From NCBI GenBank assembly GCA_019057385.1, contig JAHQJS010000004.1, positions 741,062 through 805,061 on the forward strand: a DNA stretch of 64,000 bases. The letters run 5' to 3'. A program made the translations under genes and the position numbers. Numbering within the stretch: the first letter of the stretch is position 1; every line of letters begins with the position of its first letter. Of this stretch, positions 1 through 64,000 are shown piece by piece. The stretch comes from Candidatus Borrarchaeum weybense (lineage in GTDB: Archaea; Asgardarchaeota; Sifarchaeia; Borrarchaeales; Borrarchaeaceae). Below the pieces are notes generated by a model that did no database searches, was not told the DNA's origin, and saw nothing but the letters and a program-made list of their open reading frames with translations.

Positions 1-8
1 CTTACGGT

Positions 9-1586
9 ATGGCTGCTTGGAGGATCATTGAGGGCGATATGCCTTACCGTGATTTTTATCATTCACACCCTCCACTTTCTCCCTATTTACTTGCTTTTGT
101 ATTCCTGATATTTGGTGTTGGCGTCATCCAAGCGAGGTTATTCTTAGTTTTTTTCACAACCTTTACAAGTTTCGTGATCTTTTTAGCCGGAAAAAGGATT
201 GATTATAAAACAGGGTTGTTAGGGAGTTTAGTCTATGCAGTTACTCCGTGGTCCGTTGTGTACGGCATGAGGGCGGTAAATGATCATATCGCCATAACTT
301 TCTGTATCATAGGATACTATTTTCTAACACCAGTCTTTGTACAGAATAAAGACAAAATAATGGACGCCGCGGCTGAAAGAAACAGTTTACTTTTAGCAGG
401 TCTTTTTGTAAGCATTGGAGTACTGATTAAAATTATAGTGGCACCAATACTGTTTGCTTTTATCGTTATTTTAATCATTGAAGGACGATATAATGGTGTT
501 GGAATTAGCAATCAGACAAAAAATGTTGGTTTCTTAATTCTCGGGTTCATTATTCCTCTATTAGTTGTGTGTTCGCCCTTTTACTTACTAATCGGTGACG
601 AGTTTACAAAGCAAGTCCTGGGGCAGCATTTTGCGAAACCTCCATCCCCAGGAGAGCGTTGGATTTATCCTGTGGAATATTTAATCTTAGGAAATGCCTA
701 TTTCTTCGTTTTCTTTGCTCTAAGCGTTTTTTTCGCGATACGAAGACCCTATGGAAGGGGGTTAATCATTTGCATTCTTGTTATGATTTTTTCTATATTC
801 TTCTTCGTTCCACGAGCACATGTAAATTATTACCACGCCCTCATCCTGTGGATGTCCATGGTCTGTGGGTTCTTTCCCCTGCCAAATTTGAAATCATTAA
901 AGTCAAAAACAGAATTGGTAATCCTGAATTTCATTATTGTTCTAAATTTATTATTCTACAAGATTTATCGTTATTTTAATCTTTACATCCCAAGAGCAAC
1001 CTATTTTAGTCATATTTCGGCACAAATCGCTCTTGTAGCAACCTCAATCGCGTTAATTGCCTTCATCGTTATGTTAATCAAAGAAGGGCACTATTCCGAT
1101 GGTAGAATTAACGATCAAGTAAAAAATGCACTTTCCTTTCCTTACCAGATTTGGAAACGCCTGAGAAACATTTTTGACCAAGATGGAATAAAAGCAATCA
1201 TTGCGGTACTCTTTATTGTTCTAATTGCGACAACCTATATTTCATACTTTCCTCGTTCTGAAAGTGAGAAGAAAACTGTTGAATGGATTAAAGCAAACAC
1301 TTCCCCCGATGATTATGTTCTGGTTGATAATTTGAAAATCAATTTTTGGTCATTAAGGAGAAGCCCGTTTGCCGAAGTTTCAATAGATCGAACACTCCTT
1401 GGCGAACTTACTGGAGAAATGTTCATTGAAGCATGTTATGCATTTGATGTTAGAGTTGTTGTTGTCACCGGAAGATTGTTTGGAGAATATGAGACGTATG
1501 ATGTTTTTCTAGAGTTTCTGGAGAATAATTATGTGCCAATAACAGAAGGTTATACAATCTACGTACGCATTTATTCTCTACAATAA
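9..1586 (+). CDS. GT-C fold membrane glycosyltransferase (ArnT/PMT-like); frame is open to the window edge, so probably 5'-partial
   Basis: Many TM segments; N-terminal PYRDFYHSHPPL motif typical of ArnT-like GT-C proteins; C-terminal soluble domain. Confidence 0.75.
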   Translation: MAAWRIIEGDMPYRDFYHSHPPLSPYLLAFVFLIFGVGVIQARLFLVFFTTFTSFVIFLAGKRIDYKTGLLGSLVYAVTPWSVVYGMRAVNDHIAITFCIIGYYFLTPVFVQNKDKIMDAAAERNSLLLAGLFVSIGVLIKIIVAPILFAFIVILIIEGRYNGVGISNQTKNVGFLILGFIIPLLVVCSPFYLLIGDEFTKQVLGQHFAKPPSPGERWIYPVEYLILGNAYFFVFFALSVFFAIRRPYGRGLIICILVMIFSIFFFVPRAHVNYYHALILWMSMVCGFFPLPNLKSLKSKTELVILNFIIVLNLLFYKIYRYFNLYIPRATYFSHISAQIALVATSIALIAFIVMLIKEGHYSDGRINDQVKNALSFPYQIWKRLRNIFDQDGIKAIIAVLFIVLIATTYISYFPRSESEKKTVEWIKANTSPDDYVLVDNLKINFWSLRRSPFAEVSIDRTLLGELTGEMFIEACYAFDVRVVVVTGRLFGEYETYDVFLEFLENNYVPITEGYTIYVRIYSLQ

Positions 1587-1684
1587 AAATAGAGGAAATT
1601 GCAATATACCAGAACTATGAGTTTTTTGGAAAAAGTTTTTGATGTTCGAGATCGATCTTTTATGTAATTTATTACGGTGATACA

Positions 1685-1930
1685 ATGACTGACAGACCAA
1701 ACTGTGAAAATTGTGCCATTCCTATGCGCTTTGTTCTCACTGATATTCATGGAGAAAAACTTCGCGGCTGGTACTGTTCCGCCTGTGGTCTATTCAAGCC
1801 TATCGAATCAGATAAAGAGGTAGAACTCAAATTCGACAAAGAAACTATATTGAAGGCAACAACCACGACAGCACTATTTATCGATGATGAAATGGTCGTT
1901 GAAGACTTGACGGAACAACTAGATCGTTAA
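1685..1930 (+). CDS. Small Zn-ribbon protein
   Basis: CENC...CSAC pairs; GGTGA SD-like motif just upstream. Confidence 0.65.
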   Translation: MTDRPNCENCAIPMRFVLTDIHGEKLRGWYCSACGLFKPIESDKEVELKFDKETILKATTTTALFIDDEMVVEDLTEQLDR

Positions 1931-1957
1931 TGTTGTTAAACTTCAATTTTTTTGTTT

Positions 1958-1997
1958 TACCTGAAAATAGGTTTTTCCAAAGTGTTTCAGGTAGAAT
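1958..1997. repeat. 40-bp palindromic direct repeat, copy 1
   Basis: TACCTGAAAATAGGTTTTTCCAAAGTGTTTCAGGTAGAAT, identical to 6461-6500; arms TACCTGAAA/TTTCAGGTA. Confidence 0.95.
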
Positions 1998-2010
1998 CTT
2001 ATCATCGTAC

Positions 2011-2021
2011 TCAGTATTTCA
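2011..2021. repeat. Candidate 11-bp target-site duplication, left copy
   Basis: TCAGTATTTCA, identical to 13160-13170. Confidence 0.5.
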
Positions 2022-2753
2022 TCCCCATTTTTTGTAATTTTCTCAATTACGTCTTCACAAAACAAATTATCGTAGTTTAAATGGCGTAAGCCAATGTGGT
2101 AGAGATCATAATACCCGACTTTTAAGAATGCCAGACATCTCTTCAACGTTATGAAAACTCTCTTCATCGAAAAAGATCATAAACACTGTTGGATCAACTC
2201 TTTTAGTCCAATAACCTTCAACCTCGACTCATCGAAAAGGCGAGTCCATAACCGCCTTATTCATAGAATTCATAAAACTCTTAAGAGAAACTTTGAATTG
2301 ACTTTCCTTACAAAATTAGAATCCTGCTATCCATTCACGAAATTAACGAGCAAAACGCTTCCTAAAAGGAGTTATTGTGATTTAAGACAAGGGTTACACC
2401 TTAAAAGTGATTAGACTATATTTCATATAATCGGAGAAACATGCCATTCTGAGTAGTTACGAATAAATTGAACAGAGTTAAAAAAATAGGAATGTTACTA
2501 ATAATTGGGAATTGATTTGAAACAAACAAAAATGACAGTTATGATTCTTATCGTTGAATATTACTAAGAAAACATACTCCAGAGAGAGTTTCTGTCTTAT
2601 TATAAACGAACTATACTATAGAATCAAGTAAAGAGTCAAAGAAAGATTGTATGTACTGACTTTGCTTGAGTTTTTATCGTTTAAAGATTTATGTAGTTGA
2701 GAATCCATGTAGATGTATGAGCAGTATTTTTGCTGTTAAGGACAGTGTGATAG

Positions 2754-3746
2754 ATGGGAAATGAGTTTGTGACGGTTAAAGGACGAAGATATGCTGTTGA
2801 AGGAAATGGCGAACTCGACCTTGGTATCAACAAAAATCACTCCGCCAAAGAACATTATGATCATTATGAGACTCCTTTTGAAGATATTGCCGAGATAGAG
2901 GGCTTGGAGACCCTCACTCACCTTAAAGAATTAATTCTTGGTCCCAATTATATAACAGAGATCAAGGGCTTGGAAAATCTCAGCAATCTCCAAGTACTCT
3001 CTCTCCATGATAATGAAATCAAGGAGATCAAGGGCTTGGAAAACCTTACTAGCCTTCAAAAGTTAGTCCTCAGTTCTAACAGGATCAAAGAAATTAAAGG
3101 CCTGGAAACTCTTACTGATCTCCGTTACCTAACTCTCAATTCTAATAACATAGAAGTGATCCAGGGATTGGAACACCTCTCTAATCTTCAAAAACTAGAT
3201 CTGCGTTATAATCCAGTAGGTGCCTCAGAAAAGATCTTACAGTGGACAAAGGGTGCACAGGAAGTAGTTAAGTACTGCCAAGAAAAAAAGAAACGCACGC
3301 ATCTTGTTACGTTCAGAGAAGATATTTACGGTGTTTATGATACACTAGACTTAAGCAATAAAGAAATTAAGAATGTCTCTGAGATTGAAGGTTTAGAGCA
3401 TGTTACCCATTTCCGAATACTAAACCTAAGGAATAATTATCTAAAAAAGATCAAAGGACTGGAGTTTCTCTCTGATCTGAAAAAACTAGATCTTAGTAAG
3501 AATCTTATACAAGAGATTACAGGCTTAGAAACTCTCACCAATCTCGAATATCTTGATCTTAGTTTGAACCAGATAAAAGAAATCAAGGGATTGGAAACTC
3601 TTACCAATCTCAAAGAACTATTACTCAATCATAATCCGATAAGAGATGAAGAGAAACATTTAGTAGAGATGAGTGCACAAGAGATTGTGAAATACTGCCA
3701 AGAAAAAGCGAGAGTGACCAAAAAAAAGGCGACTGAAGGCAAATAA
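2754..3746 (+). CDS. Leucine-rich repeat protein (SDS22-like), two capped LRR modules
   Basis: Repeated LxxLxLxxNxIxEIKGLExL 22-aa units; C-cap AQEVVKYCQEK occurs twice. Confidence 0.92.
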   Translation: MGNEFVTVKGRRYAVEGNGELDLGINKNHSAKEHYDHYETPFEDIAEIEGLETLTHLKELILGPNYITEIKGLENLSNLQVLSLHDNEIKEIKGLENLTSLQKLVLSSNRIKEIKGLETLTDLRYLTLNSNNIEVIQGLEHLSNLQKLDLRYNPVGASEKILQWTKGAQEVVKYCQEKKKRTHLVTFREDIYGVYDTLDLSNKEIKNVSEIEGLEHVTHFRILNLRNNYLKKIKGLEFLSDLKKLDLSKNLIQEITGLETLTNLEYLDLSLNQIKEIKGLETLTNLKELLLNHNPIRDEEKHLVEMSAQEIVKYCQEKARVTKKKATEGK

Positions 3747-3758
3747 GGGAGGGAGCGC

Positions 3759-5099
3759 ATGGTAGAGGAGTTTGTGACAGTTAAAGGTAAAAAATACTAT
3801 GTTATTGGAGGCAATCTGGACCTACACGATAAAAAGATTTCTGATATCGCTGAAATCAAAGGCTTAAAGAATCTTACCCATCTTAGAGATTTAGATCTTA
3901 GCAATAATCAGATTGGTGAGATCAAAGGACTGGAACACCTTACTGAACTTAAAATACTAGACCTTAGAGAAAATCGGATAATAGAGATCAAAGGGCTGGA
4001 GCATCTTACCAACCTAGAAGTATTGTTGATTGATAAGAATCCAATAAAAAAAGAAGAATGGAATTTTGTATATGGCGAACATGAATGGGATGGTAAGTTA
4101 ATATCTGGAGCGCCAGTTTGGAGACTCGTGGAATATAGTCGATTAAAATCGCACAATCTTTTTGTAACAATTAGGAAAAAGAAATATTATGTAGATGTTG
4201 ATGAAGGCGAGCTTAACCTAAATGGCAAAGAAATCACTAGTATCGATGAAATCACAGGGCTGGAAAAGCTCAAAGACCTTGAAATACTCCACTTAGACTG
4301 GAATCAGATAACAGAGATCAAGGGGCTAGAGAACCTAGTAAGTCTAAAAGAACTCAACCTTCACTGCAATGAAATTGAAGAAATCAAAGGCTTAAGCAGA
4401 CTTTCTAAGCTTGAACGATTATCCCTTTACAATAATCAAATCAAAGAGATTAAAGGCTTAGAGAATCTCAACAAACTTCGAATATTGCGGCTTAAAGGCA
4501 ATCCGATAGAAGAAATTAAAGGCTTAGAACATCTTACGAATCTTAAAGTATTGCAACTTAATACTAATCTACTAAGTGGTTATGAGAAAAATTTGCTTAG
4601 GTATAACGCTCAAATGGTTGTAAAGTACTGTCAACACCAAAAGGAAGATACATTGCTTCATTTACCTTTTGTAACAGTCAGAGGGGAAAATTATTATGTT
4701 GACGATGATAAGCTCAGCCTTTGGGGTATAAAACTAACCAATATCGCTGAAATTAAAGGATTGGAGAATTTCATCAACCTCAAAAGTCTAAAACTTAGTG
4801 CAAATAGGATAACAACTATTAGTAAACTAGACCAGCTTAAAGATCTTCAAAAACTGGAGCTTAATGAGAATAAAATCAGAGAGATCAACGGTCTAGAAAA
4901 TCTCACTAATCTTAAAGAACTAGATCTTAGTGGAAATCAAATTGAAGAAATTAAAGGACTAGAGAACCTTATAAATTTAGAAAAACTAGACTTATTTGGT
5001 AATCCAATAAGAGAGTATGAGACACATTTGATAGACAGGAGTGCACAGGAAGTCGTGAAATACTGCCAAGAAAAGGCGAGCAAAACACACAGTGAATGA
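3759..5099 (+). CDS. Leucine-rich repeat protein (SDS22-like), three capped LRR modules
   Basis: Same LRR consensus; N-cap FVT(V/I)x(G/K)xxYYV three times; GGGAGG SD upstream. Confidence 0.92.
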   Translation: MVEEFVTVKGKKYYVIGGNLDLHDKKISDIAEIKGLKNLTHLRDLDLSNNQIGEIKGLEHLTELKILDLRENRIIEIKGLEHLTNLEVLLIDKNPIKKEEWNFVYGEHEWDGKLISGAPVWRLVEYSRLKSHNLFVTIRKKKYYVDVDEGELNLNGKEITSIDEITGLEKLKDLEILHLDWNQITEIKGLENLVSLKELNLHCNEIEEIKGLSRLSKLERLSLYNNQIKEIKGLENLNKLRILRLKGNPIEEIKGLEHLTNLKVLQLNTNLLSGYEKNLLRYNAQMVVKYCQHQKEDTLLHLPFVTVRGENYYVDDDKLSLWGIKLTNIAEIKGLENFINLKSLKLSANRITTISKLDQLKDLQKLELNENKIREINGLENLTNLKELDLSGNQIEEIKGLENLINLEKLDLFGNPIREYETHLIDRSAQEVVKYCQEKASKTHSE

Positions 5100-5229
5100 C
5101 GTTCAAAACGGAAAAATAGAAAGACACCTATTTTTTAGATACTGTATCTGTCTGTGACATCTTCCAATCCATAACACTTACGTCAGTTATGTTTGAGTTC
5201 TATTTTTGTGTTTCTTCTTTCTTAACTAA

Positions 5230-5640
5230 TTATCTTAGTTCTGGCTTCATAACAAATCCATGGATTTTAAAATCGATGTCAAAAGTAAAGACTTCATTTA
5301 TACTCCGCCTCTCCATCATTGCGAAACTGAGGCTATCGGTCAGATCTATTTTCTGATCTTGATATCGTTTAAAATATTCTAACGCTTTACTCCAATCTTC
5401 TTTAGTCTCCCATTCAAGCTCTACGATTTTACTAGCTAGAATCTTATCAAGTTCGTATATCGCTAACTGTTTCTCAACTCTTTTAGTAAGTCCGTCTATA
5501 AACTCGATCAGGCAGTGCGTTCCAATTATGAATCGTAGTCCTCTCTTTACAGCGTGTCTAAGGTATTCGACAGCCGTAGCGTGATTTTTATCCTTTTTGT
5601 CACCAAGAGCAATCAATGCACTTGTATCGAGGTATTGCAT
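5230..5640 (-). CDS. vapC: PIN-domain toxin (VapC-like)
   Basis: YLDTSALIAL, E, DLTDSLSFAMM and VFTFDIDF acidic PIN motifs. Confidence 0.9.
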   Translation of the reverse strand: MQYLDTSALIALGDKKDKNHATAVEYLRHAVKRGLRFIIGTHCLIEFIDGLTKRVEKQLAIYELDKILASKIVELEWETKEDWSKALEYFKRYQDQKIDLTDSLSFAMMERRSINEVFTFDIDFKIHGFVMKPELR

Positions 5641-5655
5641 TCTTTTCCCCCAGCG

Positions 5656-5886
5656 TTATGTCCTCCATTCATCCCTTTCGCTCCAAGTTCCTTCTTCAGT
5701 TTCAAAACTGCCAATTATGTCAAACAGGGGATCATGCTCAAGTTCATTCACATATTTTTTAACATATTCCTCTATTGCGTCTCTTATAATGCGTTCGATG
5801 CTTGTTTTCTTGCGCAATGAGATGTTCTTAAGCAAATTATGTAAATATTCATCTATTTCAGTTTGAATGGATTTCACGTTGCTCAT
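5656..5886 (-). CDS. Ribbon-helix-helix antitoxin (VapB-like)
   Basis: Short gene directly upstream of the PIN toxin; SIERIIRDAIEEY RHH-like helix; DPLFDIIG tail. Confidence 0.75.
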   Translation of the reverse strand: MSNVKSIQTEIDEYLHNLLKNISLRKKTSIERIIRDAIEEYVKKYVNELEHDPLFDIIGSFETEEGTWSERDEWRT

Positions 5887-5984
5887 ACATTTTCACCAAG
5901 CCGTATATTGCATCTAGTTATTAAAATACTTGTTGACTGCTTTGAATATTATTCATAACCGTGCTTAAAAACTCTGAGTTTTCA

Positions 5985-6000
5985 GTGAACTACTCCATCC
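5985..6000 (-). mobile_element. Short remnant of an IS200/IS605-type right end
   Basis: GTGAACTACTCCA is identical to the first 13 nt of the element at 42931. Confidence 0.3.
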
Positions 6001-6460
6001 TTAGAGTTAAAAGTTATTCACCCCTCTGATATGATAATAAACCTTTCTCTAGTCTCGCAGTATAAGTTCTACGCGTATTCGCTACAAATTATTATCACGT
6101 TCTAAAATGCCGTTTCTCCGTGACGTTTTTCTGTGATATTGGAAAATCGACCTTCATAAGTCTAATATTTTAATAGAACAAAACTAGAACTATATCGCAT
6201 CCATCTCTTTCTCTTTAATATCAAAACATCATCAAGACTTGCATTAAATGAAGAAGAAGAGCGCTAATCAGAACGATTCGATAATTAATCAGATACAAAA
6301 TCAAGGATCTGCCCCGTATATCTATATATCTAGCGGGAGAATCTATTTCAAAAATGGCAGTTATTCAATTGATACTTGTTATTTGGAAACTAATAGTTTT
6401 AAAGTAAGGTATATGTCTAAAACAAAAACGTCTAAACAATTTCAAAGATGCCAATTATTC

Positions 6461-6500
6461 TACCTGAAAATAGGTTTTTCCAAAGTGTTTCAGGTAGAAT
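6461..6500. repeat. 40-bp palindromic direct repeat, copy 2
   Basis: Identical to 1958-1997; here the inverted arms are a perfect 13 bp (ATTCTACCTGAAA 6457-6469 / TTTCAGGTAGAAT 6488-6500). Confidence 0.95.
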
Positions 6501-6772
6501 AGACAGTTTTATACCTTCCATTTTTTCAAGAACAGTTGAAGAATGCTTAGGTATTGCTACAAATACATTTGGAATCTACTTGGTTCAAAATCAAACCTTT
6601 TTAGAGATTTCATTCTTCTATGATAACTTCATACTTCTAAACTAGAAGAACAGTTTGAATTTTAGAGACGCTCAAGATACATAACCTGCAATTTTCGGTA
6701 TAATTTTAATATACTCGCTTTATAAATTAATTCTTACCCTTTCATATATGGGTACTGACGCTGCCACGTATT

Positions 6773-9700
6773 GTGGATATATATTCAGTGATTGAACGAT
6801 TGATACAAGCTAATTATCATAAGCTCTGGTTTTTCCAAGATAAGTCGGTGCGTGCTTTCAGGGAAGGAAAAGATATATTGATAAAAGCTCCAACTGGTGC
6901 TGGAAAAACGCTTATTCCACTTATCTGTGCTACACTTGTTCTTGGAGAAAAATTGCGTTGTGTGTTTCTCGTACCAACAAGGCGATTAATTGACCAGACC
7001 TACGACCAGCTTGAAGACTGGTTTAAAAGTTTACCACGATATCAGAAAAAATATCGTATCGTCAAGGTAACAGGAGACGAGAGACCTTCTCACCGGGAAA
7101 TCAAAAGGGCTAACATCATCGTAACCACATATGAATCTTTTAATGGACTACTGTCGAAACAGTATGAGTACGCTCTCCTGAAGAAAGTAGGACTCGTAAT
7201 AGTCGATGAAATGCACTACATCAGCGATGCGGAACGAGGAGGACGGCTTGAGGATGCCATTGTCAAGGCAAAACTATGGTTGCGTCGTCGTCCCCAGATG
7301 ATCTATCTGGCGGCTACCTTAGGAAATGCAGAAGAAATCGGAGAGTGGTTAAAAGCCGAAGTTATCCAAACGACAAAACGCCACTCAAAAATAATTGTTG
7401 GAACCCCAATCAAAGTCTATGATGAGTATGAACGGTTAGAAACCATTTTTAGACTGATTAAAGAGACCTATGAGTTAGAGGTAGGGGCAAAGGAGACAGA
7501 TAAAAGATGTGTATTAATCTTTTGTAGAAGGCGACAGGACACCGAACTCAGAGCTTGGGAACTGACAAAAAAATGTGAGGACATGTGTTACAAGCTAACC
7601 GTTTCCTATAGCCATGCTGGGCTAAAAGCTATAGAACGACAAAGGCGGATGAAGTCATTTCGAAAGGGAGAGATTGATGTCCTTTTCACTACAACTGAAT
7701 ATAGAGAAGGAATAGACGCCCCAGTTCTGCGGATTATTATAGCGGATACAGAGGTTTTTGATTCACTGGAATTAGAACAGATGATAGGGAGGGCTGCACG
7801 ACCTCGTTTTTTTGAGATTGGATATGCAAATCTGATCATTCAAGGGAATGTAAACGTTATTTTGAGTAAAAACGAGATATCAATAGAGAATGGAGCAATT
7901 CAATTTAAGGAAAAACCTTTGAAAAGTCAGGCAAAACGTTATTTGAGCGGGATCATCCTCAATAGAGTGGCACGAGGGGCGGTTTCAACAGGGCAACTCA
8001 TCAGGTATCTTAAAGAATTCTATTTCTATTATGAGGAAAAAAGGCGAATAAGCAATTGGAATAGACTTTTACACACCGCGATTTCTAAACAAGAAGTATT
8101 CATACTCACAAAAGAGAATGATAAAAAGCTTTTTTCCTTAATCAATGGCAATGAACGTTACAGACGAGAAGACAAAGCAAACTTTCAATTATTTGTAAAG
8201 GGTTTCTTGAGCCACGTATTTGAAGCTGTAAAGGTCCGAAAGAAACGTACAAAGCGGAAGAAAAAATATAAACTTGAAAGCGAAGTAGTTTGCGATCTTC
8301 TAAAAGAATATTCTCATATTGAACATAAACGCTCTGAGAAAAGACTTAAAGAGCAGGTTAAAATACATCTACTTTATCTTATTCATGCGGGTTTTCTGGA
8401 GAGGAAATATAACAAAGTTGACGCAATAAAGAGTGGAAAATACAGGGCAACGGATGAGGGACGGTGGGCAAGTCAGTTTTTATTACGAGTCAATGATGCT
8501 CTTAAAATCCATCAATTCTTTCAAACCCGGAGATTCTATTCAGATGATGATACATTCGAGAAATTGGCTAACCTTATAGGTGAACGTGTATGTGAGCATG
8601 ATAATGAGCGATACGGGGTGAAGCAATATAGTGGGTTCATAAAGTTTTTGGTACTGGGATTTGATTTAGATGAGGCCGCGAAAAAAACAGGGATTAGACT
8701 GGGGGATGCTGAAGGATGTAGAAAGACTGCCACATGGATGGCAGAAGCGATGCAGGCTTACGTGGAAATGAATATCCCGTTCATTATACCTGTGGCGAAG
8801 AGTATTGTTGAATCACTTACTTTGCGAGAAAGGGATGATCCCCGTAAAAAGGTGCGACGATATGTAAAAGAAAAAGCGCCACCATATCCAGGTATTCAGG
8901 AAGCGATTAATGCTGTTCTTGAACAGGGAAGGATTGTAACGTATGATGACCTCCATGAAGTAATTACTGACCGTTATGGCGATTCTATTGCCCGTATAAC
9001 GACTATTAGGAACGTCCTTGATTTAGCGGTGCATGGGAAACTTGTAAAATTCTCACGAGGTAAAGGCGTAGGGCGCCCTTTAAGTCAAGTTTGCAGTACT
9101 AAAGCACAAATTCCTGAGTATTTTCACAAGACCTGTGGTTCATGTGTTTTTCGTATTACTATAACGGATGAGAGCGAAAAGGAACACGAAAATCAACGGT
9201 ACATCTGTGAATTACGCAGAGACTATAATAAACACACGAAAACCAATACTTTAAGTTCCTATGTCACACAAAAATATGGAGCATGTAGATATCACAACTC
9301 TTCGCGAAAGAGGAAACTTCGTTCAATTAAGAGTTTGAAAGCAATCAATGCACTTGAGGCGATCTGTCATATTTGTCAAGCAGCAGTAGTTCAGATACCA
9401 CAAACTTATAATCGTTACACTCGATGTCCGAATTGTGATTCAGAATATTACTACCGCTGGGATGGAAGGATCAATGTTAAACCTGGTGTAGGAGATCTTC
9501 TTCAAGACGCTCTCAAAGATATTCTAGGAAAGGTTGTTAAGCCTACGAAAATTTGGCAAAAAAGAGAAGGCGATATACAGCGACACTATATGAAACTAAT
9601 AATCAAGAAAGGTGAAAATGCTTATGTTAACCAAAATAAACTCTTTTATATCCCAAAGGAAGGAAAAGCACGCTCATATCTATTAGATGCTATTCATTTT

Positions 9701-10765
9701 ATTGGGGTTTGTGATGGCGTAAAACTCAAACAACAAGTCTATAATAAACTTGGTGACAGAATTTTTCCTGAGAGACATTTAAAGAAAGCGCCACGAGTTC
9801 CCTCTGATCAGTACAATGACGTTTTTAATTTCCAGATAACTGACACACTTAAAGAACGTGCAGAAAGACTAAGAAGAACAGTCGAGGGTGCACATTTTGC
9901 CAGGATAATTGTAACGAGTAAAAAACTAAGTAATGTTCTTCTTACACTACAAGCTGAAAAGGATGAATTGTTAAATTCAAGAGACGTCGAAAGGTTATTC
10001 TTCAAACAAATGAATGTTGTCGCCCACACTGTTATGCATTGGACTGGGAATAGAGATAATCTTCTCAGTTTTGAAGGAATTGGTGAACGTTACGCCTGGG
10101 AAGGTTTGAAACTTATTGTGAAAGATACTGCTTTGAAATGTGGTAGTCGGACTCAGGAGCGGCATATCTTTTCTGTTCCCTTTATCGGAATGGTGAAGGC
10201 ACGTTCGCCCTTTAGCACAGGACTTAATGCTATATACCGTCGCGCGCTTCAATTCTGTCGACACGCCCTCTATAATGTGGGTTTTTCTTGGCATCCCGGG
10301 GAACTTGTCTTGCATTTTCAAAGAGGGAAAGGACAACGAATTTCCATAGGTGCTATCCTCGACTTTCGCGAACTGTTTCTTCCACTCTTTAGATATGTGT
10401 ATGCTAAAGCATGTAAAGAGAGAGAAATTAATGAAAACGATTTCATACGATCAAACACCCATCGGGGAGAAGAAATATATTCGCTTACCGAGAAGGGAGA
10501 GGAGAAGATTAGCAAGTTATTTGAAAGAATAATGAATGAACGGGTTTATTATCTGAACACATTTATGCCATTACATACCGCTATAAAGCAATGCGCTAAG
10601 TCTCTCTGCAACTTTCTATTGCATAAATCGCCTTTTTCTCCTTTTATCTGTGCTTTGGATGAAGAACAATTTAAAGAGATTTCTAAACGATTTCAAAATA
10701 TAGAACGATTTTGTGCTTCATTAGGAAAAGGACCTCCGATTCCTAATGTGTTTGCTATGGCATAA
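6773..10765 (+). CDS. Ski2/Hel308-like SF2 helicase fused to wHTH, Zn fingers and a C-terminal diverged Cas1-like integrase domain
   Basis: Helicase motifs APTGAGKT, VPTRRL, TTYE, DEMH, LAAT, HAGL, QMIGRAARP. Cys clusters CGSC..C..C and CHIC..CPNC. C-terminal LLSFEGIGERYAW / PFSTGLNAIY / VLH..ISIGAILDFRELF match the Cas1 E..H..DxxE catalytic pattern. Confidence 0.8.
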   Translation: MDIYSVIERLIQANYHKLWFFQDKSVRAFREGKDILIKAPTGAGKTLIPLICATLVLGEKLRCVFLVPTRRLIDQTYDQLEDWFKSLPRYQKKYRIVKVTGDERPSHREIKRANIIVTTYESFNGLLSKQYEYALLKKVGLVIVDEMHYISDAERGGRLEDAIVKAKLWLRRRPQMIYLAATLGNAEEIGEWLKAEVIQTTKRHSKIIVGTPIKVYDEYERLETIFRLIKETYELEVGAKETDKRCVLIFCRRRQDTELRAWELTKKCEDMCYKLTVSYSHAGLKAIERQRRMKSFRKGEIDVLFTTTEYREGIDAPVLRIIIADTEVFDSLELEQMIGRAARPRFFEIGYANLIIQGNVNVILSKNEISIENGAIQFKEKPLKSQAKRYLSGIILNRVARGAVSTGQLIRYLKEFYFYYEEKRRISNWNRLLHTAISKQEVFILTKENDKKLFSLINGNERYRREDKANFQLFVKGFLSHVFEAVKVRKKRTKRKKKYKLESEVVCDLLKEYSHIEHKRSEKRLKEQVKIHLLYLIHAGFLERKYNKVDAIKSGKYRATDEGRWASQFLLRVNDALKIHQFFQTRRFYSDDDTFEKLANLIGERVCEHDNERYGVKQYSGFIKFLVLGFDLDEAAKKTGIRLGDAEGCRKTATWMAEAMQAYVEMNIPFIIPVAKSIVESLTLRERDDPRKKVRRYVKEKAPPYPGIQEAINAVLEQGRIVTYDDLHEVITDRYGDSIARITTIRNVLDLAVHGKLVKFSRGKGVGRPLSQVCSTKAQIPEYFHKTCGSCVFRITITDESEKEHENQRYICELRRDYNKHTKTNTLSSYVTQKYGACRYHNSSRKRKLRSIKSLKAINALEAICHICQAAVVQIPQTYNRYTRCPNCDSEYYYRWDGRINVKPGVGDLLQDALKDILGKVVKPTKIWQKREGDIQRHYMKLIIKKGENAYVNQNKLFYIPKEGKARSYLLDAIHFIGVCDGVKLKQQVYNKLGDRIFPERHLKKAPRVPSDQYNDVFNFQITDTLKERAERLRRTVEGAHFARIIVTSKKLSNVLLTLQAEKDELLNSRDVERLFFKQMNVVAHTVMHWTGNRDNLLSFEGIGERYAWEGLKLIVKDTALKCGSRTQERHIFSVPFIGMVKARSPFSTGLNAIYRRALQFCRHALYNVGFSWHPGELVLHFQRGKGQRISIGAILDFRELFLPLFRYVYAKACKEREINENDFIRSNTHRGEEIYSLTEKGEEKISKLFERIMNERVYYLNTFMPLHTAIKQCAKSLCNFLLHKSPFSPFICALDEEQFKEISKRFQNIERFCASLGKGPPIPNVFAMA

Positions 10766-11026
10766 ATCAAATATCATTTTCTGTTTTTTCCTTTGACTTG
10801 GATTAGTGTTGACCATTTATGCAACCCTTTTTGTTATGGCAGAAATTTAAAGTTTTCATGAATTTTTAGCCATTTTTCTTAAAAATTTATTGATTCAAAA
10901 CAACTTTTTACTAAAGTATAAAGGATTTTTCTTATGTTTCCAAAAAGATAGTTGAAAACGTCTTTAAAATGCTTTATTTTCAAAAAGAAGTGTATAAAAT
11001 ACTTCATTATACTAAAAAAAGGTAGA

Positions 11027-11048
11027 GAAAGCGATAGGTTTATATATC
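11027..11048 (+). promoter_or_regulatory. Putative archaeal BRE/TATA promoter of the cas7-like gene
   Basis: Purine-rich stretch, then TTTATATA at 11039-11046, about 45 nt before the ATG; GAGGT SD at 11080. Confidence 0.55.
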
Positions 11049-11091
11049 TGGTTGCAAAAGGTATATTTGAAAAATCAACGAGGTTAGTCAA

Positions 11092-11877
11092 ATGAAAACC
11101 ACAAAAAAACAAATTGTAGTTCGTGCCTATACTCCGATTGCCAAGCCCCTGAATGCCTCCATCCAGAAAAACTCTACTATGTTGCTTCTCGGTGAAATTC
11201 CGTATACAAATGGAGGAAAGACCTTCAATACTAAGGTGTATTACATCAAGGGTCTGCGTGGCATGTTACGACATGCTGCAATGAAACTTGCGTATGATTG
11301 TGGGATTGAAGTTTGCCATACTAGCGAAAAAACCGAACTCAAAGATGGTACAAAACTGATGCCTGTGGGATTTCATACATTAGGGAGTTGTGATCCTCCT
11401 TGTATTCTTCAGCGTATCTTTGGCAGTTTTCGCAAAGAGTCTCGAATTTCAGTTTCGGCGGATCCTATTACTTCTATCTCTCATAAAGACTATACAACCG
11501 ATGTAGCGGTGCAAAAAGTCCATATTGCCAGCGAAAATCGAATAGCCATGAGCTTTGAGCGGATTCCGATACAGGATTTTCGTGAAAGTTATTTCAGCGG
11601 TTATTTTACCTTCTCCATTGATGTGACTCAATTAACCAAAGAGGAAATTAAGTTTCTTATTGAATCATTGCTCTATATCGAGACACTTGGCGGCGGTAAA
11701 AATGCAGGCTATGGGCAGGTCAAATTATTAGACTTTGATCTCCAAAATATTGAAGTCGAGAAAAAAATAGAACGAGAAGATGGCGTCTATAAGTTCTCTG
11801 AGGACATAAAAGCTGAACCAGTTGTACTTGACGGTATTGAGGATTGGAGGGAAACTATAGTCTCAGTAGACACATGA
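11092..11877 (+). CDS. cas7: Cas7-group RAMP protein
   Basis: KGLRGMLRH helix, Cys insert with CILQRIFGS, thumb region ENRI, glycine-rich loop LGGGKNAGYGQV. Confidence 0.85.
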   Translation: MKTTKKQIVVRAYTPIAKPLNASIQKNSTMLLLGEIPYTNGGKTFNTKVYYIKGLRGMLRHAAMKLAYDCGIEVCHTSEKTELKDGTKLMPVGFHTLGSCDPPCILQRIFGSFRKESRISVSADPITSISHKDYTTDVAVQKVHIASENRIAMSFERIPIQDFRESYFSGYFTFSIDVTQLTKEEIKFLIESLLYIETLGGGKNAGYGQVKLLDFDLQNIEVEKKIEREDGVYKFSEDIKAEPVVLDGIEDWRETIVSVDT

Positions 11878-11943
11878 GGGGATTAAATGATTCATGAAAA
11901 GGCTTTATTTCATTTCTTTTCTTTTTTCTCTTCTCTTCTCATC

Positions 11944-12075
11944 CATGACGGTCTGCTACTTGCATATCGCGGGTGGCACGTTCTGGTACATGAGACCGAA
12001 CCATCTGAGAGGCCCCACGCCTCCAGTATTGATGGGGACGGATGACAGGCAACGGGACGATAAAAGTGATATCCA
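11944..12075 (+). ncRNA. Putative structured ncRNA, copy 1 (132 nt)
   Basis: About 75% identical by hand alignment to 13034-13159, with compensatory changes in stems; GC-rich in AT-rich context; G-U pairs favour the + strand. Confidence 0.65.
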
Positions 12076-12113
12076 ATATACGAATAAAAGGTAAAGAAAC
12101 CGATATGGTTAGA

Positions 12114-12142
12114 TATCCCGTTATATTCATTCTAACGGGATA
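12114..12142. repeat. Perfect 10-bp inverted repeat (hairpin or operator) upstream of the Cas5-HD gene
   Basis: TATCCCGTTA-N9-TAACGGGATA. Confidence 0.8.
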
Positions 12143-12164
12143 AACACTATAATGAGGGTTAGAA

Positions 12165-12974
12165 ATGGTAAAAAACTGGGTTAAATTGACGGGCATAACG
12201 AAAACACCTGTGATCTCCAAGCGAAAACGATTTGGAATTAAGGGCATAGGAGTGATTACTATTCATGGTCGTCCTAGAGCCTTCGGCAAACTGACAAAAG
12301 GAGAAAGACGGGCACCCATGACTTTTAGAGCATGGTATGGACATGTTGAGTTTATTGTTCCAGAACATAAACTTGAGACCGCATTCTCCATTGATCGCCT
12401 CGGACGCTACACCCATGAAGGCATGGGACTCATACAATGGAACGAAGTGAAAAAACTCCACAATAAGCCTCTCTACTTCTCGAGAAATATCATCATCCGA
12501 AAAATGCTCCCTTCCAACCTTACCGAAATACAACAAAAACTCATGATCGCTATGCTTCTCCATGACTTCGTTAATACCGAAAGGCACTCAAGTAAAATCT
12601 ATACTGAAATCAATATTCTTGATGAAGAAATCTACAAATTAGTAAAAAATCACCACAACTATGATACCGACGAAAAACAACTTCCTCTTCTTTCTATCCT
12701 TCAATATTATGATAGATTATCTTCCTCTATTTCTCGAAAATTCAAGTGGTCTGCTTACTCGCGGTATCGCGTCACAGAATTAGAAAAAATTGATTTTCAA
12801 GTTCTAAAAAGGGAAATTGAATCACGACAACATTCTATTTATCCCCTTTATACCTCTATCCGTAAATCACAAATTCTTGGCAAAATAAATGAAGCACTCG
12901 CTTTTGGCTTTTCTTCTCTGAAGAACCATCTACTCTTAATGGTGAACCTCTATCTTAATGATTTACCGAGTTGA
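12165..12974 (+). CDS. Compact Cas5-like RAMP fused to an HD nuclease domain
   Basis: N-terminal KLTGITKTP strand and G-rich loop LGRYTHEGMG; C-terminal MLLHD, KNHH and YYDRLSS motifs typical of CRISPR-associated HD domains. Confidence 0.7.
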   Translation: MVKNWVKLTGITKTPVISKRKRFGIKGIGVITIHGRPRAFGKLTKGERRAPMTFRAWYGHVEFIVPEHKLETAFSIDRLGRYTHEGMGLIQWNEVKKLHNKPLYFSRNIIIRKMLPSNLTEIQQKLMIAMLLHDFVNTERHSSKIYTEINILDEEIYKLVKNHHNYDTDEKQLPLLSILQYYDRLSSSISRKFKWSAYSRYRVTELEKIDFQVLKREIESRQHSIYPLYTSIRKSQILGKINEALAFGFSSLKNHLLLMVNLYLNDLPS

Positions 12975-13033
12975 GTTCTTATGTTCCAAATTATGGTGTT
13001 ATTGTTTCTCTTCATTGGTAAATGCATCAACTA

Positions 13034-13159
13034 CAAGACGGAATGCTCTTCGCTCTACGCCCAGAGCACGTTCTTGTGCATGAGACTGCACCTGAGAGGT
13101 CCCACGCCTTCTTCGACGGGAATGTATGACAGGCACAGGGACGATAAAAGTGATACCCA
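13034..13159 (+). ncRNA. Putative structured ncRNA, copy 2 (126 nt), abutting the putative right junction
   Basis: Homologous to 11944-12075; shared blocks GCACGTTCT, CATGAGAC, CTGAGAGG, CCCACGCCT, ATGACAGGCA, GGGACGATAAAAGTGATA. Confidence 0.65.
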
Positions 13160-13170
13160 TCAGTATTTCA
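13160..13170. repeat. Candidate 11-bp target-site duplication, right copy (includes the stop codon of the HerA-like gene)
   Basis: TCAGTATTTCA, identical to 2011-2021. Confidence 0.5.
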
Positions 13171-15064
13171 GAAATGGACGACCCAGAAGAATGTATTCTA
13201 TGAAATTAGCTCGTTTAGCGCTCTTTATAATTTTCTCAAATTTCTTACGAACCCGATTTTCATCAACGTTTAATTCAGACACATCTATTTCGTCCATAAC
13301 GTTTTTAAGAAGTTTTTCGAAATCATAGACAAGTTTCTCGCCCTCCAAGTGGGCTAAACCCGTTTTAAGGGCGGTATTCACCTCTATGTAATACCACTCA
13401 CGAGCAACTGGGTACTTTAGATGCCCCTTTTTTACTAAATCTCTAAGGAATTCCAAGCCAAATTCAGTGTGTCCTAACTCTTCTAAACGTGCTGCTAATG
13501 CGGCGATGACATCTTCATTTGACGAGGGTGTCTTAACTCCAACGATACGTGGACGCTTTAATGCAGTTTCTAATTCTTCCTCACTCATTTTCGGTGTTGG
13601 TAGTTCATCCAAAATGTCCTCTTCTTTGATTATCTCTTTGTCCTTAATTTTATCTTTTGGTTTCATACCCACTGGTGTTTCAATTTCGGTTTTTGGTTCA
13701 ATTGTTTCGGTTGGGGGTTGAACTTCTTCAGGTTTCACTTCGGGGACTTTGGTGACTTCGGGAGTCGACTCTTCGATAATTCCTGCTGAGATAAGTGCTT
13801 CTTTCAGTTTTCTTACATCATTTTCTGTTAATGTTTCATGTTCTGTAAGTAACCAGCGCGTTTTAAAAAATTGAATATCCTTTTTCAAGTCTGGGGACAC
13901 AAGTACAAAATTACCTGCTTCGAGCCGTGGTAATTTATTGATGATTTTTGCTGCTCGGGTTTCACCGGCACCTGCAGTCACGATGTGTTCAATGGCTTCA
14001 CGAGATTGACGGGCGGTAATTCTTCCTATCGCAAAAGTGTTCATCTGCTCAAAAGCTTTGTAGTCCACGTCCTTAGGGCTTTGGGTCGCAATAATGCAGA
14101 TAACTCCATATTTGCGTGCCTGACGAAATATAAGTTTCAACCCTTCCTTTGGACCAGGTTTCACTGTCCCTGAAGGACAAAAAGGAGCAATCTCGTCAAT
14201 GAAGAAAATCAATCGTGGTTTTTTGGAGGAGCCTTGGTTTATCATCCAATCATACAAGCGGTTCACTAATATCGAAATGAAAAAATGCCTTTCTTCATCT
14301 GTTGTGAGGGTTTTGAGAAAGAAAACATTGATAGGTGTACGCCCTTTTTCTTTCTTTATTAACTTCGTGATATTTAGTCTCTCTCCTAATTCAAAAAGCA
14401 ATTCTGACGTCCCAATTGTTAAACTTCTAATGGATTGACTTAGTCGTTCTCTTTCAGCATCTTTTAGATACTTTCCATAGTCGACTGAATTTAATGGATC
14501 TTCTACAAGAAGATCTGCTAAATGTTTCAAATCTTTAATTTCTTTATCTTTTTGCCAGTAGTTTTTCATAAGTTCGTAAATCACCGCAAATGCTTTTGAT
14601 TCATAGCTGCTCGGCAGCCCAGTTACCTTTATTAGAACCCTTACCAGTGTACGGCTGGAATTGTCGAGTAACCTGATAGCATCTTCATGTTCTGCCTTCA
14701 CATCAGGAAATACTATGGGATCTATACAGATTGGAAGACCCTTTGTTGAAGCAGGAGTAAATATTTTTACATAAACTTTGTCCTTATATTCTCTAAGCAT
14801 TTTTAATGGAAGTCCATGTTCTTCTATGACTTTTGGATCGGCAAGCTTAATCAACGAAGCAATATCACCTTGAGGGTCCAAGGCAATTATTGGGATTCCT
14901 TCTTTAGCTGCTTCTTCAATAATAATTTTTGCTAAAACGGTCTTACCAGACCCTGTCGATCCAAAAGCTGCCATATGTCTAACTAAAATTTTGGCAGGTA
15001 TTTCCAAATGCTTTTCTGTAGGATTTCCATCCTTATCTACTTCATAACCTATAAATAGTGACAT
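13160..15064 (-). CDS. HerA/FtsK-superfamily ATPase (DUF87-like) with acidic/Pro-rich linker and C-terminal domain
   Basis: HMAAFGSTGSGKT, ALDPQGD, FFIDEI, ARKYGV..ATQSP motifs. Confidence 0.85.
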   Translation of the reverse strand: MSLFIGYEVDKDGNPTEKHLEIPAKILVRHMAAFGSTGSGKTVLAKIIIEEAAKEGIPIIALDPQGDIASLIKLADPKVIEEHGLPLKMLREYKDKVYVKIFTPASTKGLPICIDPIVFPDVKAEHEDAIRLLDNSSRTLVRVLIKVTGLPSSYESKAFAVIYELMKNYWQKDKEIKDLKHLADLLVEDPLNSVDYGKYLKDAERERLSQSIRSLTIGTSELLFELGERLNITKLIKKEKGRTPINVFFLKTLTTDEERHFFISILVNRLYDWMINQGSSKKPRLIFFIDEIAPFCPSGTVKPGPKEGLKLIFRQARKYGVICIIATQSPKDVDYKAFEQMNTFAIGRITARQSREAIEHIVTAGAGETRAAKIINKLPRLEAGNFVLVSPDLKKDIQFFKTRWLLTEHETLTENDVRKLKEALISAGIIEESTPEVTKVPEVKPEEVQPPTETIEPKTEIETPVGMKPKDKIKDKEIIKEEDILDELPTPKMSEEELETALKRPRIVGVKTPSSNEDVIAALAARLEELGHTEFGLEFLRDLVKKGHLKYPVAREWYYIEVNTALKTGLAHLEGEKLVYDFEKLLKNVMDEIDVSELNVDENRVRKKFEKIIKSAKRANFIEYILLGRPFLKY

Positions 15065-15369
15065 TTTTTACCACATTAGAGAGCTAAACGAATACCGATT
15101 GAATCATGAAAAATCACTCACGATCTCAAATAAAGCTTTTCACAAAGTTTTAAAAATCTCTTGTAAAATCGACGAAAACTCAATAATCAATGCAAACACT
15201 AATTTATTGTAACTTTACAGTTTAAGGACAAATCTAAACCCTATTAGCGTCTATTCTATGTGTGAGTGGACAAAGAACAGCAAGTCGGCAATGATAGATT
15301 TAACTATAGTAGTAAAAGTAAAATAGAAAGAAAAAAAGAATTCGGGAGCACCCCTTGCAGGGTGCACGT

Positions 15370-15993
15370 CTAACTCGGTACTTCTTCATATCGACCGCGA
15401 AGTACAACGCCTAGGAGTATGAGTAGCCCAGCTGAAATGGCTCCTAATACCCACGCCGACGTATTAAAGCCGGCAGCTATGTACAAACTGTTGAAGCCAG
15501 CGAGTATCAAGCTTAAGAACACACCTAAAATCAACGAGAACAAGATAAATCTAGCAGTTGTTTCTTTAGAAACTTCTCGTCCCTTGCCTTGTAAAACATC
15601 TACGATGAACCCGAGTTGGCTTAATCCCCACAGAAATATAAATGCCACAAAAATCACTGTCGCATAGTTGAACATCGCTTGTGTCATTTCTGCTTGACTA
15701 GTTCCAGGCCATACAGGCAACATTCCTAGACTGTAGAAGTATCCCGCACCTAAGATTGCTGCAATTACGAACAAAAAGGCAAAAATGTTTCCAAATAGCA
15801 AATCGTCAGGGTGCACGTAGCCTACTCTTCCTTTCTCCTTGAAGAAAGTATTGATGATTGCTACGAACAACACTATCGCAAGAAATACAAATGTGACATA
15901 GTATACAGTTAAGCTCTGAAGCCAAAGACTAAAGACTAATACAGCGCCTCCTATCCCAGACGCCATAGCACCGAAGAAAATCAATCTAACCAC
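15370..15993 (-). CDS. Multi-pass membrane protein, unknown function
   Basis: About six hydrophobic segments; GGAGGT SD before GTG. Confidence 0.7.
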   Translation of the reverse strand: MVRLIFFGAMASGIGGAVLVFSLWLQSLTVYYVTFVFLAIVLFVAIINTFFKEKGRVGYVHPDDLLFGNIFAFLFVIAAILGAGYFYSLGMLPVWPGTSQAEMTQAMFNYATVIFVAFIFLWGLSQLGFIVDVLQGKGREVSKETTARFILFSLILGVFLSLILAGFNSLYIAAGFNTSAWVLGAISAGLLILLGVVLRGRYEEVPS

Positions 15994-16127
15994 ATAATGA
16001 CCTCCAAAATTACCCTAATATCTATTCATATTATATATTATTTGTATTTAATAGGCGACAAAATTACTTAAAAAACCTTGCTTTTGACAATAAAACAATT
16101 TTGAAAGATAATAAACAAGGTGCAAAT

Positions 16128-16967
16128 ATGCCAATTATTGTAACTTCATCTGCCTCAATCGCTGGTAGAACGCTTCATACGCAATTCATTGAACATTATT
16201 CTTTTGAGAAAACAGGAGAGTATTTCGAAAATAATCCAATATACGAGTACCAAACTCAAGATAGATTGATAAAACTCTTAATAACGAGCAGGAAAATTAT
16301 TGAAGCTGACCACCTGAACGAATTTACTACAGATTTGTTTATTTTCGCCAGTAAACATGAATCTGCAGCTAAAGTACCTGCACTTTTAACGCATTCTACC
16401 GGTAATTGGACTATGGAAGCTAAATTTGGTGGTCATCCTAATGAACTTGGTATTGCACCCGCCTTTGCGATTAAAGAAGCATTACTTGAACTTCATAATC
16501 AGAAGACTCGATTAGATCTAGAACAATATGATGTATCTTTAGAAGTTAGTCATCATGGCCCTACTAATTTGAATGCCCCAATTGTTTTTATTGAAGTTGG
16601 AAGCACTCCTGATCAATGGAGTGATAAAAAAGCAGCAGAAGCAGTAGTTAATGCGGCAATGCGTGTTGCTTCTACAAAAAAAAGATACAAAACAGTTATA
16701 GGCATCGGAGGCGGGCATTATGCACCGGAATTTAATCATCTACTTTTGAAAACAGAATATGCAATATCTCACATAGCGCCAAAGTATGTTTTAGATACAA
16801 TTAGCGAAAGCATGATTAAACAAGCAATCGAGCGATCCTTTGAAAAAATTGAATTATGTGTGTTGGATTGGAAAGGTATGAAAAGCCATCATAAAGAAGT
16901 GCTTCTCCAGATCCTTGAGGAATTGCATTTACCTTTTACAAAAGTTCGTAAACTGTTGCGAGCTTAA
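16128..16967 (+). CDS. dtdA: Archaeal D-aminoacyl-tRNA deacylase (DTD2)
   Basis: SKHES, THSTGN, EVSHHGPT, FIEVGS, GGGHYAP motifs; ATG after AGGTG SD. Confidence 0.9.
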   Translation: MPIIVTSSASIAGRTLHTQFIEHYSFEKTGEYFENNPIYEYQTQDRLIKLLITSRKIIEADHLNEFTTDLFIFASKHESAAKVPALLTHSTGNWTMEAKFGGHPNELGIAPAFAIKEALLELHNQKTRLDLEQYDVSLEVSHHGPTNLNAPIVFIEVGSTPDQWSDKKAAEAVVNAAMRVASTKKRYKTVIGIGGGHYAPEFNHLLLKTEYAISHIAPKYVLDTISESMIKQAIERSFEKIELCVLDWKGMKSHHKEVLLQILEELHLPFTKVRKLLRA

Positions 16968-17053
16968 CGTAATGGATTTTGTGTGATATTCTAAATATAA
17001 CAAAATTTTTTAAAACTTTATTACAGTCGAAGGTTTGATCTAAAATTAAGTCT

Positions 17054-18259
17054 GTGAAAGAGATGAATTTCGCAATTGATGGCAAAAAACCGTTAGAAAT
17101 CATAATTCAATTTACCAGAAGAAAATATGTCATTGTGTTTCTGTTCAATTTTTTGTTGCGGTTGATTATCAAACTTCCAATATATGTAATGGCTTCTCTT
17201 GTCTATGATGAAAGTTTTTCCATGATCGACCGTTTTGCGGATATAGCAATGACTTGGTACGTTGGTATGCCGTTAAAAGATTCACGGCAATTCATCTTTA
17301 TGCCATTTTTAATACAAGTATTTTCCTTGAACTTTCTCATCAGTCCGTACCTTACATGGTTAGTAATTGACATTACTGGATATTCAGTCGGATTTGCTGT
17401 TATTTTTCATTTGCTTGATAAGCGAATGGAAACATGGAATATTAAAAAACCGAAAAACTTACTCGAACTCTACATCGTTTCTAATCTTTTATTCCCTGTG
17501 TCTTATCTAAAATGGAATCAGGCATTTGGACTTTTGTTGATGCTCGTTTCTCTCACCATATATTTCATTTTTGAAGATAATCTGCATTTCTCACTAGTTT
17601 TTGCTGTTTTAACTTCATTAACACACATACTCGGATGGGTTGTCGTCAATATATTGATTTTGTATTTCTATAGAAACAGGCGGTATCTGATTTTTATTAT
17701 CCCCACATTTTTTGTGTTGTTACAATTTTTATTTTTTTACCTTAGAACAGGTGATTTCTTCCTGTATTTCCATGCACAACAAGCTTATTGGGGTTATTCA
17801 TACTTCCCCATTTCTTACCCGTTTAATGTAATGGTAACTCATTGGGGTAATCCGATCGAGAATTTGTATTTAGCGATAATGTACATTTCACAACTCTGGG
17901 TCATTATTGTTATACTTTCATATTTATTGACATACTTTAAGAACAAAGATATTGATAGATTGAATCTCATCATTGGCCTGTATTTTTTATTAATCCAACT
18001 GATGACTGGACCAAGACCTCGTGATTTAAGCCGCTTTTCTGTATTGATATTACCGTTTTGCGCGGTTTTACTCCTCATTAGATTTTTGAACTCAATAAGC
18101 ATTAAAAAATTATGGGTTCTAATTGCATTTCTATGTGTTATTAACATTTTCCTTATTTGGTATTTGATAATCGCTGATTTCTTGAATGTTTCTGACCTGG
18201 GAGTAATATATGAGAAAGCATCTAGTTATCTTTTAAGAAAAATAAGCGGACTTATTTAG
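17054..18259 (+). CDS. GT-C-like membrane protein (possible mannosyltransferase)
   Basis: Polytopic; TGDFFLYFHAQQAYWG and RFSVLILPF segments resemble PIG-V-like GT-C proteins. Confidence 0.55.
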   Translation: MKEMNFAIDGKKPLEIIIQFTRRKYVIVFLFNFLLRLIIKLPIYVMASLVYDESFSMIDRFADIAMTWYVGMPLKDSRQFIFMPFLIQVFSLNFLISPYLTWLVIDITGYSVGFAVIFHLLDKRMETWNIKKPKNLLELYIVSNLLFPVSYLKWNQAFGLLLMLVSLTIYFIFEDNLHFSLVFAVLTSLTHILGWVVVNILILYFYRNRRYLIFIIPTFFVLLQFLFFYLRTGDFFLYFHAQQAYWGYSYFPISYPFNVMVTHWGNPIENLYLAIMYISQLWVIIVILSYLLTYFKNKDIDRLNLIIGLYFLLIQLMTGPRPRDLSRFSVLILPFCAVLLLIRFLNSISIKKLWVLIAFLCVINIFLIWYLIIADFLNVSDLGVIYEKASSYLLRKISGLI

Positions 18260-18318
18260 CTATCTGCATAAAAATTTTTTTTAAGTGGAGAATGAAATTA
18301 TCGTTGGGTGAAGATTGA

Positions 18319-19986
18319 ATGAAAATGTTTGACTCTAGTGTTATTGAACAGATTAAGAAGAAAAAACAAGAATGGCAAGAAGACAGCCCAAAAAATGTAT
18401 ATGAACAAACAAATTCTTCGAGCATTCCAATTAAGTTAATTTATACGCCTGCTGATATTAATCATCTAGACTACGAACAGGATTTGGGATTTCCAGGAAA
18501 GTATCCCTTCACACGAGGTATTCATAAAACTATGTACCGAGGTCGTCCTTGGACAATGCGTCAGTTCTCGGGTTTTGGGACAGCAGAACAGACAAACCAA
18601 CGTTATAAATATTTGCTCTCAGAGGGTGAAACTGGATTGAGTGTAGCCTTTGATTTTCCAACTCTTAAAGGCTATGATTCAGATGATCCAATATCTTTGG
18701 GTGAAGTCGGAGTGTGTGGCGTTGCAATCGATACATTACAGGATATGGAACTCCTTTTTGAAGATATCCCTCTCGATAAGGTTACTACTTCCATGACAAT
18801 TAATGCTCCTACACCCATACTGTTTAGTATGTATCTAGCAGTTGCAGAAGGACAAGGTATCTCGTGGGATCAAGTTGGTGGAACAGTTCAGAATGATGCA
18901 TTGAAAGAATTTATTGCACAAAAATCTTTCATTTTTCCTCCTGAGCCTTCAGTTAAACTTGTTATTGATGTTATTGAATTTTGTACAAAAAGTGTACCAA
19001 GATGGAATCCCGTAAGTATTAGTGGGTACCATATAAGAGAAGCAGGAGCTACAGCTACACAAGAACTCGCGTTCACACTTTCAGATGGTCTTACGTATGT
19101 TAGTAAAACGATTGAAAGGGGGCTAGATGTTGATGTTTTTGCACCTCGATTATCCTTATTTTTCTGTGCTCACAATGATTTCTTCGAAGAAGTAGCAAAA
19201 TTCAGAGCTGCAAGACGAATGTGGGCACGATTTATGAAAGAACGCTTTGGAGCAAAGAACGATAGAAGCATGTGGATGCGATTTCATACACAGACAAGTG
19301 GAGTGGCACTTACTGCTCAACAACCAGAAAATAACATTGTACGTGTAACTCTTCAGGCTTTGTCAGCAGTTCTTGGAGGAACACAAAGTCTTCATACCAA
19401 TAGCTTTGATGAAGCATGGCAACTCCCGTCTGAAAAAGCAGTCACTATAGCCTTAAGAACGCAGCAAATTATTGCAAATGAAAGTAACGTAACGGCTACA
19501 GTCGATCCGCTAGCTGGCAGTTATTATATCGAGTGGTTAACTGATAAAATCGAGGAAGAAGCGATGAAATACATTGATAGGATTGACAATATGGGAGGCA
19601 TGATTGAAGCAATAAAGAAAGGTTATCCACAGAGAGAAATTGCTAATAGTGCTTATGAATTCCAAAAAGAAGTTGATAATAAGAAACAAATCATAGTTGG
19701 TATAAATCAATTTAAGGATGAACATGAAGAACTTGAAATACCTCGTTTTAGAGTTGATCCTGAAGTTGAAAAAGCGCAATTAAAAAGATTAAAACGGATT
19801 AAGGAAAATAGAAACCAAGAGAAGGTATTAAGATACTTAAATGAGTTAAAGAACGCTACTGAAAGAGATGAAAATATCATTCCATACGTAGTTAATTGTG
19901 TTAAAGCTTATGCTACTTTAGGCGAGATTATAAGCATTCTTAAGGAAGTTTATGGAGTTTGGAGAGAGGAACGCCTGTTTGCTTGA
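18319..19986 (+). CDS. B12-dependent acyl-CoA mutase, substrate-binding subunit (isobutyryl-CoA mutase-like residues)
   Basis: [44 protein letters not shown]. Confidence 0.93.
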
Positions 19987-19996
19987 GGAGTTAATA

Positions 19997-20401
19997 ATGA
20001 AAAGAATAAAAGTCCTAGTTGCAAAACCTGGCCTTGATGGGCATGATCGTGGAGCTAAAGTTATTTGTAGAGCCTTAAGAGATGCGGGAATGGAGGTAGT
20101 ATATTCTGGCCTTGAACAAACTCCAGAGCAAATTGTAAATGCTGCGATTCAAGAAGATGCAGATGTTATTGGTTTAAGCATATTAAGCGGAGCCCACAGA
20201 GTTATTTTACCAGCAGTTACGAGACTTTTGCAAGAAAAAGGAATTACTGGCGTCCTTGTTGTGTGTGGAGGCATAATCCCGACAGATGACCATGAATTTC
20301 TCAAACAGCACGGAATTGCTGCCATCTTTGGACCCGGCACACCACTCAAAAACGCTGTCAAGTATATTAGAGAGAACGTGAGTAAGGAAAGAGTTCACTA
20401 G
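19997..20401 (+). CDS. Acyl-CoA mutase cobalamin-binding small subunit
   Basis: [12 protein letters not shown] (DxHxxG), SILSGAH, GGIIP; GAGGAG SD. Confidence 0.93.
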
Positions 20402-20412
20402 AGGAAAAATAG

Positions 20413-21378
20413 ATGAACGTAGAAACACTTATTGATGGTTTATTCAAAGGCGATATCATAAGCACAACCCGCCTAATTTCTCTAATTGAAAACGATTTTT
20501 TAAAAGCGGAAGAGATTAGTCGCAGGATTTATCCACATACTGGAAATGCTCATGTTGTTGGAATAACAGGTCCTCCTGGAGTCGGTAAAAGCAGTTTAGT
20601 GAATAAACTAGCACTTGGCTGGAATAAAAGGGGAAAAAAAATTGGAATAATAGCAGTAGATCCGTCAAGCCCTTATAGCGGTGGAGCGTTACTGGGAGAC
20701 AGAATAAGAATGCGAGAAATTACAGGCATCGAAGGAATTTTCATTCGTAGTATGGCTACAAGGGGATCTTTGGGAGGACTTGCTAGAGCTACACGAGATG
20801 CTATCAACATCTTGGATGCATCTGGCATGTATGACGTTGTAATCGTTGAAACAGTGGGTGCGGGACAATCTGAAGTTGAAATAATGAGGGTAGCAAAGAC
20901 TGTTGTAATGGTATTATGCCCGGGCTTGGGAGACGAAATTCAGGCTATGAAAGCAGGGGCAATGGAAATTGCAGATATATTTGCGGTCAACAAAGCAGAT
21001 AAACCAGAAGCTATAGAAACTGTCAATGACCTAGAGAGAATGTTGGATTATGAGGGATTAAATGAGGGCAAAGCAGGTTGGATGCCACAAATCGTAAGCA
21101 CATCATCAACCATGAATACTGGTATTGATGAACTTGTAAATAAAATTGAGGAGCACCAAGAATTTCTAGCAAATATGACTTCAGAGGAATTCCATGAAAA
21201 AAGAGCGGCCATGGAGTTAATTGATACGCTAATAACTAAAATCGAGAATGAAGCTATTAAGAAAGCGAAGGAAAGTCCCGTTTATAATGAACTTATTAAA
21301 AAAATTGTTGAAAAGAGAATAGATCCCTACCAAGCGGCAGATATCATTCTCAAGGAATACATGCAATCAAGCAGGTGA
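20413..21378 (+). CDS. meaB: MeaB/ArgK mutase-associated GTPase
   Basis: GPPGVGKS, VDPSSPYSGGALLGDRIRM, ETVGAGQSE, NKAD. Confidence 0.93.
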   Translation: MNVETLIDGLFKGDIISTTRLISLIENDFLKAEEISRRIYPHTGNAHVVGITGPPGVGKSSLVNKLALGWNKRGKKIGIIAVDPSSPYSGGALLGDRIRMREITGIEGIFIRSMATRGSLGGLARATRDAINILDASGMYDVVIVETVGAGQSEVEIMRVAKTVVMVLCPGLGDEIQAMKAGAMEIADIFAVNKADKPEAIETVNDLERMLDYEGLNEGKAGWMPQIVSTSSTMNTGIDELVNKIEEHQEFLANMTSEEFHEKRAAMELIDTLITKIENEAIKKAKESPVYNELIKKIVEKRIDPYQAADIILKEYMQSSR

Positions 21379-21679
21379 GCTACCTCGTGTTAAAGCCTCG
21401 AGGCTTCCTGCTTCAACGACAGACTCGATCCCCTGGCGGGTTACGGAGGTCTTATCTCCACAGGCTTAACATCCCTACGCCCCGTAGGTACTGTTAACGA
21501 TGGTGAGGCGATCGGAGTATGCACCTTGTCTACAAGTGTGCGTATTATCCCTCCAATTGCTGTTGTTATCTCTGTCATACCACCTATATAATTCTTAGGG
21601 AAACCCCTTGATGCAAATGATGAAAGTGAACACTCACCACCGCCATTCATCACCACGCTGAAGTGGTGGTGCTTTCTTG
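21375..21679 (-). mobile_element. Non-autonomous IS200/IS605 (IS1341-like) derivative retaining both ends and a TnpB omegaRNA-like 3' region
   Basis: Minus strand ends GTTAAGCCTGTGGAG...GTCGTTGAAGCAGGAAGCC-hairpin-GGTAGCTCAC; left-end hairpin GAAAGCACCACCACTTCAGCGTGGTGATGAAT; no transposase or TnpB ORF. Confidence 0.75.
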
Positions 21680-22624
21680 CTTAGCTACTCGTAATAACTT
21701 ATTTGCCCTTAGACATGCTCGTTTTAGCGTGAGAATCTGTTTTAAGTCATCATTAAGAGTTAAGCCAACAATTATATTGAATCCATTTTTATGAAGAGTT
21801 GTTATTTCGTTGGAAATAGTATTGAAATCCCCGTATAAAGACAGATTTTCAGCGTAATTTCTCAACAAATTATTTGTATCATCAGATTTTTCTAGCTTCG
21901 TTAATTCATCGCAATTCAAGTGAGTTAATCCTAAATCACATTGTGCTTTTTTTCTTCTCAAAATATATTCGCAAAGCTTTTTTGTGATACCATTTTCCGA
22001 ATTTGTATAAAGATACGGTGCGTAAAGCGCAAAATTGAACTCTCTATCGAATTGATTCCTTATTATTTCAGTTTCTTTGACTGATGTCTCTGATTTGAGT
22101 ACAAAGGGAATATAATTGTATTTATACCCGTTTTCTGAAAGATTTTGAAGAATTGCCAGTGTAGGATTCATGCAACTTTCAGTTCCGATGAATATGTCTA
22201 GACTATTGCTTGATCTATCAGATATATACTGGCTAAGGTCTACAATTTCAAATACACTTTTTGATTTCTCAACTTCATTCAAATACGCTGAATTGCCCGC
22301 AACGAGACAGAAACCCAAGTTAGTAAATGACTCTGATAACTCAATAAAATCATCAAGCTCAGAGTGTGCAGTATGTATGCCAAAGCGATCGGCTCTAGCG
22401 GCCAGTGTTACAATAATTTTTGAGGATCCATCGATCTTTTCTAATTTCTGAAGAACTTTTGACAACTCTGAGGGTGTTATGTCATATGCATTTCCCTCAA
22501 AATCAAAAACTATATAGTCAATTCCGATGGATGACGCAAATAGAATGTTATTAAGCGTTTTCTTTTTCTGTTTATACAGGTTATTTCCATATCGGGAACG
22601 TTTAATAGCTAATCCACTCTGGAA
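21650..22624 (-). CDS. Uncharacterised archaeal luciferase-like/TIM-barrel protein; start uncertain (open frame extends to 22624)
   Basis: LAIK, FDFEG, RADRFG, LVAGNSAYL, IGTES, YAP, YILRR motifs resemble a conserved archaeal hypothetical family (from memory). Confidence 0.55.
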   Translation of the reverse strand, partial: FQSGLAIKRSRYGNNLYKQKKKTLNNILFASSIGIDYIVFDFEGNAYDITPSELSKVLQKLEKIDGSSKIIVTLAARADRFGIHTAHSELDDFIELSESFTNLGFCLVAGNSAYLNEVEKSKSVFEIVDLSQYISDRSSNSLDIFIGTESCMNPTLAILQNLSENGYKYNYIPFVLKSETSVKETEIIRNQFDREFNFALYAPYLYTNSENGITKKLCEYILRRKKAQCDLGLTHLNCDELTKLEKSDDTNNLLRNYAENLSLYGDFNTISNEITTLHKNGFNIIVGLTLNDDLKQILTLKRACLRANKLLRVAKQESTTTSAW

Positions 22625-22853
22625 CTAAGTCACCTCTCAAAAAGAGCACCTCCAACGCGACTGTTTCAAAAGGTCAAAAAAAGTCAGCGTTTGTCGTATG
22701 GCATCTTGTCTGGGGTTAATAAAAATTTGATTAATATGGAAGGTGACACCCCATTTATGACACCGAAATATCGTTATTTGCTAGACTATAAAAACCTTGC
22801 TATTTGTGTTCAACTCTATTAACAGATGTCGATCTTGTAGAATATTATGACTG

Positions 22854-24035
22854 TCACGTTCTTAAAACATCTACCGGCTTAATTCTAATTGTTTTAATGA
22901 CTGGATATAATCCTGCAAGTCCTCCAATTCCTGTCGAAAGTAGAATAGCACTGATAATTGTTCGAGTTGTCAAGACGGCTTTAAATGTAAATCCAGCAGA
23001 ACTGACTGTAAAACCGATCACTCGAAAGATTATAATCGCCCCAAAGCTCCCAATTAATCCACCCAGAAAACCTACAAGTATGACTTCCATCATAAACAGT
23101 AAAAGAACTGAAGAGTTTTCAAAACCGATTGCTTTAAGAATTGCGATTTCGTGACGTCGTTCATCAATTAAATTAATCATGACATTTAATATGCCCATAA
23201 CTGCTGCCAAGACTGTTGTTATTACAATTAAGTCCATTATAACCAAAAACTGGTCAAGCATATCTGTCATGGACTTCCAAACGTTTGATTCCTTAACGGC
23301 ATCAATACCATCAATGCTTGCTTCGATATCTTGAATTACCTGATCAATATTCGAAGGATCATTTGGTTTTACAACGAAATAGCTAGTCTCATTATTTTCC
23401 ATTTCCAGAACTTCACGAGCTTTAAATGCAGGCATCCACATTTCGCTGTCCTGCATTGTATCTGTAGCAAAAATACCCACCACTTGAAATTTGTATTTCT
23501 CTAGCGTAACTTCATCCTCAGTCTCATTTTCCAATCCATGAAAAAGCGTTATTTTATAATACTCACCTACTTCGAGGTCTTTCTCGTCCGCCAAGTATTG
23601 ACCCACCATAATACGTGAAGTAAGAGCTATAGTGTCGTTGATATTCAGGCTTCTGCCTTCTAATACCTTCACATTAGTGACATTTTCATACGTGTCTACA
23701 TCAACACCTCTTATAAGATTAAAGCGGTTATTTTCGTCAAGGGTGAATCCTGTAACCATTTCAGAAACTACATCTACATTTTGAATCTCTTCTAATTCTT
23801 CACTCATGTTTCGAGCAAGGACGGAACTCCAAGGGGTAGCACTCCCCTCTTCAAGAACAAGAATGTTGTCAACTCCTGCACTAGAAAATGTCGCACGCAG
23901 GCCATCAGCTGCAGCCATCATGCTCGTAAAAATCAAAATGACAATGGCAACGCCGATGATTGGAGTAGCTAATGACCTCCAGTAAGAACGAATATCTTTC
24001 AATGCTAAACGGAAGACATCGAATACTTTGGTCAT
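22854..24035 (-). CDS. ABC transporter permease, MacB/FtsX family
   Basis: N-terminal TM, large extracellular domain, ERRHEIAILKAIGF, three C-terminal TMs. Confidence 0.9.
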   Translation of the reverse strand: MTKVFDVFRLALKDIRSYWRSLATPIIGVAIVILIFTSMMAAADGLRATFSSAGVDNILVLEEGSATPWSSVLARNMSEELEEIQNVDVVSEMVTGFTLDENNRFNLIRGVDVDTYENVTNVKVLEGRSLNINDTIALTSRIMVGQYLADEKDLEVGEYYKITLFHGLENETEDEVTLEKYKFQVVGIFATDTMQDSEMWMPAFKAREVLEMENNETSYFVVKPNDPSNIDQVIQDIEASIDGIDAVKESNVWKSMTDMLDQFLVIMDLIVITTVLAAVMGILNVMINLIDERRHEIAILKAIGFENSSVLLLFMMEVILVGFLGGLIGSFGAIIIFRVIGFTVSSAGFTFKAVLTTRTIISAILLSTGIGGLAGLYPVIKTIRIKPVDVLRT

Positions 24036-24044
24036 TTTCTATAC

Positions 24045-25205
24045 CTAGCCGAATTTCTGTAGTATATCTAACGCCCGTTTACGGGAAATTTTCGTTATTG
24101 GGTATAAACCTCCTATCAATCCTAGAATTGTGGATATGATAACAGATTCAAACGCTAATTGGTATGTGAGGTTAATAGAAATTAGATAGCCTGCCAACTC
24201 AACGTTTGATACTCCAAAAATATTTAGCATAAAGAACCCTAGAATTACTCCTACAATTCCACCTAAGAATCCAAGAAACACTGCTTCTACTGCATATATC
24301 AGCGCAATTGACTTATTTGAAACACCTACTGATTTCATGATGCCAATATCATGTCTGCGCTCTCGAAGTGTCATTGTCATTGTATTCATCATGCCAAGAA
24401 TAGCCGCTACCAAGGCTATCATTGAAACTGCAAGTATTACACCACGAAAACTATCAAGAGCTTCAGCATTAGCATCCATATATTCATCTGCTTCGAATAC
24501 AACAACTCCACGAATATTGTCTTCGATTTGTCTTCTTACATCTTCCACGTAATCATGATCTGTGACTTTTACAACGATCAAGCTTACTTTATGCAACTTA
24601 CCAACGAGATTTTGCGCGTCCCGCATGGTTAACCAGATCTCAGAGTCAATTATAGTTGATGCCGAGAATATACCTTTGATTGTGAAAGTATGTTCCTTTA
24701 GGACTATCGTGTTGCCCACCGTTTTCCCGTGTTTTTCTGCAACATTGATTCCGATCATGCAGTAATTCCGGTCCTTTTGAGCATCGCTTAATTCCTCTCC
24801 AGCTATTATCTCATATTTTTCGATAACTTGTTTATAAGAATCGACTTGAAGTCCTCGCATGGTTAAAAATTCACTATCATCATCATTAGTAGAGTTGTCG
24901 ACCATCCACCACAAAAATCCACTTACGCCGTCTATGTATTCAGGATTTACTACTCTTTCAATCTTTTTTACATACCATTCCGGCATTTGACTGACTGTTG
25001 GGTCTTCTTTACCTCTCTTCATTACGAAGAGACGGTAATCATAGGCTACAGATGTTTGCTCAACAAGGGTGTCCATTGTATTTGCAGCTGCTATCATTAC
25101 AATGTAGCTGACGATGATTCCTGCGATCCCTATAACGGTAATCGCATTTCTTAGTTTCTTTGATTTCAAATCGCGAATGGAAATGAAAAGAAACCCTAAC
25201 TTCAA
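24045..25205 (-). CDS. ABC transporter permease, MacB/FtsX family
   Basis: ERRHDIGIMKSVG motif; same topology as the neighbouring permease. Confidence 0.9.
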   Translation of the reverse strand: MKLGFLFISIRDLKSKKLRNAITVIGIAGIIVSYIVMIAAANTMDTLVEQTSVAYDYRLFVMKRGKEDPTVSQMPEWYVKKIERVVNPEYIDGVSGFLWWMVDNSTNDDDSEFLTMRGLQVDSYKQVIEKYEIIAGEELSDAQKDRNYCMIGINVAEKHGKTVGNTIVLKEHTFTIKGIFSASTIIDSEIWLTMRDAQNLVGKLHKVSLIVVKVTDHDYVEDVRRQIEDNIRGVVVFEADEYMDANAEALDSFRGVILAVSMIALVAAILGMMNTMTMTLRERRHDIGIMKSVGVSNKSIALIYAVEAVFLGFLGGIVGVILGFFMLNIFGVSNVELAGYLISINLTYQLAFESVIISTILGLIGGLYPITKISRKRALDILQKFG

Positions 25206-25217
25206 CCTGCTATTCTC

Positions 25218-25934
25218 CTAACTTCCAGAATTTTCTATAACTTTTCCATCACGTAATTTAATTATTCTATCTGTAGTTTTTGCAATCATGTCATCATGCG
25301 TAACTACAATAACGGTCTGACCTTGATCATTGATTTGTCTAAGTAATTCCATGATTTCTTCTCCAGTTTTTGAATCAAGGTCACCTGTGGGTTCATCTGC
25401 CAATATGATCGAAGGTTGAACTGCTATCGCTCGAGCAATTGCGACTCTTTGCTGTTCTCCACCACTGAGTTCTCCTGGTTTATGATACAATCTGTCATTT
25501 AATCCGACGGCTTGAAGAAATTCAGTAGCTTTTTCAAGTCTCTCTTTTTTTGATTTTCCTTGCGCAATCAAAGGCAGTTGTACATTCTCTAGGGCGCTTA
25601 GAGATGGTAGAAGGTTATAGAACTGAAAGACAAACCCGATATTTTCTCTTCTGAATTTTGTCAGTTTAGTCTCACCCAAACTAGAAAGCTCGATCTCATT
25701 GACTCTAATATTACCTTTAGTTGGTGTGTCAAGTCCCCCGATGATATTTAGAAGTGTAGTCTTGCCGCAGCCTGAGCTTCCCATAATTGCCACTATTTCT
25801 CCTTCTCTCACTCGAAAACTAACACCTCTAAGAGCTTCAACATCTGTCTTTCCTCTTTTGTAGACCTTCCAAACGTCATCTGCCTCGATAACATTCAGGC
25901 CACTTGATATACTTTTCATTTTTTTAGCACCCAT
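25218..25934 (-). CDS. ABC transporter ATP-binding protein (LolD/MacB-like)
   Basis: GSSGCGKT, LSGGEQQRVAIAR, ILADEPTG, VTHD. Confidence 0.95.
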   Translation of the reverse strand: MGAKKMKSISSGLNVIEADDVWKVYKRGKTDVEALRGVSFRVREGEIVAIMGSSGCGKTTLLNIIGGLDTPTKGNIRVNEIELSSLGETKLTKFRRENIGFVFQFYNLLPSLSALENVQLPLIAQGKSKKERLEKATEFLQAVGLNDRLYHKPGELSGGEQQRVAIARAIAVQPSIILADEPTGDLDSKTGEEIMELLRQINDQGQTVIVVTHDDMIAKTTDRIIKLRDGKVIENSGS

Positions 25935-26418
25935 ATTATGAAACGTTAACGTTGAAGATTTTGACTATATATCTTAGATCCATAATTTGAATCATTAACA
26001 CAATGGTTGATAATTGCATAACTTACGCAAATTATACATCTTTCGAAACTTATAAACATTTGTATTTTTGAACAATGATAATAAATTATTTCAAAATTGA
26101 TATAACTCCCTCATCATTGTATCTAATTCATACACACAATAGACAATAACGTTAATCCTAATAATAAAATGAACCACCAGAAGTTTTCTCCCATCCTCTC
26201 ACTCACATCTTAAGAAATTGTTTATTCTTTTATGACATCTTTCATTTTTTTCTTTTCCATATATTGAGGGGTTCAGAAGATAATGATTCTGATCTTTTGT
26301 TGATGATATAGGTTTATTGACAGATAAAGTTAGGTCAACCTGTCTTAAAAAAGTCTTATGCCTTACTGGGACGGGTATATATAAATTATTATAAGCTGGG
26401 CGACAAGTATTTACTGAG

Positions 26419-27111
26419 TTGAGGATAATGCGGAGAGTAATACTGGAAATTGATCCCGCTACTGTAATTAAAAATCCGTATAAGAAAGGGTTACAAGACG
26501 TATTATCAAAAATTGAATGGCTAGAAGGAACTAATCTATTCAATATCGACCCTGAAGAAATTTCTGAAACTGTAATGACAGTTAAAAAAACTGGGGTGTT
26601 CAAAGTCAAGTTAAAAGAGGGTTTTGAAATATCAGATTTAATTGACCCTAAAATGGGCACAATTGAACCTTTAGAAGAAGAAAATGGAGTCATTACTTGC
26701 TTTATTAAGGCACAAGTAGATGGGCTGCCGACTGAACTTATAAAATCCCTAAATTTTGATAATATGCTGATTTCGCTTCCGTTGTATCTTTCACCAGAAA
26801 AATACATTGTATCTTTCCTGGGTACTTCTGATTCAATTAAGGCTTACTTAAACTTGTTGAAATCCCTTGAAATTTCTTACAAGGCTGCCATTCAATCCCC
26901 CAATCAATTTCAAAGCGATCTTTCTTGTTTAACTAATAGACAGAAAGAGGTCATGCTCGCTGCTCGAAAATATGGTTATTATGACTATCCTAGGAGAATT
27001 TCATCACATGAACTTGCAGAAAAATTAGGTATAAGCAAATCAACAATGTTAGAGCATTTACGAAAGGCTGAAAAAAGAATGATCGATACTTTATGTGCTG
27101 TTACTGAATAA
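26419..27111 (+). CDS. Bat-type (HTH_10) transcriptional regulator
   Basis: LTNRQKEV..A..GYYDYPRRIS..ELAEKLGISKST..EHLRKAE. Confidence 0.88.
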   Translation: MRIMRRVILEIDPATVIKNPYKKGLQDVLSKIEWLEGTNLFNIDPEEISETVMTVKKTGVFKVKLKEGFEISDLIDPKMGTIEPLEEENGVITCFIKAQVDGLPTELIKSLNFDNMLISLPLYLSPEKYIVSFLGTSDSIKAYLNLLKSLEISYKAAIQSPNQFQSDLSCLTNRQKEVMLAARKYGYYDYPRRISSHELAEKLGISKSTMLEHLRKAEKRMIDTLCAVTE

Positions 27112-27123
27112 AATCTACAGAAA

Positions 27124-27783
27124 ATGATAAATATGCACAGAAAAGTGATATTAGAACTTGATCCGGCACTACTAAAAATGATGGGCTACCAAGACCTGTT
27201 ATCGAAGATAGAATATATTGAAGGTATGGATACTTTCAAAATTGAAACGCATAGTGCAAGTGAATCTGGAATCTGCAAAGTAAAACTAAGGAGAGGTATT
27301 AACTTTAGAGATTTAGAACCTGTGACAACTGCACTAGGCATGACAATCGAGCCACTTGGAGACAAGGATGGAATATTTGTTTGTTTTTTTAAAGCGAAAC
27401 TCGAAGATCGTGCAGCTGAGCTCCTTAAGTCAATTAATGCTGATCTAATTTATTCGCTTCCGTTTTATCTCTCTGAGGAGAAAGTAATACTCTCATTTTT
27501 AGGTGACAGTGAAAATATCAAATCATTTTTGGATACTTTGAAGAACTTTGGAATATCCTTTAAAGTTGTCAGTCTCCAAAAGCCAATTCAAGAGAGTGGC
27601 TTATCCTTTTTAACAGAAAGACAAAAAGAGATCTTGATTACCGCTAAAACCAAAGGATACTACGACAACCCGCGACGAATCAGTTCAAAGAAATTGGCTC
27701 AGGAATTCGGGATAAGTACGTCAACTTTACTCGAACATTTAAGAAAGGCTGAAAAGAAACTGATTGAGTTGGTAGTCACTTAA
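27124..27783 (+). CDS. Bat-type (HTH_10) transcriptional regulator, tandem paralogue
   Basis: LTERQKEIL..GYYDNPRRIS..EHLRKAE; full-length similarity to the upstream gene. Confidence 0.88.
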   Translation: MINMHRKVILELDPALLKMMGYQDLLSKIEYIEGMDTFKIETHSASESGICKVKLRRGINFRDLEPVTTALGMTIEPLGDKDGIFVCFFKAKLEDRAAELLKSINADLIYSLPFYLSEEKVILSFLGDSENIKSFLDTLKNFGISFKVVSLQKPIQESGLSFLTERQKEILITAKTKGYYDNPRRISSKKLAQEFGISTSTLLEHLRKAEKKLIELVVT

Positions 27784-27848
27784 GAGTATTTTTAACTCCT
27801 AAACGTTTCAAAGGGAGAACATTTAGATATTCACATAAATGATAATTT

Positions 27849-28337
27849 TTGGAGGTAAAGAAATTGGTGAAGTTTGATATCAAATACGAAAACGCTTCAG
27901 CATTCAAATATCTGGCATTAGAAGTCAAGGGCGCTTATAGCCAAATTCCAGACAAAATAACGCAATTAATGCAACTAACTGCAGAACAAAACCTCTTTCC
28001 CTCAATGAGGGGTCCAGTGCTTGCTATTTTTTATAATGATCCTAGAGAAGTTGCTAATGTAGATGAATACTTTTGGGCTGTGGGATATCCATGCGCTGAA
28101 ATGGCAAATTTCAAAGCACCTTTGAAACTTAAAGAACGCAAAGAATCATTTGTAGCTAAGGCTACTATCTACGGACCATACGACAAACTTGCAGAAACTT
28201 ATCCATTAATTGAAGAACAAATCACTAAAGATGAATATAAAATACTCTTCTGGAGCCTTGAAATGTATCTCGATGATCCTAGAACAGTAAAACCAGAAAA
28301 TCTACGAACACAAGCTTGGATCGATGTCAAGAAATAG
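27849..28337 (+). CDS. GyrI-like small-molecule-binding protein
   Basis: KGAYSQI, FYNDP, GPYDKL..Y, EMYLDDP..LRT motifs. Confidence 0.85.
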   Translation: MEVKKLVKFDIKYENASAFKYLALEVKGAYSQIPDKITQLMQLTAEQNLFPSMRGPVLAIFYNDPREVANVDEYFWAVGYPCAEMANFKAPLKLKERKESFVAKATIYGPYDKLAETYPLIEEQITKDEYKILFWSLEMYLDDPRTVKPENLRTQAWIDVKK

Positions 28338-28376
28338 CAAAACCTTAATTACATAGGTCGACAAGAAATACCTAGG

Positions 28377-28904
28377 TTGATACATATGGCAGAGAGACTT
28401 ACTCCAAAGATCGATAGAATGATTGATACTCTACAATCTTTGATTTCACAATTACAAGAGATTCGAGGTATAATAATTGGCTTTGGAATGGCTTCTGAAA
28501 CAATACAAGCGGGAGTAAAAGCAGCAGAAACAACTAGAGCTGCAGCCCCGCCTCCTAGAATGGAAGAAACGGCACCGCCACCTCCACCCAAAGTAGTTGA
28601 AGTACCTGAACCTCCAGCTGAATGGAAAGCAAAATTGAAATATGAAGAAATTTCTGAGATCTTCGATAAGAATATCGACGTTATTATGGATTCAAGAAAT
28701 TACCTTGAAGTTAATAAATCACTCGAAACTTTAAGGGATGATATTGAAGAATCTGGTATTATGAAGACATTTCATCCCGCAATGTACGAAATAAATAGCA
28801 CAATAAGAAAATACAAAGCAATGGGTTCTGATCAAGTGTCTCAAGAGGAAAAGGAAAACATTGCGAACGAAATCAGAGAGTGGAAGGTTCGGTTTCTAAA
28901 GTAG
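28377..28904 (+). CDS. Hypothetical protein with Pro-rich linker
   Basis: Long ORF with natural composition; no family recognised. Confidence 0.6.
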   Translation: MIHMAERLTPKIDRMIDTLQSLISQLQEIRGIIIGFGMASETIQAGVKAAETTRAAAPPPRMEETAPPPPPKVVEVPEPPAEWKAKLKYEEISEIFDKNIDVIMDSRNYLEVNKSLETLRDDIEESGIMKTFHPAMYEINSTIRKYKAMGSDQVSQEEKENIANEIREWKVRFLK

Positions 28905-28941
28905 ATTCAACTACCACTTTTAATTTTTCTAATTTTCTGCC

Positions 28942-30767
28942 TCAATCATGTTCTCCAACATATTTAACCGTTGGATTATGGATACTTTTCCAATTTACTT
29001 CAAATTCTCCAAAGTAATCTAATATACCTGTAAGTTTTATTGGGAAATCATAGTTTTGTTTCATCCAATTTTCAATAAACTTAAGTTGCAACTCTCCTTT
29101 ATCATCTTTTGAGAATAATGAGATCAGAGACTCCCTAAATTGGATTAAAGTTGCCTTTTTAAGGCAGAGGAGATGTGGTATACAAATCAATTCATTTTGT
29201 GAAAGGATTTCAACTATTGCTGGGACTTCTAGACATTTTTGCAATTCCTCAGCCGAATAGCAGTTTAGAATGCTGAATAACTCTTCCATTGAAAGATATT
29301 TTTTATTCTCTAATGCGTTCTCAATTTTTTTAGCTATTTCATTAGTTTGATTAGTTATAAGTTTCAGTCGATTGCTAAAATCAGAGAAACTCTTTTCTAG
29401 GATGTTAAGAATTTCTATACTTTTGATTCCCTTTGATGAATAAAAAACAGTTGGAAATCCCAAATCCTCTTTGAAGAAGTCTTTATACTTCTTATCGATC
29501 AATAAAATCAATTTAATAGTTGGCGATGTGTACTCTTTTAGAATCCTTAATTTTTCCCTTTTTTTCTTCTTATAACGTTCCGTCCAGAATCCAATGATCT
29601 CTAAATAAACCTTAACATTACTTCTCATCAACGCAAAATCTGGTATAAAGAGGGTGCCAGTCTCAGGAACTATGATCGGTTCAGGCTCGTGAACCACTTC
29701 CCATCCTTTTGGAACTTCTTTTTCGAAGAAATTAAAAAATTTTTCCTCAACTAAGCTATCAAACACTGGTTTTTCATCAAATTTTTCTACAAATTCGGGC
29801 TTCAGGTATGTGGCCTGAAGAGGGAATTCATTTACCTCCGATGAGACAAGATAAGACCTATCTCTATGAAGAACTTTTATTTCAAAATTAAATTCATTCT
29901 TGCTTTTTAACAGTGATCTAATTATCTGGTGAAAGATGATTGATAGCCTCTCGCCATAATTATGAAATTTCTTCTTAGATAATCCCATCAAAAGAGATTT
30001 CACTCCTCTTTTTACATTTAATCTTGTGGATCGTCATTATAAACCCCATATATGCGTACATGTAGAATCGACTGCGTATCATAGTTCATGTCATAAAATA
30101 ATCCATATCTTTTGCAGAGCCAGTGGAGTCTCTTCGCAAAAGTACCTGTAGCATCTTTCACTTGAAATTTAATACTTAATGAATTTTTAACGAGAGTATC
30201 AATCACATTCCAATTGTAAGTATTTACTATATCTATTATAGTAGGAGGCTGATCCTTTGTACAAATTAATCTTTGATTATTTTCATCATCAAGCCAAAGT
30301 AGTTCTTCCAGTATTTGGATATCAACAGCAAAGAAGTCTGCTATCTTTTTTAAAAATGCGTCTTTGTTTTCTTTCGATAAAAATCCTGACTTATCAGAAT
30401 TAATTTTGTTAAAAAGAAAAACTCTAAGTTTATCCGGTGAAGTAATACCCTCTTTTAAGAAATTTGAAGATTTGGATTCAAAAGCATCGAAAGCCGGTGC
30501 TTGAAACTCATAATAACGTCCAAGGGTGAGAAAAACACAACTGCCAATTTTGTAATCCTCAAAAGACTCAATGATCTTATTTCTATCGAAAAACTCTCTT
30601 TTTAGACCTTGAGTGATAAAATTATCGAAAAACTCAATTGTCGCCTTGATCTTGACAGTAAAATCATGATCTTGGCTTGAAAGAAAAAAGGGCTGTAGAT
30701 ACTTGTTATTGTGTATTTTCTTTAGTTTATATTTGAGGAGACGAATTGGAAATCCCATAGAGCTCAA
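28942..30767 (-). pseudogene. bax1: Bax1/DUF790 endonuclease split by an apparent one-base frameshift near 30020
   Basis: C-terminal part has EPEP..IPDF..VYLEIIGFWT..Y; N-terminal part has YNWNVIDTL..KRYGLFY; one extra base at GATTAAAT joins the two frames. Confidence 0.7.
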
Positions 30768-30787
30768 AGCCCATGAGTTTTAATGAT

Positions 30788-31234
30788 TTAAGGCTCACAA
30801 GCATGGTCATGATGATCTTCATCTTTGGGGCCTGGTCTGGGTCTTCCTTCCCTTTTAGCTCGGTAGTCTTCGATAGCCGCGTGAAGCGCATCTGCTGCCA
30901 AATTCGAGCAGTGCATTTTTCTTGGTGGTAAACCATCTAATTCCGTAGCAACATCACTACGTGTTAACTTCATTGCTTCATCAAGGGTCATTCCTATTGC
31001 TAACTCAGTAGTCATACTGGAGGTCGCAATTGCACTACCGCACCCAAACGTCTTGAATTTGATGTCTTTAATTATTTCCGTTTCTGGATCGACGCGAACG
31101 TAAAACTCCATCAAATCCCCACAGACTGGGTTCCCAACTTTTCCGATACCGACGTCCTCGTCGTCTGCCAACTCTCCAACATTTCTTGGATTTCTAAAAT
31201 GATCTAAAACTTTTTCGGAATAAATACCTGCCAC
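30788..31234 (-). CDS. iscU: Fe-S cluster scaffold IscU/NifU
   Basis: YSEKVLDHFRNPRNVG, GNPVCGD, FGCGSAIA, KMHCSNLA. Confidence 0.95.
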   Translation of the reverse strand: MAGIYSEKVLDHFRNPRNVGELADDEDVGIGKVGNPVCGDLMEFYVRVDPETEIIKDIKFKTFGCGSAIATSSMTTELAIGMTLDEAMKLTRSDVATELDGLPPRKMHCSNLAADALHAAIEDYRAKREGRPRPGPKDEDHHDHACEP

Positions 31235-31237
31235 TTT

Positions 31238-32449
31238 TTAAGCCTCCTTCAGCTCTTTCGGAGTTAACGGTGATAAAGTCCGTAATCTTTTGACAATAGG
31301 GGGCAAAGCCTCAATTACGCGATCTGCATCTTCTTCTTTCGTCCATCTTCCCATCGTAAATAGAATTGACCCATGAATCAATTCATGAGGTAAGCCGCAA
31401 GCTCTAAGCACATGAGAAGGTTCTAGAGTTTTAGCAGCACATGCTGAGCCCGAACTGCATGCAATACCCTTTTCGTCTAGGTCAAGGATAAGAGACTCAC
31501 CTTCAATATAACTAAACCTTACGTGAACATTATTTGGAAGTCTTTTAGTAGGGTGACCATTTAAATATGATTCGGGGATGTTGTCCAAAATTCCAGAAAT
31601 AATTTTGTCCCTAATTCTTTCTATGTGTTTGTTTTCTTGCGTCATTTCTTCTTGGATAAGTTCAGCTGCTTTTCCAAATCCAACTATACTGGGAATATCT
31701 TCAGTACCGCTTCTAATTCCTCTTTCTTGTCCTCCACCTTGCAGAACACCCTGAATACTCACGCCTTTTCGAACATAAAGTGCTCCTGTTCCTTTAGGTC
31801 CATAGAGATCGTTTGAAGAAAAAGATAGAAGATCAATATTCTCATCTATAACATTTATTGGGATCTTTCCAATTGCGGCTACGCCATCTGTATGAAGGAA
31901 TATCTTATTTTCTCGTGTTATCTTCCCAATTTCCTTAATAGGTTGTATTGAACCGACTTCACCATTTGCGTACATTACAGAGACTAAAAATGTTTTTTCA
32001 GTTATTGCGTCACTAATAGCACCGGGATCTACCATTGCATATTCATCCACAGGTATTACAGTTACTTCAAAACCCTCTTTCATAAGCGCTTTAGTGATGT
32101 TTATTACAGACATATGTTCTACAGCCGTGGTGATGATATGGTTCTTACCTCTAGAGCGATATGCAGTACCCTTTATTGCGATATTGCTACTCTCGGTTGC
32201 GCCTGATGTAAAGATAATCTCGCGTTTCGGATCTTCAGCACCGATTAGTTGGCCTATCTTGTTTCGGGCCTCTTCCATTGGTTCTCTCACTTCAGCGCCA
32301 AATGAGTGAAAAGAAGCGGGATTTCCATATTTTCTAGTAAAAAAAGGCATCATAGCCTCAACAACTCTAGGATCAACTGGTGATGAAGCAGTATAATCCA
32401 TATAAACACGTGTGTCATCCGCTGACATTTCCATTAGCCCCCAAATCAT
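31238..32449 (-). CDS. iscS: Cysteine desulfurase IscS/NifS
   Basis: YGNPAS, FTSGATES, GGGQERGIRSGT, SSGSAC. The PLP-lysine motif reads SSNDLYGPKG rather than SxHKxYGPKG. Confidence 0.85.
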   Translation of the reverse strand: MIWGLMEMSADDTRVYMDYTASSPVDPRVVEAMMPFFTRKYGNPASFHSFGAEVREPMEEARNKIGQLIGAEDPKREIIFTSGATESSNIAIKGTAYRSRGKNHIITTAVEHMSVINITKALMKEGFEVTVIPVDEYAMVDPGAISDAITEKTFLVSVMYANGEVGSIQPIKEIGKITRENKIFLHTDGVAAIGKIPINVIDENIDLLSFSSNDLYGPKGTGALYVRKGVSIQGVLQGGGQERGIRSGTEDIPSIVGFGKAAELIQEEMTQENKHIERIRDKIISGILDNIPESYLNGHPTKRLPNNVHVRFSYIEGESLILDLDEKGIACSSGSACAAKTLEPSHVLRACGLPHELIHGSILFTMGRWTKEEDADRVIEALPPIVKRLRTLSPLTPKELKEA

Positions 32450-32558
32450 TCAAGATATAATTTGTTTTGAGATTATTTTATCATATATTATTTTACTTCT
32501 TATTTTAATTGCGATAGAACCACAAAGAAAATTAAAATGAGTAGATCTTATAGTCTCT

Positions 32559-33914
32559 TTATTTCCTTCGGGATGCGGTTGAGACCTCAAGTGTTTCCTT
32601 TGTTACAAGTTCGTATAGGATTGCCTTTGAATGTGTGTTAGAAGGTCGTAAAATTCTCCCTAGCCTCTGAATGAACTGTCTTTTTGAACCTGACCCGCTA
32701 ATGATTATCCCTATGTTAGCATCAACATCCCATCCTTCGTCCAACACTCGTCCAGTAACAAGTTTAGAGTACTGACCGTTTTTAAAACTCTCCAAGTATA
32801 TTTTTCGTTCTTCAAACTTGGTTTTGTGTGTGATTTCGGGGATGAGAAACCTCTTTGCTATCTCGTGAACTATCTCGTTAAATTCACAAAAGATAATGAC
32901 TCTATCATGTTGATGCTGTATCAAGAGTCCTTCAAGTACATCCAATTTTCGTCCGCTGCCAAATGAAATCTTTCTGGCCTCTTGGCGTGCTAAAAGTGCC
33001 TCTCTAGCTTTCTTGTCTCGTCCAGACCTTAGAACTAATTTTTCAAAATCAAAAACATGGTATTTTTTAACATAATCCTTGTATATTTTGTCTAAATCAT
33101 TATATCTTCTTTGTTCATCCTCTGATAATTCTATTGTTATTGTTTTTAGCTCAAAAGGTGCGACATACCCATTTTCTACTAATTCTTTATGTTCAAGTCT
33201 AAAAACCACTTTTCCTACCAGAATCTCAAGATCAAGATGTAACTCATCACTTCTTTCTGGAGTTGCACTCAGTCCTAATCTTTTTGAAGCGATTGTCCCT
33301 TCTGCAATTGCACGATAAGTTGGAGCAGGCAGATGATGCACTTCATCGAAAATAAGGAGGTCAAAAGAGTTTTGAAAGCGTTTCACGTATATGTGAGCAG
33401 AGTCGTATGTAGTAATAGTGATGTCGCCTAATTCCTGCTTCCCTCCACCCCAAATACCAATATTTTCCTTTGATACTCCTATATGCTCAACAATTGCTGA
33501 TCGCCATTGATACAATAGATTTATGGTCGGAACAATAACCAGCGTTCTATTCTTTGTATAGTGAATCGCTTCAAGACCCATGAATGTTTTCCCAGTACCT
33601 GTAGGAAGGCAAATTATACCTCTGAACTTGTTTTCAATCCATTTACTTAACGCATCTTCCTGATAAGGGCGGAGAGAATATTTAGAGACCGTTTCAAAAC
33701 TAAGTTTTTCTCCATAAGTAAAATCGATTTTCACAGCATATTCTGAAGTAAGAAATTGCATAATCTCTGGAAAAAACATAGGTAGTGCTTTAAAATTCTT
33801 GAATTTTGCATCATATTCTAACAGATGTTGTATAGGGGTTACATCGAGAAAAACGTGAGGTTGAAGAATAAGATCGTAATTTATTAACTTAAGAGAAACA
33901 TCATAAGAATCCAA
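32559..33914 (-). CDS. xpb: XPB/Rad25-like SF2 helicase
   Basis: LRPYQ, LPTGTGKT, DEVHH, LSATPER, QRLGRILR; Bax1-like gene downstream. Confidence 0.85.
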   Translation of the reverse strand: MDSYDVSLKLINYDLILQPHVFLDVTPIQHLLEYDAKFKNFKALPMFFPEIMQFLTSEYAVKIDFTYGEKLSFETVSKYSLRPYQEDALSKWIENKFRGIICLPTGTGKTFMGLEAIHYTKNRTLVIVPTINLLYQWRSAIVEHIGVSKENIGIWGGGKQELGDITITTYDSAHIYVKRFQNSFDLLIFDEVHHLPAPTYRAIAEGTIASKRLGLSATPERSDELHLDLEILVGKVVFRLEHKELVENGYVAPFELKTITIELSEDEQRRYNDLDKIYKDYVKKYHVFDFEKLVLRSGRDKKAREALLARQEARKISFGSGRKLDVLEGLLIQHQHDRVIIFCEFNEIVHEIAKRFLIPEITHKTKFEERKIYLESFKNGQYSKLVTGRVLDEGWDVDANIGIIISGSGSKRQFIQRLGRILRPSNTHSKAILYELVTKETLEVSTASRRK

Positions 33915-34027
33915 AAGCAGCAGCTCACATTTTTAGTTTTGTATATTAATTATCATAAGAACATAAAAACTAAATCATTTAAACTCCCCTTAAGGGAGGT
34001 TTTCTTCAGGTTGAAGTTTTAATGGGC

Positions 34028-34981
34028 TTATTCACTAGCTGCAGTTTTCAACGACTTTATAAAATTAATTATGAACTTCAAGCTTGTTGCAGCAGTTCTT
34101 TTGCTAACTGATTTTCCATCATATTTCACAATATTCGTCAATAGTTTTTCTACAACGCCATTCGAACTCTGAAGTTCAGTTGGATGAGTTTTTTTTATGA
34201 TCTGAACTGCAATTTTGAGATTTAAGAGACATTCTTCACAGTTATCTTCTTGAAAAGATTGTGCGGCCTGTTTTAAGTATATTATCTCCATTTGGACAGG
34301 TAATTCAGCTTGAACCGGCTTCTCTTCCACTTGGTCAGGTATTTCTTCTGATTTGACCATTTCATCCATTTGGATTTCTTGTTTTTTATCTCTTTGGATA
34401 AGCTCTTCTTCAATAAGGTTCATATGACCGGTATGATTTGACCAAATTTTATGTAACGTCTCTTGATTGATTTCAAAACCACAGCGCGTACATAATACAG
34501 TATCAAGCTCAAGGTGTTCCGCACAATTTGGACATGAATAATATCCCTCAGATATTTCAAGTTCTTCGATTGGTATGCTTTCTACAGTTATCGTTGCCCC
34601 AGGAACTGTCATTTGAGTCGGCAATCTATTTACAGAAAAGCTTACCTGCATATCACCTATTGAAACATGTTCACAAGTGGAATATGGATGGAGAGTAATT
34701 GAATACTGAAAAGAATGTTGTTTCGTGGGGGGAGTAATACCTTGATGAATGAATTGCATAGAGTCAATTTCTGTAACTGGGAAAAGTTCAACCTCATGAG
34801 CGGGTTGGATATCTCCCTCAGTGATATAAAGTGATTCTATGGGATGCTGTGTTGTATTTGTAACCAAGATTTGTACATTGATAGTATTGCCTGGAAGGAT
34901 CATATCTGTCGAGAGTGATCTTGTAACTTCTAAAGGAAGAACCTTTTTTACGTTGCTTTGTGACACATACTCTCCATCCAA
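34028..34981 (-). CDS. Hypothetical protein with Ig-like N-terminus and Zn ribbon
   Basis: Beta-rich N-terminal region; CPNC..CTRC. Confidence 0.6.
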   Translation of the reverse strand: MDGEYVSQSNVKKVLPLEVTRSLSTDMILPGNTINVQILVTNTTQHPIESLYITEGDIQPAHEVELFPVTEIDSMQFIHQGITPPTKQHSFQYSITLHPYSTCEHVSIGDMQVSFSVNRLPTQMTVPGATITVESIPIEELEISEGYYSCPNCAEHLELDTVLCTRCGFEINQETLHKIWSNHTGHMNLIEEELIQRDKKQEIQMDEMVKSEEIPDQVEEKPVQAELPVQMEIIYLKQAAQSFQEDNCEECLLNLKIAVQIIKKTHPTELQSSNGVVEKLLTNIVKYDGKSVSKRTAATSLKFIINFIKSLKTAASE

Positions 34982-35287
34982 GTAGTCTTATCATTTTTTC
35001 TTTAATTACACATATAACCTTTGCTAAGAAATGAGAATTTAGATTTTTGTCTCTAGAAAATAGCGACATAAGAACTAAAGCATTTAATATGCTCTTTACA
35101 ATATCCATGGAGTCAAAAAGTTATTTTAAATCTTGTGAAAAAATTCTACACATTTTGTTTTATTAGAAAAAAGAAAATGAATTAGCTTTTATTGTATAAG
35201 ATAGATAGTTTAGTTTTGTTATTGCCAATAGGTTCGACGCACTTCACTTAACGTGGAAAAAATGGGGCGCCACGCTTACTGGTGTCT

Positions 35288-35569
35288 TTATTTCTTTTTC
35301 AACGTGATTTCGATAGTACTTACGCTTCGAGTTCTTCCCCCTTCTTCGGCTAACTCCTCACTATCAATCTCGATCTTATCGACAAAAACGATGTCTTTCA
35401 TAAAACGCTGTCTCACGATCTCGGCGACATCTACTGCTGTCGATATAGATCGACCTCTAGCTTTAAGCGTACAGAAGTCAGATCCTTGATTGAGTTGAGT
35501 GACGACTGCAAGGACGTAGTTCATTACAGGCTTGCGCCCGATGTATATGTTGTTGTCTCTTCCGGACAT
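35288..35569 (-). CDS. albA: Chromatin protein Alba, copy 2
   Basis: [38 protein letters not shown]. Confidence 0.96.
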
Positions 35570-35936
35570 ATGGACATTCCTCCGTTCTCAAACAGGTTTG
35601 TTTTTTTATTGTGTATTAAGGTATTTTTGAGTTTTTTACTTCTTCTTAGTAAGCGTAATTTCCATAGTACTTACGCTTCGAGTTCTTCCCCCTTCTTCGG
35701 CTAACTCCTCACTATCAATCTCGATCTTATCGACAAAAACGATGTCTTTCATAAAACGCTGTCTCACGATCTCGGCGACATCTACTGCTGTCGATATAGA
35801 TCGACCTCTAGCTTTAAGCGTACAGAAGTCAGATCCTTGATTGAGTTGAGTGACGACTGCAAGGACGTAGTTCATTACAGGCTTGCGCCCGATGTATATG
35901 TTGTTGTCTCTTCCGGACATATGGACATTCCTCCGT
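35313..35936. repeat. 273-bp direct repeat (35313-35585 and 35664-35936)
   Basis: Identical by eye over most of both alba genes plus the SD region; offset 351 bp. Confidence 0.9.
35636..35920 (-). CDS. albA: Chromatin protein Alba, copy 1
   Basis: Same motifs; nucleotide-identical to the neighbouring copy except at the 3' end. Confidence 0.96.
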
Positions 35937-36131
35937 GTTTTACATTGATTTAGATGTATTCTGATAGCGCACTATTTTTGATACCATCAACTTATATTAT
36001 TGCATTATTTAAGCCTATGTAAACTTCTAAAACCTTAGTCATTTCTGTTTTTTAAGTGTTGTTAGAAATTATCACACAATATATAATTCAGTATTTAGAG
36101 TATCTATAAAGAATGTAAAAGAGGCATTCAT

Positions 36132-38555
36132 ATGATTAACTTGAAAAAAGATTTTCTAGGTTCTTCTCTTATAATACTCATTCTTTTAAGCTTTATCATC
36201 ATATTTCCCTTTCAATCTGAACATCAATTTTCAACGCTTCCTCCTAAAAGTATAGAAAATAGTCAAAGTATATATGACCACTCTTATATGCCAATAATCG
36301 ATGATTCTCTCTTAACAATGCTAGAAAATGATGCAGATAAATCGATCGATTTAATCATTACCTTTGGTGGAGATAATTCACACACAAAACCTAAGCAAAT
36401 ACTGAAACAGATACTTGGTGATGATTTTGCCAAACTAGATGTAAAATATGACCTTGAAATAATTGATGCTGTGCTTGTCAACGCTCCAGTTAATATTGTC
36501 CCCCGTCTTGCAGAAAACAATCTTGTGAGTGGCATTTGGGAAGATAAGAAAGTAACTGCTCTAAAAAGTGCAGATAGAATAATTGATTCTCAAATCGATT
36601 CATATCTTGATGAAAGCACAGGTTTAATAGGTGCTGAGGAAGTTTGGGCGCAAGGATTCGATGGTAATGGGATTATAGTTGCTATAGTTGATACCGGAAT
36701 CGATTCTACACACCCAGATTTATCTGGAAAGGTAACAGCGGCAAAATCCTTTGTTCAAGGAGAAGATACACAAGATTATGATGGTCATGGTACCCATGTA
36801 GCTGGAATTGTAGCGGGAACGGGGGTAGCGTCTTCTGGGAATTATAAAGGAATTGCTCCCGGAGCTTCACTGGTCAATGCAAAGGCTTTGGATAAAACGG
36901 GTGCAGGAACAGTGTCTGATGTGATTGAAGCGATTGAATGGGCTTCAGATAAATCAGACATAATTTGTTTAAGCCTAGGCGCACCAGGGTCTCCAAACGA
37001 TCCACTTGCACAAACAGTAAATACAGCGGTAGAAAACGGAGTTATTGTTTGTGCTGCTGTTGGGAATGATGGTGACTTGGGATATATGACCGCTATGACT
37101 CCTGCCATTGCCTCAAAAGCGATTTCTGTTGGTGCTACAGTTGGGGATTTAGAGGTTGCATCTTTTAGTAGCAAAGGCATTGCCCCTGATGGAAGGAGTG
37201 ATCCAGATATCGTTGCACCAGGGTATCAAATTACTTCTACAGCATCTAGTAAAATCACTTCTTCAGATTATATTACTTGGAGTGGAACAAGTTTTTCTAC
37301 ACCTATGGTAGCTGGGGCAGCAGCATTACTACTTGATGCTACGGACAATTTGACTCCTGAGGGCGTTAAAGCAGCATTACTTGAATCTGCAACGGATTTG
37401 GATACCGATCCTAATGCACAGGGAGCTGGTCTTGTTAATGTAGAGGCCGCTTATCAGCTAATACAAAATAATGATAATTTGGTAACAATAACGCCTAATG
37501 TATTTCCAAGTGCGCCTTATGCCCCTGATGGAATTGTTTTTCCTGGAGATGCATTTGCATTTGATGTGGAGATAATATCAAATGAACTACTTTCCGACGT
37601 GACTGTGGGCTTTGAAGGTCTTGCGTGGTCTTTTGTCAAGGCTACACCTTCTTCCATTAGTAGTGTAGACAGATATGCCATTGTTACTGTATCAGTCATA
37701 ATTCCGCCAGTGGCAGTTCCATTTACTTACTCAGGACGTTTGGTAGTTAAAGAGGCAGGAACGACAGTTGCGTCAAGTCAAATTGACTTGGAAGTTAGAG
37801 CTCCTATTGCTAGAGTTCTGTGGGATCAATCACATGATGCAGATGGATATTTTGGATACTATTATGGCGACAGTCCTTATAGTATGTTTTACAAATACTA
37901 TGAAATACTCACAAAGCAAGGAATTGATTTGGATGTAACGACTGGAACACTAACTAGTAGTTCATTAAGTGGATATGATGCATTAATACTTCCTGACCCA
38001 GAAACAATGCTTCAAAGCAGTGAAATCTCTTCAATTAAGAATTTTGTTTCTTCAGGAGGAGATTTACTTGTCCTTTCGAATCCTCCGGGCAGTATTGTTG
38101 TGGGGGATACAGATATAAATGATGTAATACTTGATTTCTCAAGTTTAAATCAACTAACTGAGGTTTATGGAATCACTTGTATTCCAACAGTTGTGGAGGC
38201 AGACGAATTAACACTTTCAGATCACACTATTACAAGGAATGTTCAATCAGTATTTTATTTAGGTTGCGCATTAAGTGTTAACAGTCCAGCCAAATCAATC
38301 GGAAAAGCGGGTTCATATGACGTTCTTGCAGTTTGGGAGAGTGGACTTAGCAAAGTGTTGGTGTTTGGATCGGAGTTGGATTTCTGGGATCTTCTGATTG
38401 ATATCGAGGGATTCTCCCATACTCAACTGGCGAAAAACACCGTAACATGGTTAACATTTCCGTCTACGCTATTAATTGTTTATATAGTTCTTATCGTTGT
38501 CCCAATAATACTTGTAAGCATTTATCTCTACAGACGTTCAAAAAAACAGTTCTAG
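36132..38555 (+). CDS. Membrane-anchored S8 subtilisin-like serine protease
   Basis: Triad motifs VDTGID, HGTHVAG, GTSFSTP; N-terminal signal, C-terminal TM. Confidence 0.93.
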   Translation: MINLKKDFLGSSLIILILLSFIIIFPFQSEHQFSTLPPKSIENSQSIYDHSYMPIIDDSLLTMLENDADKSIDLIITFGGDNSHTKPKQILKQILGDDFAKLDVKYDLEIIDAVLVNAPVNIVPRLAENNLVSGIWEDKKVTALKSADRIIDSQIDSYLDESTGLIGAEEVWAQGFDGNGIIVAIVDTGIDSTHPDLSGKVTAAKSFVQGEDTQDYDGHGTHVAGIVAGTGVASSGNYKGIAPGASLVNAKALDKTGAGTVSDVIEAIEWASDKSDIICLSLGAPGSPNDPLAQTVNTAVENGVIVCAAVGNDGDLGYMTAMTPAIASKAISVGATVGDLEVASFSSKGIAPDGRSDPDIVAPGYQITSTASSKITSSDYITWSGTSFSTPMVAGAAALLLDATDNLTPEGVKAALLESATDLDTDPNAQGAGLVNVEAAYQLIQNNDNLVTITPNVFPSAPYAPDGIVFPGDAFAFDVEIISNELLSDVTVGFEGLAWSFVKATPSSISSVDRYAIVTVSVIIPPVAVPFTYSGRLVVKEAGTTVASSQIDLEVRAPIARVLWDQSHDADGYFGYYYGDSPYSMFYKYYEILTKQGIDLDVTTGTLTSSSLSGYDALILPDPETMLQSSEISSIKNFVSSGGDLLVLSNPPGSIVVGDTDINDVILDFSSLNQLTEVYGITCIPTVVEADELTLSDHTITRNVQSVFYLGCALSVNSPAKSIGKAGSYDVLAVWESGLSKVLVFGSELDFWDLLIDIEGFSHTQLAKNTVTWLTFPSTLLIVYIVLIVVPIILVSIYLYRRSKKQF

Positions 38556-38725
38556 CATTATGAAAAAGCCTAAATAATAAAGTAGTGCTTTCCCTTTGCA
38601 GTCATGAAGCAAATATTAACATATAAGAAATAATATTTTCCTCTAAAATGTCACAAAAAACAGAAATAGAAACAAAGAAAAAGCTGTTTTGCAGTTAATA
38701 CATGTAGTAACAAGCATATAGACAG

Positions 38726-38980
38726 GTGATAAATGTGGTTGTTGGAACTATCAATAAAATTACAGGCATACTTTACATTATGGCGGGTATAATCTTAATG
38801 GTAATAGGCGTAATTCTCGTCCAGCTAATACAGAATCTTTTACCTGTTATAGCGGCCTTTACTGGTTTTACTGTGCCTACAGAATATTTTTATGCTATAG
38901 CAGCACTTCTGATCCTTCCATGGATTTTCTTTATCATCCACGGAATCGCACATTATCTTATTGGTCGTCAAATAGAGTAG
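38726..38980 (+). CDS. Small membrane protein
   Basis: Two hydrophobic helices. Confidence 0.55.
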   Translation: MINVVVGTINKITGILYIMAGIILMVIGVILVQLIQNLLPVIAAFTGFTVPTEYFYAIAALLILPWIFFIIHGIAHYLIGRQIE

Positions 38981-39182
38981 CAAAGCAAAGCAAAGCTGCT
39001 CTTTCAAAATTCTTTTTTGAACTTTTATTTTAATGGGAACCTTTTTTTGACTCGTTTAAAGCCCTTTTTTTCTAAATTATTGTGCGGAAGAATTTTCTAC
39101 ATAAGCGGAAGGATTTTCCACATTCTATAAATAAAATAATGAGAGATTTCAATCAAAAAAGAACAGTACAGGATTTGCTCAA

Positions 39183-39449
39183 ATGTCACCAAGATATGTA
39201 TGTCCAATTTGTCTGATGGAAGAAGATAGACATCACAAATTAATTGAAAATGAAAATGAACGTGAAAACAATCTTCTTGCTGTGAAACGAATCCCAATTC
39301 TCGTAAAGCGTGATGAATCTACTCAAGTACGGTTTATTCTTACAACGATTCATGAACATTGTTATGAATCCTATATGTCTCCACTTTCACAAAGTGGTCT
39401 AAAAAATGGGGTAGTTAGAATTAAAAAAATAGTCGATGTATTTAAGTAA
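39183..39449 (+). CDS. Small hypothetical protein, possible Zn binder
   Basis: CPIC and HEHC. Confidence 0.4.
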   Translation: MSPRYVCPICLMEEDRHHKLIENENERENNLLAVKRIPILVKRDESTQVRFILTTIHEHCYESYMSPLSQSGLKNGVVRIKKIVDVFK

Positions 39450-39489
39450 CCTAGAACGGTCATAATCGACTATAACTAATTTTATATAC

Positions 39490-40299
39490 TTGTTATTTTT
39501 ATTGAAAATTGAAATGATTTCTTGGATTTTGGCTTTTATTATAGCTATTTGGTGTTTAGTTAAACGGTTTAGGAAAGATGGTAAAGTTAGTGAATATCCA
39601 CTGGGAATGCCGCGAGGTACTGTGAGAGCTTATATTGCTATTATTGTTGTAGCGTTTCCTTTTAATTATTTAATTGTAAATCAAGAGATCCCAAGAGTTG
39701 TAACAAGTGCAATTTTTATCTTGGTAGCATTTTATTTTGAAACACGTAAAACTAAGAGAGAGAGACTATCACTACTTATTCATGAAGTGAAACACCCTGA
39801 AAAAGCTGAGGAGGAAAAAAGAAAAGAAAAATATCCTCTTTATATTCCGAAATATTCTGTAAGGAGCTTATTAGTCCTTATGTTAGCTTCCATATTATAT
39901 GTTAATTTTTACGGACCTAATGTCACCTTTGAAGTCACTAATACGTTAATAGATATCTTTATTATTATTGTTTTCTTCATACTAGGTTCAATATTTCGAA
40001 GAATTGGATCAAGCGGAGAAGAAAGAGAGTTCAAAGACCAGGTTAGGATGAAACTAAAAGAAACACCTAGAATCTCTGATATTTCAATGATAAAATATAT
40101 AGAGGAACAAGAGTCAGGCTGGATACAAAAATCATTCAAAAATTTTGTTTCTATTTTAACACTATTTGCAATTCTTACTGCATTAGCGATGTATACAATA
40201 GATTTGGATTATGATCTTTTAATTCTGCCGCTATATGCGTTTACAGTACGTTCTACTTTGTTTTTAATGATTAATGTCTACTATGGTTTTAGAGAATGA
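39490..40299 (+). CDS. Membrane protein with internal duplication
   Basis: YPLGMPRGTVRA and YPLYIPKYSVRS repeats, each followed by TM pairs. Confidence 0.65.
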   Translation: MLFLLKIEMISWILAFIIAIWCLVKRFRKDGKVSEYPLGMPRGTVRAYIAIIVVAFPFNYLIVNQEIPRVVTSAIFILVAFYFETRKTKRERLSLLIHEVKHPEKAEEEKRKEKYPLYIPKYSVRSLLVLMLASILYVNFYGPNVTFEVTNTLIDIFIIIVFFILGSIFRRIGSSGEEREFKDQVRMKLKETPRISDISMIKYIEEQESGWIQKSFKNFVSILTLFAILTALAMYTIDLDYDLLILPLYAFTVRSTLFLMINVYYGFRE

Positions 40300-40373
40300 A
40301 CTATTTTCTCTTAAGAACAGACTTATAATTATACGAGAATCTGTTTCCACCAGAAAAAATGATGTTCCGTGAC

Positions 40374-41270
40374 TTATCTTTCAAGGAATTCAACTGTTAA
40401 GTCTTTACGAGATAACATTTTATGCGGATTATTAATGATGTTTTCTAAGATTGAGAGCATTTCGTTCTTTTCTTCTGGAAGACTCCCGCAAAAGTTTGTG
40501 TAATTTGAGAGATGATCATTAAATACATCACTAGTTACTCTTAATTCTTTTAATATCGAATATTCCTCTTTCAAAACTTCACGTGGTCGTAACTCCTTAA
40601 AAATGCCTAACAACATATCGAGATAGAGTGGTGAATTAGGCAAGATGTGTAATGTCCTGAAGCGGATCATATGAGGTTTGATTGAATTTAGAATACGCGT
40701 TGTTTCAATAATGTGTTCTTTAGAGAATTTCTTGCCTCCGAGACCTAGAATCACATTAACGGAGAGCTTGAATCCCATATGCATAACTTTCTTGCTTGCG
40801 TTAATTATTTCCTCTGGAGTTATTCCTTTCTTACACATTTTGAGAAGTGAAGCGCTCCCAGTCTCTATTCCCATATAGATTGTTTGTAATCCATAGTCAT
40901 GAAGTTTTATCAGTTCATCATTCTTTTTCTCCAGTATATCCGAGGCTCTAGCGTAACTGCTTATGTGTTGAGGATGAGGGAAGTTTTGATTAATGAATTG
41001 AAGTACATCGCACAACACTTTTGTTTCGGAGCTAATAGCACTGCTGCCACCTAAAAAGAAGTTAGTAGCAAAACTTAACGATGACTTTATTCTTTCTAAA
41101 TCTTTAAAAATATCTGTTCGAGAGCGTTTTCTAAAAAATTGTGCTCTTGGATCTTTATATAGCCAACAAAATGTACATAGATTCCAAGCACATCCTTCAG
41201 TAATCTCAATTGACGCACTGTACACTTCACACGGAGGACGAACGTGAATGCCTTGAGCTATAACTACAAT
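40374..41270 (-). CDS. Radical SAM protein (start probably non-canonical, near 41270)
   Basis: RPPCE..S..GCAWNLCTFC, YMGIETG, ILGLGG, DHLSNY. Confidence 0.85.
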   Translation of the reverse strand: MVVIAQGIHVRPPCEVYSASIEITEGCAWNLCTFCWLYKDPRAQFFRKRSRTDIFKDLERIKSSLSFATNFFLGGSSAISSETKVLCDVLQFINQNFPHPQHISSYARASDILEKKNDELIKLHDYGLQTIYMGIETGSASLLKMCKKGITPEEIINASKKVMHMGFKLSVNVILGLGGKKFSKEHIIETTRILNSIKPHMIRFRTLHILPNSPLYLDMLLGIFKELRPREVLKEEYSILKELRVTSDVFNDHLSNYTNFCGSLPEEKNEMLSILENIINNPHKMLSRKDLTVEFLER

Positions 41271-41297
41271 ACAACCCTCCAGTTCACATACTAGGGC

Positions 41298-41651
41298 TCA
41301 ATAAGCAACGCCCCTACCTTTAACTCTTAATTCATCTTCAGCTAGTTTCCATACCTCGCCCTCGACATCCCACGTTGTTCCAATATCTTTGATTTTCATT
41401 TCTTTGTCTAACACAAGATATATCTTATCCTCATGCTTCTGAACGATCATAATGTGGTTTCGTAATTTTTCTGGAAGTGAGTCATACCATTTGAATATCC
41501 TTTCGTCTCTGTCTCTATTCCATTGAACAATAACGTCTTTGTATAAAGTGAATCCATAGCGATATTGATCTGCTTCTTCTTTGTTTGGGAAATTGTCTGG
41601 ATATCGAATTTTTCCTTTTGGATGATCTATTTTTATTGATACAGATGACAT
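41298..41651 (-). CDS. Hypothetical protein
   Basis: AGGTGG SD; natural composition. Confidence 0.6.
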   Translation of the reverse strand: MSSVSIKIDHPKGKIRYPDNFPNKEEADQYRYGFTLYKDVIVQWNRDRDERIFKWYDSLPEKLRNHIMIVQKHEDKIYLVLDKEMKIKDIGTTWDVEGEVWKLAEDELRVKGRGVAY

Positions 41652-41826
41652 TCTTTAATCCACCTTTATTTCAGAGTTCATTGATCAGTGAATCAATGGT
41701 AGATTATCTTAACTGAATAAGTGCTGGTTCTTTTAAAAAATTTAACTTATGCGGAGGAAATTCCCTTTCTGATGGATGGCTCGTTCAAATAAAAAAAGAA
41801 GGTAACGAAGAGCGCATTAAAAGGTG

Positions 41827-42756
41827 TTAGATAAATGACAAAGACAAAGCATCATGTTTACAGGCGTTGACACACTCAAGACACAAAATACAGTTATCAT
41901 CGCGAACCTTTTCTAATTCTTCGCCTGCGCCGGTATCCAATAAACGTACACCCATTGGACATACCTTCATACAATCATCGCATTCTCCTTTCGGACATCG
42001 AATTGGATTTCTTTTAAGCGTTAAGAGACCATATTTTCCACAATATCCTAATATTCCACCTAGCGGACAGAAGTATCTGCACCATGCCCTAGGCACATAT
42101 ACTGAAACCAAAACAATGATTACAAGGACTGCGACACGAATCCAGAGAAGAACTGGCCAACCACCTAATTGATAAAGTTTTTCATAAGAGGGAGGAAGGA
42201 AAAATAGGATATTTGCAAAGAAATGCGGTAAAAAACTAAATAGCGTAGCAGCAGGATCAATCGGCGCAAAAGAATTATTTGCAAAAGGACCAAAAGCCCC
42301 TACTATCCCTGTACTACTTCTTTGTAGTCGTCTAATTCCAATAATAGTTGATATCAAAATTGTAGCAATTAAAATATAAAGTCTTATTTGTCTCAAGGAG
42401 TTGTCATTTTGCCGAGTTATCGGTTTGACATGCTTTTTAGGTCGAATATATGAAAGAAGGTCTTCAACAAATCCAAAAGGACACGCCCAAGCACAGGGTG
42501 TGCGACCTAAAAATACAGCCGTAAGTAAAATAATTCCTATTGCGAGTAAAGGAAAAATACCAAATGCAAGTGACGTCAAGAGGATGTCATAGGCCCCGGC
42601 AACCGTTGTATAAGGCGCTCCTGTTGGTTGTATAAAAGGAACGATTATTGCTGCGAAAGCCAAATCAAAAAGGACTCCAAATACTATAAGGAAGACACAC
42701 AGTTGAATTATTGATCGAAATAATCTCATTTTGTTTCTAATAAGCCATGGGTGCAT
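41827..42756 (-). CDS. NapH/MauN-type membrane polyferredoxin
   Basis: GRTPCAWACPFG, RAWCRYFCPLG and two CxxCxxxC ferredoxin motifs. Confidence 0.9.
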   Translation of the reverse strand: MHPWLIRNKMRLFRSIIQLCVFLIVFGVLFDLAFAAIIVPFIQPTGAPYTTVAGAYDILLTSLAFGIFPLLAIGIILLTAVFLGRTPCAWACPFGFVEDLLSYIRPKKHVKPITRQNDNSLRQIRLYILIATILISTIIGIRRLQRSSTGIVGAFGPFANNSFAPIDPAATLFSFLPHFFANILFFLPPSYEKLYQLGGWPVLLWIRVAVLVIIVLVSVYVPRAWCRYFCPLGGILGYCGKYGLLTLKRNPIRCPKGECDDCMKVCPMGVRLLDTGAGEELEKVRDDNCILCLECVNACKHDALSLSFI

Positions 42757-42930
42757 TAAAGTCGCGTCCTTTCAATAATTTTTTCGAAGTTAAAGAATAA
42801 TCCACTTATACACGGAAATTGCTATACAAATGAGAGCTATCACAGAGTTTAGTAAACACTCAATACGATACCTTTCTTCTATTAGCATTCCAGTTTTTCA
42901 TGATTTGAGAGGCAGTATTATCATAAAACC

Positions 42931-43320
42931 GTGAACTACTCCACCCTGACGGATGAAGTTTCCTGCGAGTCCTCCCAACCCTTGCGGGAAACTCTCGTTT
43001 TACGATCGGCTGTGTGTCGCAGATCATCCTCTTGTGAGGATGGCCTGTCCACCTGGCATTCTGTGATAGGAACCTTCAGTTCCAGCATCACATCATACGG
43101 GTTCGTCAAATGCTATTGTCCTTTTACCTTCGCAGTTAACCGCGCTGGTTAGCAACTGTACGAATCCTCGCTCACAGGGTCGCCTCTTCAATCATCCTAC
43201 CGGGAGTTTTGTATCCCTGCCTTCCTCTCGATATTCATCACCACCCTTCTGGGCAAAACACTTTATAAAGCTAGCGGCTTTCATCCCCTACCTGACAGAA
43301 GGGAACTTTCCGCCGATAAT
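42931..43320 (-). mobile_element. Non-autonomous IS200/IS605-type element enclosing a GC-rich structured RNA-like region
   Basis: Minus strand: left-end hairpin CGGCGGAAAGTTCCCTTCTGTCAGGTAGGGGATGAAAGCCG, TTTATAAA box, several hairpins, right end GGAAACTTCATCCGTCAGGGTGGAGTAGTTCAC. Confidence 0.7.
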
Positions 43321-43485
43321 GTTAAAAACATGATGTATATCTAAAGCACACTATTTCCTAACTAGAACACTTACGCTTATTTAGTCTTTTCAATTAATTT
43401 GAAAACGCAAAACCTGAGATTCTATTCGGAATTTGAGTTAAATGAGCGCTTAAACAACCTTAATTAACTTTGGGAAACACCAAAC

Positions 43486-44811
43486 ATGTCTTTAGATCTC
43501 AAATCAATATCAAATACACCTTTTTCTATCCCTGACTATCACCAGAATATTTCTATGGTAGTCCCTTCAGCTTTTAAATGTTTAGATCAAGATCTTGGAA
43601 GGCGTTCACTTTTTGATCTACCACAGACAAAACGGGTTTTGGAAGCTAACGAATGTATGGATGCTGAAACTGCTGTCGTCATTTTAGTGGATACTTTAGG
43701 TTTTACAAAACTACAAGAGATGTCAAATTGGCTTTTTCCTATTATTAAAAGTCATGGATTTCAATTATCTTCAACGTGTCCCACGATAACATCCACATGT
43801 TTAATGAGTGCTCATACTGGGCTAACTCCCTGCGAACATGGAATCGTTGGACACAAGATATACATTCCTGAGTACGATAACATAATAGATTTCCTTAAGA
43901 TGAGTCCGATTGACTTTAAAACGCGAGATAGCTTAATGAGCAGCGGAATTAACTTTCGAAAACTCGCTTGGAATCCTTCGCTTTATGATTTAATGAATCG
44001 TGATTTGGTTGCACATGTAGGTTTAATCCACCACAGAATTCTCGGCACAGGACTATCTAACTTGCTTGTAGATCCCAAAATACGGACTGACATTGGCTAT
44101 GCAAACATGATAGACTTATTCGCAAAAGCAAAGAAGATAATAAAGAATAAGACTAATAAGAAGATTCAGCAGCCAAAAATGCTCCTTAACATTTATATTG
44201 GATATTTGGATGAACTCTCTCATCTATACGGACCGAATAGTCAAGAATATCTTGCAGGTTTTCATTATTTTGAAATTAGACTTCGTGAATTTATTAATAC
44301 TTTAGAAAAAAATGGCTTGGGTGAAAAGACTACTCTTTTTCTTTTTTCTGATCATGGTCAAGTTCCGATAGATAAAATACTTGCTTTTACGAAGGATGAC
44401 ATCGAACAGTTAGGCAAATATCTTTCTTTTAGACCTGGAAGGAGTGGACGTGCAATCCATTTTTACATAAAATCAGAGTTTTTAGACGAGGCTAAAAACT
44501 TCCTTTCTAACTTCATTGGAGATAAAGGCGTTGTATATAATTTCTCAGATGTGGTAGACTTTCTAGGATGTCTCCCGTCTAATAATCACAACATAAAAAG
44601 ATTACAAGAACGATTTGGGGATCTAATAGTCTTCTTAAAAACTGGCTATCATCTAGACCTTCCAAAACCAACTAAAGAGAAAAAAATGGATTGGATTGAT
44701 AGACTAATGAGTCCCACAGTCAAGTTCGGTTCACACGGATCTCTAACGCTTGATGAATTAATTGTGCCTTGTCTAGCATCAAATGTATCTAAGATCGCCC
44801 AACAAATTTGA
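43486..44811 (+). CDS. Alkaline phosphatase superfamily (nucleotide pyrophosphatase-like) protein
   Basis: VILVDTLG, PTITST, HGIVG, DELSHLYGP, SDHGQ, GSHGSLT. Confidence 0.85.
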   Translation: MSLDLKSISNTPFSIPDYHQNISMVVPSAFKCLDQDLGRRSLFDLPQTKRVLEANECMDAETAVVILVDTLGFTKLQEMSNWLFPIIKSHGFQLSSTCPTITSTCLMSAHTGLTPCEHGIVGHKIYIPEYDNIIDFLKMSPIDFKTRDSLMSSGINFRKLAWNPSLYDLMNRDLVAHVGLIHHRILGTGLSNLLVDPKIRTDIGYANMIDLFAKAKKIIKNKTNKKIQQPKMLLNIYIGYLDELSHLYGPNSQEYLAGFHYFEIRLREFINTLEKNGLGEKTTLFLFSDHGQVPIDKILAFTKDDIEQLGKYLSFRPGRSGRAIHFYIKSEFLDEAKNFLSNFIGDKGVVYNFSDVVDFLGCLPSNNHNIKRLQERFGDLIVFLKTGYHLDLPKPTKEKKMDWIDRLMSPTVKFGSHGSLTLDELIVPCLASNVSKIAQQI

Positions 44812-44816
44812 AAATA

Positions 44817-45608
44817 CTATCTTTCTTTTGCCAAGATGGATTTTGCAACGTCAGCCATCTTAGAAAACATAGCTCCAGCAGCTTTCATATACTCGATAAG
44901 ACGCTCCAACAATCGAATTCGGTAAGCGTGACCACTACATGCGGGGTGGAGTGTAAGGTTAAAAACTCGGTAACCCTCTGGGATGTCTTCCATTTCTATT
45001 AGGGCATCAAACTGAGCTTTCCATATTTCAAAAACTGATGAAGGTGATGTTTGTTTCATTTCGAACAAAGGCCAGTCATCGAGAAACCATTCTACAGGGA
45101 ATTCAACTAACTTTCCGGCAATGTCTGAAAACTGCAAAACATAAGGTCGATCATCTGCCATCAGACTCGAATCATAAATATAGCCCATTTCCGTGATCAA
45201 CTGAAGTGTATTATGAGCCAGTCTCCAGTATGGGGCTCTAAATCCTTTTACTGAACCTGAACCTCCAATTTTTTCCAGAGCCTTGTGAGTCTTTTGAAGT
45301 GCATCTTTTTGCTCATAGACTGAGAGGGTATCAAAATTCTCATGTAGATAGCCATGTGCCGCAATTTCGTGATCGTGTGAAACGATTTCGCTCATAGTTT
45401 CTGGATATTGTTCTGCTGTCCATCCGCAGGTAAAAAAGGTCGCTTGAATCTCATGTTTTTCTAGGAGGGCAAGAATTCGGGATAAGCCTCTTTTGACGGC
45501 AAATTGCCCTTTCGAAACCCTAACAGCTTCTTCAAGCGCTCGGATTTGGACACTTTCCGCATCATAGTCAAAAGTCAAACATACAATAATATCTGTCATG
45601 TTGATCAC
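44817..45608 (-). CDS. Polysaccharide deacetylase family protein
   Basis: LTFDYD, ATFF, HEIAAHGYLH, GFRAPYW, YDSS, LTLHP. Confidence 0.9.
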   Translation of the reverse strand: MINMTDIIVCLTFDYDAESVQIRALEEAVRVSKGQFAVKRGLSRILALLEKHEIQATFFTCGWTAEQYPETMSEIVSHDHEIAAHGYLHENFDTLSVYEQKDALQKTHKALEKIGGSGSVKGFRAPYWRLAHNTLQLITEMGYIYDSSLMADDRPYVLQFSDIAGKLVEFPVEWFLDDWPLFEMKQTSPSSVFEIWKAQFDALIEMEDIPEGYRVFNLTLHPACSGHAYRIRLLERLIEYMKAAGAMFSKMADVAKSILAKER

Positions 45609-45653
45609 TTCCTAGCTAAAAAAAAGTTTATATGGTCCATTATTTTGAGACTA

Positions 45654-46187
45654 TTATTTTCGTTTGCGCTTTTTCTTCTTCCTTGTGCCAAATAATTCTA
45701 TTACAGACACATATGCAAGTCCTATTGCTCCAATACATATTCCTGCAGCCGCAATAATCAGAAATACAGGGTTTTCGGATGTTTCCCTCTCTGGAGATGT
45801 AATAATGGTAACACTAGATTGTCCGTAATGTGTATCTCCTCTGGCTTGGACTTCCGCTGTCAAACTCCACGTTCCTATTGCTAGTGAAGATGTGTTGAAT
45901 GTCGTTTTGTAAATACCAGTTTGAAGTTTTGCAAACATCGAAGATGTTACTTCAAACTCTCTTGAGAGTTGACTCAAAGTTAATTTAATTCTAGCGTTTC
46001 CGACCGGATCTCCATTATCAAAGACAGTTACATTGACCTCAAGCAAATCGCCTTTGACAACTTGATTTTGATAGGGGGTGACGGTGACTACAACGTCTGC
46101 ATGAGTTTCTTTAGGGTATATACTTAATGAGATCGTAAGCACAAACAAGATTGAAATTAAAATCATCAACTTCCTGTTTCGGTACAT
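45654..46187 (-). CDS. Surface protein with Ig-like domain and C-terminal anchor
   Basis: Signal peptide, beta-rich core, TM and basic tail. Confidence 0.65.
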   Translation of the reverse strand: MYRNRKLMILISILFVLTISLSIYPKETHADVVVTVTPYQNQVVKGDLLEVNVTVFDNGDPVGNARIKLTLSQLSREFEVTSSMFAKLQTGIYKTTFNTSSLAIGTWSLTAEVQARGDTHYGQSSVTIITSPERETSENPVFLIIAAAGICIGAIGLAYVSVIELFGTRKKKKRKRK

Positions 46188-46318
46188 TTAAATTGGACCC
46201 CCGTTTTTTAACGACGGATAAATTTTGCTAATAAGACTTATAAAATCTGCTAAGTCTTTTTAAACTTATCATGTGAAGTGTATTTGCTTCATTTATAAGA
46301 AAAAAATACATTTGAGTT

Positions 46319-46888
46319 TTGAGGGAGGCGCTGGCCTTGAGTCAAACGATGAAACGTGTGAAAGAAGGAGTATTACAACTACTTGAAAATAGAAAATATA
46401 AAGTCGAATCGATCGAAGAGACCGAGTCAGAAATCGATATCCTTGCAAAAAAGAAAGAGGATAAAAAAGTCCTGAATTTTTTAGTACGCATTCCTAGCAA
46501 AAATGTTGTCGGTGTTGCATTAGTACGAGCATTAGATAAAGCAATGAAAAAACATGGTGTAGAGCAGGCGCTACTTGCAACTTTAGAAAGATATACGCCA
46601 GCCGCAAAAGCTGAATCAAAAAAGAAGAATATTGAATTACTTCCAACAAAGTATCCTATTTTTAATATTTTTGAACATGTTCTTGTTCCAAAACATGAAT
46701 TATTATCTGAAAAGGAAGCTAATGAAGTTTTAAAACACTATAATATTAGCAAACATCAACTTCCCGCAATTCAAGCCGCGGATCCCGCAGCAAAAGCTAT
46801 AGGGGCAAAACCTGGACGAATAGTAAAAATATATCGAGAAAGCCCTACTGCTGGTTTACATATCGTCTATCGAGTCGTTGTAGAATAG
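46319..46888 (+). CDS. rpo5: RNA polymerase subunit Rpo5/RpoH with an extra N-terminal domain (RPB5-like architecture)
   Basis: HVLVPKHELL..QLPAI..DP..GAKPG.IVKIYRESPTAG..YRVV, preceded by about 110 aa. Confidence 0.9.
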   Translation: MREALALSQTMKRVKEGVLQLLENRKYKVESIEETESEIDILAKKKEDKKVLNFLVRIPSKNVVGVALVRALDKAMKKHGVEQALLATLERYTPAAKAESKKKNIELLPTKYPIFNIFEHVLVPKHELLSEKEANEVLKHYNISKHQLPAIQAADPAAKAIGAKPGRIVKIYRESPTAGLHIVYRVVVE

Positions 46889-46943
46889 TCTTTTTTACAT
46901 TTCCGCGGATTATTGTTTTGTTGTTATTAGGAGGTGCGCATTA

Positions 46944-47882
46944 ATTCGCATTACGCTGTTAAGTGGAGGGACTGGTACTCCAAAATTACTGCAAGGTCTT
47001 GTAAGGCTTGTTTCTGAGGAAAATTTGACTATAATTTGTAATACTGCAGATGATTACTATTTTTATGGTCTTTATGTCTGCCCGGACATTGATTCTGTCC
47101 TCTACTGCCTAAAAAGTTTTTTAGATGAAGAAAAATGGTGGGGAATAAAAGGTGACACTTTTAATTGCCTTGATATGTTAAAACTGTATGGTTATGATCC
47201 TTGGTTTCAATTAGGGGATCGCGATCTCGCACTTCATATCCATAGGACGCGTTTATTGAAAGAAGGTCTTTCTTTATCTGAGATTATCAATGATGCCTGC
47301 ATGCGCTTGAATATAAAGCCTCATATAATTCCCATGACTGATCAGAAAGTCACAACAATGGTCTTTACTGACAAGGGTAAATTGAATTTTCAAGAGTTTT
47401 GGGTACGGGAACATGCAAATGTAAAGGTATTTTCGGTTGAATTTGAAGGAATTAAGAGAGCAGAACCAACCCAAGATGTAATTGATTCAATTATGGAAAG
47501 TGATGCCATAATTATCGGACCAAGTAATCCTGTTACCTCAATAGGACCTATTCTGGAAGTAAAAGGTATCAAAACAGCCTTAGAAAGGACACAAGGCATA
47601 AAAATCGCGATTTCTCCTATAATCGGAGAAAAACCATTGAGCGGTCCTGCTGGTCAACTCATGGAAACTCAAAACCTTAGTGTTTCTCCGTACGCTATTG
47701 CAAAGATTTATTCTAACTTCTTAGACGTTCTAATTATACATAGTACTGATACAGGATTGGTTCCTCAAATTGAAGAACTTGGAATATCTGTATTTTCTAC
47801 TAACATCATAATGAAGAGTCTTGATGATAAAATCACTCTAGCTCAAGAAATCCTTCGTTTAATTGAGGAAAAAACATGTTAA
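46944..47882 (+). CDS. cofD: 2-phospho-L-lactate transferase (start probably non-canonical)
   Basis: In-frame LSGGTGTPKLLQG upstream of the track start; PDIDSVLY, LGDRD, FQEFWV, GPSNPVTSIGPI, SGPA. Confidence 0.92.
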   Translation: MRITLLSGGTGTPKLLQGLVRLVSEENLTIICNTADDYYFYGLYVCPDIDSVLYCLKSFLDEEKWWGIKGDTFNCLDMLKLYGYDPWFQLGDRDLALHIHRTRLLKEGLSLSEIINDACMRLNIKPHIIPMTDQKVTTMVFTDKGKLNFQEFWVREHANVKVFSVEFEGIKRAEPTQDVIDSIMESDAIIIGPSNPVTSIGPILEVKGIKTALERTQGIKIAISPIIGEKPLSGPAGQLMETQNLSVSPYAIAKIYSNFLDVLIIHSTDTGLVPQIEELGISVFSTNIIMKSLDDKITLAQEILRLIEEKTC

Positions 47883-48649
47883 AATTGCAAAATCCTGCAA
47901 TACTATCCGCAATGGCGGGTGTTACTAATGGTGATTTTTGTGCACGAGTTGCGAAAGGTGGAGCTGGCATGATCACTCTTGGCGGATTTAATTTTGATAA
48001 GGCAACGCTTAGCGCAGCAAAACTTATCACAACTAGAGAAAGGCCAGAATTTATTATAGATCTTGAGGAACTGCCAGAATATACTGAACGTCAAGTTTCT
48101 ATTGCCCGTGAAGGAAAAACTCTCGTAAATATAAATATACGTGTTACCTCAAGAGATGGGTTACTTCTGGCAGCAAAAATATCACAGGATGCAGGTGCAG
48201 ATGCTATTGAACTAAATGCACATTGTAGACAACCGGAAATTATGGATCTAGGAACTGGACAGGCACTGCTAAAAAACTCCAAAAAATTGTGTCAGTGGAT
48301 TACAATCCTCAAAAATAATGTGAATATTCCCCTAATTGTTAAAATTCGGGCCAACATCGTCGATGAAGTGACTTTAGTGAAAAATATGGTTACAGCAGGT
48401 GCAGATGCTATTCATGTCGATGCAATGAAACCTGGATCTCCTTATGCTGATTTAGACGTTATAAAAAGGATATCCAACTCTATCGATACATATTTGATAG
48501 GTAATAATTCTGTAAAAGACATTAATTCAGCAATACAAATGCTGAACGCCGGTGCCGATGCATTTTCAATTGCTAGGGCTGCTATAAAAAATCCTGAAAT
48601 AGTTGGAAAAATTGGGAAGGCTACAATGAAACCTTACAATTATTTATAA
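47876..48649 (+). CDS. Dus-like FMN TIM-barrel protein (MJ0144-like)
   Basis: LSAMAGVT, ELNAHCRQPE, HVDAM, IGNNSV, SIARA. Confidence 0.8.
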   Translation: MLKLQNPAILSAMAGVTNGDFCARVAKGGAGMITLGGFNFDKATLSAAKLITTRERPEFIIDLEELPEYTERQVSIAREGKTLVNINIRVTSRDGLLLAAKISQDAGADAIELNAHCRQPEIMDLGTGQALLKNSKKLCQWITILKNNVNIPLIVKIRANIVDEVTLVKNMVTAGADAIHVDAMKPGSPYADLDVIKRISNSIDTYLIGNNSVKDINSAIQMLNAGADAFSIARAAIKNPEIVGKIGKATMKPYNYL

Positions 48650-48823
48650 AATAGCGGAATAGTTGATGTAATTCCACGTTTTATTGCTGAAGACTTTTTC
48701 TAAAATTTTTAGACTCATTTGCGTCTTAGAGTAATCAATTGTTGTGAACGAACTACTACAGATCAAAAATCATTTTCTCTGAATATAATGTCAGTTTTTG
48801 AGAGGGAAAAAGATAAAAAAACG

Positions 48824-49324
48824 TTACATTCTCTTCAAATATGCTGGTACATCAAGTACTTCTATGTAGAATTCACATTCAGGATCCCCTTTTCCATAGC
48901 ACCTGATCTCGCGTACAAGACATCGTCTGTCTTTTAATCGTTCAATGACACCTGAAATGAGTCCCGTTTCAAAGCTGCATGCCGGCTTTCCTAGGTTTGG
49001 AAGACCTGCAGATGATAGGGTCTCCAGCAATATCAGATTTCCGATCCCTTTATCTGAATCAAATGTAAATGATTTTGTTCTTGCAATACTTTTCTTTTCC
49101 ATCCACTGCAAAAATTCTTCGAATTCCTTAAATTTTGTTCTCCTACCCAACGCCTTGCCACCAGCATAAGCCAGTGTTTTTGACGCATCCTCTCCAACGA
49201 CATCACGTAGGCTGAATAAACTTAATGCTCTAAATAGTCGAATATCTATTGTTGCGCCTAAATTAGGCCGGTCAACCCTGTCAAGTTCTGGCATTCTAAC
49301 CTTTTCCAATATTCCCAACTCCAA
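48824..49324 (-). CDS. V4R domain protein
   Basis: RPNLG, GKPACSFETGLISG, EIRCYGKGDPECEF. Confidence 0.85.
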   Translation of the reverse strand: MELGILEKVRMPELDRVDRPNLGATIDIRLFRALSLFSLRDVVGEDASKTLAYAGGKALGRRTKFKEFEEFLQWMEKKSIARTKSFTFDSDKGIGNLILLETLSSAGLPNLGKPACSFETGLISGVIERLKDRRCLVREIRCYGKGDPECEFYIEVLDVPAYLKRM

Positions 49325-49391
49325 AAAGTGAGATAACCATTAGTCCTTATGTCATCTCACCTTTCGACCTAGAAAAATCTTTTGGAAGAAA

Positions 49392-50417
49392 TTAAAATAT
49401 GGAAAGTAACTCTCTTATGAAGTCGTTAGTAGTATTTTTACCGCCAAGATCTGGAGTTCTAATGTTGGTTTCTTCATATATTTTTAAAATAGAGTTTTCT
49501 AGGTCTTTTGCTGCCTGTTTTGCATCACTTATTGAATATTTTTCACCTAGCCAATCTAGCATCATCGAGCAACTTAACAATATTGCAGTAGGATTCGCTA
49601 TACCTTTTCCTTCAATATCGAAAGCCGCACCATGGACTGGTTCAAACATAGCAATATCCTGTCCAAGGTTTGAAGAAGGAAGAATGCCCAAACTTCCAGT
49701 CACCCCTGCGGCTTCATCGCTTAGAATATCTCCAAACATGTTAGTAGTAACTAGGGTATCAAATTGTTGAGGATTGATCACTAGTTGGTATGCTGCGTTG
49801 TCTACATATATTTCGTTTATATCAATCTCACTATAATTCTTAGCAATTTCTAAGCAGACATTTCGAAAGAATACACAGCTTATCATCACATTAGCCTTAT
49901 GAACAATAGTTAGTTTTTTTCGCCTTTCCTTTGCCATTTTACAAGCAACAGTCATGATACGTTCAGTTGCTTCCTTTGTGATCATTCGAACATTAATTGC
50001 GCATTCTTTTGATATATCGTCTATTTTTTTATAGAGCCCCTCAGTATTTTCTCTAACAATTACCAAGTCAACTCCTGAATGAATACTCGGAATGCCAGGG
50101 ATAGTTTTTGCGGGCCTGATGTTTGCGAAGAGGTTGAGTTCTTGTCTAAGGGGCAAAACTACATATCTAGCTGTTTCACCAATCGGCGCTTTTAGGCAAC
50201 ATGAACACTTTTTAATCTCATCTATGGCATTACTGGGCAATGCATGACCAGTTTCCTTTAGAGCCCTGTCTCCTGCAAGTATCTCCTTAAACCGAAAGGA
50301 AAAACTATATTTATCTGATAATATCTCAAGCACTTTGCTTGTAGCAGTAGTTATCTCAGGTCCAATTCCATCCCCTGAAATAACGGCGATTTCAAATGTC
50401 TTTGTCATACTCATCAC
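49392..50417 (-). CDS. Isocitrate/isopropylmalate dehydrogenase family protein (LeuB-like)
   Basis: GDGIGPEI, RENTEGLY, HKANV, NMFGDILSD, FEPVHGAA. Confidence 0.92.
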   Translation of the reverse strand: MMSMTKTFEIAVISGDGIGPEITTATSKVLEILSDKYSFSFRFKEILAGDRALKETGHALPSNAIDEIKKCSCCLKAPIGETARYVVLPLRQELNLFANIRPAKTIPGIPSIHSGVDLVIVRENTEGLYKKIDDISKECAINVRMITKEATERIMTVACKMAKERRKKLTIVHKANVMISCVFFRNVCLEIAKNYSEIDINEIYVDNAAYQLVINPQQFDTLVTTNMFGDILSDEAAGVTGSLGILPSSNLGQDIAMFEPVHGAAFDIEGKGIANPTAILLSCSMMLDWLGEKYSISDAKQAAKDLENSILKIYEETNIRTPDLGGKNTTNDFIRELLSIF

Positions 50418-50510
50418 ATTAAATGATGATAGCTTAAAAGTGGTAATGCAATCTTTATAAATGTATGTCTTTCATCGCTATTTAAATAAGATTAAAATTC
50501 ATAATGGCAT

Positions 50511-51179
50511 TTGACGTCTATAAGCTGTGATCTATTGAACATATATGCGCTTATTCCATTGAAAAAATTGGAGAATTCAAAAACTCGCATAAGCAATTTA
50601 TCTCTTGAATCTCGAAAAATGCTTACCAAAGCTATGCTAACTGATGTAGTTCAATCAACTTTAGAAGCAAAAAATATCACCGAAACTTTTGTGATGTCAC
50701 CAGATCAGGAGATAGTTACGCTTGCAGAGAAATTAGGTGCTAACACAATCCTTGAGGGAAAACAGCAAGGATTAAATATTGCTGTTTCTGAGGGGACACA
50801 CAAGTTAGAACAACAGGGCGCTGAGGGTGTGATTGTTATTCTTGGAGATTTACCTCTAATTACACCACGTCTTCTTGATCTTCTTATTAAAAAGGCAATA
50901 AGTCGTCCATGGGTGGTAATCGCGCCTTCAAAAGACAATGGTACCAATATTTTGCTAAGAACTCCTCCAGAAGTAATTCCACATGTTTATTATGGATCAA
51001 ATAGCAGCGTAATACATACCAGAATTGCTCGCTATTTTCATGTTTCTTATACCATATTTAATTCACCAAAATTGATGATTGATATTGATACTTCTCAAGA
51101 TCTTGCCCTTATCAAAAAATATGAAACCGAAAAACGGACGCATACATTTCAACTACTAAACCAACTTAAGCTTTTATAG
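50511..51179 (+). CDS. cofC: 2-phospho-L-lactate guanylyltransferase
   Basis: IPLK..SKTRI, AMLTDV, GLN, GDLPL, GTN, DIDT..DL. Confidence 0.88.
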   Translation: MTSISCDLLNIYALIPLKKLENSKTRISNLSLESRKMLTKAMLTDVVQSTLEAKNITETFVMSPDQEIVTLAEKLGANTILEGKQQGLNIAVSEGTHKLEQQGAEGVIVILGDLPLITPRLLDLLIKKAISRPWVVIAPSKDNGTNILLRTPPEVIPHVYYGSNSSVIHTRIARYFHVSYTIFNSPKLMIDIDTSQDLALIKKYETEKRTHTFQLLNQLKLL

Positions 51180-51203
51180 AACTTCAATTTTTTAAAAGAT
51201 ACC

Positions 51204-52373
51204 TTGGTGTGTCTAACTATGACTGCAGAAAGAATAAAACATTCTCAAGAATTACTTAAGGAAATGAATTACGATGGATGGGTCATTTTAACAAATCACG
51301 GACAGGATCTACATGCTCTTCTATTGCTTGGGAAAAAAAATCCAGGAAGACTATCTGTCATTGTTACACCTAACGAAAATCCTCATATCATAGTATCGCA
51401 GATGGAAGCGCCAATTTTCGAGGATATGATAGGCATAGAAGTATCTTCGTACAGTGATACAAAGCAATTAGTTGAACAGATAAAAAATGAATTTTCTCAG
51501 TTTTCAGATAATTCTAAGATCATTCTTGACTATGTAGATGATCCATTGGGACGTGATGATACATTTGATCTTATGACTTATGGAGAAGTAACTAAATTAA
51601 AAACCATGTTTCCTGAAATTAATTTTGAACCTGCAGCGCCATTTCTAAAAAAATTACGCACAAAAAAAACTGAAGCTGAAATAAAGGCTCACGAAATCGC
51701 ATGCAAATATACAATGGAGATTTTAGAAGATGTTCCAAATTTTGTGAGTGTTGGTATGTCAGAACGAGATATACTTTCCGAAATAGATTGCCGATCAAAA
51801 AAAGTTGGAGAATCTGCATTTGACACGATTGTAGGCATAGGTCCAGATGCAGCGAGTCCTCACCACGTTCCATCTTCCTTTGAAAAACTAGGAAATGATG
51901 AATTACTTTTAATTGACATGGGTATTTTTATAACAGATCCTTCACCAGCTTCCTCAGACCAAACGTGGACCTTCTATACAGGTAGACCTACTGAACAAGC
52001 ACTTAGAATGTATGAGGCTGTCTATGAGGCAAAAGAACGCGCAATAAAAGCAGCAAAACCAGGAATTCCCGCATATACTCTTGATGAAATAACCCGGGCT
52101 ACTATTGAGGAATTCGGCTTTGATGAAAAAAAACTGTTTATTCATGCAACAGGGCATCCTCTCGGCATAGAAGTGCATGATGTTGGGCCAATTATTTCCA
52201 AAAAGTCACCACATTCTGAACAGCTACTAGAACCTAATATGGTACTCACTGTTGAGCCAGGACTTTATATTAAGGATCTTGGTGGAGTTCGATTGGAAGA
52301 TGACATTGTAATAACAAAAACAGGGTGTAAACGGCTCTCATACACTCCTCCTGAACTCATTCAGATTAGATAA
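51204..52373 (+). CDS. M24 Xaa-Pro aminopeptidase
   Basis: PHH, IDMG, SDQTWT, HATGHPLGIEVHD, TVEPGLY, GVRLEDD. Confidence 0.9.
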   Translation: MVCLTMTAERIKHSQELLKEMNYDGWVILTNHGQDLHALLLLGKKNPGRLSVIVTPNENPHIIVSQMEAPIFEDMIGIEVSSYSDTKQLVEQIKNEFSQFSDNSKIILDYVDDPLGRDDTFDLMTYGEVTKLKTMFPEINFEPAAPFLKKLRTKKTEAEIKAHEIACKYTMEILEDVPNFVSVGMSERDILSEIDCRSKKVGESAFDTIVGIGPDAASPHHVPSSFEKLGNDELLLIDMGIFITDPSPASSDQTWTFYTGRPTEQALRMYEAVYEAKERAIKAAKPGIPAYTLDEITRATIEEFGFDEKKLFIHATGHPLGIEVHDVGPIISKKSPHSEQLLEPNMVLTVEPGLYIKDLGGVRLEDDIVITKTGCKRLSYTPPELIQIR

Positions 52374-52403
52374 TCCTCTCTTTTGAAGAGGAAAAAACTC
52401 CAA

Positions 52404-52544
52404 TTATTTATGCTCTTTGGCGCATGTTTTGCAAGCCCATCGTTTTATGACATTTCTTCGTCGAGTTGTAATTTCCACTAACTTAGCAACCGAAGATGAG
52501 TCAGAAATGACTGCACCACAATATACGCATTTCCTACGAGCCAT
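52404..52544 (-). CDS. 46-aa Zn-finger microprotein (not in the ORF track)
   Basis: MARRKCVYCGAVISDSSSVAKLVEITTRRRNVIKRWACKTCAKEHK; AGGTGA SD; directly downstream of rfcL. Confidence 0.7.
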   Translation of the reverse strand: MARRKCVYCGAVISDSSSVAKLVEITTRRRNVIKRWACKTCAKEHK

Positions 52545-52570
52545 TTTTGTGTCACCTTTGTTAATAAAAC

Positions 52571-54079
52571 TCAAAACCATTTGTCTAACTGTGTGTGTTT
52601 AGGTTTTTCCTCGTCCGCTATTGAAGGTTCTTCAAGTTTTTTTCTTACCTTTTTTACAACTTTTTTAGTTTCTTTTTTGGATTCTTTTTCAATCTTTTCT
52701 TTTGATTCTTTGGTAACTTTCTTTTTCTCTATCTTTTTTGTTGTTTCTGTTTTCTTCTCTTTCTTCACTTGTTTTGCAGGTTTTGGAGGAGGTTTAAGTT
52801 TTTCCATTTCTTTTTTGATTTCCTTAATGTTCTTTTTTTCTGTAAGCAAAGCAAGATCGTCATCTGAAAAATTGAACCATTTAGTAAGCTTAGCCGACAT
52901 CTCTAGATCATTAAACATCCACTTTATAAAGGGTATATAATCTTTTGTTGCTCTTCTTTTGGAAGTATGGCATTTTTTTCCGATAGTTGCAGCAAGTTCT
53001 CCGGTTGCTCCCCGAACTTCTTTTGTACGGCTCATTTGCGATACCCAAGTAGGAAATCCATATCTTTGATAGGTATATCTCTGTCCCTTTAGTGGATTTG
53101 CTACGCCCTCTATCATATTGCTATATACATATTTCAACAAAGTCCATTGCTGTCGTTTGCGTATTCTAGCCCTAAAAAGATCAGCCCTTGAAATTGCATC
53201 ATACACCTGTGCAAGTGTTTCAGGCTCTATGGCGTGTTTTGCTGCATTTTCATTAATCCAAAGCAGAAGCATGTCAGGTCTTATATCTAGATCTCTTACT
53301 GACATACGTGCATCCTTTACAGTTTTCGCAGAAAATAGACCTTTCAACGCATTAAAAATGTCAGTTTCGTGATCTCTCGATGTCAATGTAGACAAATCAT
53401 TCTCTGTAAGTTGGTTTTTGTCCATAGCTATTGCCTGCAAATCATTAATTGCAGATCGCAGATCACCACCAGAGTTTTCTGCTATCTTTAGTAAAATACT
53501 ATCGTCAACAACAATATCTTCGTTCTTGCAGATCTTCTTAAGTACATTTTTTATACTGGCTGCACGTAGACGTTGAAATTTAATTATTGTACAATATCTT
53601 CTAAAAGATGATAATCTTTGGTTGTATGGATCATTAGCCGTTGCAATAATTGGAACTCTTGCTTCTTTAAATATCTTTATTAGAGCTGCTATTCCTCCGC
53701 GATCTTCTCGACCAGAGACACCATCTACTTCATCGATCAAAATTAGTTTCTTAGGACGGTTTCCGGAGTAAAGTGAACCTTCTGTTGCTGCTAATCCTAC
53801 AATATCTTGAATTTGAGATTGCCCTCTTTTATCACTTGCATTCACTTCAATTACATCAAGCCCGTAGGTATTTGCTAAAGCATAAACTGCTGAAGTCTTT
53901 CCTGAACCAGGAGGTCCAACAAGAAGTGGGAACTTGATTGCTGATTTCTTTTTCTGTTCTTCAACTCTTTGCTTTTCTGTCCATTCCTCATACCACTTCA
54001 ATAAATCAGTTGCTGCCTTCTTATTGCCTGCGATTTGGTCTAGTGTAACTGGTCTGTACTTTTCTGTCCATAATACCAT
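52571..54079 (-). CDS. rfcL: Replication factor C large subunit
   Basis: WTEKYRP, GPPGSGKT, EVNASD, IDEVDG, GDLRSAINDLQ; Lys-rich tail ending in PIP-like QLDKWF. Confidence 0.95.
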   Translation of the reverse strand: MVLWTEKYRPVTLDQIAGNKKAATDLLKWYEEWTEKQRVEEQKKKSAIKFPLLVGPPGSGKTSAVYALANTYGLDVIEVNASDKRGQSQIQDIVGLAATEGSLYSGNRPKKLILIDEVDGVSGREDRGGIAALIKIFKEARVPIIATANDPYNQRLSSFRRYCTIIKFQRLRAASIKNVLKKICKNEDIVVDDSILLKIAENSGGDLRSAINDLQAIAMDKNQLTENDLSTLTSRDHETDIFNALKGLFSAKTVKDARMSVRDLDIRPDMLLLWINENAAKHAIEPETLAQVYDAISRADLFRARIRKRQQWTLLKYVYSNMIEGVANPLKGQRYTYQRYGFPTWVSQMSRTKEVRGATGELAATIGKKCHTSKRRATKDYIPFIKWMFNDLEMSAKLTKWFNFSDDDLALLTEKKNIKEIKKEMEKLKPPPKPAKQVKKEKKTETTKKIEKKKVTKESKEKIEKESKKETKKVVKKVRKKLEEPSIADEEKPKHTQLDKWF

Positions 54080-54405
54080 CAGAATCCTTCACCTAGGCGT
54101 TTCGAAAATCATAGACTCGTAGTTTATATTTGCGCCTTTTGCTTAAAAAGTACATGCTTTAAGAAAAGTCGCAAGAACATCAGTTTCACACTTTTTGTCT
54201 TTGACCATAATTGACAACAATATTTGTTTCGTTATTCGCGGATTTAAAAGAAATATTGAAATAACTTGCTAATTTTAAGTTAGTTAACTAAAAGCCAGTT
54301 TTTAAATGAAAAATAATTTAAATTGCGATTCAATGAAATAACTTAGACTTTTTATAGTACTAGGAAATGCTACTTTCAATTCAAGTTGATATCGGTGAAA
54401 AATAA

Positions 54406-57336
54406 TTGAGCAGAAAAGCACCTTCAGTCGAAGCTTCAGTCGAAGATGAGCTATTCGAAGGAAAATTTGCCTATAGTTTCTCTCCCGATGAATTAATTGA
54501 TATATTCAACACTGATAGAGAAAAAGGTCTTCCTTCAGAAGAGGCAGTTAATCGTTTAGAGAAATATGGTGAAAATGAACTTCCAAAGGTTAAGACATCA
54601 TTTTGGAAAATCTATATTGCTCCTATTTCCAATTGGCTCATTAATATTTATTTGATTGCCGCTCTTGCTATTTTTCTAATAGCCTTATCTCTTGGGCCAC
54701 AAGATGTCGGGGCAGTTCTCCCACTTGTTGTTCCCTGGTTTGTAGTAATAGGTGCTAACGTTGTTGTAGCAGTCGTTCAGCAATTTAGAGGACAGAAAAA
54801 ACTTGAAGCGTTGCAACAACTGATGGCTGACGACATTCCTGCACTGCGAGATGGCAAACAAATCACTGTTATGACTCGCGATTTAGTACCAGGCGACGTG
54901 ATTTTGTTACGGCAAGGTGAGAGGGTGCCCGCTGATTGTTTAATAATTGATTCTGCAGATCTTGCTCTGGATGAATCTAGTCTTACAGGAGAAAGTGTAC
55001 CTGTTGAAAAAAATGTGGCTCCAGAGGGATTAGATGGCGAATTATCAATACAAGAAACAACAAATATGGTTTTTCTGGGTTCATATGTTGCACAAGGTAC
55101 CGCCAAAGTCATTGTCATTTTCACAGGTATTAGGACGGTTATCGGAGAATTGAGCCGAGAATTAGAGGAAATAACTACAGGGGAAATTCCCATCAGGAAA
55201 AAGGTGAATGTTTTAGCAAAATATTTGGGTACAGCAGTTGGAATCCTTCTAGCAATTTCTGTATCTTTTAGAATTTTGAGCTTATTCGTTTTTCCTCCAC
55301 CGGGAGTTCAGGCAAAAGGGGGGATGATCGAATGGGTGGATTTAGCACCAGTTTTGATAAACGGCCTAACTGTTGCCTTAGCCATAATGCCAATCAATAT
55401 TGTGTTACTTGTTACGATTGTCTTAATAACAGGTGTCCTTGCAATGGCTAAAGAAAAGGTAATCATTAGAGATCTCAGTGCAGTAGAAACTTTAGGTAGG
55501 GTTAGCGTGGTTTGTTCTGACAAAACGGGGACAATGACTGAGAATAAAATGACTGTTAAGCGCATTTGGGATGGTGATGGAAATCTATATGGCATCACAG
55601 GATCTGGATTGAATATAGAAGGGGTCATTTTTAAGATTGAAGATAGAGCTACTGTGGATTTACCTCGCGATGCATCTCTGCAAAAACCTGTTGGTTCTTT
55701 CCCAAAATCTCTAGAGTTTCTGTTGATAAACAGCCTGTTAAATAATGACGCTAAAATAAGCGATGGGAAATTAATTGGTACGCCAACTGAAGGTGCGATT
55801 AAGATTCTTTTTCATAAGTCAAAATTACAGGAAAGCGAGATATTGAAGAATTATAATATGATTGCCGAATTTCCGTTTGACTCGAACGTGAAAAGAATGT
55901 CAAAAATGTTTAATGGAACGCACACTGATATTGTATTTTGTAAAGGTGCTAGTGAAGTAATTCTACCTCGTTGCTCACAGATTTCACGTGAAAATAATGA
56001 GGAAAAATTTACAGAACAAGAAAAAGAAAAGATTCTTGCACATATTAACGAATTTGCACAAATAGGGTTCAGAGTACTCTCATTAGCACATAAGAGCATA
56101 AAAGAACTTCCTAACGATATGAAAGAATCGCGTCACGAAATTGAAAGCAACATGACCTTTGATGGATTTGTTTGTATTGTTGATCCCCCTCGTCCTGGCG
56201 TATATGAAGCTATAAAGGAAACCCAGTCGGCTGGAATACAAGTCACAATGATTACAGGCGACAGCCCAGTTACAGCATCCTCAATTGCACGTGAATTGAA
56301 TATCATCGAAGAAGGTTCAGATCAGATGAGTGTGGAAGGTTATCAGGTTAAATCACTTACTGATGAAGGCTTCTTTAAGACAAGAGTATTTGCCCGAGTA
56401 AGCCCAGAAGATAAACAAGTCATCGTTGCAAGATATCAAAAGCGTGATAAAGTCGTCGCAATGACTGGTGATGGTGTGAATGATGCATTAGCTCTTAGCT
56501 TGTCAGATGCTGGAATTGCAATGGGCATCGCAGGGACTGATGTGGCAAAGCAGGCATCAGATATTATTATTACGGATGATTCTTTTACATCAATTAGAAC
56601 AGGGATAAGAGAGGGAAGAAATCTCTTTCAAAAAATCAGAATGATGTGTTATTTCTATGTTTGCATAAACTTAATGGAAGCAGCTATCTTATTTGGAATG
56701 TCATTCATACCGAATTTCTTTGGCTTTTTGACGTTCCAACTTCAATGGTTGTATGTGTCGGCTCACACATTCCCAGGTTTTGCACTAGTATTTGATAAAA
56801 GTACAAGCAATATAATGCAAGAAAAACCGCGTGATACTCAAGAAATCATAGATCGTAAACTTTTTAAGATAATGGTTTTCCATGCAGCTTTGATGGCTAT
56901 CGGAGTCGCGTTTATTTATATTATAACGTTTACGGGAATCTATCCTGTATTTCCGGGTAACAATGTAGGATTGGTATCAACTGAATGGCCTTTGGCCCAA
57001 CAGAAGGCTAGAACAATGGCAATTGTTACAATTGTGTTTGTGGAATCTTTTATGGTACTCGCTATTCGCCGAATTAATATGTCCATCATTCAATCCAACA
57101 AAGGAGAAGATTTCTCACTTAGAACCTATATTTTCATAGGAATGGTTATTTTCGGGACAGTTGGTCTTATTTATACCCCTATAGTCCAATTAGCAGTGAT
57201 ACATATTGGGATTGTCTTTGAATTCATGTGGCTAACTTGGCTTGATTGGGTACTAATCATTATAGCATGCCTTCCTTCAGTTGTTGGAATTGAATTATAT
57301 AAATGGACTAAAAGAAGTAAAGGCATTACATTTTGA
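54406..57336 (+). CDS. P-type ATPase, P2-like scaffold with atypical membrane binding site
   Basis: TGES, DKTGT, KGA, DPPR, TGD, GDGVND; TM4 reads MPINI. Confidence 0.93.
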   Translation: MSRKAPSVEASVEDELFEGKFAYSFSPDELIDIFNTDREKGLPSEEAVNRLEKYGENELPKVKTSFWKIYIAPISNWLINIYLIAALAIFLIALSLGPQDVGAVLPLVVPWFVVIGANVVVAVVQQFRGQKKLEALQQLMADDIPALRDGKQITVMTRDLVPGDVILLRQGERVPADCLIIDSADLALDESSLTGESVPVEKNVAPEGLDGELSIQETTNMVFLGSYVAQGTAKVIVIFTGIRTVIGELSRELEEITTGEIPIRKKVNVLAKYLGTAVGILLAISVSFRILSLFVFPPPGVQAKGGMIEWVDLAPVLINGLTVALAIMPINIVLLVTIVLITGVLAMAKEKVIIRDLSAVETLGRVSVVCSDKTGTMTENKMTVKRIWDGDGNLYGITGSGLNIEGVIFKIEDRATVDLPRDASLQKPVGSFPKSLEFLLINSLLNNDAKISDGKLIGTPTEGAIKILFHKSKLQESEILKNYNMIAEFPFDSNVKRMSKMFNGTHTDIVFCKGASEVILPRCSQISRENNEEKFTEQEKEKILAHINEFAQIGFRVLSLAHKSIKELPNDMKESRHEIESNMTFDGFVCIVDPPRPGVYEAIKETQSAGIQVTMITGDSPVTASSIARELNIIEEGSDQMSVEGYQVKSLTDEGFFKTRVFARVSPEDKQVIVARYQKRDKVVAMTGDGVNDALALSLSDAGIAMGIAGTDVAKQASDIIITDDSFTSIRTGIREGRNLFQKIRMMCYFYVCINLMEAAILFGMSFIPNFFGFLTFQLQWLYVSAHTFPGFALVFDKSTSNIMQEKPRDTQEIIDRKLFKIMVFHAALMAIGVAFIYIITFTGIYPVFPGNNVGLVSTEWPLAQQKARTMAIVTIVFVESFMVLAIRRINMSIIQSNKGEDFSLRTYIFIGMVIFGTVGLIYTPIVQLAVIHIGIVFEFMWLTWLDWVLIIIACLPSVVGIELYKWTKRSKGITF

Positions 57337-57565
57337 ATATCTAATAGACTCCTTGAAGTAGATTTTATGATTCTATGAAAATGTTAGAAATTCTTTATTA
57401 GCCTAATTTCTTCTACAGTTTTCCTCTCATTATTTTTCTGATCTATAATTTGCCGAAATCCAGTCCTCTTCTTAAATGCCTGAGATAGAAGTTAAAGCAA
57501 TTCCATTGTACGAAAACATCTTAAACAACATTTAATATTTAGGCATAATAATATCGTCTTATCGA

Positions 57566-59158
57566 GTGGCTTCTATGAATGCAAAGGGCAGGAATTTTGC
57601 ATTAATTGTACTCTTAACCTTTATGGGTGGCCTACTACGTTTTTTAGTTTATTCAGATTTATGGTTTATCTTTGGAGATGACTGCAGATATGCTGGGCTT
57701 TCAAAAAATCTTATTGAACAGAGAGTATATTCATTGTATGCGCATGATCCCTTTATACTCCACCCACCCGTTCACCCAATTCTTGGAGCACTTATTCATA
57801 CTGCTACTGGACTTGATTTTATCTATTCAGATCGCTTACTCTCATTTGTATTTGGAACTATGTCAATCCCTATCGTGTTTTTATTGAGTATGTTGTTTTT
57901 GAATTATCGCGAAAGCATTCTTACAACATTTCTATTTACTATCTCAGGATTTCACATCTATTTAGCACAACTCTCTCTAACAGACAACACATTCATGTTC
58001 ATGGGTTTTCTTAGTCTATATTGCTATTGCAAAGGGATATCCAATAGAAATTATCCAAAATTAATCATGGCAGGTCTTCTAGGTGGTTTTTGCGCCCTTA
58101 CAAGAGATTTGGGCATCATATTGATACTTCTCTTTTTCATATATTGGATTTTGACCACAGAACTTGTAAATACTTGGAGAATGCCGGTATTGGCAAGTTT
58201 GACACAAGGAGCAGTCTATTCCGTTTGGCCAGTATATCGTTACTTAAACTATATTTCACATCGTTATATTTGCGCCTGGGAAGGCTTTCCTGTTTATACC
58301 GGAAATTTCAATATTATAACGCTTGTTTCTCCTTTTAGTTTCCCAGAAATTTCAGCAGCCTTCGTTGGTTTATTTGCTCCTTATACCTATTACATTATTA
58401 CCCTCCCTCATCTTACTAGCCTTTTTCTGCCATGGCCACTTAACAGTTCTATTGTTCTTTATGGTCCTTTTGGTGGAAATGAACATCTTGTCCCATTATA
58501 TTTCTTCCTTTTGATTCCGGGAGTAGTAGGAGCTCTAAAATCACGCCAATATTTTATTCTATCATGGATTCTGATATTTTTTGTTCCCCTATCGTTTCTA
58601 ACAAATGTTGACGTAAGATTCGTCGATTTCACTCTACCTGCTTTTAGCATGCTATATGTGTATGGGTTAGTCACATGTAAAAATATCTTAAAGTGGGTTC
58701 TAGAAAAGTTTAAACCTGGAGCAAATAGGCAGATTATAGAACTCTTACGCCATCAAGATGTACTCTCTTATTTGATTACTTTTTTAACGGTTAGTTTTAT
58801 CATATTTGGACTCCTTCAAGCGAGAGGAACTATTCTTACTCAGCGATACGAAATTCAAGGTGCCGATCTTGCAGCTGAGGTTGAGGAATTGAATGGGGTG
58901 ACAATGGTGCGACTTGGCTACTCACAAGAAGTAGCGTATCTTACTTCAAAGGAGATCATAGGAATGCCACACACACCTACGAGGTTGGATGATATTATAA
59001 ATCATTATAACGTGAATTATATTGCTTGGGGGCAGCATTCACCTTGGTGTGAGCAAACAATAACATATATTCAAGAACATCCCGAGAAATACGCTTTATA
59101 TCTATATATCTCATCTCCAGAGAATAACGACGTCTATCTAATTTATGAAGTTCTCTAG
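57566..59158 (+). CDS. GT-C fold glycosyltransferase (ArnT/PMT-like)
   Basis: GDDCRY, HPPVHP, many TMs, C-terminal soluble domain. Confidence 0.8.
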   Translation: MASMNAKGRNFALIVLLTFMGGLLRFLVYSDLWFIFGDDCRYAGLSKNLIEQRVYSLYAHDPFILHPPVHPILGALIHTATGLDFIYSDRLLSFVFGTMSIPIVFLLSMLFLNYRESILTTFLFTISGFHIYLAQLSLTDNTFMFMGFLSLYCYCKGISNRNYPKLIMAGLLGGFCALTRDLGIILILLFFIYWILTTELVNTWRMPVLASLTQGAVYSVWPVYRYLNYISHRYICAWEGFPVYTGNFNIITLVSPFSFPEISAAFVGLFAPYTYYIITLPHLTSLFLPWPLNSSIVLYGPFGGNEHLVPLYFFLLIPGVVGALKSRQYFILSWILIFFVPLSFLTNVDVRFVDFTLPAFSMLYVYGLVTCKNILKWVLEKFKPGANRQIIELLRHQDVLSYLITFLTVSFIIFGLLQARGTILTQRYEIQGADLAAEVEELNGVTMVRLGYSQEVAYLTSKEIIGMPHTPTRLDDIINHYNVNYIAWGQHSPWCEQTITYIQEHPEKYALYLYISSPENNDVYLIYEVL

Positions 59159-59316
59159 CTGATTGATTATGCTTAGAAAGCTTTTTCCACTTTTATAGAA
59201 GTCTCTGTCTCTTTGTATTTGTGAAGTTTAATAGTAAGAATTGTATCAAATAAGAAATAATTTTATATTAGGCGTAAAAGTAAATTCTGACAAGTTAAAA
59301 AGGGGGTTAATAATAG

Positions 59317-59796
59317 ATGGAACAATCTAAATTATATTCAAACGAAGATTTAGTCGCTTATTGCGGCATTAATTGTAAAGAATGTAAGGCAAAGGCTAAA
59401 AGGCGAGGAAACCTTGCTAATTTGTTGAAAGAAGCTCTTAAAGAGTTACCTTTAGAATTATTCCGTGAAGTCTTTCCACCATTTAAGCCTATCAATGAAG
59501 TAATGGAATTTCTTGAATTTTTACCGATGATGTCAAACATGCAAACATGTTGCACTTCAACAGAACATCCATGTGGAGATCCAGACTGTAAAATTCGCGT
59601 TTGTATACAAGAAAAGAACATAAGAACCTGTGCAGAATGTGAGGAAGATTATAAAACATGTGTAAAACTTGATTTTCTAAAACCAGGTCATAAAACATTG
59701 ATAGAAGATCTTGATTTTATTAAAGAAAAAGGATTTGACGCGTACGTTGAAGACGTGATTAAAAAATACAAGATGGATCCTGTAACTGTTGAGTAA
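59317..59796 (+). CDS. Cys-rich DUF3795-like protein
   Basis: AYCGINCKEC and CKIRVCIQEKNIRTCAEC..C. Confidence 0.8.
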   Translation: MEQSKLYSNEDLVAYCGINCKECKAKAKRRGNLANLLKEALKELPLELFREVFPPFKPINEVMEFLEFLPMMSNMQTCCTSTEHPCGDPDCKIRVCIQEKNIRTCAECEEDYKTCVKLDFLKPGHKTLIEDLDFIKEKGFDAYVEDVIKKYKMDPVTVE

Positions 59797-59814
59797 ATCC
59801 TCATTTCCCCTCCT

Positions 59815-60828
59815 TTATTCTTGTATAAAAATATCTTCGTTCAGATACACAACTCTATTATATCTTGCATTTTTTTGAATATATGCCTCATCAAAAACTA
59901 TGCTATTTTCAATTATAGAATTTTCACCGATTTCTGTATTTCTTCCTATTGTTGTATAAGGTCCTATCTGAGTATTTTTTTCTATTTTTGCATTATTTCC
60001 AATTAGCACAGGAGGAATAATCTTTGTATTACTTCCAATTTGACTTCCATTTTCTATTAGTTTAAATCCTGGCGTAATTGGGATTATTCCAGCTTGAATG
60101 CGGGATAAAACCTCACGATTAGCATCTAAAAGATCCTTTGCTCGAGAAATGTTCTTTCTCCATCCGTCAAATAATGATCCATATACTTTTACGTTGTCTT
60201 GTTTAAGTAATTTCTTAATCGCATCAGCAATTTCAAATTCCCCTCTTGGTGAGGGCTTTATTTCCTGAATAGCACGGAATATTATCGGACTGAAAATATA
60301 GATGCCGGTTGTAATGATATTAGAGAATACTATGGATGGCTTTTCTTCAATTTTAATGATCTTGTTATCTTCTCCAATGAGAACAACTCCTGTTTCTTTT
60401 GGAGTTCTTTTTTCTTCTAAAAGAAGTGTGGCATTCGCTTGGCGATTTAAATGGTGTTGAAATAAATCGTTAGGCGGCAAATCTAGAAATAGATTATCTC
60501 CTAAATACACTACAAAATCTTTCTTGACGATTTCTTTCGCCAGATTAATTGCATCAGCTAATCCTAGTTGTTTTTCTTGAAATAAATATTTGATGGATCC
60601 TCTAAAGTGTGTGCTGTTCAAATACACTTGAATTTGTTGGTATTTGTAACCCAGCACCATGAAAATTTTTCTTATATGAAGTTTTTGCAAAAAATCGAGC
60701 GCGTATTCGATGATTGGCTTTCCAGCAACCGATAGCAGTGGTTTAGGGATATGTTCTGTCAGAGGCAAGAACCTTGTTCCTTTACCAGCTGCAAGTACTA
60801 TTGCAGTATCGAGAATTTCAATCACCAA
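59815..60828 (-). CDS. Sugar-phosphate nucleotidyltransferase (glucose-1-phosphate thymidylyltransferase-like)
   Basis: LAAGKGTRFLPLT..PKPL, QLGLADA, YLGDN, EEKP, SPRGEFEI; C-terminal hexapeptide repeats. Confidence 0.9.
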   Translation of the reverse strand: MVIEILDTAIVLAAGKGTRFLPLTEHIPKPLLSVAGKPIIEYALDFLQKLHIRKIFMVLGYKYQQIQVYLNSTHFRGSIKYLFQEKQLGLADAINLAKEIVKKDFVVYLGDNLFLDLPPNDLFQHHLNRQANATLLLEEKRTPKETGVVLIGEDNKIIKIEEKPSIVFSNIITTGIYIFSPIIFRAIQEIKPSPRGEFEIADAIKKLLKQDNVKVYGSLFDGWRKNISRAKDLLDANREVLSRIQAGIIPITPGFKLIENGSQIGSNTKIIPPVLIGNNAKIEKNTQIGPYTTIGRNTEIGENSIIENSIVFDEAYIQKNARYNRVVYLNEDIFIQE

Positions 60829-60880
60829 AAGAAGATGCGTTCTATAGCTTCTAAAATGTAAAAACGAAGTAAGTAATTAA

Positions 60881-61627
60881 TTATTTGGTCTCAATAGAAA
60901 TCCCTAAAAAATCTGTATTAACGAACCAGTTAGAAATATCAGCTTGCTCTAAGAATTGTTGGACTTCTTGCGGTGTATAACTCGCATCGATTGATGATTT
61001 CCAATATTTCCACCAGTTTCCAGCAATAAGGCGTCCTAACACATGCACAATGAATTTTGCCCTTAGCCCTAAATCCCGGCGTTCATCTTTGATATATACT
61101 TTCCCATCTGGCTTTAATACCCGAGAAATCTCTTTGAAACCATTTAAGGGATTTTCCCAGTGATGCAGAGAATCGTTGGATAAAACCAAGTCATATTTTT
61201 GATCTGGAATCATTTCCATGTTTTCAACATAACCAGTTATATAATTTACACGTTCTGCTACATTTTCATCTTTTGCATTCTTTCTGGCTACTCTTTGCAT
61301 ATCGGCTGATGGTTCTAGACCATCTACTCTGACATCAGGACGTTCTTTTGCCAACCAGATACCTATCCAGCCTGGGCCTGGACCTATTTCTAGAATAATC
61401 GCCCCTTGTGGTGGATCTATTGATTTTATGATATGTTTTATAATATTTCGATACTCAAAACCCATATTTTTCTTCATCCTTTCACTATATTCTTCCATGG
61501 TAAACTCTGGAGTATCTAGTATTGCCTCTCCTTCTGGGATTCTAGGTCTGATTTTCTTGCTTTTAGCCATTTGTTTACACCACTTTTTTTTAATTCCAAA
61601 GGCGTGATATGCACTTTTCAGTGACAT
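60881..61627 (-). CDS. Class I SAM-dependent methyltransferase (start probably about 61570)
   Basis: ILEIGPGPG, YDLVLSNDSLHHW, RVLKPDG. Confidence 0.9.
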   Translation of the reverse strand: MSLKSAYHAFGIKKKWCKQMAKSKKIRPRIPEGEAILDTPEFTMEEYSERMKKNMGFEYRNIIKHIIKSIDPPQGAIILEIGPGPGWIGIWLAKERPDVRVDGLEPSADMQRVARKNAKDENVAERVNYITGYVENMEMIPDQKYDLVLSNDSLHHWENPLNGFKEISRVLKPDGKVYIKDERRDLGLRAKFIVHVLGRLIAGNWWKYWKSSIDASYTPQEVQQFLEQADISNWFVNTDFLGISIETK

Positions 61628-61660
61628 TGAAAAAAATAAAAAAAGGGCAATAATGCCCTT

Positions 61661-62287
61661 TCACATAATACATTCTATTAAAGCTTCTATTTTATATGGC
61701 TTTACTGCGTCTACAATAGCTTCAATTGGTTCATCGTCTTCATCTTTTTCTCTTACGATTTCTAGAGCCCTCCTGCGCCTTCGTATAAATTCTCCCAATG
61801 TGGGGAATTCATACGTCATCTCATATTCAGCAATCAATTCAATTTCTTCTTTGTGAGCAAATCCTTTGATGCTTTCTGAAAAACCTCTATGACTTACCAT
61901 AATAAATCTAAATCCATTTATTGCTATTTTTTCGTTTACAAGAAGACTCCTCAGCCGACTTATTTGATAGCCCTGATCAATTCCTACAACTCTGTTCCAA
62001 TCTTTCATAATTACTAACCCTAAATGATCGCCAATAGAGTTTTTCAAAAGCAGCGTAGTATTATTATTTGCTAACATTTTTCTGATATGGCTTTTCCTAT
62101 ATGGTTTCCAATGAGCTATGTCAACTGGTACTAAACCCTTTTTTTGGAAATAGGTTCTAGTAAGCCAACGAAGTTCATTCGGCATTCTAGCTCTCTTTCC
62201 CAGCGAAATCTCTCTAACCCCCAATTGTCTATATAGTAAAATACCGACAAAATACTTTATAATTGTTGCCCTCCTTTTTAAAGGCAT
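61661..62287 (-). CDS. Mrr-like restriction-endonuclease-fold protein, probably diverged (start may be about 62183)
   Basis: MKDWNRVVGIDQ and IMVSHRGFS..A..IELI resemble the Mrr catalytic-domain C-terminal half. Confidence 0.5.
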   Translation of the reverse strand: MPLKRRATIIKYFVGILLYRQLGVREISLGKRARMPNELRWLTRTYFQKKGLVPVDIAHWKPYRKSHIRKMLANNNTTLLLKNSIGDHLGLVIMKDWNRVVGIDQGYQISRLRSLLVNEKIAINGFRFIMVSHRGFSESIKGFAHKEEIELIAEYEMTYEFPTLGEFIRRRRRALEIVREKDEDDEPIEAIVDAVKPYKIEALIECIM

Positions 62288-62300
62288 TATAGGCGCTCTT

Positions 62301-62390
62301 CGGGCGCGATGGCGCGTTTTATTAAATATGCGGGCGCGATAACCTCTCCCTTTATATATACGTGCGCGATTGTGCGCTTCTTTATATATT
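62301..62390. repeat. Three 30-bp phased units
   Basis: CG(G/T)GCGCGAT at 62301, 62331 and 62361, each followed by a variable 10-mer and an AT-rich 10-mer. Confidence 0.8.
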
Positions 62391-62558
62391 ATTACCTTAA
62401 ACGCTACAAAGATTAAAATTCTAGAAATATAGCTAAATACAATACATAAAAAGGCAGCAAATAAGAATGAAGCTGATATTTGAATCAGTATTCATTTAAA
62501 CACCACTTATATGAGATAGGCAAAGTTCTTCATATTTGAAGGTAAGCTTTTTACTTGA

Positions 62559-63524
62559 TTGGCCTTTTTCATTATAATGAGTGAGCCAGTAATGCAGAAC
62601 ATAATATCAGACGCTATCAAACTGTTTCAGTTTCTGAAAAACTCACCATATACACCCTACATAGTCATTGCGCTGTGTTTTATGATATTAGTTATAATTC
62701 AGGTACGTAAAGTTAGAGATCGAAATCGCAGGAAAGAATTTCTTTTAATCGAGACTCATCAGCAGAATCTTCAGATAAAAGAATCTTCTAGTTATGCCTT
62801 AACTCTTGAAGGGAAAATAATAGATCTTAACAAAATGACCGAAAGGGAAATGATTGAGATAAGATGGATTCTTTTCTTTCTACCGTTCTTCTTTCTTAGC
62901 ACTCTGTTGGTTATTTTGTACTCTCCATTGTTTTGGCCAATTCCTTTCATAGGTCTAATAGGTGTTCTTGTTATAACAATCTTGGGAGCGATTCGCATGT
63001 CAAAATATGGTTTTACAAAAAGTTATCTCTCTGGACACGATTTACTTAACGAAATGCGATTAGATGAAAGGAATAAGAATCTAACTGTTTCACATACATT
63101 CTTTGCAAATCAAGTTGAATTGAATAATTTCTTTGAATATGTGTCTTGTGAGAGTCGATTAACGTTAGATGACAGAGTAAGTTCTACATGGACTTTATAT
63201 GTCGGCCTTAGGGCAATAAAAACATGCGATCATGCCCTTAATAGTGCCTTATTCATGGTAAATAAACAAAAATCAAAAATATCCTCAAAACTTCGGAGAG
63301 TTATTAACTCAGAGAACATCGAAAAAATATCCGACTTCTTCCTTGATGATGAGAAAAAGTCGTGGTTTTGCATCGAATCATGGGAGAATTATTTAATTGG
63401 AAAAATTCGATTTGCTATACACGAACCTCAACGTGTGACAGAAGAACGGACAAAAAGGCTAATTCAGGCTTTCGAACTTCTTGAAGAGTTTTCTATAAAC
63501 TTCTTTCAGCATTTACAAAGTTAA
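62559..63524 (+). CDS. Membrane protein, unknown function
   Basis: Three hydrophobic segments and a soluble C-terminal region. Confidence 0.55.
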   Translation: MAFFIIMSEPVMQNIISDAIKLFQFLKNSPYTPYIVIALCFMILVIIQVRKVRDRNRRKEFLLIETHQQNLQIKESSSYALTLEGKIIDLNKMTEREMIEIRWILFFLPFFFLSTLLVILYSPLFWPIPFIGLIGVLVITILGAIRMSKYGFTKSYLSGHDLLNEMRLDERNKNLTVSHTFFANQVELNNFFEYVSCESRLTLDDRVSSTWTLYVGLRAIKTCDHALNSALFMVNKQKSKISSKLRRVINSENIEKISDFFLDDEKKSWFCIESWENYLIGKIRFAIHEPQRVTEERTKRLIQAFELLEEFSINFFQHLQS

Positions 63525-63568
63525 CTGAGCGATCTTTTTCGATCTAGATTATGTTTGTTTAATTTAGA

Positions 63569-64000
63569 TTATTTTGGCGTAATTAAATCGTGAGGTTGCA
63601 TTTCTTGCATACCCGCTGGTGTTAATATTCCGAAATTAGCTTTCTGTTTAAGTTCATTAAGATCTCTCGCGCCAACATAACCTAATGCAGCTTTAAGTCC
63701 GCCAGCAAGTTCATTAATTACATCACTTATTGTTCCTCGATATGGAACAAAGCCTTCTACACCTTCTGCGATATCTTTGCTTGGTTGAGAATATCTATCA
63801 TATGAAAATCGCTTTTTCCTAGCTGCAATTGACCCCATTCCATAATACTGCTTGTAGTATTTTCCTTCTAACGCTATTAACCGTCCAGGAGATTCGCGAC
63901 ATCCTGCAAAAATGTTTCCCATCATACAAGCTGAAGCGCCAGCAGCTAAAGCCACGGCGATATCACCACTGTTTTTTATTCCACCATCGGCACAGATCGG
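63569..64000 (-). CDS. guaB: IMP dehydrogenase, C-terminal part (gene runs off the window)
   Basis: PICADGGIKNSGDIAVALAAGA, ESPG, YYGMGS, EGVEG. Confidence 0.92.
   Translation of the reverse strand, partial: PICADGGIKNSGDIAVALAAGASACMMGNIFAGCRESPGRLIALEGKYYKQYYGMGSIAARKKRFSYDRYSQPSKDIAEGVEGFVPYRGTISDVINELAGGLKAALGYVGARDLNELKQKANFGILTPAGMQEMQPHDLITPK

Follow-up and report, generated by a model that had tools for sequence, protein, structure and literature searches.

Organization of the locus

The window, i.e., the whole 64,000-nucleotide stretch of DNA analysed here, carries near its left end two copies of a palindromic repeat, a variable gene segment between them, and a cassette of the ARAMP type. 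The features of this region are as follows.

9-1586: PMT_2 glycosyltransferase, conserved left flank
1685..1930, plus strand: 81-aa ORF, conserved left flank, with its stop 24 bp before copy 1 of the palindrome
1954..1997, plus strand: palindrome copy 1, 44 bp, left arm GTTTTACCTGAAA
1998..6456: variable 4.46-kb segment between the copies, Pfam-annotated, with the next four entries
2151-2414: small ORF
2754-3746 and 3759-5099: two LRR proteins
5230-5640, minus strand: PIN toxin
5656-5886, minus strand: RHH antitoxin
6457..6500, plus strand: palindrome copy 2, 44 bp, perfect 13-bp arms ATTCTACCTGAAA / TTTCAGGTAGAAT and 18-bp core ATAGGTTTTTCCAAAGTG
6501..6715: unique non-coding spacer from copy 2 to the ARAMP promoter, not common to paralogous cassettes or other palindrome loci
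6716..6733, plus strand: conserved box resembling an archaeal promoter, CGCTTTATAAATTAATTC, some 45-55 bp before the helicase-Cas1 start
6773..10765, plus strand: Hel308/Ski2-type helicase fused to a predicted Cas1-fold domain, 1330 aa, first ARAMP gene
11092..13160, plus strand: rest of the ARAMP cassette, with the next four entries
11092-11877, plus strand: Cas7-like RAMP
about 11944-12075, plus strand: ARAMP RNA copy 1
12165-12974, plus strand: RAMP-HD
about 13016-13160, plus strand: ARAMP RNA copy 2

ARAMP (Asgard RAMP) systems are array-less CRISPR derivatives described by Makarova et al. (2020; as summarised in PMC8730458 and PMC12669027), and the published summaries call their mechanism enigmatic. 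The cassette in the window, with its helicase-Cas1, Cas7-like RAMP, and RAMP-HD genes, fits this description. A CTTTATAAAT-type box lies upstream of all six paralogous cassettes and forms the left limit of their homology.

The helicase part of the 1330-aa protein was recognised by Pfam and NCBIfam; no Cas1 match emerged by sequence alone. An AlphaFold2 model of residues 880-1330, of moderate confidence (pLDDT 68), matched Cas1/casposase structures, with 6opm_B as the best hit (E 6.8e-10). Foldseek returned 70 matches for these residues at E ≤ 0.001, and all 50 listed were Cas1/casposase entries. Residues E222/E226, H302, and D318/E321 of the putative Cas1-fold domain are invariant in 8 paralogs. 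The previous designation of this gene as a Cas1 fusion is thus upheld by the predicted fold of the C-terminus.

Structure of the palindromic unit

The earlier note, made from the sequence alone, had reported an exact 40-nt identity between window positions 1958-1997 and 6461-6500. This identity was reproduced, with no matches in 100 shuffles, and the similarity reaches 46 nt at 96% (1952-1997 vs 6455-6500). The full repeat unit is 44 bp long and consists of perfect inverted 13-mers flanking the 18-bp asymmetric, T-rich core. The left (outer) arm of copy 1 is degenerate at two positions, while its core and right arm are those of copy 2; the two copies are spaced by 4503 bp. The distances given previously were also correct: 13 bp separate the end of copy 1 from the candidate TSD (the 11-mer TCAGTATTTCA at 2011-2021), and 272 bp (about 270 bp in the note) separate the end of copy 2 from the GTG start (6773) of the helicase-Cas1 gene. 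Of the weak similarity said to continue into both flanks, the downstream part needs an 11-nt offset plus a gap and is not regarded as significant. The flanks of both window copies occur only once in the genome and recur at none of the retrieved loci. Across the family, the element is 43-47 bp long, and its conserved core, T-rich and asymmetric, measures about 18 bp; the arm centres are 31 bp apart, approximately three helical turns.

No sign of an assembly artefact was detected. All three genomic contexts of the exact repeat were covered at an even depth of about 30-35x, as judged from contigs of four public runs of one study. These contigs showed neither excision nor an alternative joint, although they break at the repeat and so could not reveal one. 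The same two-copy layout is present in the independently assembled genome of a sister species (G004).

Distribution of the repeat family

A third exact copy of the 44-mer is located on another contig of the same genome (G000:C7:418119-418162), and an identical 44-mer occurs in another species (G001:C176). Since the same 44-mer is shared with another species, the identity of the two window copies is no evidence of their recent duplication. In total, the genome holds 7-8 family members, six of them unlinked: seven were found at ≤4 arm mismatches (none in reversed-arm controls), and one looser copy is located on contig C2. The four congeneric genomes (G001-G004) contain 1-6 copies each at ≤3 mismatches, again with no hits in controls. 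The palindrome was also carried by 26 marine-sediment metagenome contigs, was absent from the 36 other genomes of the phylum searched, and was not found in viral contigs. It is a genus-restricted family with about 8 copies per genome. This copy number is far under that of classical REP families, a point against the explanation preferred below.

The first reading of the 40-mer was partly supported by these data. The suggestion of a small dispersed repeat proved right, given the presence of the family in this genome, in all four congeners, and in the metagenome contigs. Many unlinked genomic copies had been named as a finding that would speak against the two more special readings, and six unlinked copies exist. 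One of them, a homing-spacer-like record of the target carried by the element, is unsupported: the palindrome, taken with 10-nt flanks, has no word of ≥8 nt in common with the two ARAMP RNAs, whichever strand is compared; it also does not duplicate a flank and occurs in identical form in the other contexts mentioned above. The other, a repeat duplicated by Cas1 so as to enclose a giant spacer, is considered together with the helicase-Cas1 below.

Genomic context and possible regulatory roles

The copies are intergenic and occur with any orientation of the adjacent genes; the eight copies in this genome include three between convergent, three between tandem, and two between divergent genes. The genes neighbouring these copies are unrelated to one another and have no common function, and no gene families except PMT_2, LRR, and CAAX recur beside palindrome copies. 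The palindromes often form pairs or triplets of direct orientation, spaced by 0.5-4.5 kb, which bracket one to a few genes. Direct loop orientation was observed in 9 of 10 independent adjacent pairs. The inter-copy genes run in both orientations, and some of them, such as a CAAX protease in G002 and G004, are kept across species. Neither an integrase nor a Y1 transposase was found beside any copy.

The palindrome could in principle act as RNA, folding at the 3' end of the upstream transcript into a stable hairpin, which would terminate that transcript or stabilise it. The predicted hairpin is strong (-18.6 kcal/mol, z -4.6), and several copies begin 3-26 bp past a stop codon or sit between convergent genes. 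The pattern of arm variation argues otherwise. Among 39 distinct variants, 32 arm changes are pair-breaking, 10 are wobble, and only one is compensatory; because the arm changes break pairing without compensation, conservation acts on the DNA sequence rather than on an RNA fold. Archaeal termination depends on oligo-T rather than on hairpins, and in none of the three exact copies is the stem followed by a T-run on one strand or the other; a terminator scan made no call there. Furthermore, loop orientation is not linked to gene orientation, divergent gene starts flank two of the eight copies, eight copies are too few for a general termination signal, and an Rfam search revealed no matching family. 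A function as RNA is quite unlikely.

An operator for a transcription factor controlling the neighbouring genes, including the ARAMP operon, would agree with the palindromic arms, the spacing of their centres by about three helical turns, and the location of copy 2 and the C7 copy in divergent promoter regions. However, the three copies between convergent 3' ends have no promoter to control, and the neighbouring genes share no function. Between copy 2 and the ARAMP TATA box downstream of it lie 215 bp, and the palindrome is missing from the remaining five cassettes of this genome. We regard this possibility as very improbable indeed.

Synteny breaks at the repeat borders

Comparison with G004 revealed an orthologous copy 1 (L019/L029), which follows the same 81-aa ORF (71% amino acid and 77% nucleotide identity). 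The homology spans window positions 1-1997, stops at the last base of copy 1, and restarts at 13087, within ARAMP RNA copy 2, directly after the second palindrome of G004. The ARAMP cassette is thus deleted in G004 flush with copy 2, the deletion being 6.6 kb in size. The interval between the two palindromes in G004 contains genes for a GT2 glycosyltransferase and a methyltransferase as well as a truncated ORF. This DNA corresponds to positions 114209-116250 and 120019-120414 of contig C6 in the genome studied here, with 94-98% identity; the ends of the match are flush with the palindrome borders, and the C6 counterpart holds no palindromes. The congeners yielded no close copy of the 4.46-kb segment of the window, but only LRR paralogs at 65-80%.

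Similar junctions were identified at other loci. The right edge of the C7 copy adjoins the terminal ~55 nt of a gene whose full length is seen in a paralog, the left edge of the palindrome on G003:C269 adjoins a PMT_2 gene cut at residue 375, and the C6 copy of the palindrome retains synteny with G002/G004 on one side only. Five different truncation points of ARAMP cassettes join the same right edge of the palindrome. The outer borders of the repeat coincide to the base with synteny breaks and truncated genes. Ordinary homologous recombination between 44-bp identities could partly explain this coincidence with no need for a dedicated enzyme, which counts against the preferred explanation.

The palindrome might also be a passive relic, namely, a once-mobile MITE-like or duplication-spread repeat that offers nothing but 44 bp of identity for homologous recombination and has no recogniser protein. 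The 13-bp arms could serve as terminal repeats in a comparison with MITEs. The low copy number, the location of copies in flexible regions rich in multi-copy families, and the lack of recombinases near the copies are compatible with this, as is the outcome of a search of the genome, which revealed neither an autonomous partner nor a transposase with matching ends. No target-site duplication was seen next to about 20 copies whose flanks were inspected, and no clean empty site was found, the one candidate being a replacement rather than a clean insertion. A neutral relic would, however, not be expected to keep near-invariant arms over five species and 39 variants while its core drifts, nor to stay the same between two species with flanking genes of only about 75-90% identity. 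In addition, homologous exchange would place the junctions inside the repeat, whereas the truncated-gene junctions lie at its outer border. A relic of this kind is unlikely.

Possible relationship to the ARAMP helicase-Cas1

A further and decidedly improbable reading is that the palindrome is the DNA site of the ARAMP helicase-Cas1, i.e., the 'repeat' otherwise lacking from an array-less CRISPR derivative. Both outer borders would be cut as at a CRISPR repeat, which would yield gene-sized inserts with site duplication or border-anchored deletions. The Cas1/casposase fold predicted for the C-terminal domain, its conserved E, H, and D/E motifs, the distance of only 272 bp between copy 2 and this gene, and the characterization of ARAMP as enigmatic and array-less (PMC8730458, PMC12669027) are consistent with such a role. 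Seven of about 28 family members, from five genomes, are located ≤500 bp from an ARAMP RNA or remnant, against ~0.1 expected from the density of these RNAs; the ARAMP-adjacent palindromes are invariably co-oriented and keep to one side. The exact right border joined to five distinct ARAMP truncation points, the direct orientation of the arrays, the degenerate outer arm of the outermost copy in the window, and insert ends that cut through genes also agree with this reading.

The distribution of the palindrome speaks against it. No copy occurs within 9 kb of the other five helicase-Cas1 cassettes of this genome, and the stretch that the paralogs share begins at the promoter, 215 bp rightward of copy 2, so that the palindrome falls outside the cassette as set by this homology. 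Most copies (C4:28225, C6, two on C7, C2, and the CAAX arrays) are far from ARAMP parts, helicase-Cas1 is encoded on none of the 26 palindrome-bearing metagenome contigs, and truncated ARAMP remnants occur without the palindrome as well. The arrays are old and stable, since some inter-copy genes are conserved between species (the CAAX protease, G002 and G004), and the identity of the window copies is uninformative for the reason given above. The idea of a Cas1-duplicated repeat around a giant spacer, raised in the earlier note, is therefore left in a mixed position: direct arrays, junctions exactly at the outer borders, and strong enrichment at ARAMP remnants favour it, while the five cassettes without the repeat and the location of the majority of the family far from any ARAMP part do not. 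If true, the palindrome would be the long-sought DNA substrate of array-less ARAMP, and Cas1 would drive the shuffling of flexible gene blocks rather than the acquisition of short spacers. An exact repeat beside a cas-like gene need not belong to that gene.

Proposed function

The explanation we prefer, with a probability of roughly 0.6, is that the palindrome is a candidate protein-recognised, recombinogenic site of the REP or attC kind. A sequence-specific protein would bind this putative site, and the palindrome would serve as a break-and-join point, a recombination anchor at which flexible blocks (LRR, toxin-antitoxin, glycosyltransferases, and ARAMP cassettes) may be exchanged, lost, or truncated. 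The two window copies are probably old members of the family, with copy 1 orthologous in a sister species, and the 4.46-kb LRR/toxin-antitoxin block would be the present occupant of a replaceable slot. Besides the low copy number, this explanation is weakened by the absence of an integrase or Y1 transposase near any copy, by the lack of recurring neighbour families other than PMT_2, LRR, and CAAX, and by the fact that no clean empty site or target-site duplication, which would have pointed to mobility of the element itself, was found. A protein that cuts or joins DNA at these borders, if it exists, would explain the swapping of surface and defence gene blocks in these archaea and might give the ARAMP Cas1 a function. 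If there is no such protein, the palindrome is still a useful marker of flexible-genome boundaries.

Comparison with known systems

Small palindromic repeats are well known in bacteria; to our knowledge, they are poorly described in archaea, and we know of none in Asgard archaea. REP/BIME elements of proteobacteria are short, dispersed, lineage-specific intergenic palindromes, often located past stop codons and sometimes clustered, and they are known as hot spots of recombination and IS insertion. The palindrome described here is likewise short, intergenic, dispersed, lineage-specific, and sometimes clustered. It differs in its archaeal host, its ~8 copies per genome vs hundreds for REP, and its perfect 13-bp arms with a long conserved asymmetric core. 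No RAYT-type Y1 transposase accompanies it: the sole Y1_Tnp gene of the genome (C7:194221) has no related hairpin within 1.7-2.9 kb, unlike a RAYT gene, which REP copies flank.

Integron attC sites and cassette arrays reportedly occur in Archaea too (Ghaly et al., 2022). Similarly to attC, our palindromes are direct-oriented sites that bracket single genes or small sets, with exchange at the outer edge of the site, toxin-antitoxin genes among the cargo, and slot content that varies between relatives. In contrast to attC, sequence rather than structure is conserved, RYYYAAC/GTTRRRY boxes and extrahelical bases are absent from the perfect 13-bp stem, cargo genes may point either way, and genes are cut at some borders. 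No IntI-type integrase is encoded within 30 kb of any copy; the nearest of the seven PF00589 genes in the genome is 34 kb away from a palindrome.

The 44-bp length, partly palindromic nature, and direct orientation resemble those of CRISPR repeats, as do the junctions at the two outer borders, the positions of Cas1 cleavage in a CRISPR repeat, and the location of one copy beside a predicted Cas1-fold gene. However, there are ≤3 palindromes per array, 500-4460 bp apart, or 500-2500 bp if the window pair is left out, with whole genes between them, vs spacers of 20-72 bp in CRISPR arrays. Copy 2 is the only one that adjoins such a gene, most copies being far from cas-like genes, and the 37-nt repeat of the resident CRISPR array (G000:C4:145-168 kb) is unrelated. 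A fixed end joined to many distal points with serial truncations is reminiscent of adjacent (nested) deletions at IS elements and of one-ended IS91/Helitron-type mobilisation; for the palindrome, however, neither a transposase gene nor any longer element bounded by these termini was found, and target duplications were likewise not detected.

The palindrome family is unusual in combining few copies with very strongly conserved arms and in forming direct arrays that enclose whole genes. Also unusual is that differences between the genomes of sister species start and end exactly at its borders, and that it is enriched beside remnants of a CRISPR-derived cassette whose putative Cas1 integrase has no known substrate.

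The repeat unit

Read in its context, the palindrome is a 44-bp unit with perfect 13-bp inverted arms and an 18-bp core. It is present in two copies before the helicase-Cas1 gene (window 6773-10765) that heads the ARAMP cassette:

Copy 1, 1954-1997: differs from copy 2 only by two bases in the outer (left) arm
Copy 2, 6457-6500: arms ATTCTACCTGAAA and TTTCAGGTAGAAT; 18-bp non-palindromic, T-rich core ATAGGTTTTTCCAAAGTG

The identity of 1958-1997 and 6461-6500 reported in the earlier note was reproduced (0 matches in 100 shuffles), as were the distances of 13 bp from copy 1 to the 11-mer at 2011 and of 272 bp from copy 2 to the GTG at 6773. The one syntenic relative has other DNA in place of the stretch holding the left copy of the 11-bp candidate duplication (2011-2021 / 13160-13170). 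The 4.46-kb segment between the palindromes has a G+C content of 34-36%, against 36-41% in the surrounding DNA, without a sharp transition. Elsewhere in the window, at 35292-35936, two direct repeats of 294 nt share 98% identity (start-to-start 351 bp).

Family and distribution

The own genome (G000) was searched whole (8 contigs, 4.18 Mb); the window corresponds to C4:741062-805061. A third exact copy was found on contig C7 (C7:418119-418162). A search tolerating ≤4 mismatches in the arms and core lengths of 10-30 nt identified seven members, whose cores measure 17-21 nt, while the reversed-arm control gave none; an eighth, looser copy is located on C2. All four congeneric genomes (G001-G004, G004 being the sister species) possess 1-6 copies each at ≤3 mismatches (controls 0), and the palindrome was not found in 36 further genomes from the phylum. 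A single JGI metagenome scan revealed 26 palindrome contigs, which we read, from contig names and sample labels, as originating from marine or estuarine sediment. IMG/VR viral contigs contained no match. The exact copy-2 44-mer is likewise present in another species (G001:C176), and two metagenome contigs hold it between different flanks; the identity of the two window copies is therefore no evidence of recent duplication.

The earlier note had considered a homing-spacer-like record of the target, a Cas1-duplicated repeat around a giant spacer, and a relic or small dispersed repeat. The search of the genome and its relatives that it had proposed found copies beyond the locus in both, and the dispersed-repeat reading is correct: an exact copy exists elsewhere, 7-8 members reside in the own genome, and all congeners have the family. 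By the earlier note's own reasoning the two special readings fall, the palindrome being a dispersed family.

Palindromes are often paired or tripled at a spacing of 0.5-4.5 kb. Arrays were found at the following loci:

The window
G004:C54
G001:C176
G003:C269
Loci L039, L040 and L041
G002:C194 and G004:C17 (one and the same locus)

Nine of ten independent adjacent pairs have co-directional asymmetric cores (binomial P about 0.01).

Conservation of arms and core

As a single strand, the palindrome is predicted to form a strong hairpin (-18.6 kcal/mol, z -4.6). Among 39 distinct variants, per-column conservation was 80-100% in the arms (mostly ≥90%) and only about 50-80% in the core. The arm changes comprised 32 pair-breaking, 10 wobble and 1 compensatory; this pattern is that of a DNA sequence recognised by a protein rather than that of an RNA helix. 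A function as terminator, 3' stabiliser or operator is opposed by these pair-breaking changes, by the lack of any Rfam family in window 1-16000 (E ≤ 1) and of a T-run after the stem, and by mixed gene settings and orientations. Of the eight own copies, three are flanked by convergent, three by tandem and two by divergent genes; the products of these neighbours are unrelated, and genes between two palindromes have either orientation relative to the core. The promoter/terminator scan used bacterial models and is uninformative for an archaeal host.

Borders of the palindrome

In G004:C54 (L019/L029), the alignment with window 1-1997 (77%) stops at the final base of copy 1 and restarts at window 13087 (93%), directly past the second G004 palindrome. 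Between its palindromes, G004 carries genes for a GT2 glycosyltransferase and a methyltransferase and a 5'-truncated ORF, in place of the LRR, PIN and RHH genes of the window. Own C6:114209-116250 plus 120019-120414 match this DNA at 94-98% identity; both ends of the match are flush with the palindrome borders, and the C6 version is without palindromes. The matching C6 DNA is part of an 8-kb island of glycosylation genes (G000:C6:113833-121793; L065 5834-13794) that is missing at the orthologous G004 site (C98). The second G004:C54 palindrome is fused directly to position ~72 of ARAMP RNA copy 2, so that 6501-13086 is deleted relative to the window, with one deletion end exactly at the palindrome border.

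Other copies also mark discontinuities. The C7 palindrome adjoins the 3'-terminal ~55 nt of a gene whose paralog on C8 is whole; the left border of a G003:C269 palindrome adjoins a PMT_2 gene truncated at residue 375; and at the C6 palindrome synteny with G002 and G004 is kept on the ATPase side and lost on the other. Around the C7 copy (G000:C7:417418-420359), the left flank, the 5' part of an AMP-binding enzyme gene, is repeated 1.9 kb rightward at 83% identity, and these two copies enclose the palindrome and a 479-aa gene.

No target duplication was found beside palindromes and the empty-site search gave no clean case; movement by simple insertion is thus not demonstrated. No 1997/6501 joint appeared in the public contigs of four DNA runs; these end at the repeat, and such data cannot reveal excision or a joint of this kind. 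Neither Y1 transposases nor tyrosine recombinases, considered as partner enzymes, were encoded near any copy. Matches to a longer element with the same 13-bp termini were at chance level (≤1 mismatch).

Association with ARAMP cassettes

Across five genomes, 7 of about 28 palindromes have an ARAMP RNA or remnant no more than 500 bp away, versus ~0.1 expected from ARAMP RNA density; some of the seven are orthologous, leaving 4-5 independent cases. Relative to the palindrome, the ARAMP piece never changes side or orientation, and five different truncation points meet the same right palindrome border:

RNA position ~57
RNA position ~72
~58 nt before the RNA
RAMP-HD gene, final ~40 nt
RAMP-HD gene, final ~210 nt

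These look like a nested series anchored at the palindrome border. Outside the window, at G000:C4:817729-819349 (L013 3001-4621), a palindrome directly adjoins the 3' half of one ARAMP-type RNA. Another partial copy of the RNA follows 1.5 kb on, and a 382-aa ORF between them has helix-hairpin-helix / Pol-lambda-fingers matches. In G003:C79, the palindrome adjoins a single RNA, and the 1.5-kb piece is not present.

The ARAMP-palindrome link is real. Palindrome-free 5'-truncated remnants and solitary RNAs also exist (G000:C7:767900-768367; C4:562853; C4:1262895; C7:108012), and PMT_2, LRR and CAAX genes are further recurrent neighbours of palindromes, so shared residence in flexible regions may account for part of the enrichment. 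LRR genes are located 2 kb from the palindrome at C7:176708, and directly upstream of two ARAMP cassettes, that of the window (2754-5099) and its closest paralog (G000:C4:910398-914378).

The own genome contains six full ARAMP cassettes and several helicase-less or truncated ones. In all six, a CTTTATAAAT-type promoter box precedes the start by ~50 bp (window 6716-6733); this box is also the left limit of homology among the paralogs. Copy 2 lies 215 bp upstream of this box, in unique DNA. Upstream of the five other cassettes there was no comparable palindrome, only inverted repeats at chance level. Palindrome and ARAMP RNAs share no word of ≥8 nt and no complementarity. The resident CRISPR array (G000:C4:145004-168271; at least 49 copies of the 37-nt repeat TTTCAATCCTTATTACTTAAGGAATTCTTTTGCAAC) is unrelated to the palindrome.

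The helicase-Cas1 protein

Sequence searches of the 1330-aa protein identified only a Hel308/Ski2-type helicase, and no Cas1 was detected when the C-terminal 450-900 residues were compared by sequence with Pfam, NCBIfam and PDB, so a fold search was needed. An AlphaFold2 model of residues 880-1330 (eight paralogs, pLDDT 68) matched Cas1 and casposase structures (best 6opm_B, E 6.8e-10); of 70 structural matches at E ≤ 0.001, the 50 listed were without exception Cas1 or casposase. The Cas1 fusion claimed earlier is borne out by this predicted fold together with the invariant E, H and D/E positions. Among 201 phylum genomes, the Cas1-fold domain is restricted to this genus. Scanning genome contigs with the whole protein yielded one distant helicase and nothing else, and a word-based protein search gave matches solely from the own genome. 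One helicase-Cas1 paralog (G000:C4:417460-421447) is divided between neighbouring open frames, one covering residues 4-555 and the other 552-1323.

We consider it improbable that the ARAMP helicase-Cas1 uses the palindrome as its substrate; such a role would be of high interest. We favour, with a probability of roughly 60%, a protein-recognised, recombinogenic site of the same kind as REP and attC sites, marking where replaceable gene blocks begin and end.

Follow-up and report, generated by a model that had tools for sequence, protein, structure and literature searches.

In the Asgard archaeon Candidatus Borrarchaeum about 11.2 kb of DNA is inserted at the stop codon of a gene for a HerA-like ATPase, from position ~1953/1956 to 13159 of the window (the whole stretch of 64,000 nucleotides that was analyzed). 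We call this a lineage-specific insertion because three related contigs (L051, L049 and G005/L014) lack the block and have the flanking genes contiguous. Rather than a single conserved element, the block (Table 1) is an island of mosaic make-up. The sequence TCAGTATTTCA, which is found exactly at both 2011–2021 and 13160–13170, is doubtful as an 11-bp target-site duplication. Nothing links the Cas1-fold domain encoded in the block with the insertion.

Both CRISPR adaptation and casposons use Cas1 as their integrase. In this Asgard module, which is multi-copy and has no array, a domain of Cas1 fold is joined to a helicase, and the surrounding block has an insertion point that can be placed to the base, at a conserved gene's stop codon. 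Should the repeat be a genuine integration footprint, one would have a first indication that the Cas1 fusion moves DNA, and a concrete target for experiments in vitro. Otherwise the locus is still a record of a variable island, and of a hairpin repeat with breakpoint edges, in a lineage with very few genomes.

Table 1. Features of the island and of its flanks (positions in the window)
Feature	Position	Strand	Assignment or remark
Zn-ribbon gene, 81 aa	1685–1930	+	ORF, two CxxC pairs; left flank of the insertion
Spacer common to the empty sites	1931–1955		20–22 nt in the empty sites, abutting the HerA stop codon; base-level comparison
HP1, palindromic repeat copy of ~44 nt	1956–1997	+	13-bp stem, degenerate left arm; true left edge of the insert
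13 nt between HP1 and left 11-mer	1998–2010		Absent from empty sites and from G004
Left 11-mer, TCAGTATTTCA	2011–2021	+	~55 nt inside the insert
16-mer	2031–2046	+	15/16 match to 13224–13239, collinear with the 11-mer
Two leucine-rich-repeat (LRR) protein genes	2754–3746, 3759–5099	+	Pfam LRR_4, LRR_8
PIN toxin gene	5230–5640	-	Pfam PIN, 2e-14
RHH antitoxin-like gene	5656–5886	-	Pfam RHH_3, weak
HP2, second palindromic repeat copy	6455–6500	+	270 nt upstream of the helicase-Cas1 gene
Ski2/Hel308-like helicase with C-terminal Cas1-fold domain, 1330 aa	6773–10765	+	Pfam DEAD and Helicase_C
RAMP-superfamily protein, 261 aa	11092–11877	+	Pfam RAMPs, 2.8e-9; weak Cas7-type NCBIfam matches
Structured RNA, copy 1	11944–12075	+	
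269-aa protein	12165–12974	+	Assigned to no family; HD hint weak (E 0.023)
Structured RNA, copy 2	13034–13159	+	Insert ends on the right with its 3' end
Right 11-mer	13160–13170	+	HerA stop codon and last codons
HerA-like ATPase gene, 634 aa	13160–15064	-	Pfam DUF87 and HerA_C; intact; right flank

Empty sites and the two edges of the insertion

In L051, L049 and G005/L014 the Zn-ribbon gene and the HerA-like gene are adjacent and convergent, as the preliminary description of this DNA had expected of relatives without the block; Zn-ribbon orthologs adjoin HerA in L051, L049 and L014. The Zn-ribbon stop codon is followed there by 20–22 nt and then by the HerA stop codon. A base-level comparison that took in the window, L051, L049, L014 and L013 revealed at the empty sites neither the hairpin nor the RNA nor the 13-nt stretch of the window, and a single copy of the homologous 11 nt, the window's right copy sitting at the edge. 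The HerA DNA of L051 is 89% identical to that of the window. Since the three closest HerA orthologs, those of the window, L047 (96% amino acid identity) and G004/L048 (95%), have the junction between HerA stop codon and RNA end in common, and since the next three by identity (93%, 84% and 83–86%) are empty sites, one gain of the block would be the simplest reading.

The empty sites fix the right edge to the base at 13159/13160; the stop codon (TGA, minus strand) of the HerA-like gene occupies 13160–13162. Despite the insertion the gene is intact, with a C-terminus that is unchanged among orthologs of 83–96% identity. The left edge lies ~55–65 nt to the left of 2021/2022, the breakpoint given in the preliminary description, and coincides with the 44-nt palindromic repeat HP1, which the empty sites lack. 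Removal of 2022–13170 had been predicted to leave an empty site with 80 bp between the two genes, containing a T-run and a hairpin. These 80 nt (1931–2010) do have a T-run and a hairpin with a 13-bp stem, but the real spacer is 20–22 nt long and without hairpin, and relatives place the breakpoint at ~1953/1956, a different breakpoint being what the same description had named as counting against it. It had also suggested a look for the empty junction 2021/13171 and the circular junction 13159/2022. In the contigs of four public runs (1400–14400, at least 85% likeness) neither a junction linking ~1955/2021 to 13160/13171 nor a circular one from 13159 to 1956/2022 was seen. The unitigs of these runs break at the two hairpins, and because contigs drop rare variants the search is uninformative on rare excision.

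As to the right edge, the resemblance between the two ~125-nt RNA copies extends through ...CCA (12075/13159) and is lost beyond, which bears out the earlier statement that their homology stops at 13159. Homology between modules also ceases at the RNA 3' end. RNA 3' ends (...ACCCA) abut TCA stop codons with zero gap at the HerA gene and at the prolyl-tRNA synthetase (ProRS) gene (G000 C7:108013), and a third such end adjoins that of a gene with a V4R domain (C6:210760); the ProRS stop codon of G005 has no RNA after it. All this would fit a placement in which either the RNA end or the target sequence has the directing role and units ending in the RNA are inserted right behind stop codons of convergent, conserved genes, with no duplication, similar to the way the right end of IS200/IS605 elements meets its target. 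We hold such a placement to be very unlikely, as just 3 of the 17 terminal RNA ends have a zero-distance junction with a stop codon, the ProRS copy stands alone and is devoid of the RNA's 5' stem, the sites have no target motif in common beyond TCA, and Pfam matched neither TnpA (Y1) nor TnpB in the block.

Mosaic make-up, hairpins and the helicase-Cas1 protein

The preliminary description took the whole block of LRR, toxin-antitoxin (TA) and cas-like genes for a single mobile element. The helicase-Cas1 protein, the RAMP protein, the structured RNAs and the 269-aa protein, of which the genome has 10 paralogs, however, form one of at least 11 paralogous modules, and the homologous modules on other contigs have neither LRR nor TA genes. 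The hairpin-bounded LRR and PIN/RHH part was found in this genome only; for the PIN/RHH segment no nucleotide homolog was found in G001–G005. In addition, homology to G004, from the same genus, ends at the hairpin edge (1997) and resumes inside RNA copy 2 (13087). The module paralogs are just 35–88% identical, too little for recent transposition.

HP1 and HP2 (6455–6500) are copies of a 46-nt repeat with 96% identity. The genus has the repeat in multiple copies; 4 were counted in G000 and at least 12 in G004, and G001–G005 and L056 carry copies too. Their flanks are unrelated, and as short, multi-copy, intergenic palindromes they resemble REP-like repeats. In G004, HP1 and HP2 are joined to DNA that in the window genome is found on contig C6, and the join truncates a 190-aa gene at an ATTC microhomology. 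In L047 and G004 the hairpin is joined to differing internal points of RNA copy 2. The hairpin edges are thus breakpoints of rearrangement. Along the locus, the divergence from G004 changes abruptly (99% for a 370-aa gene, 74% for PMT, 71% for the Zn-ribbon gene, 95% for HerA), a pattern that indicates recombination.

The hairpins were also considered as CRISPR-like repeats around giant "spacers" caught by Cas1. This was rejected as the leading view because hairpins also flank ordinary genes far from modules (L056, G000 C7 and C6) and because the "cassette" of G004 is a segment of the chromosome, present once, that was translocated and joined at a microhomology. In positions 1–20000 no short, regularly spaced repeats as in a CRISPR array were found; the repeats detected there are the LRR units, the pair of hairpins and the pair of RNAs. 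Because L045 and L046 have hairpin-RNA junctions, the 13 nt after HP1 were also considered as a remnant of the RNA (columns ~41–53); with only 7–9 of 11–14 bases matching, the similarity is too weak.

Direct Pfam and PDB sequence searches with the 1330-aa protein gave no match to Cas1. In a transitive profile search, a profile of its C-terminal domain picked up proteins that pass the Pfam Cas_Cas1 cut-off, and hhalign assigned the domain to Cas1 with a probability of 98.4%. The AF2 model has a pLDDT of 86.7, and all of the 50 matches listed by Foldseek against the PDB are Cas1 or casposase chains, with a casposase bound to its integration product on top. E1101, H1181 and D1197 are invariant columns. 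That the protein ends in a Cas1-fold domain is therefore confirmed.

The fold with its E-H-D triad, the casposase as top structural match, the insertion at the 3' end of a conserved gene that is left intact and the exactness of the 11-mer are all in favor of the original proposal, according to which 2022–13170 is one casposon-like mobile element that was moved by helicase-Cas1 and duplicated 11 bp of target at the HerA stop codon. We nevertheless consider it unlikely. Local alignments of the left ends (from 1956, 2022 or 6501) with the reverse complement of 12860–13159 did not exceed the shuffle mean, so that the lack of clear terminal inverted repeats (TIRs), conceded from the outset, holds at three choices of ends. 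In no ORF of 1956–13159 was a PolB or other polymerase domain detected (Pfam, NCBIfam). Flank repeats at ten other modules (five full, five short) were not above random. To this come the displaced left edge, the absence of the LRR-TA part from modules elsewhere and the divergence of the paralogs; with the 11-mer not at the true left edge, a single Cas1-driven element is not established. We rate as quite unlikely also the wider idea that the helicase-Cas1/RAMP/RNA modules constitute a new class of Cas1-mobilized elements that, without PolB and TIRs, would home to the first base after conserved-gene stop codons (HerA, ProRS) and duplicate ~11 bp of target, the right-end RNA helping to choose it.

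The 11-nt repeat as a candidate footprint

The exact recurrence of the 11 nt at 2011–2021 was confirmed. Since the left edge of the insert lies further left, at HP1, the left 11-mer is inside the insert. The caveat that such an 11-mer may recur by chance proved pertinent: the 4.18-Mb genome contains it 8 times, 0.48% of positions have, 2–20 kb upstream, an 11-mer partner that is exact and isolated, and 3 of 26 RNA 3' ends have a partner of 11 nt or longer within 20 kb (9 offsets allowed). When 12 kb were searched blindly, the top chained match stood just 1.6 SD over random; by this measure the 11-mer is not unusual. It is unlikely to be due to chance (p about 1e-3) only if its nearness to the independently mapped left edge is counted: the repeat starts with the first nucleotide of the right flank, and 55 nt (within 60 nt) separate it from the left edge deduced from the empty sites. 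The chained alignment of 1998–2070 with the right junction has a p of about 7e-4 to 1e-3 against random genomic 73-mers.

The 16-mer at 2031–2046 hints at more: it may be what is left of a longer HerA 3'-end duplicate that has decayed. Given the 11-mer pair, a further collinear match this good is found in 1% of chance pairs. As a repeat of the HerA 3' end the blocks of 11/11, collinear 15/16 and 5/5 need a gap of 44 nt; their p is about 1e-3 with the location counted, and a blind search gives them no significance. When six HerA 3' ends were made into an nhmmer profile and run against 1–13100, there was no match at 2011–2046, and at the protein level the minus-strand frames of 1941–2760 had no similarity to HerA (z 0–1.6).

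These negative comparisons, the frequency of such 11-mers and the unremarkable blind score make it a serious possibility, though one we would not bet on, that the 11-mer is coincidental and that the island arrived or was put together with no target duplication, whether through recombination (illegitimate, or at hairpin edges) or through homologous exchange across the genes on either side. The true edges, with HP1 on the left, share at most 1–2 nt; a rearrangement at microhomology is directly seen in G004, and the jumping divergence from G004 points the same way. What speaks against coincidence is the start of the repeat at the very first base of the right flank, so near to the mapped left edge, and the collinear 15/16 match that follows it.

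We favor, tentatively and at a little less than an even chance, a lineage-specific mosaic island at the HerA stop codon with the 11-nt repeat as integration footprint and a later reshaping at the hairpin edges. The inserted DNA starts behind the short spacer 3' of the Zn-ribbon gene and ends right next to the HerA stop codon, at its first base, with HerA intact; its parts are HP1, the LRR and PIN/RHH segment, HP2 and the module (helicase-Cas1, RAMP protein, RNA, 269-aa protein, RNA). The 11-nt repeat is most likely, we infer, the footprint of this integration into the HerA stop region. It could stem from a short duplication of the target. Alternatively, it could be the best-preserved portion of a longer HerA 3'-end duplicate, att-like or from a single crossover, that would since have lost ~44 nt; no tyrosine or serine recombinase that could explain a duplicate of att type was found among the ORFs of the block (Pfam). 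HP1 may have been at the site before integration or may have been gained later, and rearrangements at hairpin edges would afterwards have reshaped the island in sister lineages. Against a footprint stands the position of the left 11-mer off the empty-site junction, which demands an extra event (HP1 plus 13 nt); no genome carrying an intermediate site with HP1 and the 13 nt was found, and in G004 HP1 is not followed by the 11-mer. The negative comparisons with HerA 3' ends, the low blind score and the lack of flank repeats at the ten other modules also count against it.

Comparison with known systems

Casposons are self-synthesizing transposons that encode Cas1 (PMC4046053, PMC4779613), and all of them have a gene for a family B DNA polymerase (PMC4046053). 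The block resembles them in its protein of Cas1/casposase fold, in the conserved gene hit at its 3' end and left intact, and in a short direct repeat that is a candidate duplication of the target. It differs by the lack of PolB and TIRs and by a Cas1 that is fused to a Ski2/Hel308-type helicase and accompanied by a RAMP protein, a 269-aa protein and structured RNAs. The target repeat of casposons is 14–15 bp, whereas that of the block is 11 nt and displaced from the mapped edge.

With att-flanked islands at gene 3' ends the block shares lineage specificity, the preserved gene, possibly a degenerate direct repeat of the 3' end, and a mosaic cargo (TA pair, LRR genes, defense-like module); unlike these it yielded no tyrosine or serine integrase, and a hairpin repeat lies between the left repeat and the junction. 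As in IS200/IS605 elements with TnpB omegaRNA, a structured RNA at the right end runs straight into the flank, a hairpin is at the left edge, TIRs are lacking and the mapped edges have no clear target-site duplication. In contrast to these elements the block has no TnpA or TnpB, is 11 kb long and mosaic, and its hairpin is a dispersed repeat that is also found away from modules. From REP-like repeats the 44-nt hairpin differs in its occurrence in an Asgard archaeon; it is like them a short, perfect palindrome with many intergenic copies, often after gene ends, and at breakpoints of rearrangement.

The insertion site beside the HerA-like gene

The host of the window is an Asgard archaeon, and the comparison drew on six genomes from its class; G004, a relative within the genus, is Candidatus Borrarchaeum yapensis. 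The block is absent from three contigs (L051, with HerA DNA 89% identical, L049, and G005/L014). In each, only a spacer of 20-22 nt separates the stop codon of the Zn-ribbon gene from that of HerA, with neither the hairpin nor the RNA in between, so that the two genes are adjacent in relatives without the block, as the preliminary description had anticipated.

Set against these empty sites, the inserted DNA extends from about 1953/1956 to 13159, its first part being the left hairpin copy (HP1) and its last the 3′ end of RNA copy 2. The proposed right breakpoint agrees to the base; the left edge lies about 55-65 nt further left than had been proposed, and the two mapped edges have no more than 1-2 nt in common. 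The junction between RNA end and HerA is shared by the three closest HerA orthologs, those of the window, L047 (96%) and G004/L048 (95%), and the next three (93%, 84% and 83-86%) are empty, for which a single gain would be the simplest history.

Features of the block and of related loci
Feature	Position	Strand	Remarks
Direct repeat	1952-1997 and 6455-6500		46 nt, 96% identical, with 13-bp-stem palindrome
Palindrome copies	Window 1952-2002, 6453-6506; host genome C7:418119-418162, C6:724466-724509; L013, L039-L046, L056
Two LRR protein genes	2754-5099
PIN/RHH pair	5230-5886	minus
DEAD/Hel308-type helicase	6773-10765		1330 aa
RAMP protein	11092-11877
RNA-like copies	11944-12075, 13034-13159
269-aa protein	12165-12974		weak HD hint only
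LRR genes by helicase-Cas1	L015 11992-16615; L018 12125-13090; window 2754-5099
Solitary RNA copy, prolyl-tRNA synthetase	C7:108013-108106 (L066 2514-2607)		no 5′ stem
RNA copy, V4R-domain gene	C6:210643-210760 (L067)		abuts stop codon
Split helicase-Cas1 gene	L016 4971-6674 and 6664-9009
Multi-copy stretch	L015 433-1832 (C4:~898887-900286)		~1.4 kb

Domain searches found no polymerase, tyrosine or serine recombinase or transposase among the block proteins, and a repeat search found no CRISPR array. No empty junction and no circular one was seen in the contigs of four sequencing runs; as contigs drop rare variants, this does not bear on rare excision. The block resembles casposons in its Cas1-fold protein, its target at the 3′ end of a gene and a possible short repeat (PMC4046053), but it has no PolB and, whatever ends are chosen, no TIRs; it was therefore rejected as a casposon. 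It is also like att-flanked islands, yet lacks an integrase gene, and like the right ends of IS200/IS605, yet lacks TnpA and TnpB.

The repeated 11-mer and the mode of insertion

The preliminary description had proposed 2022-13170 as one mobile LRR-TA-cas element bounded by a candidate 11-bp target-site duplication. The exact 11-mer (TCAGTATTTCA) is present at 2011-2021 and 13160-13170, and every coordinate given there proved correct. Positions 13160-13162 are the stop codon of the 634-aa HerA-like ORF on the minus strand, the 81-aa Zn-ribbon ORF ends at 1930, and the likeness of the two RNA-like copies runs to ...CCA at 12075/13159 and then gives way to divergence.

The 11-mer occurs 8 times in the host genome, 0.48% of positions have a comparable partner 2-20 kb upstream, and 3 of 26 RNA ends have a partner of 11 nt or longer when 9 offsets are allowed. 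The best chained match within 12 kb is 1.6 SD above random regions, and the region of the left copy gave no match to HerA 3′ ends with nhmmer or to HerA at the protein level. In a blind search the repeat would thus not go beyond chance. That it is coincidental, the island having been built by illegitimate, hairpin-edge or flank-homology recombination, is a possibility that we consider real but rather doubtful.

The right copy starts at the first flank base and the left lies 55 nt from the independently mapped left edge. Tested against random 73-mers, the chained similarity of the 73 nt after HP1 to the right junction has a p of about 7e-4 to 1e-3. Past the 11-mer follow a collinear 15/16 block (2031-2046 versus 13224-13239) and a 5/5 block, an extension equalled or bettered in only 1% of chance 11-mer pairs. 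Once the mapped edges are counted, the 11-mer therefore appears to be more than chance. The pattern would be better explained by a longer duplication of the HerA 3′ end, since shortened by about 44 nt, than by a bare 11-bp stagger. We regard a single 11.1-kb element that Cas1 moved, leaving an 11-bp target-site duplication, as unlikely.

We lean tentatively towards insertion of a mosaic island at the HerA stop codon, with the repeat as an integration footprint of uncertain kind. Against such a footprint, an extra event would be needed to separate the left copy from the spacer by HP1 and 13 nt, no genome with such an intermediate site was found, G004 has HP1 without the 11-mer after it, and no flank repeats were found at ten other modules. 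The observation of the preliminary description holds and its interpretation only in part. The insertion site to the base, the mosaic structure and the Cas1 fold are considered firm, and the target-site duplication is a candidate.

Placement directed by the RNA end or the target sequence would explain why RNA 3′ ends abut, without a gap, the stop codons of two more convergent genes, encoding prolyl-tRNA synthetase and, less cleanly, a V4R-domain protein; the former RNA is missing in G005. We judge such placement very improbable. The solitary RNA at the synthetase gene, shared with G004, reaches the TGA stop codon without a gap (...ACCCA), in the same geometry as at HerA.

Hairpin edges and mosaic structure

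In G004 and the independent contig L048 the order is HP1, 2.5 kb, the second hairpin copy (HP2), the final ~75 nt of RNA copy 2, and HerA. The 2.5-kb segment encodes a glycosyltransferase and a methyltransferase, is single-copy in G004 (locus L013 7290-9775) and is orthologous (94-98%) to C6:114209-116250 and 120019-120414, on another contig of the host genome. Its HP2 junction lies at an ATTC microhomology and shortens to 78 aa a gene that encodes 190 aa in the host. In L047, half a hairpin adjoins the final ~50 nt of the RNA. Homology between the host genome and its sisters stops exactly at the hairpin edges, and these behave as rearrangement breakpoints.

The palindrome (~44 nt, perfect, 13-bp stem, 18-nt loop) is dispersed within the genus, with 4 copies in the host, at least 12 in G004 and further ones in G001-G005 and L056. 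It has unrelated flanks, frequently lies after the end of a gene and behaves like a REP-type repeat. Three host copies are identical over 40-44 nt, and within any local cluster all copies share one orientation.

G001-G005 contain no nucleotide homolog of the TA segment or of the DNA around it. Divergence from G004 shifts sharply along the locus (window 1-1997 versus 13087-20000, set against L013), with amino acid identities of 99% for a 370-aa gene just upstream of the window, 74% for PMT, 71% for the Zn-ribbon protein, 95% for HerA and 98% for a 207-aa gene. The glycosylation-gene part of this locus appears to have followed a recombination course of its own.

Paralogous modules and the helicase-Cas1 fusion

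Direct Pfam and PDB sequence searches with the C-terminal 391-530 residues gave no match. A profile of eight sequences, paralogs and orthologs together, retrieved 58 proteins among 1.8 billion representatives, several of them above the Pfam Cas_Cas1 cut-off, and hhalign of the domain to one of these gave 98.4%. E1101, H1181 and D1197 are conserved in 25 diverse sequences. The AlphaFold2 model (pLDDT 86.7) has the Cas1 layout of N-terminal beta domain and helical domain, and all 50 Foldseek matches listed from the PDB are Cas1 or casposase chains, the first among them a casposase bound to its integration product. Profile, alignment, conserved residues and predicted structure together show that the fusion is real. 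One distant relative of the domain, P0021, has a weak LRR_4 match.

The host genome contains six full modules (helicase-Cas1, RAMP, RNA, 269-aa protein, RNA) and at least five short ones on contigs C3-C7 (L015-L024), with 35-88% protein identity between them. It carries 27 copies of the RNA, a family whose 10-bp stem shows numerous compensatory changes across 27 sequences. The similarity of one module to another begins at the helicase start codon and stops at the RNA 3′ end, and on other metagenomic contigs the modules have housekeeping genes as neighbours but neither LRR nor TA genes. G004 retains remnants of two modules, internally deleted and at syntenic sites, so that the modules are old residents rather than recent transpositions.

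One copy of the helicase-Cas1 gene is broken into two parts, one of the 269-aa genes carries a frameshift (L020), and in L054 the RNA occurs three times in tandem between the RAMP and 269-aa genes. LRR genes adjoin the helicase-Cas1 gene in three of the six full modules, divergently in two, and this neighbourhood may reflect a functional link. A ~1.4-kb stretch of L015 is present in multiple copies in each of the five relatives, and many further matches involve its two ends alone (about 434-590 and 1757-1832); the stretch is probably an IS element from which MITE-like copies have been derived.

Follow-up and report, generated by a model that had tools for sequence, protein, structure and literature searches.

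The locus described here lies in a window of 64,000 nucleotides from the genome of Candidatus Borrarchaeum weybense (contig JAHQJS010000004.1; coordinates below count from the first nucleotide of this whole stretch), and its features all read on the + strand. A gene at 6773..10765 encodes a protein of 1330 aa in which, as judged from Pfam and fold matching, an SF2 helicase (DEAD/Hel308-like) is joined to a divergent Cas1 integrase domain. It is followed by the gene of a Cas7-like RAMP protein (261 aa; 11092..11877), a first RNA element (11943..12072), the gene of a 269-aa protein joining a mini-RAMP (residues 1-107) to an HD domain (residues 120-269; 12165..12974) and a second RNA element (13033..13156) that is the final feature of the cassette. 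Between the first RNA and the start codon of the RAMP-HD gene, inspection of the sequence revealed a conserved hairpin with a 10-bp stem (12114..12142); it is preceded by a TTTAC-type box at about 12076-12082 and recurs in sequence 3' of the after-cas7 RNA copies in related cassettes.

Assignment of the three proteins required evidence of different kinds. The helicase part of the fusion protein is matched by the Pfam families DEAD, Helicase_C and ResIII at the N-terminus. The Cas1-like identity of the last ~460 aa had to be established from structure and exhaustive searching, because simpler sequence searches gave nothing: there was no direct Pfam match, hmmsearch of the domain profile against PDB sequences returned nothing, and a word-indexed protein search found only proteins of the same genome. 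An AlphaFold model of the C-terminal part (built from seven paralogs; pLDDT 71) had only Cas1/casposase chains among its best 50 Foldseek matches, with 4n06_B on top (E 1.8e-10) and 6opm also among them. The exhaustive profile search recovered 64 relatives in 1.84 billion representatives, including several Pfam Cas1 proteins and one DEAD-helicase+Cas1 fusion. The 261-aa protein is a RAMP by direct profile match (PF03787, Pfam RAMPs; E 2.8e-9, which passes the curated cut-off), has weak NCBIfam matches to gRAMP, Csm3 and Csf2, and is represented by eleven paralogs in the genome. For the RAMP-HD protein, whose AlphaFold model (pLDDT 80) gave no Foldseek match at E <= 0.001, VIA-align, with Z 8.6 and 7.4, placed the C-terminal part alongside the HD domain of Cas10/Csm1. 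A ferredoxin-like fold makes up the N-terminal part, which resembles Cas5/Cas7-type chains only at Z 5-6, without a Cas5-specific assignment. Residues H133, D134, H141, K144, H163, H164, D183 and H255 are invariant.

This neighbouring gene set is an ARAMP cassette. ARAMP was reportedly predicted by computation (Makarova, Wolf, Shmakov, Liu, Li & Koonin 2020, CRISPR J 3:156). The accessible portions of two later articles (PMC8730458; PMC12669027) present it as an array-less, type III-derived system of Asgard archaea with a distinct Cas1 and an enigmatic mechanism. In common with the published system, the cassette here has a distinct Cas1, a diverged homolog of Cas7, an Asgard host and no adjacent array. 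The RAMP-HD protein would correspond to the diverged Cas5-like RAMP with a nuclease of the published system, the HD domain being supported and the likeness of the RAMP part to Cas5 in particular only tentative. The only CRISPR array found in the genome, with a repeat of 37 nt, is ~590 kb away from the locus. The difference is in the RNA. Neither article mentions one for ARAMP in its accessible portions, the primary 2020 paper being outside this comparison, whereas here a structured RNA gene stands 3' of each RAMP gene and ends the module.

The two RNA elements had been proposed in a first-pass annotation of the sequence as copies, about 75% identical, of a functional noncoding RNA under structural selection. 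Both are present where it had placed them, and every string that it quoted occurs in the sequence. Their limits were set by a covariance model at 11943-12072 for copy 1 (127.4 bits, E 6.7e-26) and 13033-13156 for copy 2 (128.2 bits, E 4.3e-26), hence a length of ~125 nt, and their identity is 81.5% over aligned columns (101 of 124) or 76.5% over the longer copy. They differ by two 3-nt gaps, and BLASTN with copy 1 as query against its own genome finds copy 2 at E 4.6e-17. Of the 18-nt block near their 3' end, the window contains no occurrence other than these two, the expected number being 0.1. Neither copy is matched by any of the 4227 families of Rfam 15 in a search of the whole window at gathering thresholds, and relaxing the limit to E 10 produced only chance-level matches in the interval 11800-13300. 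Iterated nhmmer counts 25 full copies and about 5 fragments in the host genome of 4.18 Mb.

The fold was examined in 89 copies aligned to the covariance model. Standard pairs fill 92.1% of the paired cells as compared to 81.9% in column shuffles (0 of 500 reach the observed value), and 36-55% when the partners are slid against each other as a control; double changes are found at 20 pairs. The shuffle statistics overstate independence, since the copies are paralogs. Helix P1 (11954-11963/11969-11978 in copy 1, where it follows a conserved 5' leader at 11943-11953; 13044-13053/13059-13068 in copy 2) is a 10-bp hairpin of almost free sequence, with double changes in 8 of its 9 modelled pairs and up to six pair types. 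Between the two copies its pairing is kept through two double changes and one single change, much as the first-pass annotation had described it. The closing helix P2 (11979-11984/12054-12059; 13069-13074/13138-13143) has the conserved strands CGUUCU/GGGACG and varies by one-sided G-U changes only. A conserved asymmetric internal loop separates it from P3 (11996-12005/12032-12042; 13087-13094/13117-13124), which in turn encloses P4 (12009-12013/12019-12023 with loop 12014-12018; 13096-13100/13106-13110 with loop 13101-13105). P4, GAGGU/GCCUC, shows a switch from G-C to A-U 26 times. Since alignment to the model is poor in this region, P3 was tested without one: the pairing energy is -7.08 kcal/mol for cognate strands and -5.69 for non-cognate strands (0 of 2000 permutations), and the excess is present within each lineage as well.

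The P4 loop and the conserved 3' tail (12060-12072; 13144-13156) form a pseudoknot of 3 bp (12016-12018 with 12066-12068; 13103-13105 with 13150-13152). A scan for mutual information gave one strong pair outside the model, between position 3 of the P4 loop (CCNAC) and the variable base of the tail (GUNAUA). The pair is GC in 38, CG in 24, AU in 13, GU in 4 and other in 10 of the 89 copies, with the two adjoining pairs, A-U and C-G, nearly invariant. The alignment cannot have been fitted to this interaction, since the pseudoknot is absent from the model, and the 51 distinct metagenome copies, an independent set, show the same exchange (CG 22, GC 23, other 6). The earlier suggestion of a pseudoknot is thus upheld in its existence, not in its partners: the proposed GCCT/AGGC pairing is contradicted by the change of AGGC to UCGC in about 40% of the copies with GCCU unchanged, GCCU itself being the 3' strand of the covarying helix P4. 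Two further elements of the earlier fold do not survive the larger comparison, namely a second hairpin around TGAGAC, the complement of which is missing in most copies of the family, and a third stem CCCC/GGGG, which is more readily accounted for as the loop of P4 and the 3' strand of P3. Pairing of the P4 loop with the AGG/UCG motif was also considered and is rejected as inconsistent in the CUGAC and CCAAC copies. As regards the strand, for which G-U pairs had already been taken to favour +, G-U cells (404) greatly outnumber A-C cells (56), which identifies the + strand as the one that folds; paired cells amount to 92.1% if the + strand folds and to 75.9% if the - strand does. Together with the lack of an Rfam match, the larger alignment supports the original inference of a noncoding RNA selected for its structure.

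Linkage of the RNA to the ARAMP genes is recurrent. The 25 copies of this genome sit in about 10 paralogous cassettes, each on a single strand in the order (helicase-Cas1), cas7-like, RNA, RAMP-HD, RNA. In some, the RNA is present in a third or a tandem copy, and from one cassette to another the proteins are 64-88% identical. A sister genome has the identical cassette order. On metagenome contigs, 35 of the 58 copies away from contig edges are directly 3' of an ARAMP gene, and immediately upstream of orphan copies there is often a remnant of the RAMP-HD gene, from its C-terminal part. A division into two ancient types by position, after cas7 and after RAMP-HD, was considered and is rejected: the tree of RNA copies groups them by cassette lineage. 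Whether the junction motif reads AGG or UCG goes, for both RNA copies of a cassette, with the clade of its RAMP. Concerted evolution is one possible cause of this agreement, co-evolution with the proteins another. In 36 of 87 copies a TATA-like box is present between -40 and -16, most often near -30; the corresponding count for a control window is 7 of 87. Tandem duplications carry this box along with the RNA, and the spacing between units is either the 810-nt gene or, in tandem, 35-140 nt of conserved promoter-like sequence. The after-cas7 copies have an upstream pyrimidine/T-rich tract instead of a clear TATA box.

To survey other genomes, we used a covariance model built from the 25 copies of this genome. 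The four other genomes of the same genus all carry the element, with 3-21 copies each, and 33 were counted in Sifarchaeum subterraneum (80% complete), the sole genome of a second family in the same class; the model drew a blank in 55 more genomes from this phylum. Hosts of the exact 18-nt core motif are Ca. Borrarchaeum/Borrarchaeota, Ca. Sifarchaeum and a Promethearchaeota MAG, all Asgard archaea, and the same motif retrieved 61 extra copies (51 distinct) from contigs of sediment metagenomes. The total collection of ~150 copies thus comes from Borrarchaeum/Sifarchaeum-type Asgard archaea and from sediment metagenomes. Gelsolin and Arf genes are present, in keeping with an Asgard host. The 33 Sifarchaeum copies adjoin unrelated housekeeping genes, most of them within a repeat of ~260 nt, and are structurally conserved (89.2% paired as compared to 81.9% in shuffles, 0 of 500), and searches of that 80% complete genome found neither a cas7-like nor a Cas1-like gene and no RAMP-HD gene that was intact. 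The RNA can, it follows, persist or spread without the proteins.

Comparison with congeners places the RNA at the edge of inserted DNA. At three sites where this genome has an insert that congeners lack, the 3' end of the RNA model is 4-10 nt from the right junction of the insert. The first insert, of 446 nt and absent from three genomes, consists of a degraded small divergent gene and the cas7 promoter region fused to the RNA, which ends 10 nt from the junction; its flanks present a candidate target duplication of 13-15 bp in A/G-rich, low-complexity sequence. The second, of 1.2 kb, is absent from one genome and has the RNA end 4 nt from the junction. The third, of 5.25 kb, comprises cas7-like gene, RAMP-HD gene and RNA, is absent from two genomes and has the RNA end 8 nt from the junction. 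In a fourth comparison with an empty site (L235), the sister genome carries other DNA at that place. Where the cassette of the window stands, the sister genome is missing 6504-13086: a 40-bp palindrome there is joined directly to the 3' two-thirds of copy 2 of the RNA, an arrangement suggestive of a deletion. The palindrome (1958-1997 and 6461-6500), considered as a feature of the cassette, was discarded: it occurs three times in the genome and at none of the other cassettes. An 11-bp duplication (13160-13170 and 2011-2021) put forward in the first-pass annotation is at chance level, because exact 10-12-mers recur within 25 kb at most other cassette ends. At the left end of the module, we found no inverted or direct copy that would mark the boundary.

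The collective evidence shows a new family of structured sense-strand RNA that is tightly linked to ARAMP genes and is located at the right-hand end of inserts. For the role of this RNA, what has been demonstrated amounts to its structure, linkage and position alone. Proteins of the Cas7 and Cas5 families are RNA-binding subunits of class 1 effectors. The reading that we favour, with a probability of roughly 0.55, is that the ~125-nt RNA constitutes the RNA subunit of the Cas7-like/RAMP-HD effector of the mobile ARAMP module, a function that is inferred in the absence of transcription or binding data. The module would have one RNA gene 3' of the cas7-like gene and a second 3' of the mini-RAMP-HD gene, the last one at its right edge, with about 40% of the copies presumably served by a TATA-type promoter of their own. 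The Cas7-like and RAMP-HD proteins might then bind the RNA as the subunit of an array-less, type III-derived effector, in which it could act as a scaffold, possibly with a segment for specificity. Several observations weigh against this proposal. The conserved element has no variable single-stranded stretch suited to the role of a guide, the variable P1 being base-paired. The Sifarchaeum copies keep their structure without cassette proteins having been found, and distant RAMP + RAMP-HD pairs (G000 C5:80630; G028 C12) have no significant covariance-model match nearby, even with filters off. The genome's normal CRISPR array elsewhere could also supply RNAs in trans.

Comparison to known RNA components of Cas systems reveals partial likeness only. 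As with crRNA and tracrRNA, the element is encoded beside cas7/cas5-type genes in repeated units that are kept similar within a locus. CRISPR arrays, however, consist of short repeats (25-40 nt) with spacers of similar length, not of multi-helix units of ~125 nt, which here have a gene or a promoter between them in place of spacers of 30-40 nt, and a tracrRNA contains an anti-repeat to the CRISPR repeat, for which there is nothing beyond chance here: the duplex energy of the RNA with the genome's 37-nt repeat equals that with shuffled repeats. The HRAMP systems of haloarchaea, reportedly described by Makarova et al. 2019 (FEMS Microbiol Lett 366:fnz079), are alike in that diverged pairs of Cas5/Cas7 homologs occur with nucleases and without an array, and different in host group and in the lack of Cas1. 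The HRAMP paper is cited in PMC8730458.

An unlikely explanation, albeit one to be taken seriously, is that the element is primarily the terminal cis-acting sequence of the mobile ARAMP element, a right-end sequence that, folded as single-stranded DNA or RNA, would be recognised during integration or excision, for instance by helicase-Cas1; the scattered solo copies would in that case be non-autonomous derivatives. It is compatible with the RNA being also an effector subunit. The position of the 3' ends a few nucleotides from the right junctions of the three inserts speaks for it, and the candidate target duplication at the first insert agrees with it, as do the 25-33 copies per genome, many at contig ends of draft assemblies, and the Sifarchaeum repeat family beside unrelated genes. 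Relatives of Cas1 serve as transposases in casposons, and 6opm was, as noted, among the fold matches of the Cas1-like domain. However, the after-cas7 copy is internal to the module, the left end is without an inverted or direct copy, and a clear target duplication is limited to a single insert out of three, in sequence of low complexity. No Cas1-like gene was found in the Sifarchaeum genome (80% complete), which is richest in solo copies. A fold of multiple helices with a pseudoknot, the many G-U pairs and the TATA box at -30 are better suited to a transcribed RNA than to the end of a DNA element.

An improbable variant would make ARAMP a Cas1-mobilised, RNA-guided element in which the RNA at the right end reads through into the flanking target DNA in the manner of an omegaRNA. 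The Cas7-like/RAMP-HD effector, perhaps along with the helicase-Cas1 protein, might use the read-through guide for homing, retention or targeted integration. The likeness to omegaRNA/reRNA (IS200/IS605/IS607 TnpB, IscB) lies in structure (a folded scaffold RNA of ~100-200 nt that contains a pseudoknot), in the place of the gene at one end of a mobile element and in the multiple copies, some of them solo. One hallmark of the OMEGA systems, the RNA at the transposon end, is matched by the distance of 4-10 nt from the right junction in the three polymorphisms. Unlike those systems, the present one has no adjacent TnpB/IscB RuvC gene, its partners being RAMP, RAMP-HD and helicase-Cas1 proteins; it has a second, internal copy, and a guide derived from the flank is not shown.

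We consider it rather more doubtful that the element merely acts in cis within the cassette mRNA, be it as a stabiliser in the 3' UTR, as a processing site for a RAMP endoribonuclease or as an intergenic terminator/attenuator, without any function in trans. It is always on the sense strand and directly 3' of the stop codons of both RAMP genes, and the pyrimidine/T-rich tract in lieu of a clear TATA box at the after-cas7 copies would fit this explanation. Some RAMP proteins (Cas6, Cas5d) are endoribonucleases. It is difficult to reconcile with the solo copies near unrelated genes that keep their structure, with the promoter-like segment that is co-duplicated with the RNA in tandem copies, and with the absence of a T-run terminator 3' of the element; the conservation of unpaired regions and the pseudoknot exceed the needs of a stabilising hairpin.

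Little credence can be given to a regulatory or antitoxin-like RNA that restrains the HD nuclease or the whole module, for which the RNA antitoxins of type III toxin-antitoxin systems and the CreA-type CRISPR-associated RNAs would be the analogues. The repeated tight linkage to the gene of a predicted active HD nuclease, with catalytic His and Asp invariant, and the behaviour of the cassettes as selfish multi-copy units are in its favour. Against it, the RNA is no more complementary than expected by chance to the genes of the cassette or the CRISPR repeat of the genome, no toxin phenotype is known, and solo RNAs without a nuclease gene would be left without a role.

Coding capacity was tested because the frame is mostly open and copies 1 and 2 differ by 3-nt gaps; that the copies might be small peptides had been named beforehand as a possible refutation of the RNA. 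By eye, about 22 of the 25 copies of this genome keep one frame open across the core, and three are interrupted by stops or frameshifts. Excess variability at third codon positions is absent in the genus (0.85/0.89/0.93) and in Sifarchaeum (0.64/0.91/0.67), and the synonymous share of single-base codon differences is 0.31 in the open frame as compared to 0.28 and 0.30 in the others. One-base indels in the Sifarchaeum copies shift the frame and introduce a different stop codon, with nucleotides and pairing still conserved, so the refutation fails. That the copies should encode small proteins of about 50-115 aa (frame ..TFLCMRLNxLRGPTP..) is scarcely credible and is rejected on the evidence of codon periodicity, synonymous fraction and indels, together with a P1 region that is hypervariable in amino acids while its base pairing is kept and a TATA box that falls within the supposed N-terminal coding part, despite a frequent in-frame upstream ATG with hydrophobic N-terminus and a weak synonymous excess, in small numbers, over 17 codons upstream of the after-RAMP-HD copies (20/52 as compared to 10/62 and 6/38).

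Lastly, the RNA has importance as a concrete candidate for the missing nucleic-acid component of ARAMP. This system combines the RNA-binding backbone proteins of CRISPR effectors with the integrase Cas1, in the absence of an array, and has been unsolved since 2020; on account of that combination, it had been guessed to be non-programmable or a new mobile element. Should the RNA be no more than a transposon end, it still defines a new mobile element of Asgard archaea. If, however, the RNA guides or scaffolds the effector, it would represent a third source of RNA for Cas-type proteins, besides CRISPR arrays and omegaRNAs, and would have a bearing on the exchange of roles between the parts of CRISPR systems and Cas1 transposons.

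The structured RNA linked to the array-less ARAMP cassettes occurs in tandem as well as dispersed. Runs of two or three copies, with 35-140 nt of promoter-like sequence between them, are found at C5:119435-119845 in the genome of the window (G000), at C176:4699-4981 and C73:1184-1482 in the genome G001, and at C9:1297-3018 in the sister genome G004. On contigs of Ca. Sifarchaeum subterraneum (L064-L085), at least 11 RNA copies stay alike for another ~135 nt on their 5' side, a conserved stretch in which a hairpin and TATA-like boxes lie, so that upstream segment and RNA together constitute a dispersed repeat of ~260 nt, found adjoining housekeeping genes (RNA polymerase B, IleRS, acetyl-CoA synthetase, gelsolin, Arf GTPase). 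Ahead of the copy that follows RAMP-HD in the window (12981-13032), a conserved ATG lies in frame and, together with its hydrophobic stretch (MLQIMFIIFIVAGKY-like), overlaps the TATA box; the same arrangement recurs at the corresponding position in front of other copies 3' of RAMP-HD, and the synonymous excess in these stretches is weak (20/52 vs 10/62 and 6/38).

G000 has three exact copies of a 40-bp sequence that includes a 10-bp inverted repeat, at window positions 1958-1997 and 6461-6500 and at C7:418123. This sequence directly abuts RNA copy 2, there 5'-truncated, in G004 (C54:9773-9820), and it abuts a truncated RAMP-HD gene in G001 (C176:4417). The 40-bp sequence may represent the end of another element, the source of adjacent deletions.

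Elsewhere on the contig of the window (C4), a canonical CRISPR array (148433-152130; at least 49 repeats of 37 nt, ATTTCAATCC...GCAAC, with spacers of 37-41 nt) is unrelated to the ARAMP-linked RNA. Separately, at least 15 places in congeners match, at 77-84% identity, a segment of ~1.7 kb (L235:1786-3533; C4:999785-1001532) that includes an ORF of 508 aa and is probably an insertion sequence.

Of the seven cassettes that include helicase-Cas1, four have genes for leucine-rich-repeat proteins adjoining it (window 2754-5099; beside helicase-Cas1 at G000 C4:910446, C4:346229 and C5:125159). Modules without helicase-Cas1 have a small, conserved divergent gene upstream of cas7 (L234:3731-4038, L096:1150-1800, L104:2005-2650), whose product, read by eye and without Pfam comparison, looks like a ribbon-helix-helix regulator (..SISVSIPDDLEQQLRE..). 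The ARAMP cassette of the window ends at the stop codon of a HerA-like ATPase (634 aa). The ATPase is followed by a protein of 207 aa that belongs to no recognised family, and the two (13160-15993, minus strand) may form a separate defence pair.

Two further ARAMP-like RAMP-HD genes, from a genome of another Asgard family (G028), are each followed by a common motif, GGGGCTTTC[AG]TGCAACAAGGAG[CT]GA (L130:5100-5270; L132:3300-3445), which may be a different RNA serving a different ARAMP subfamily.
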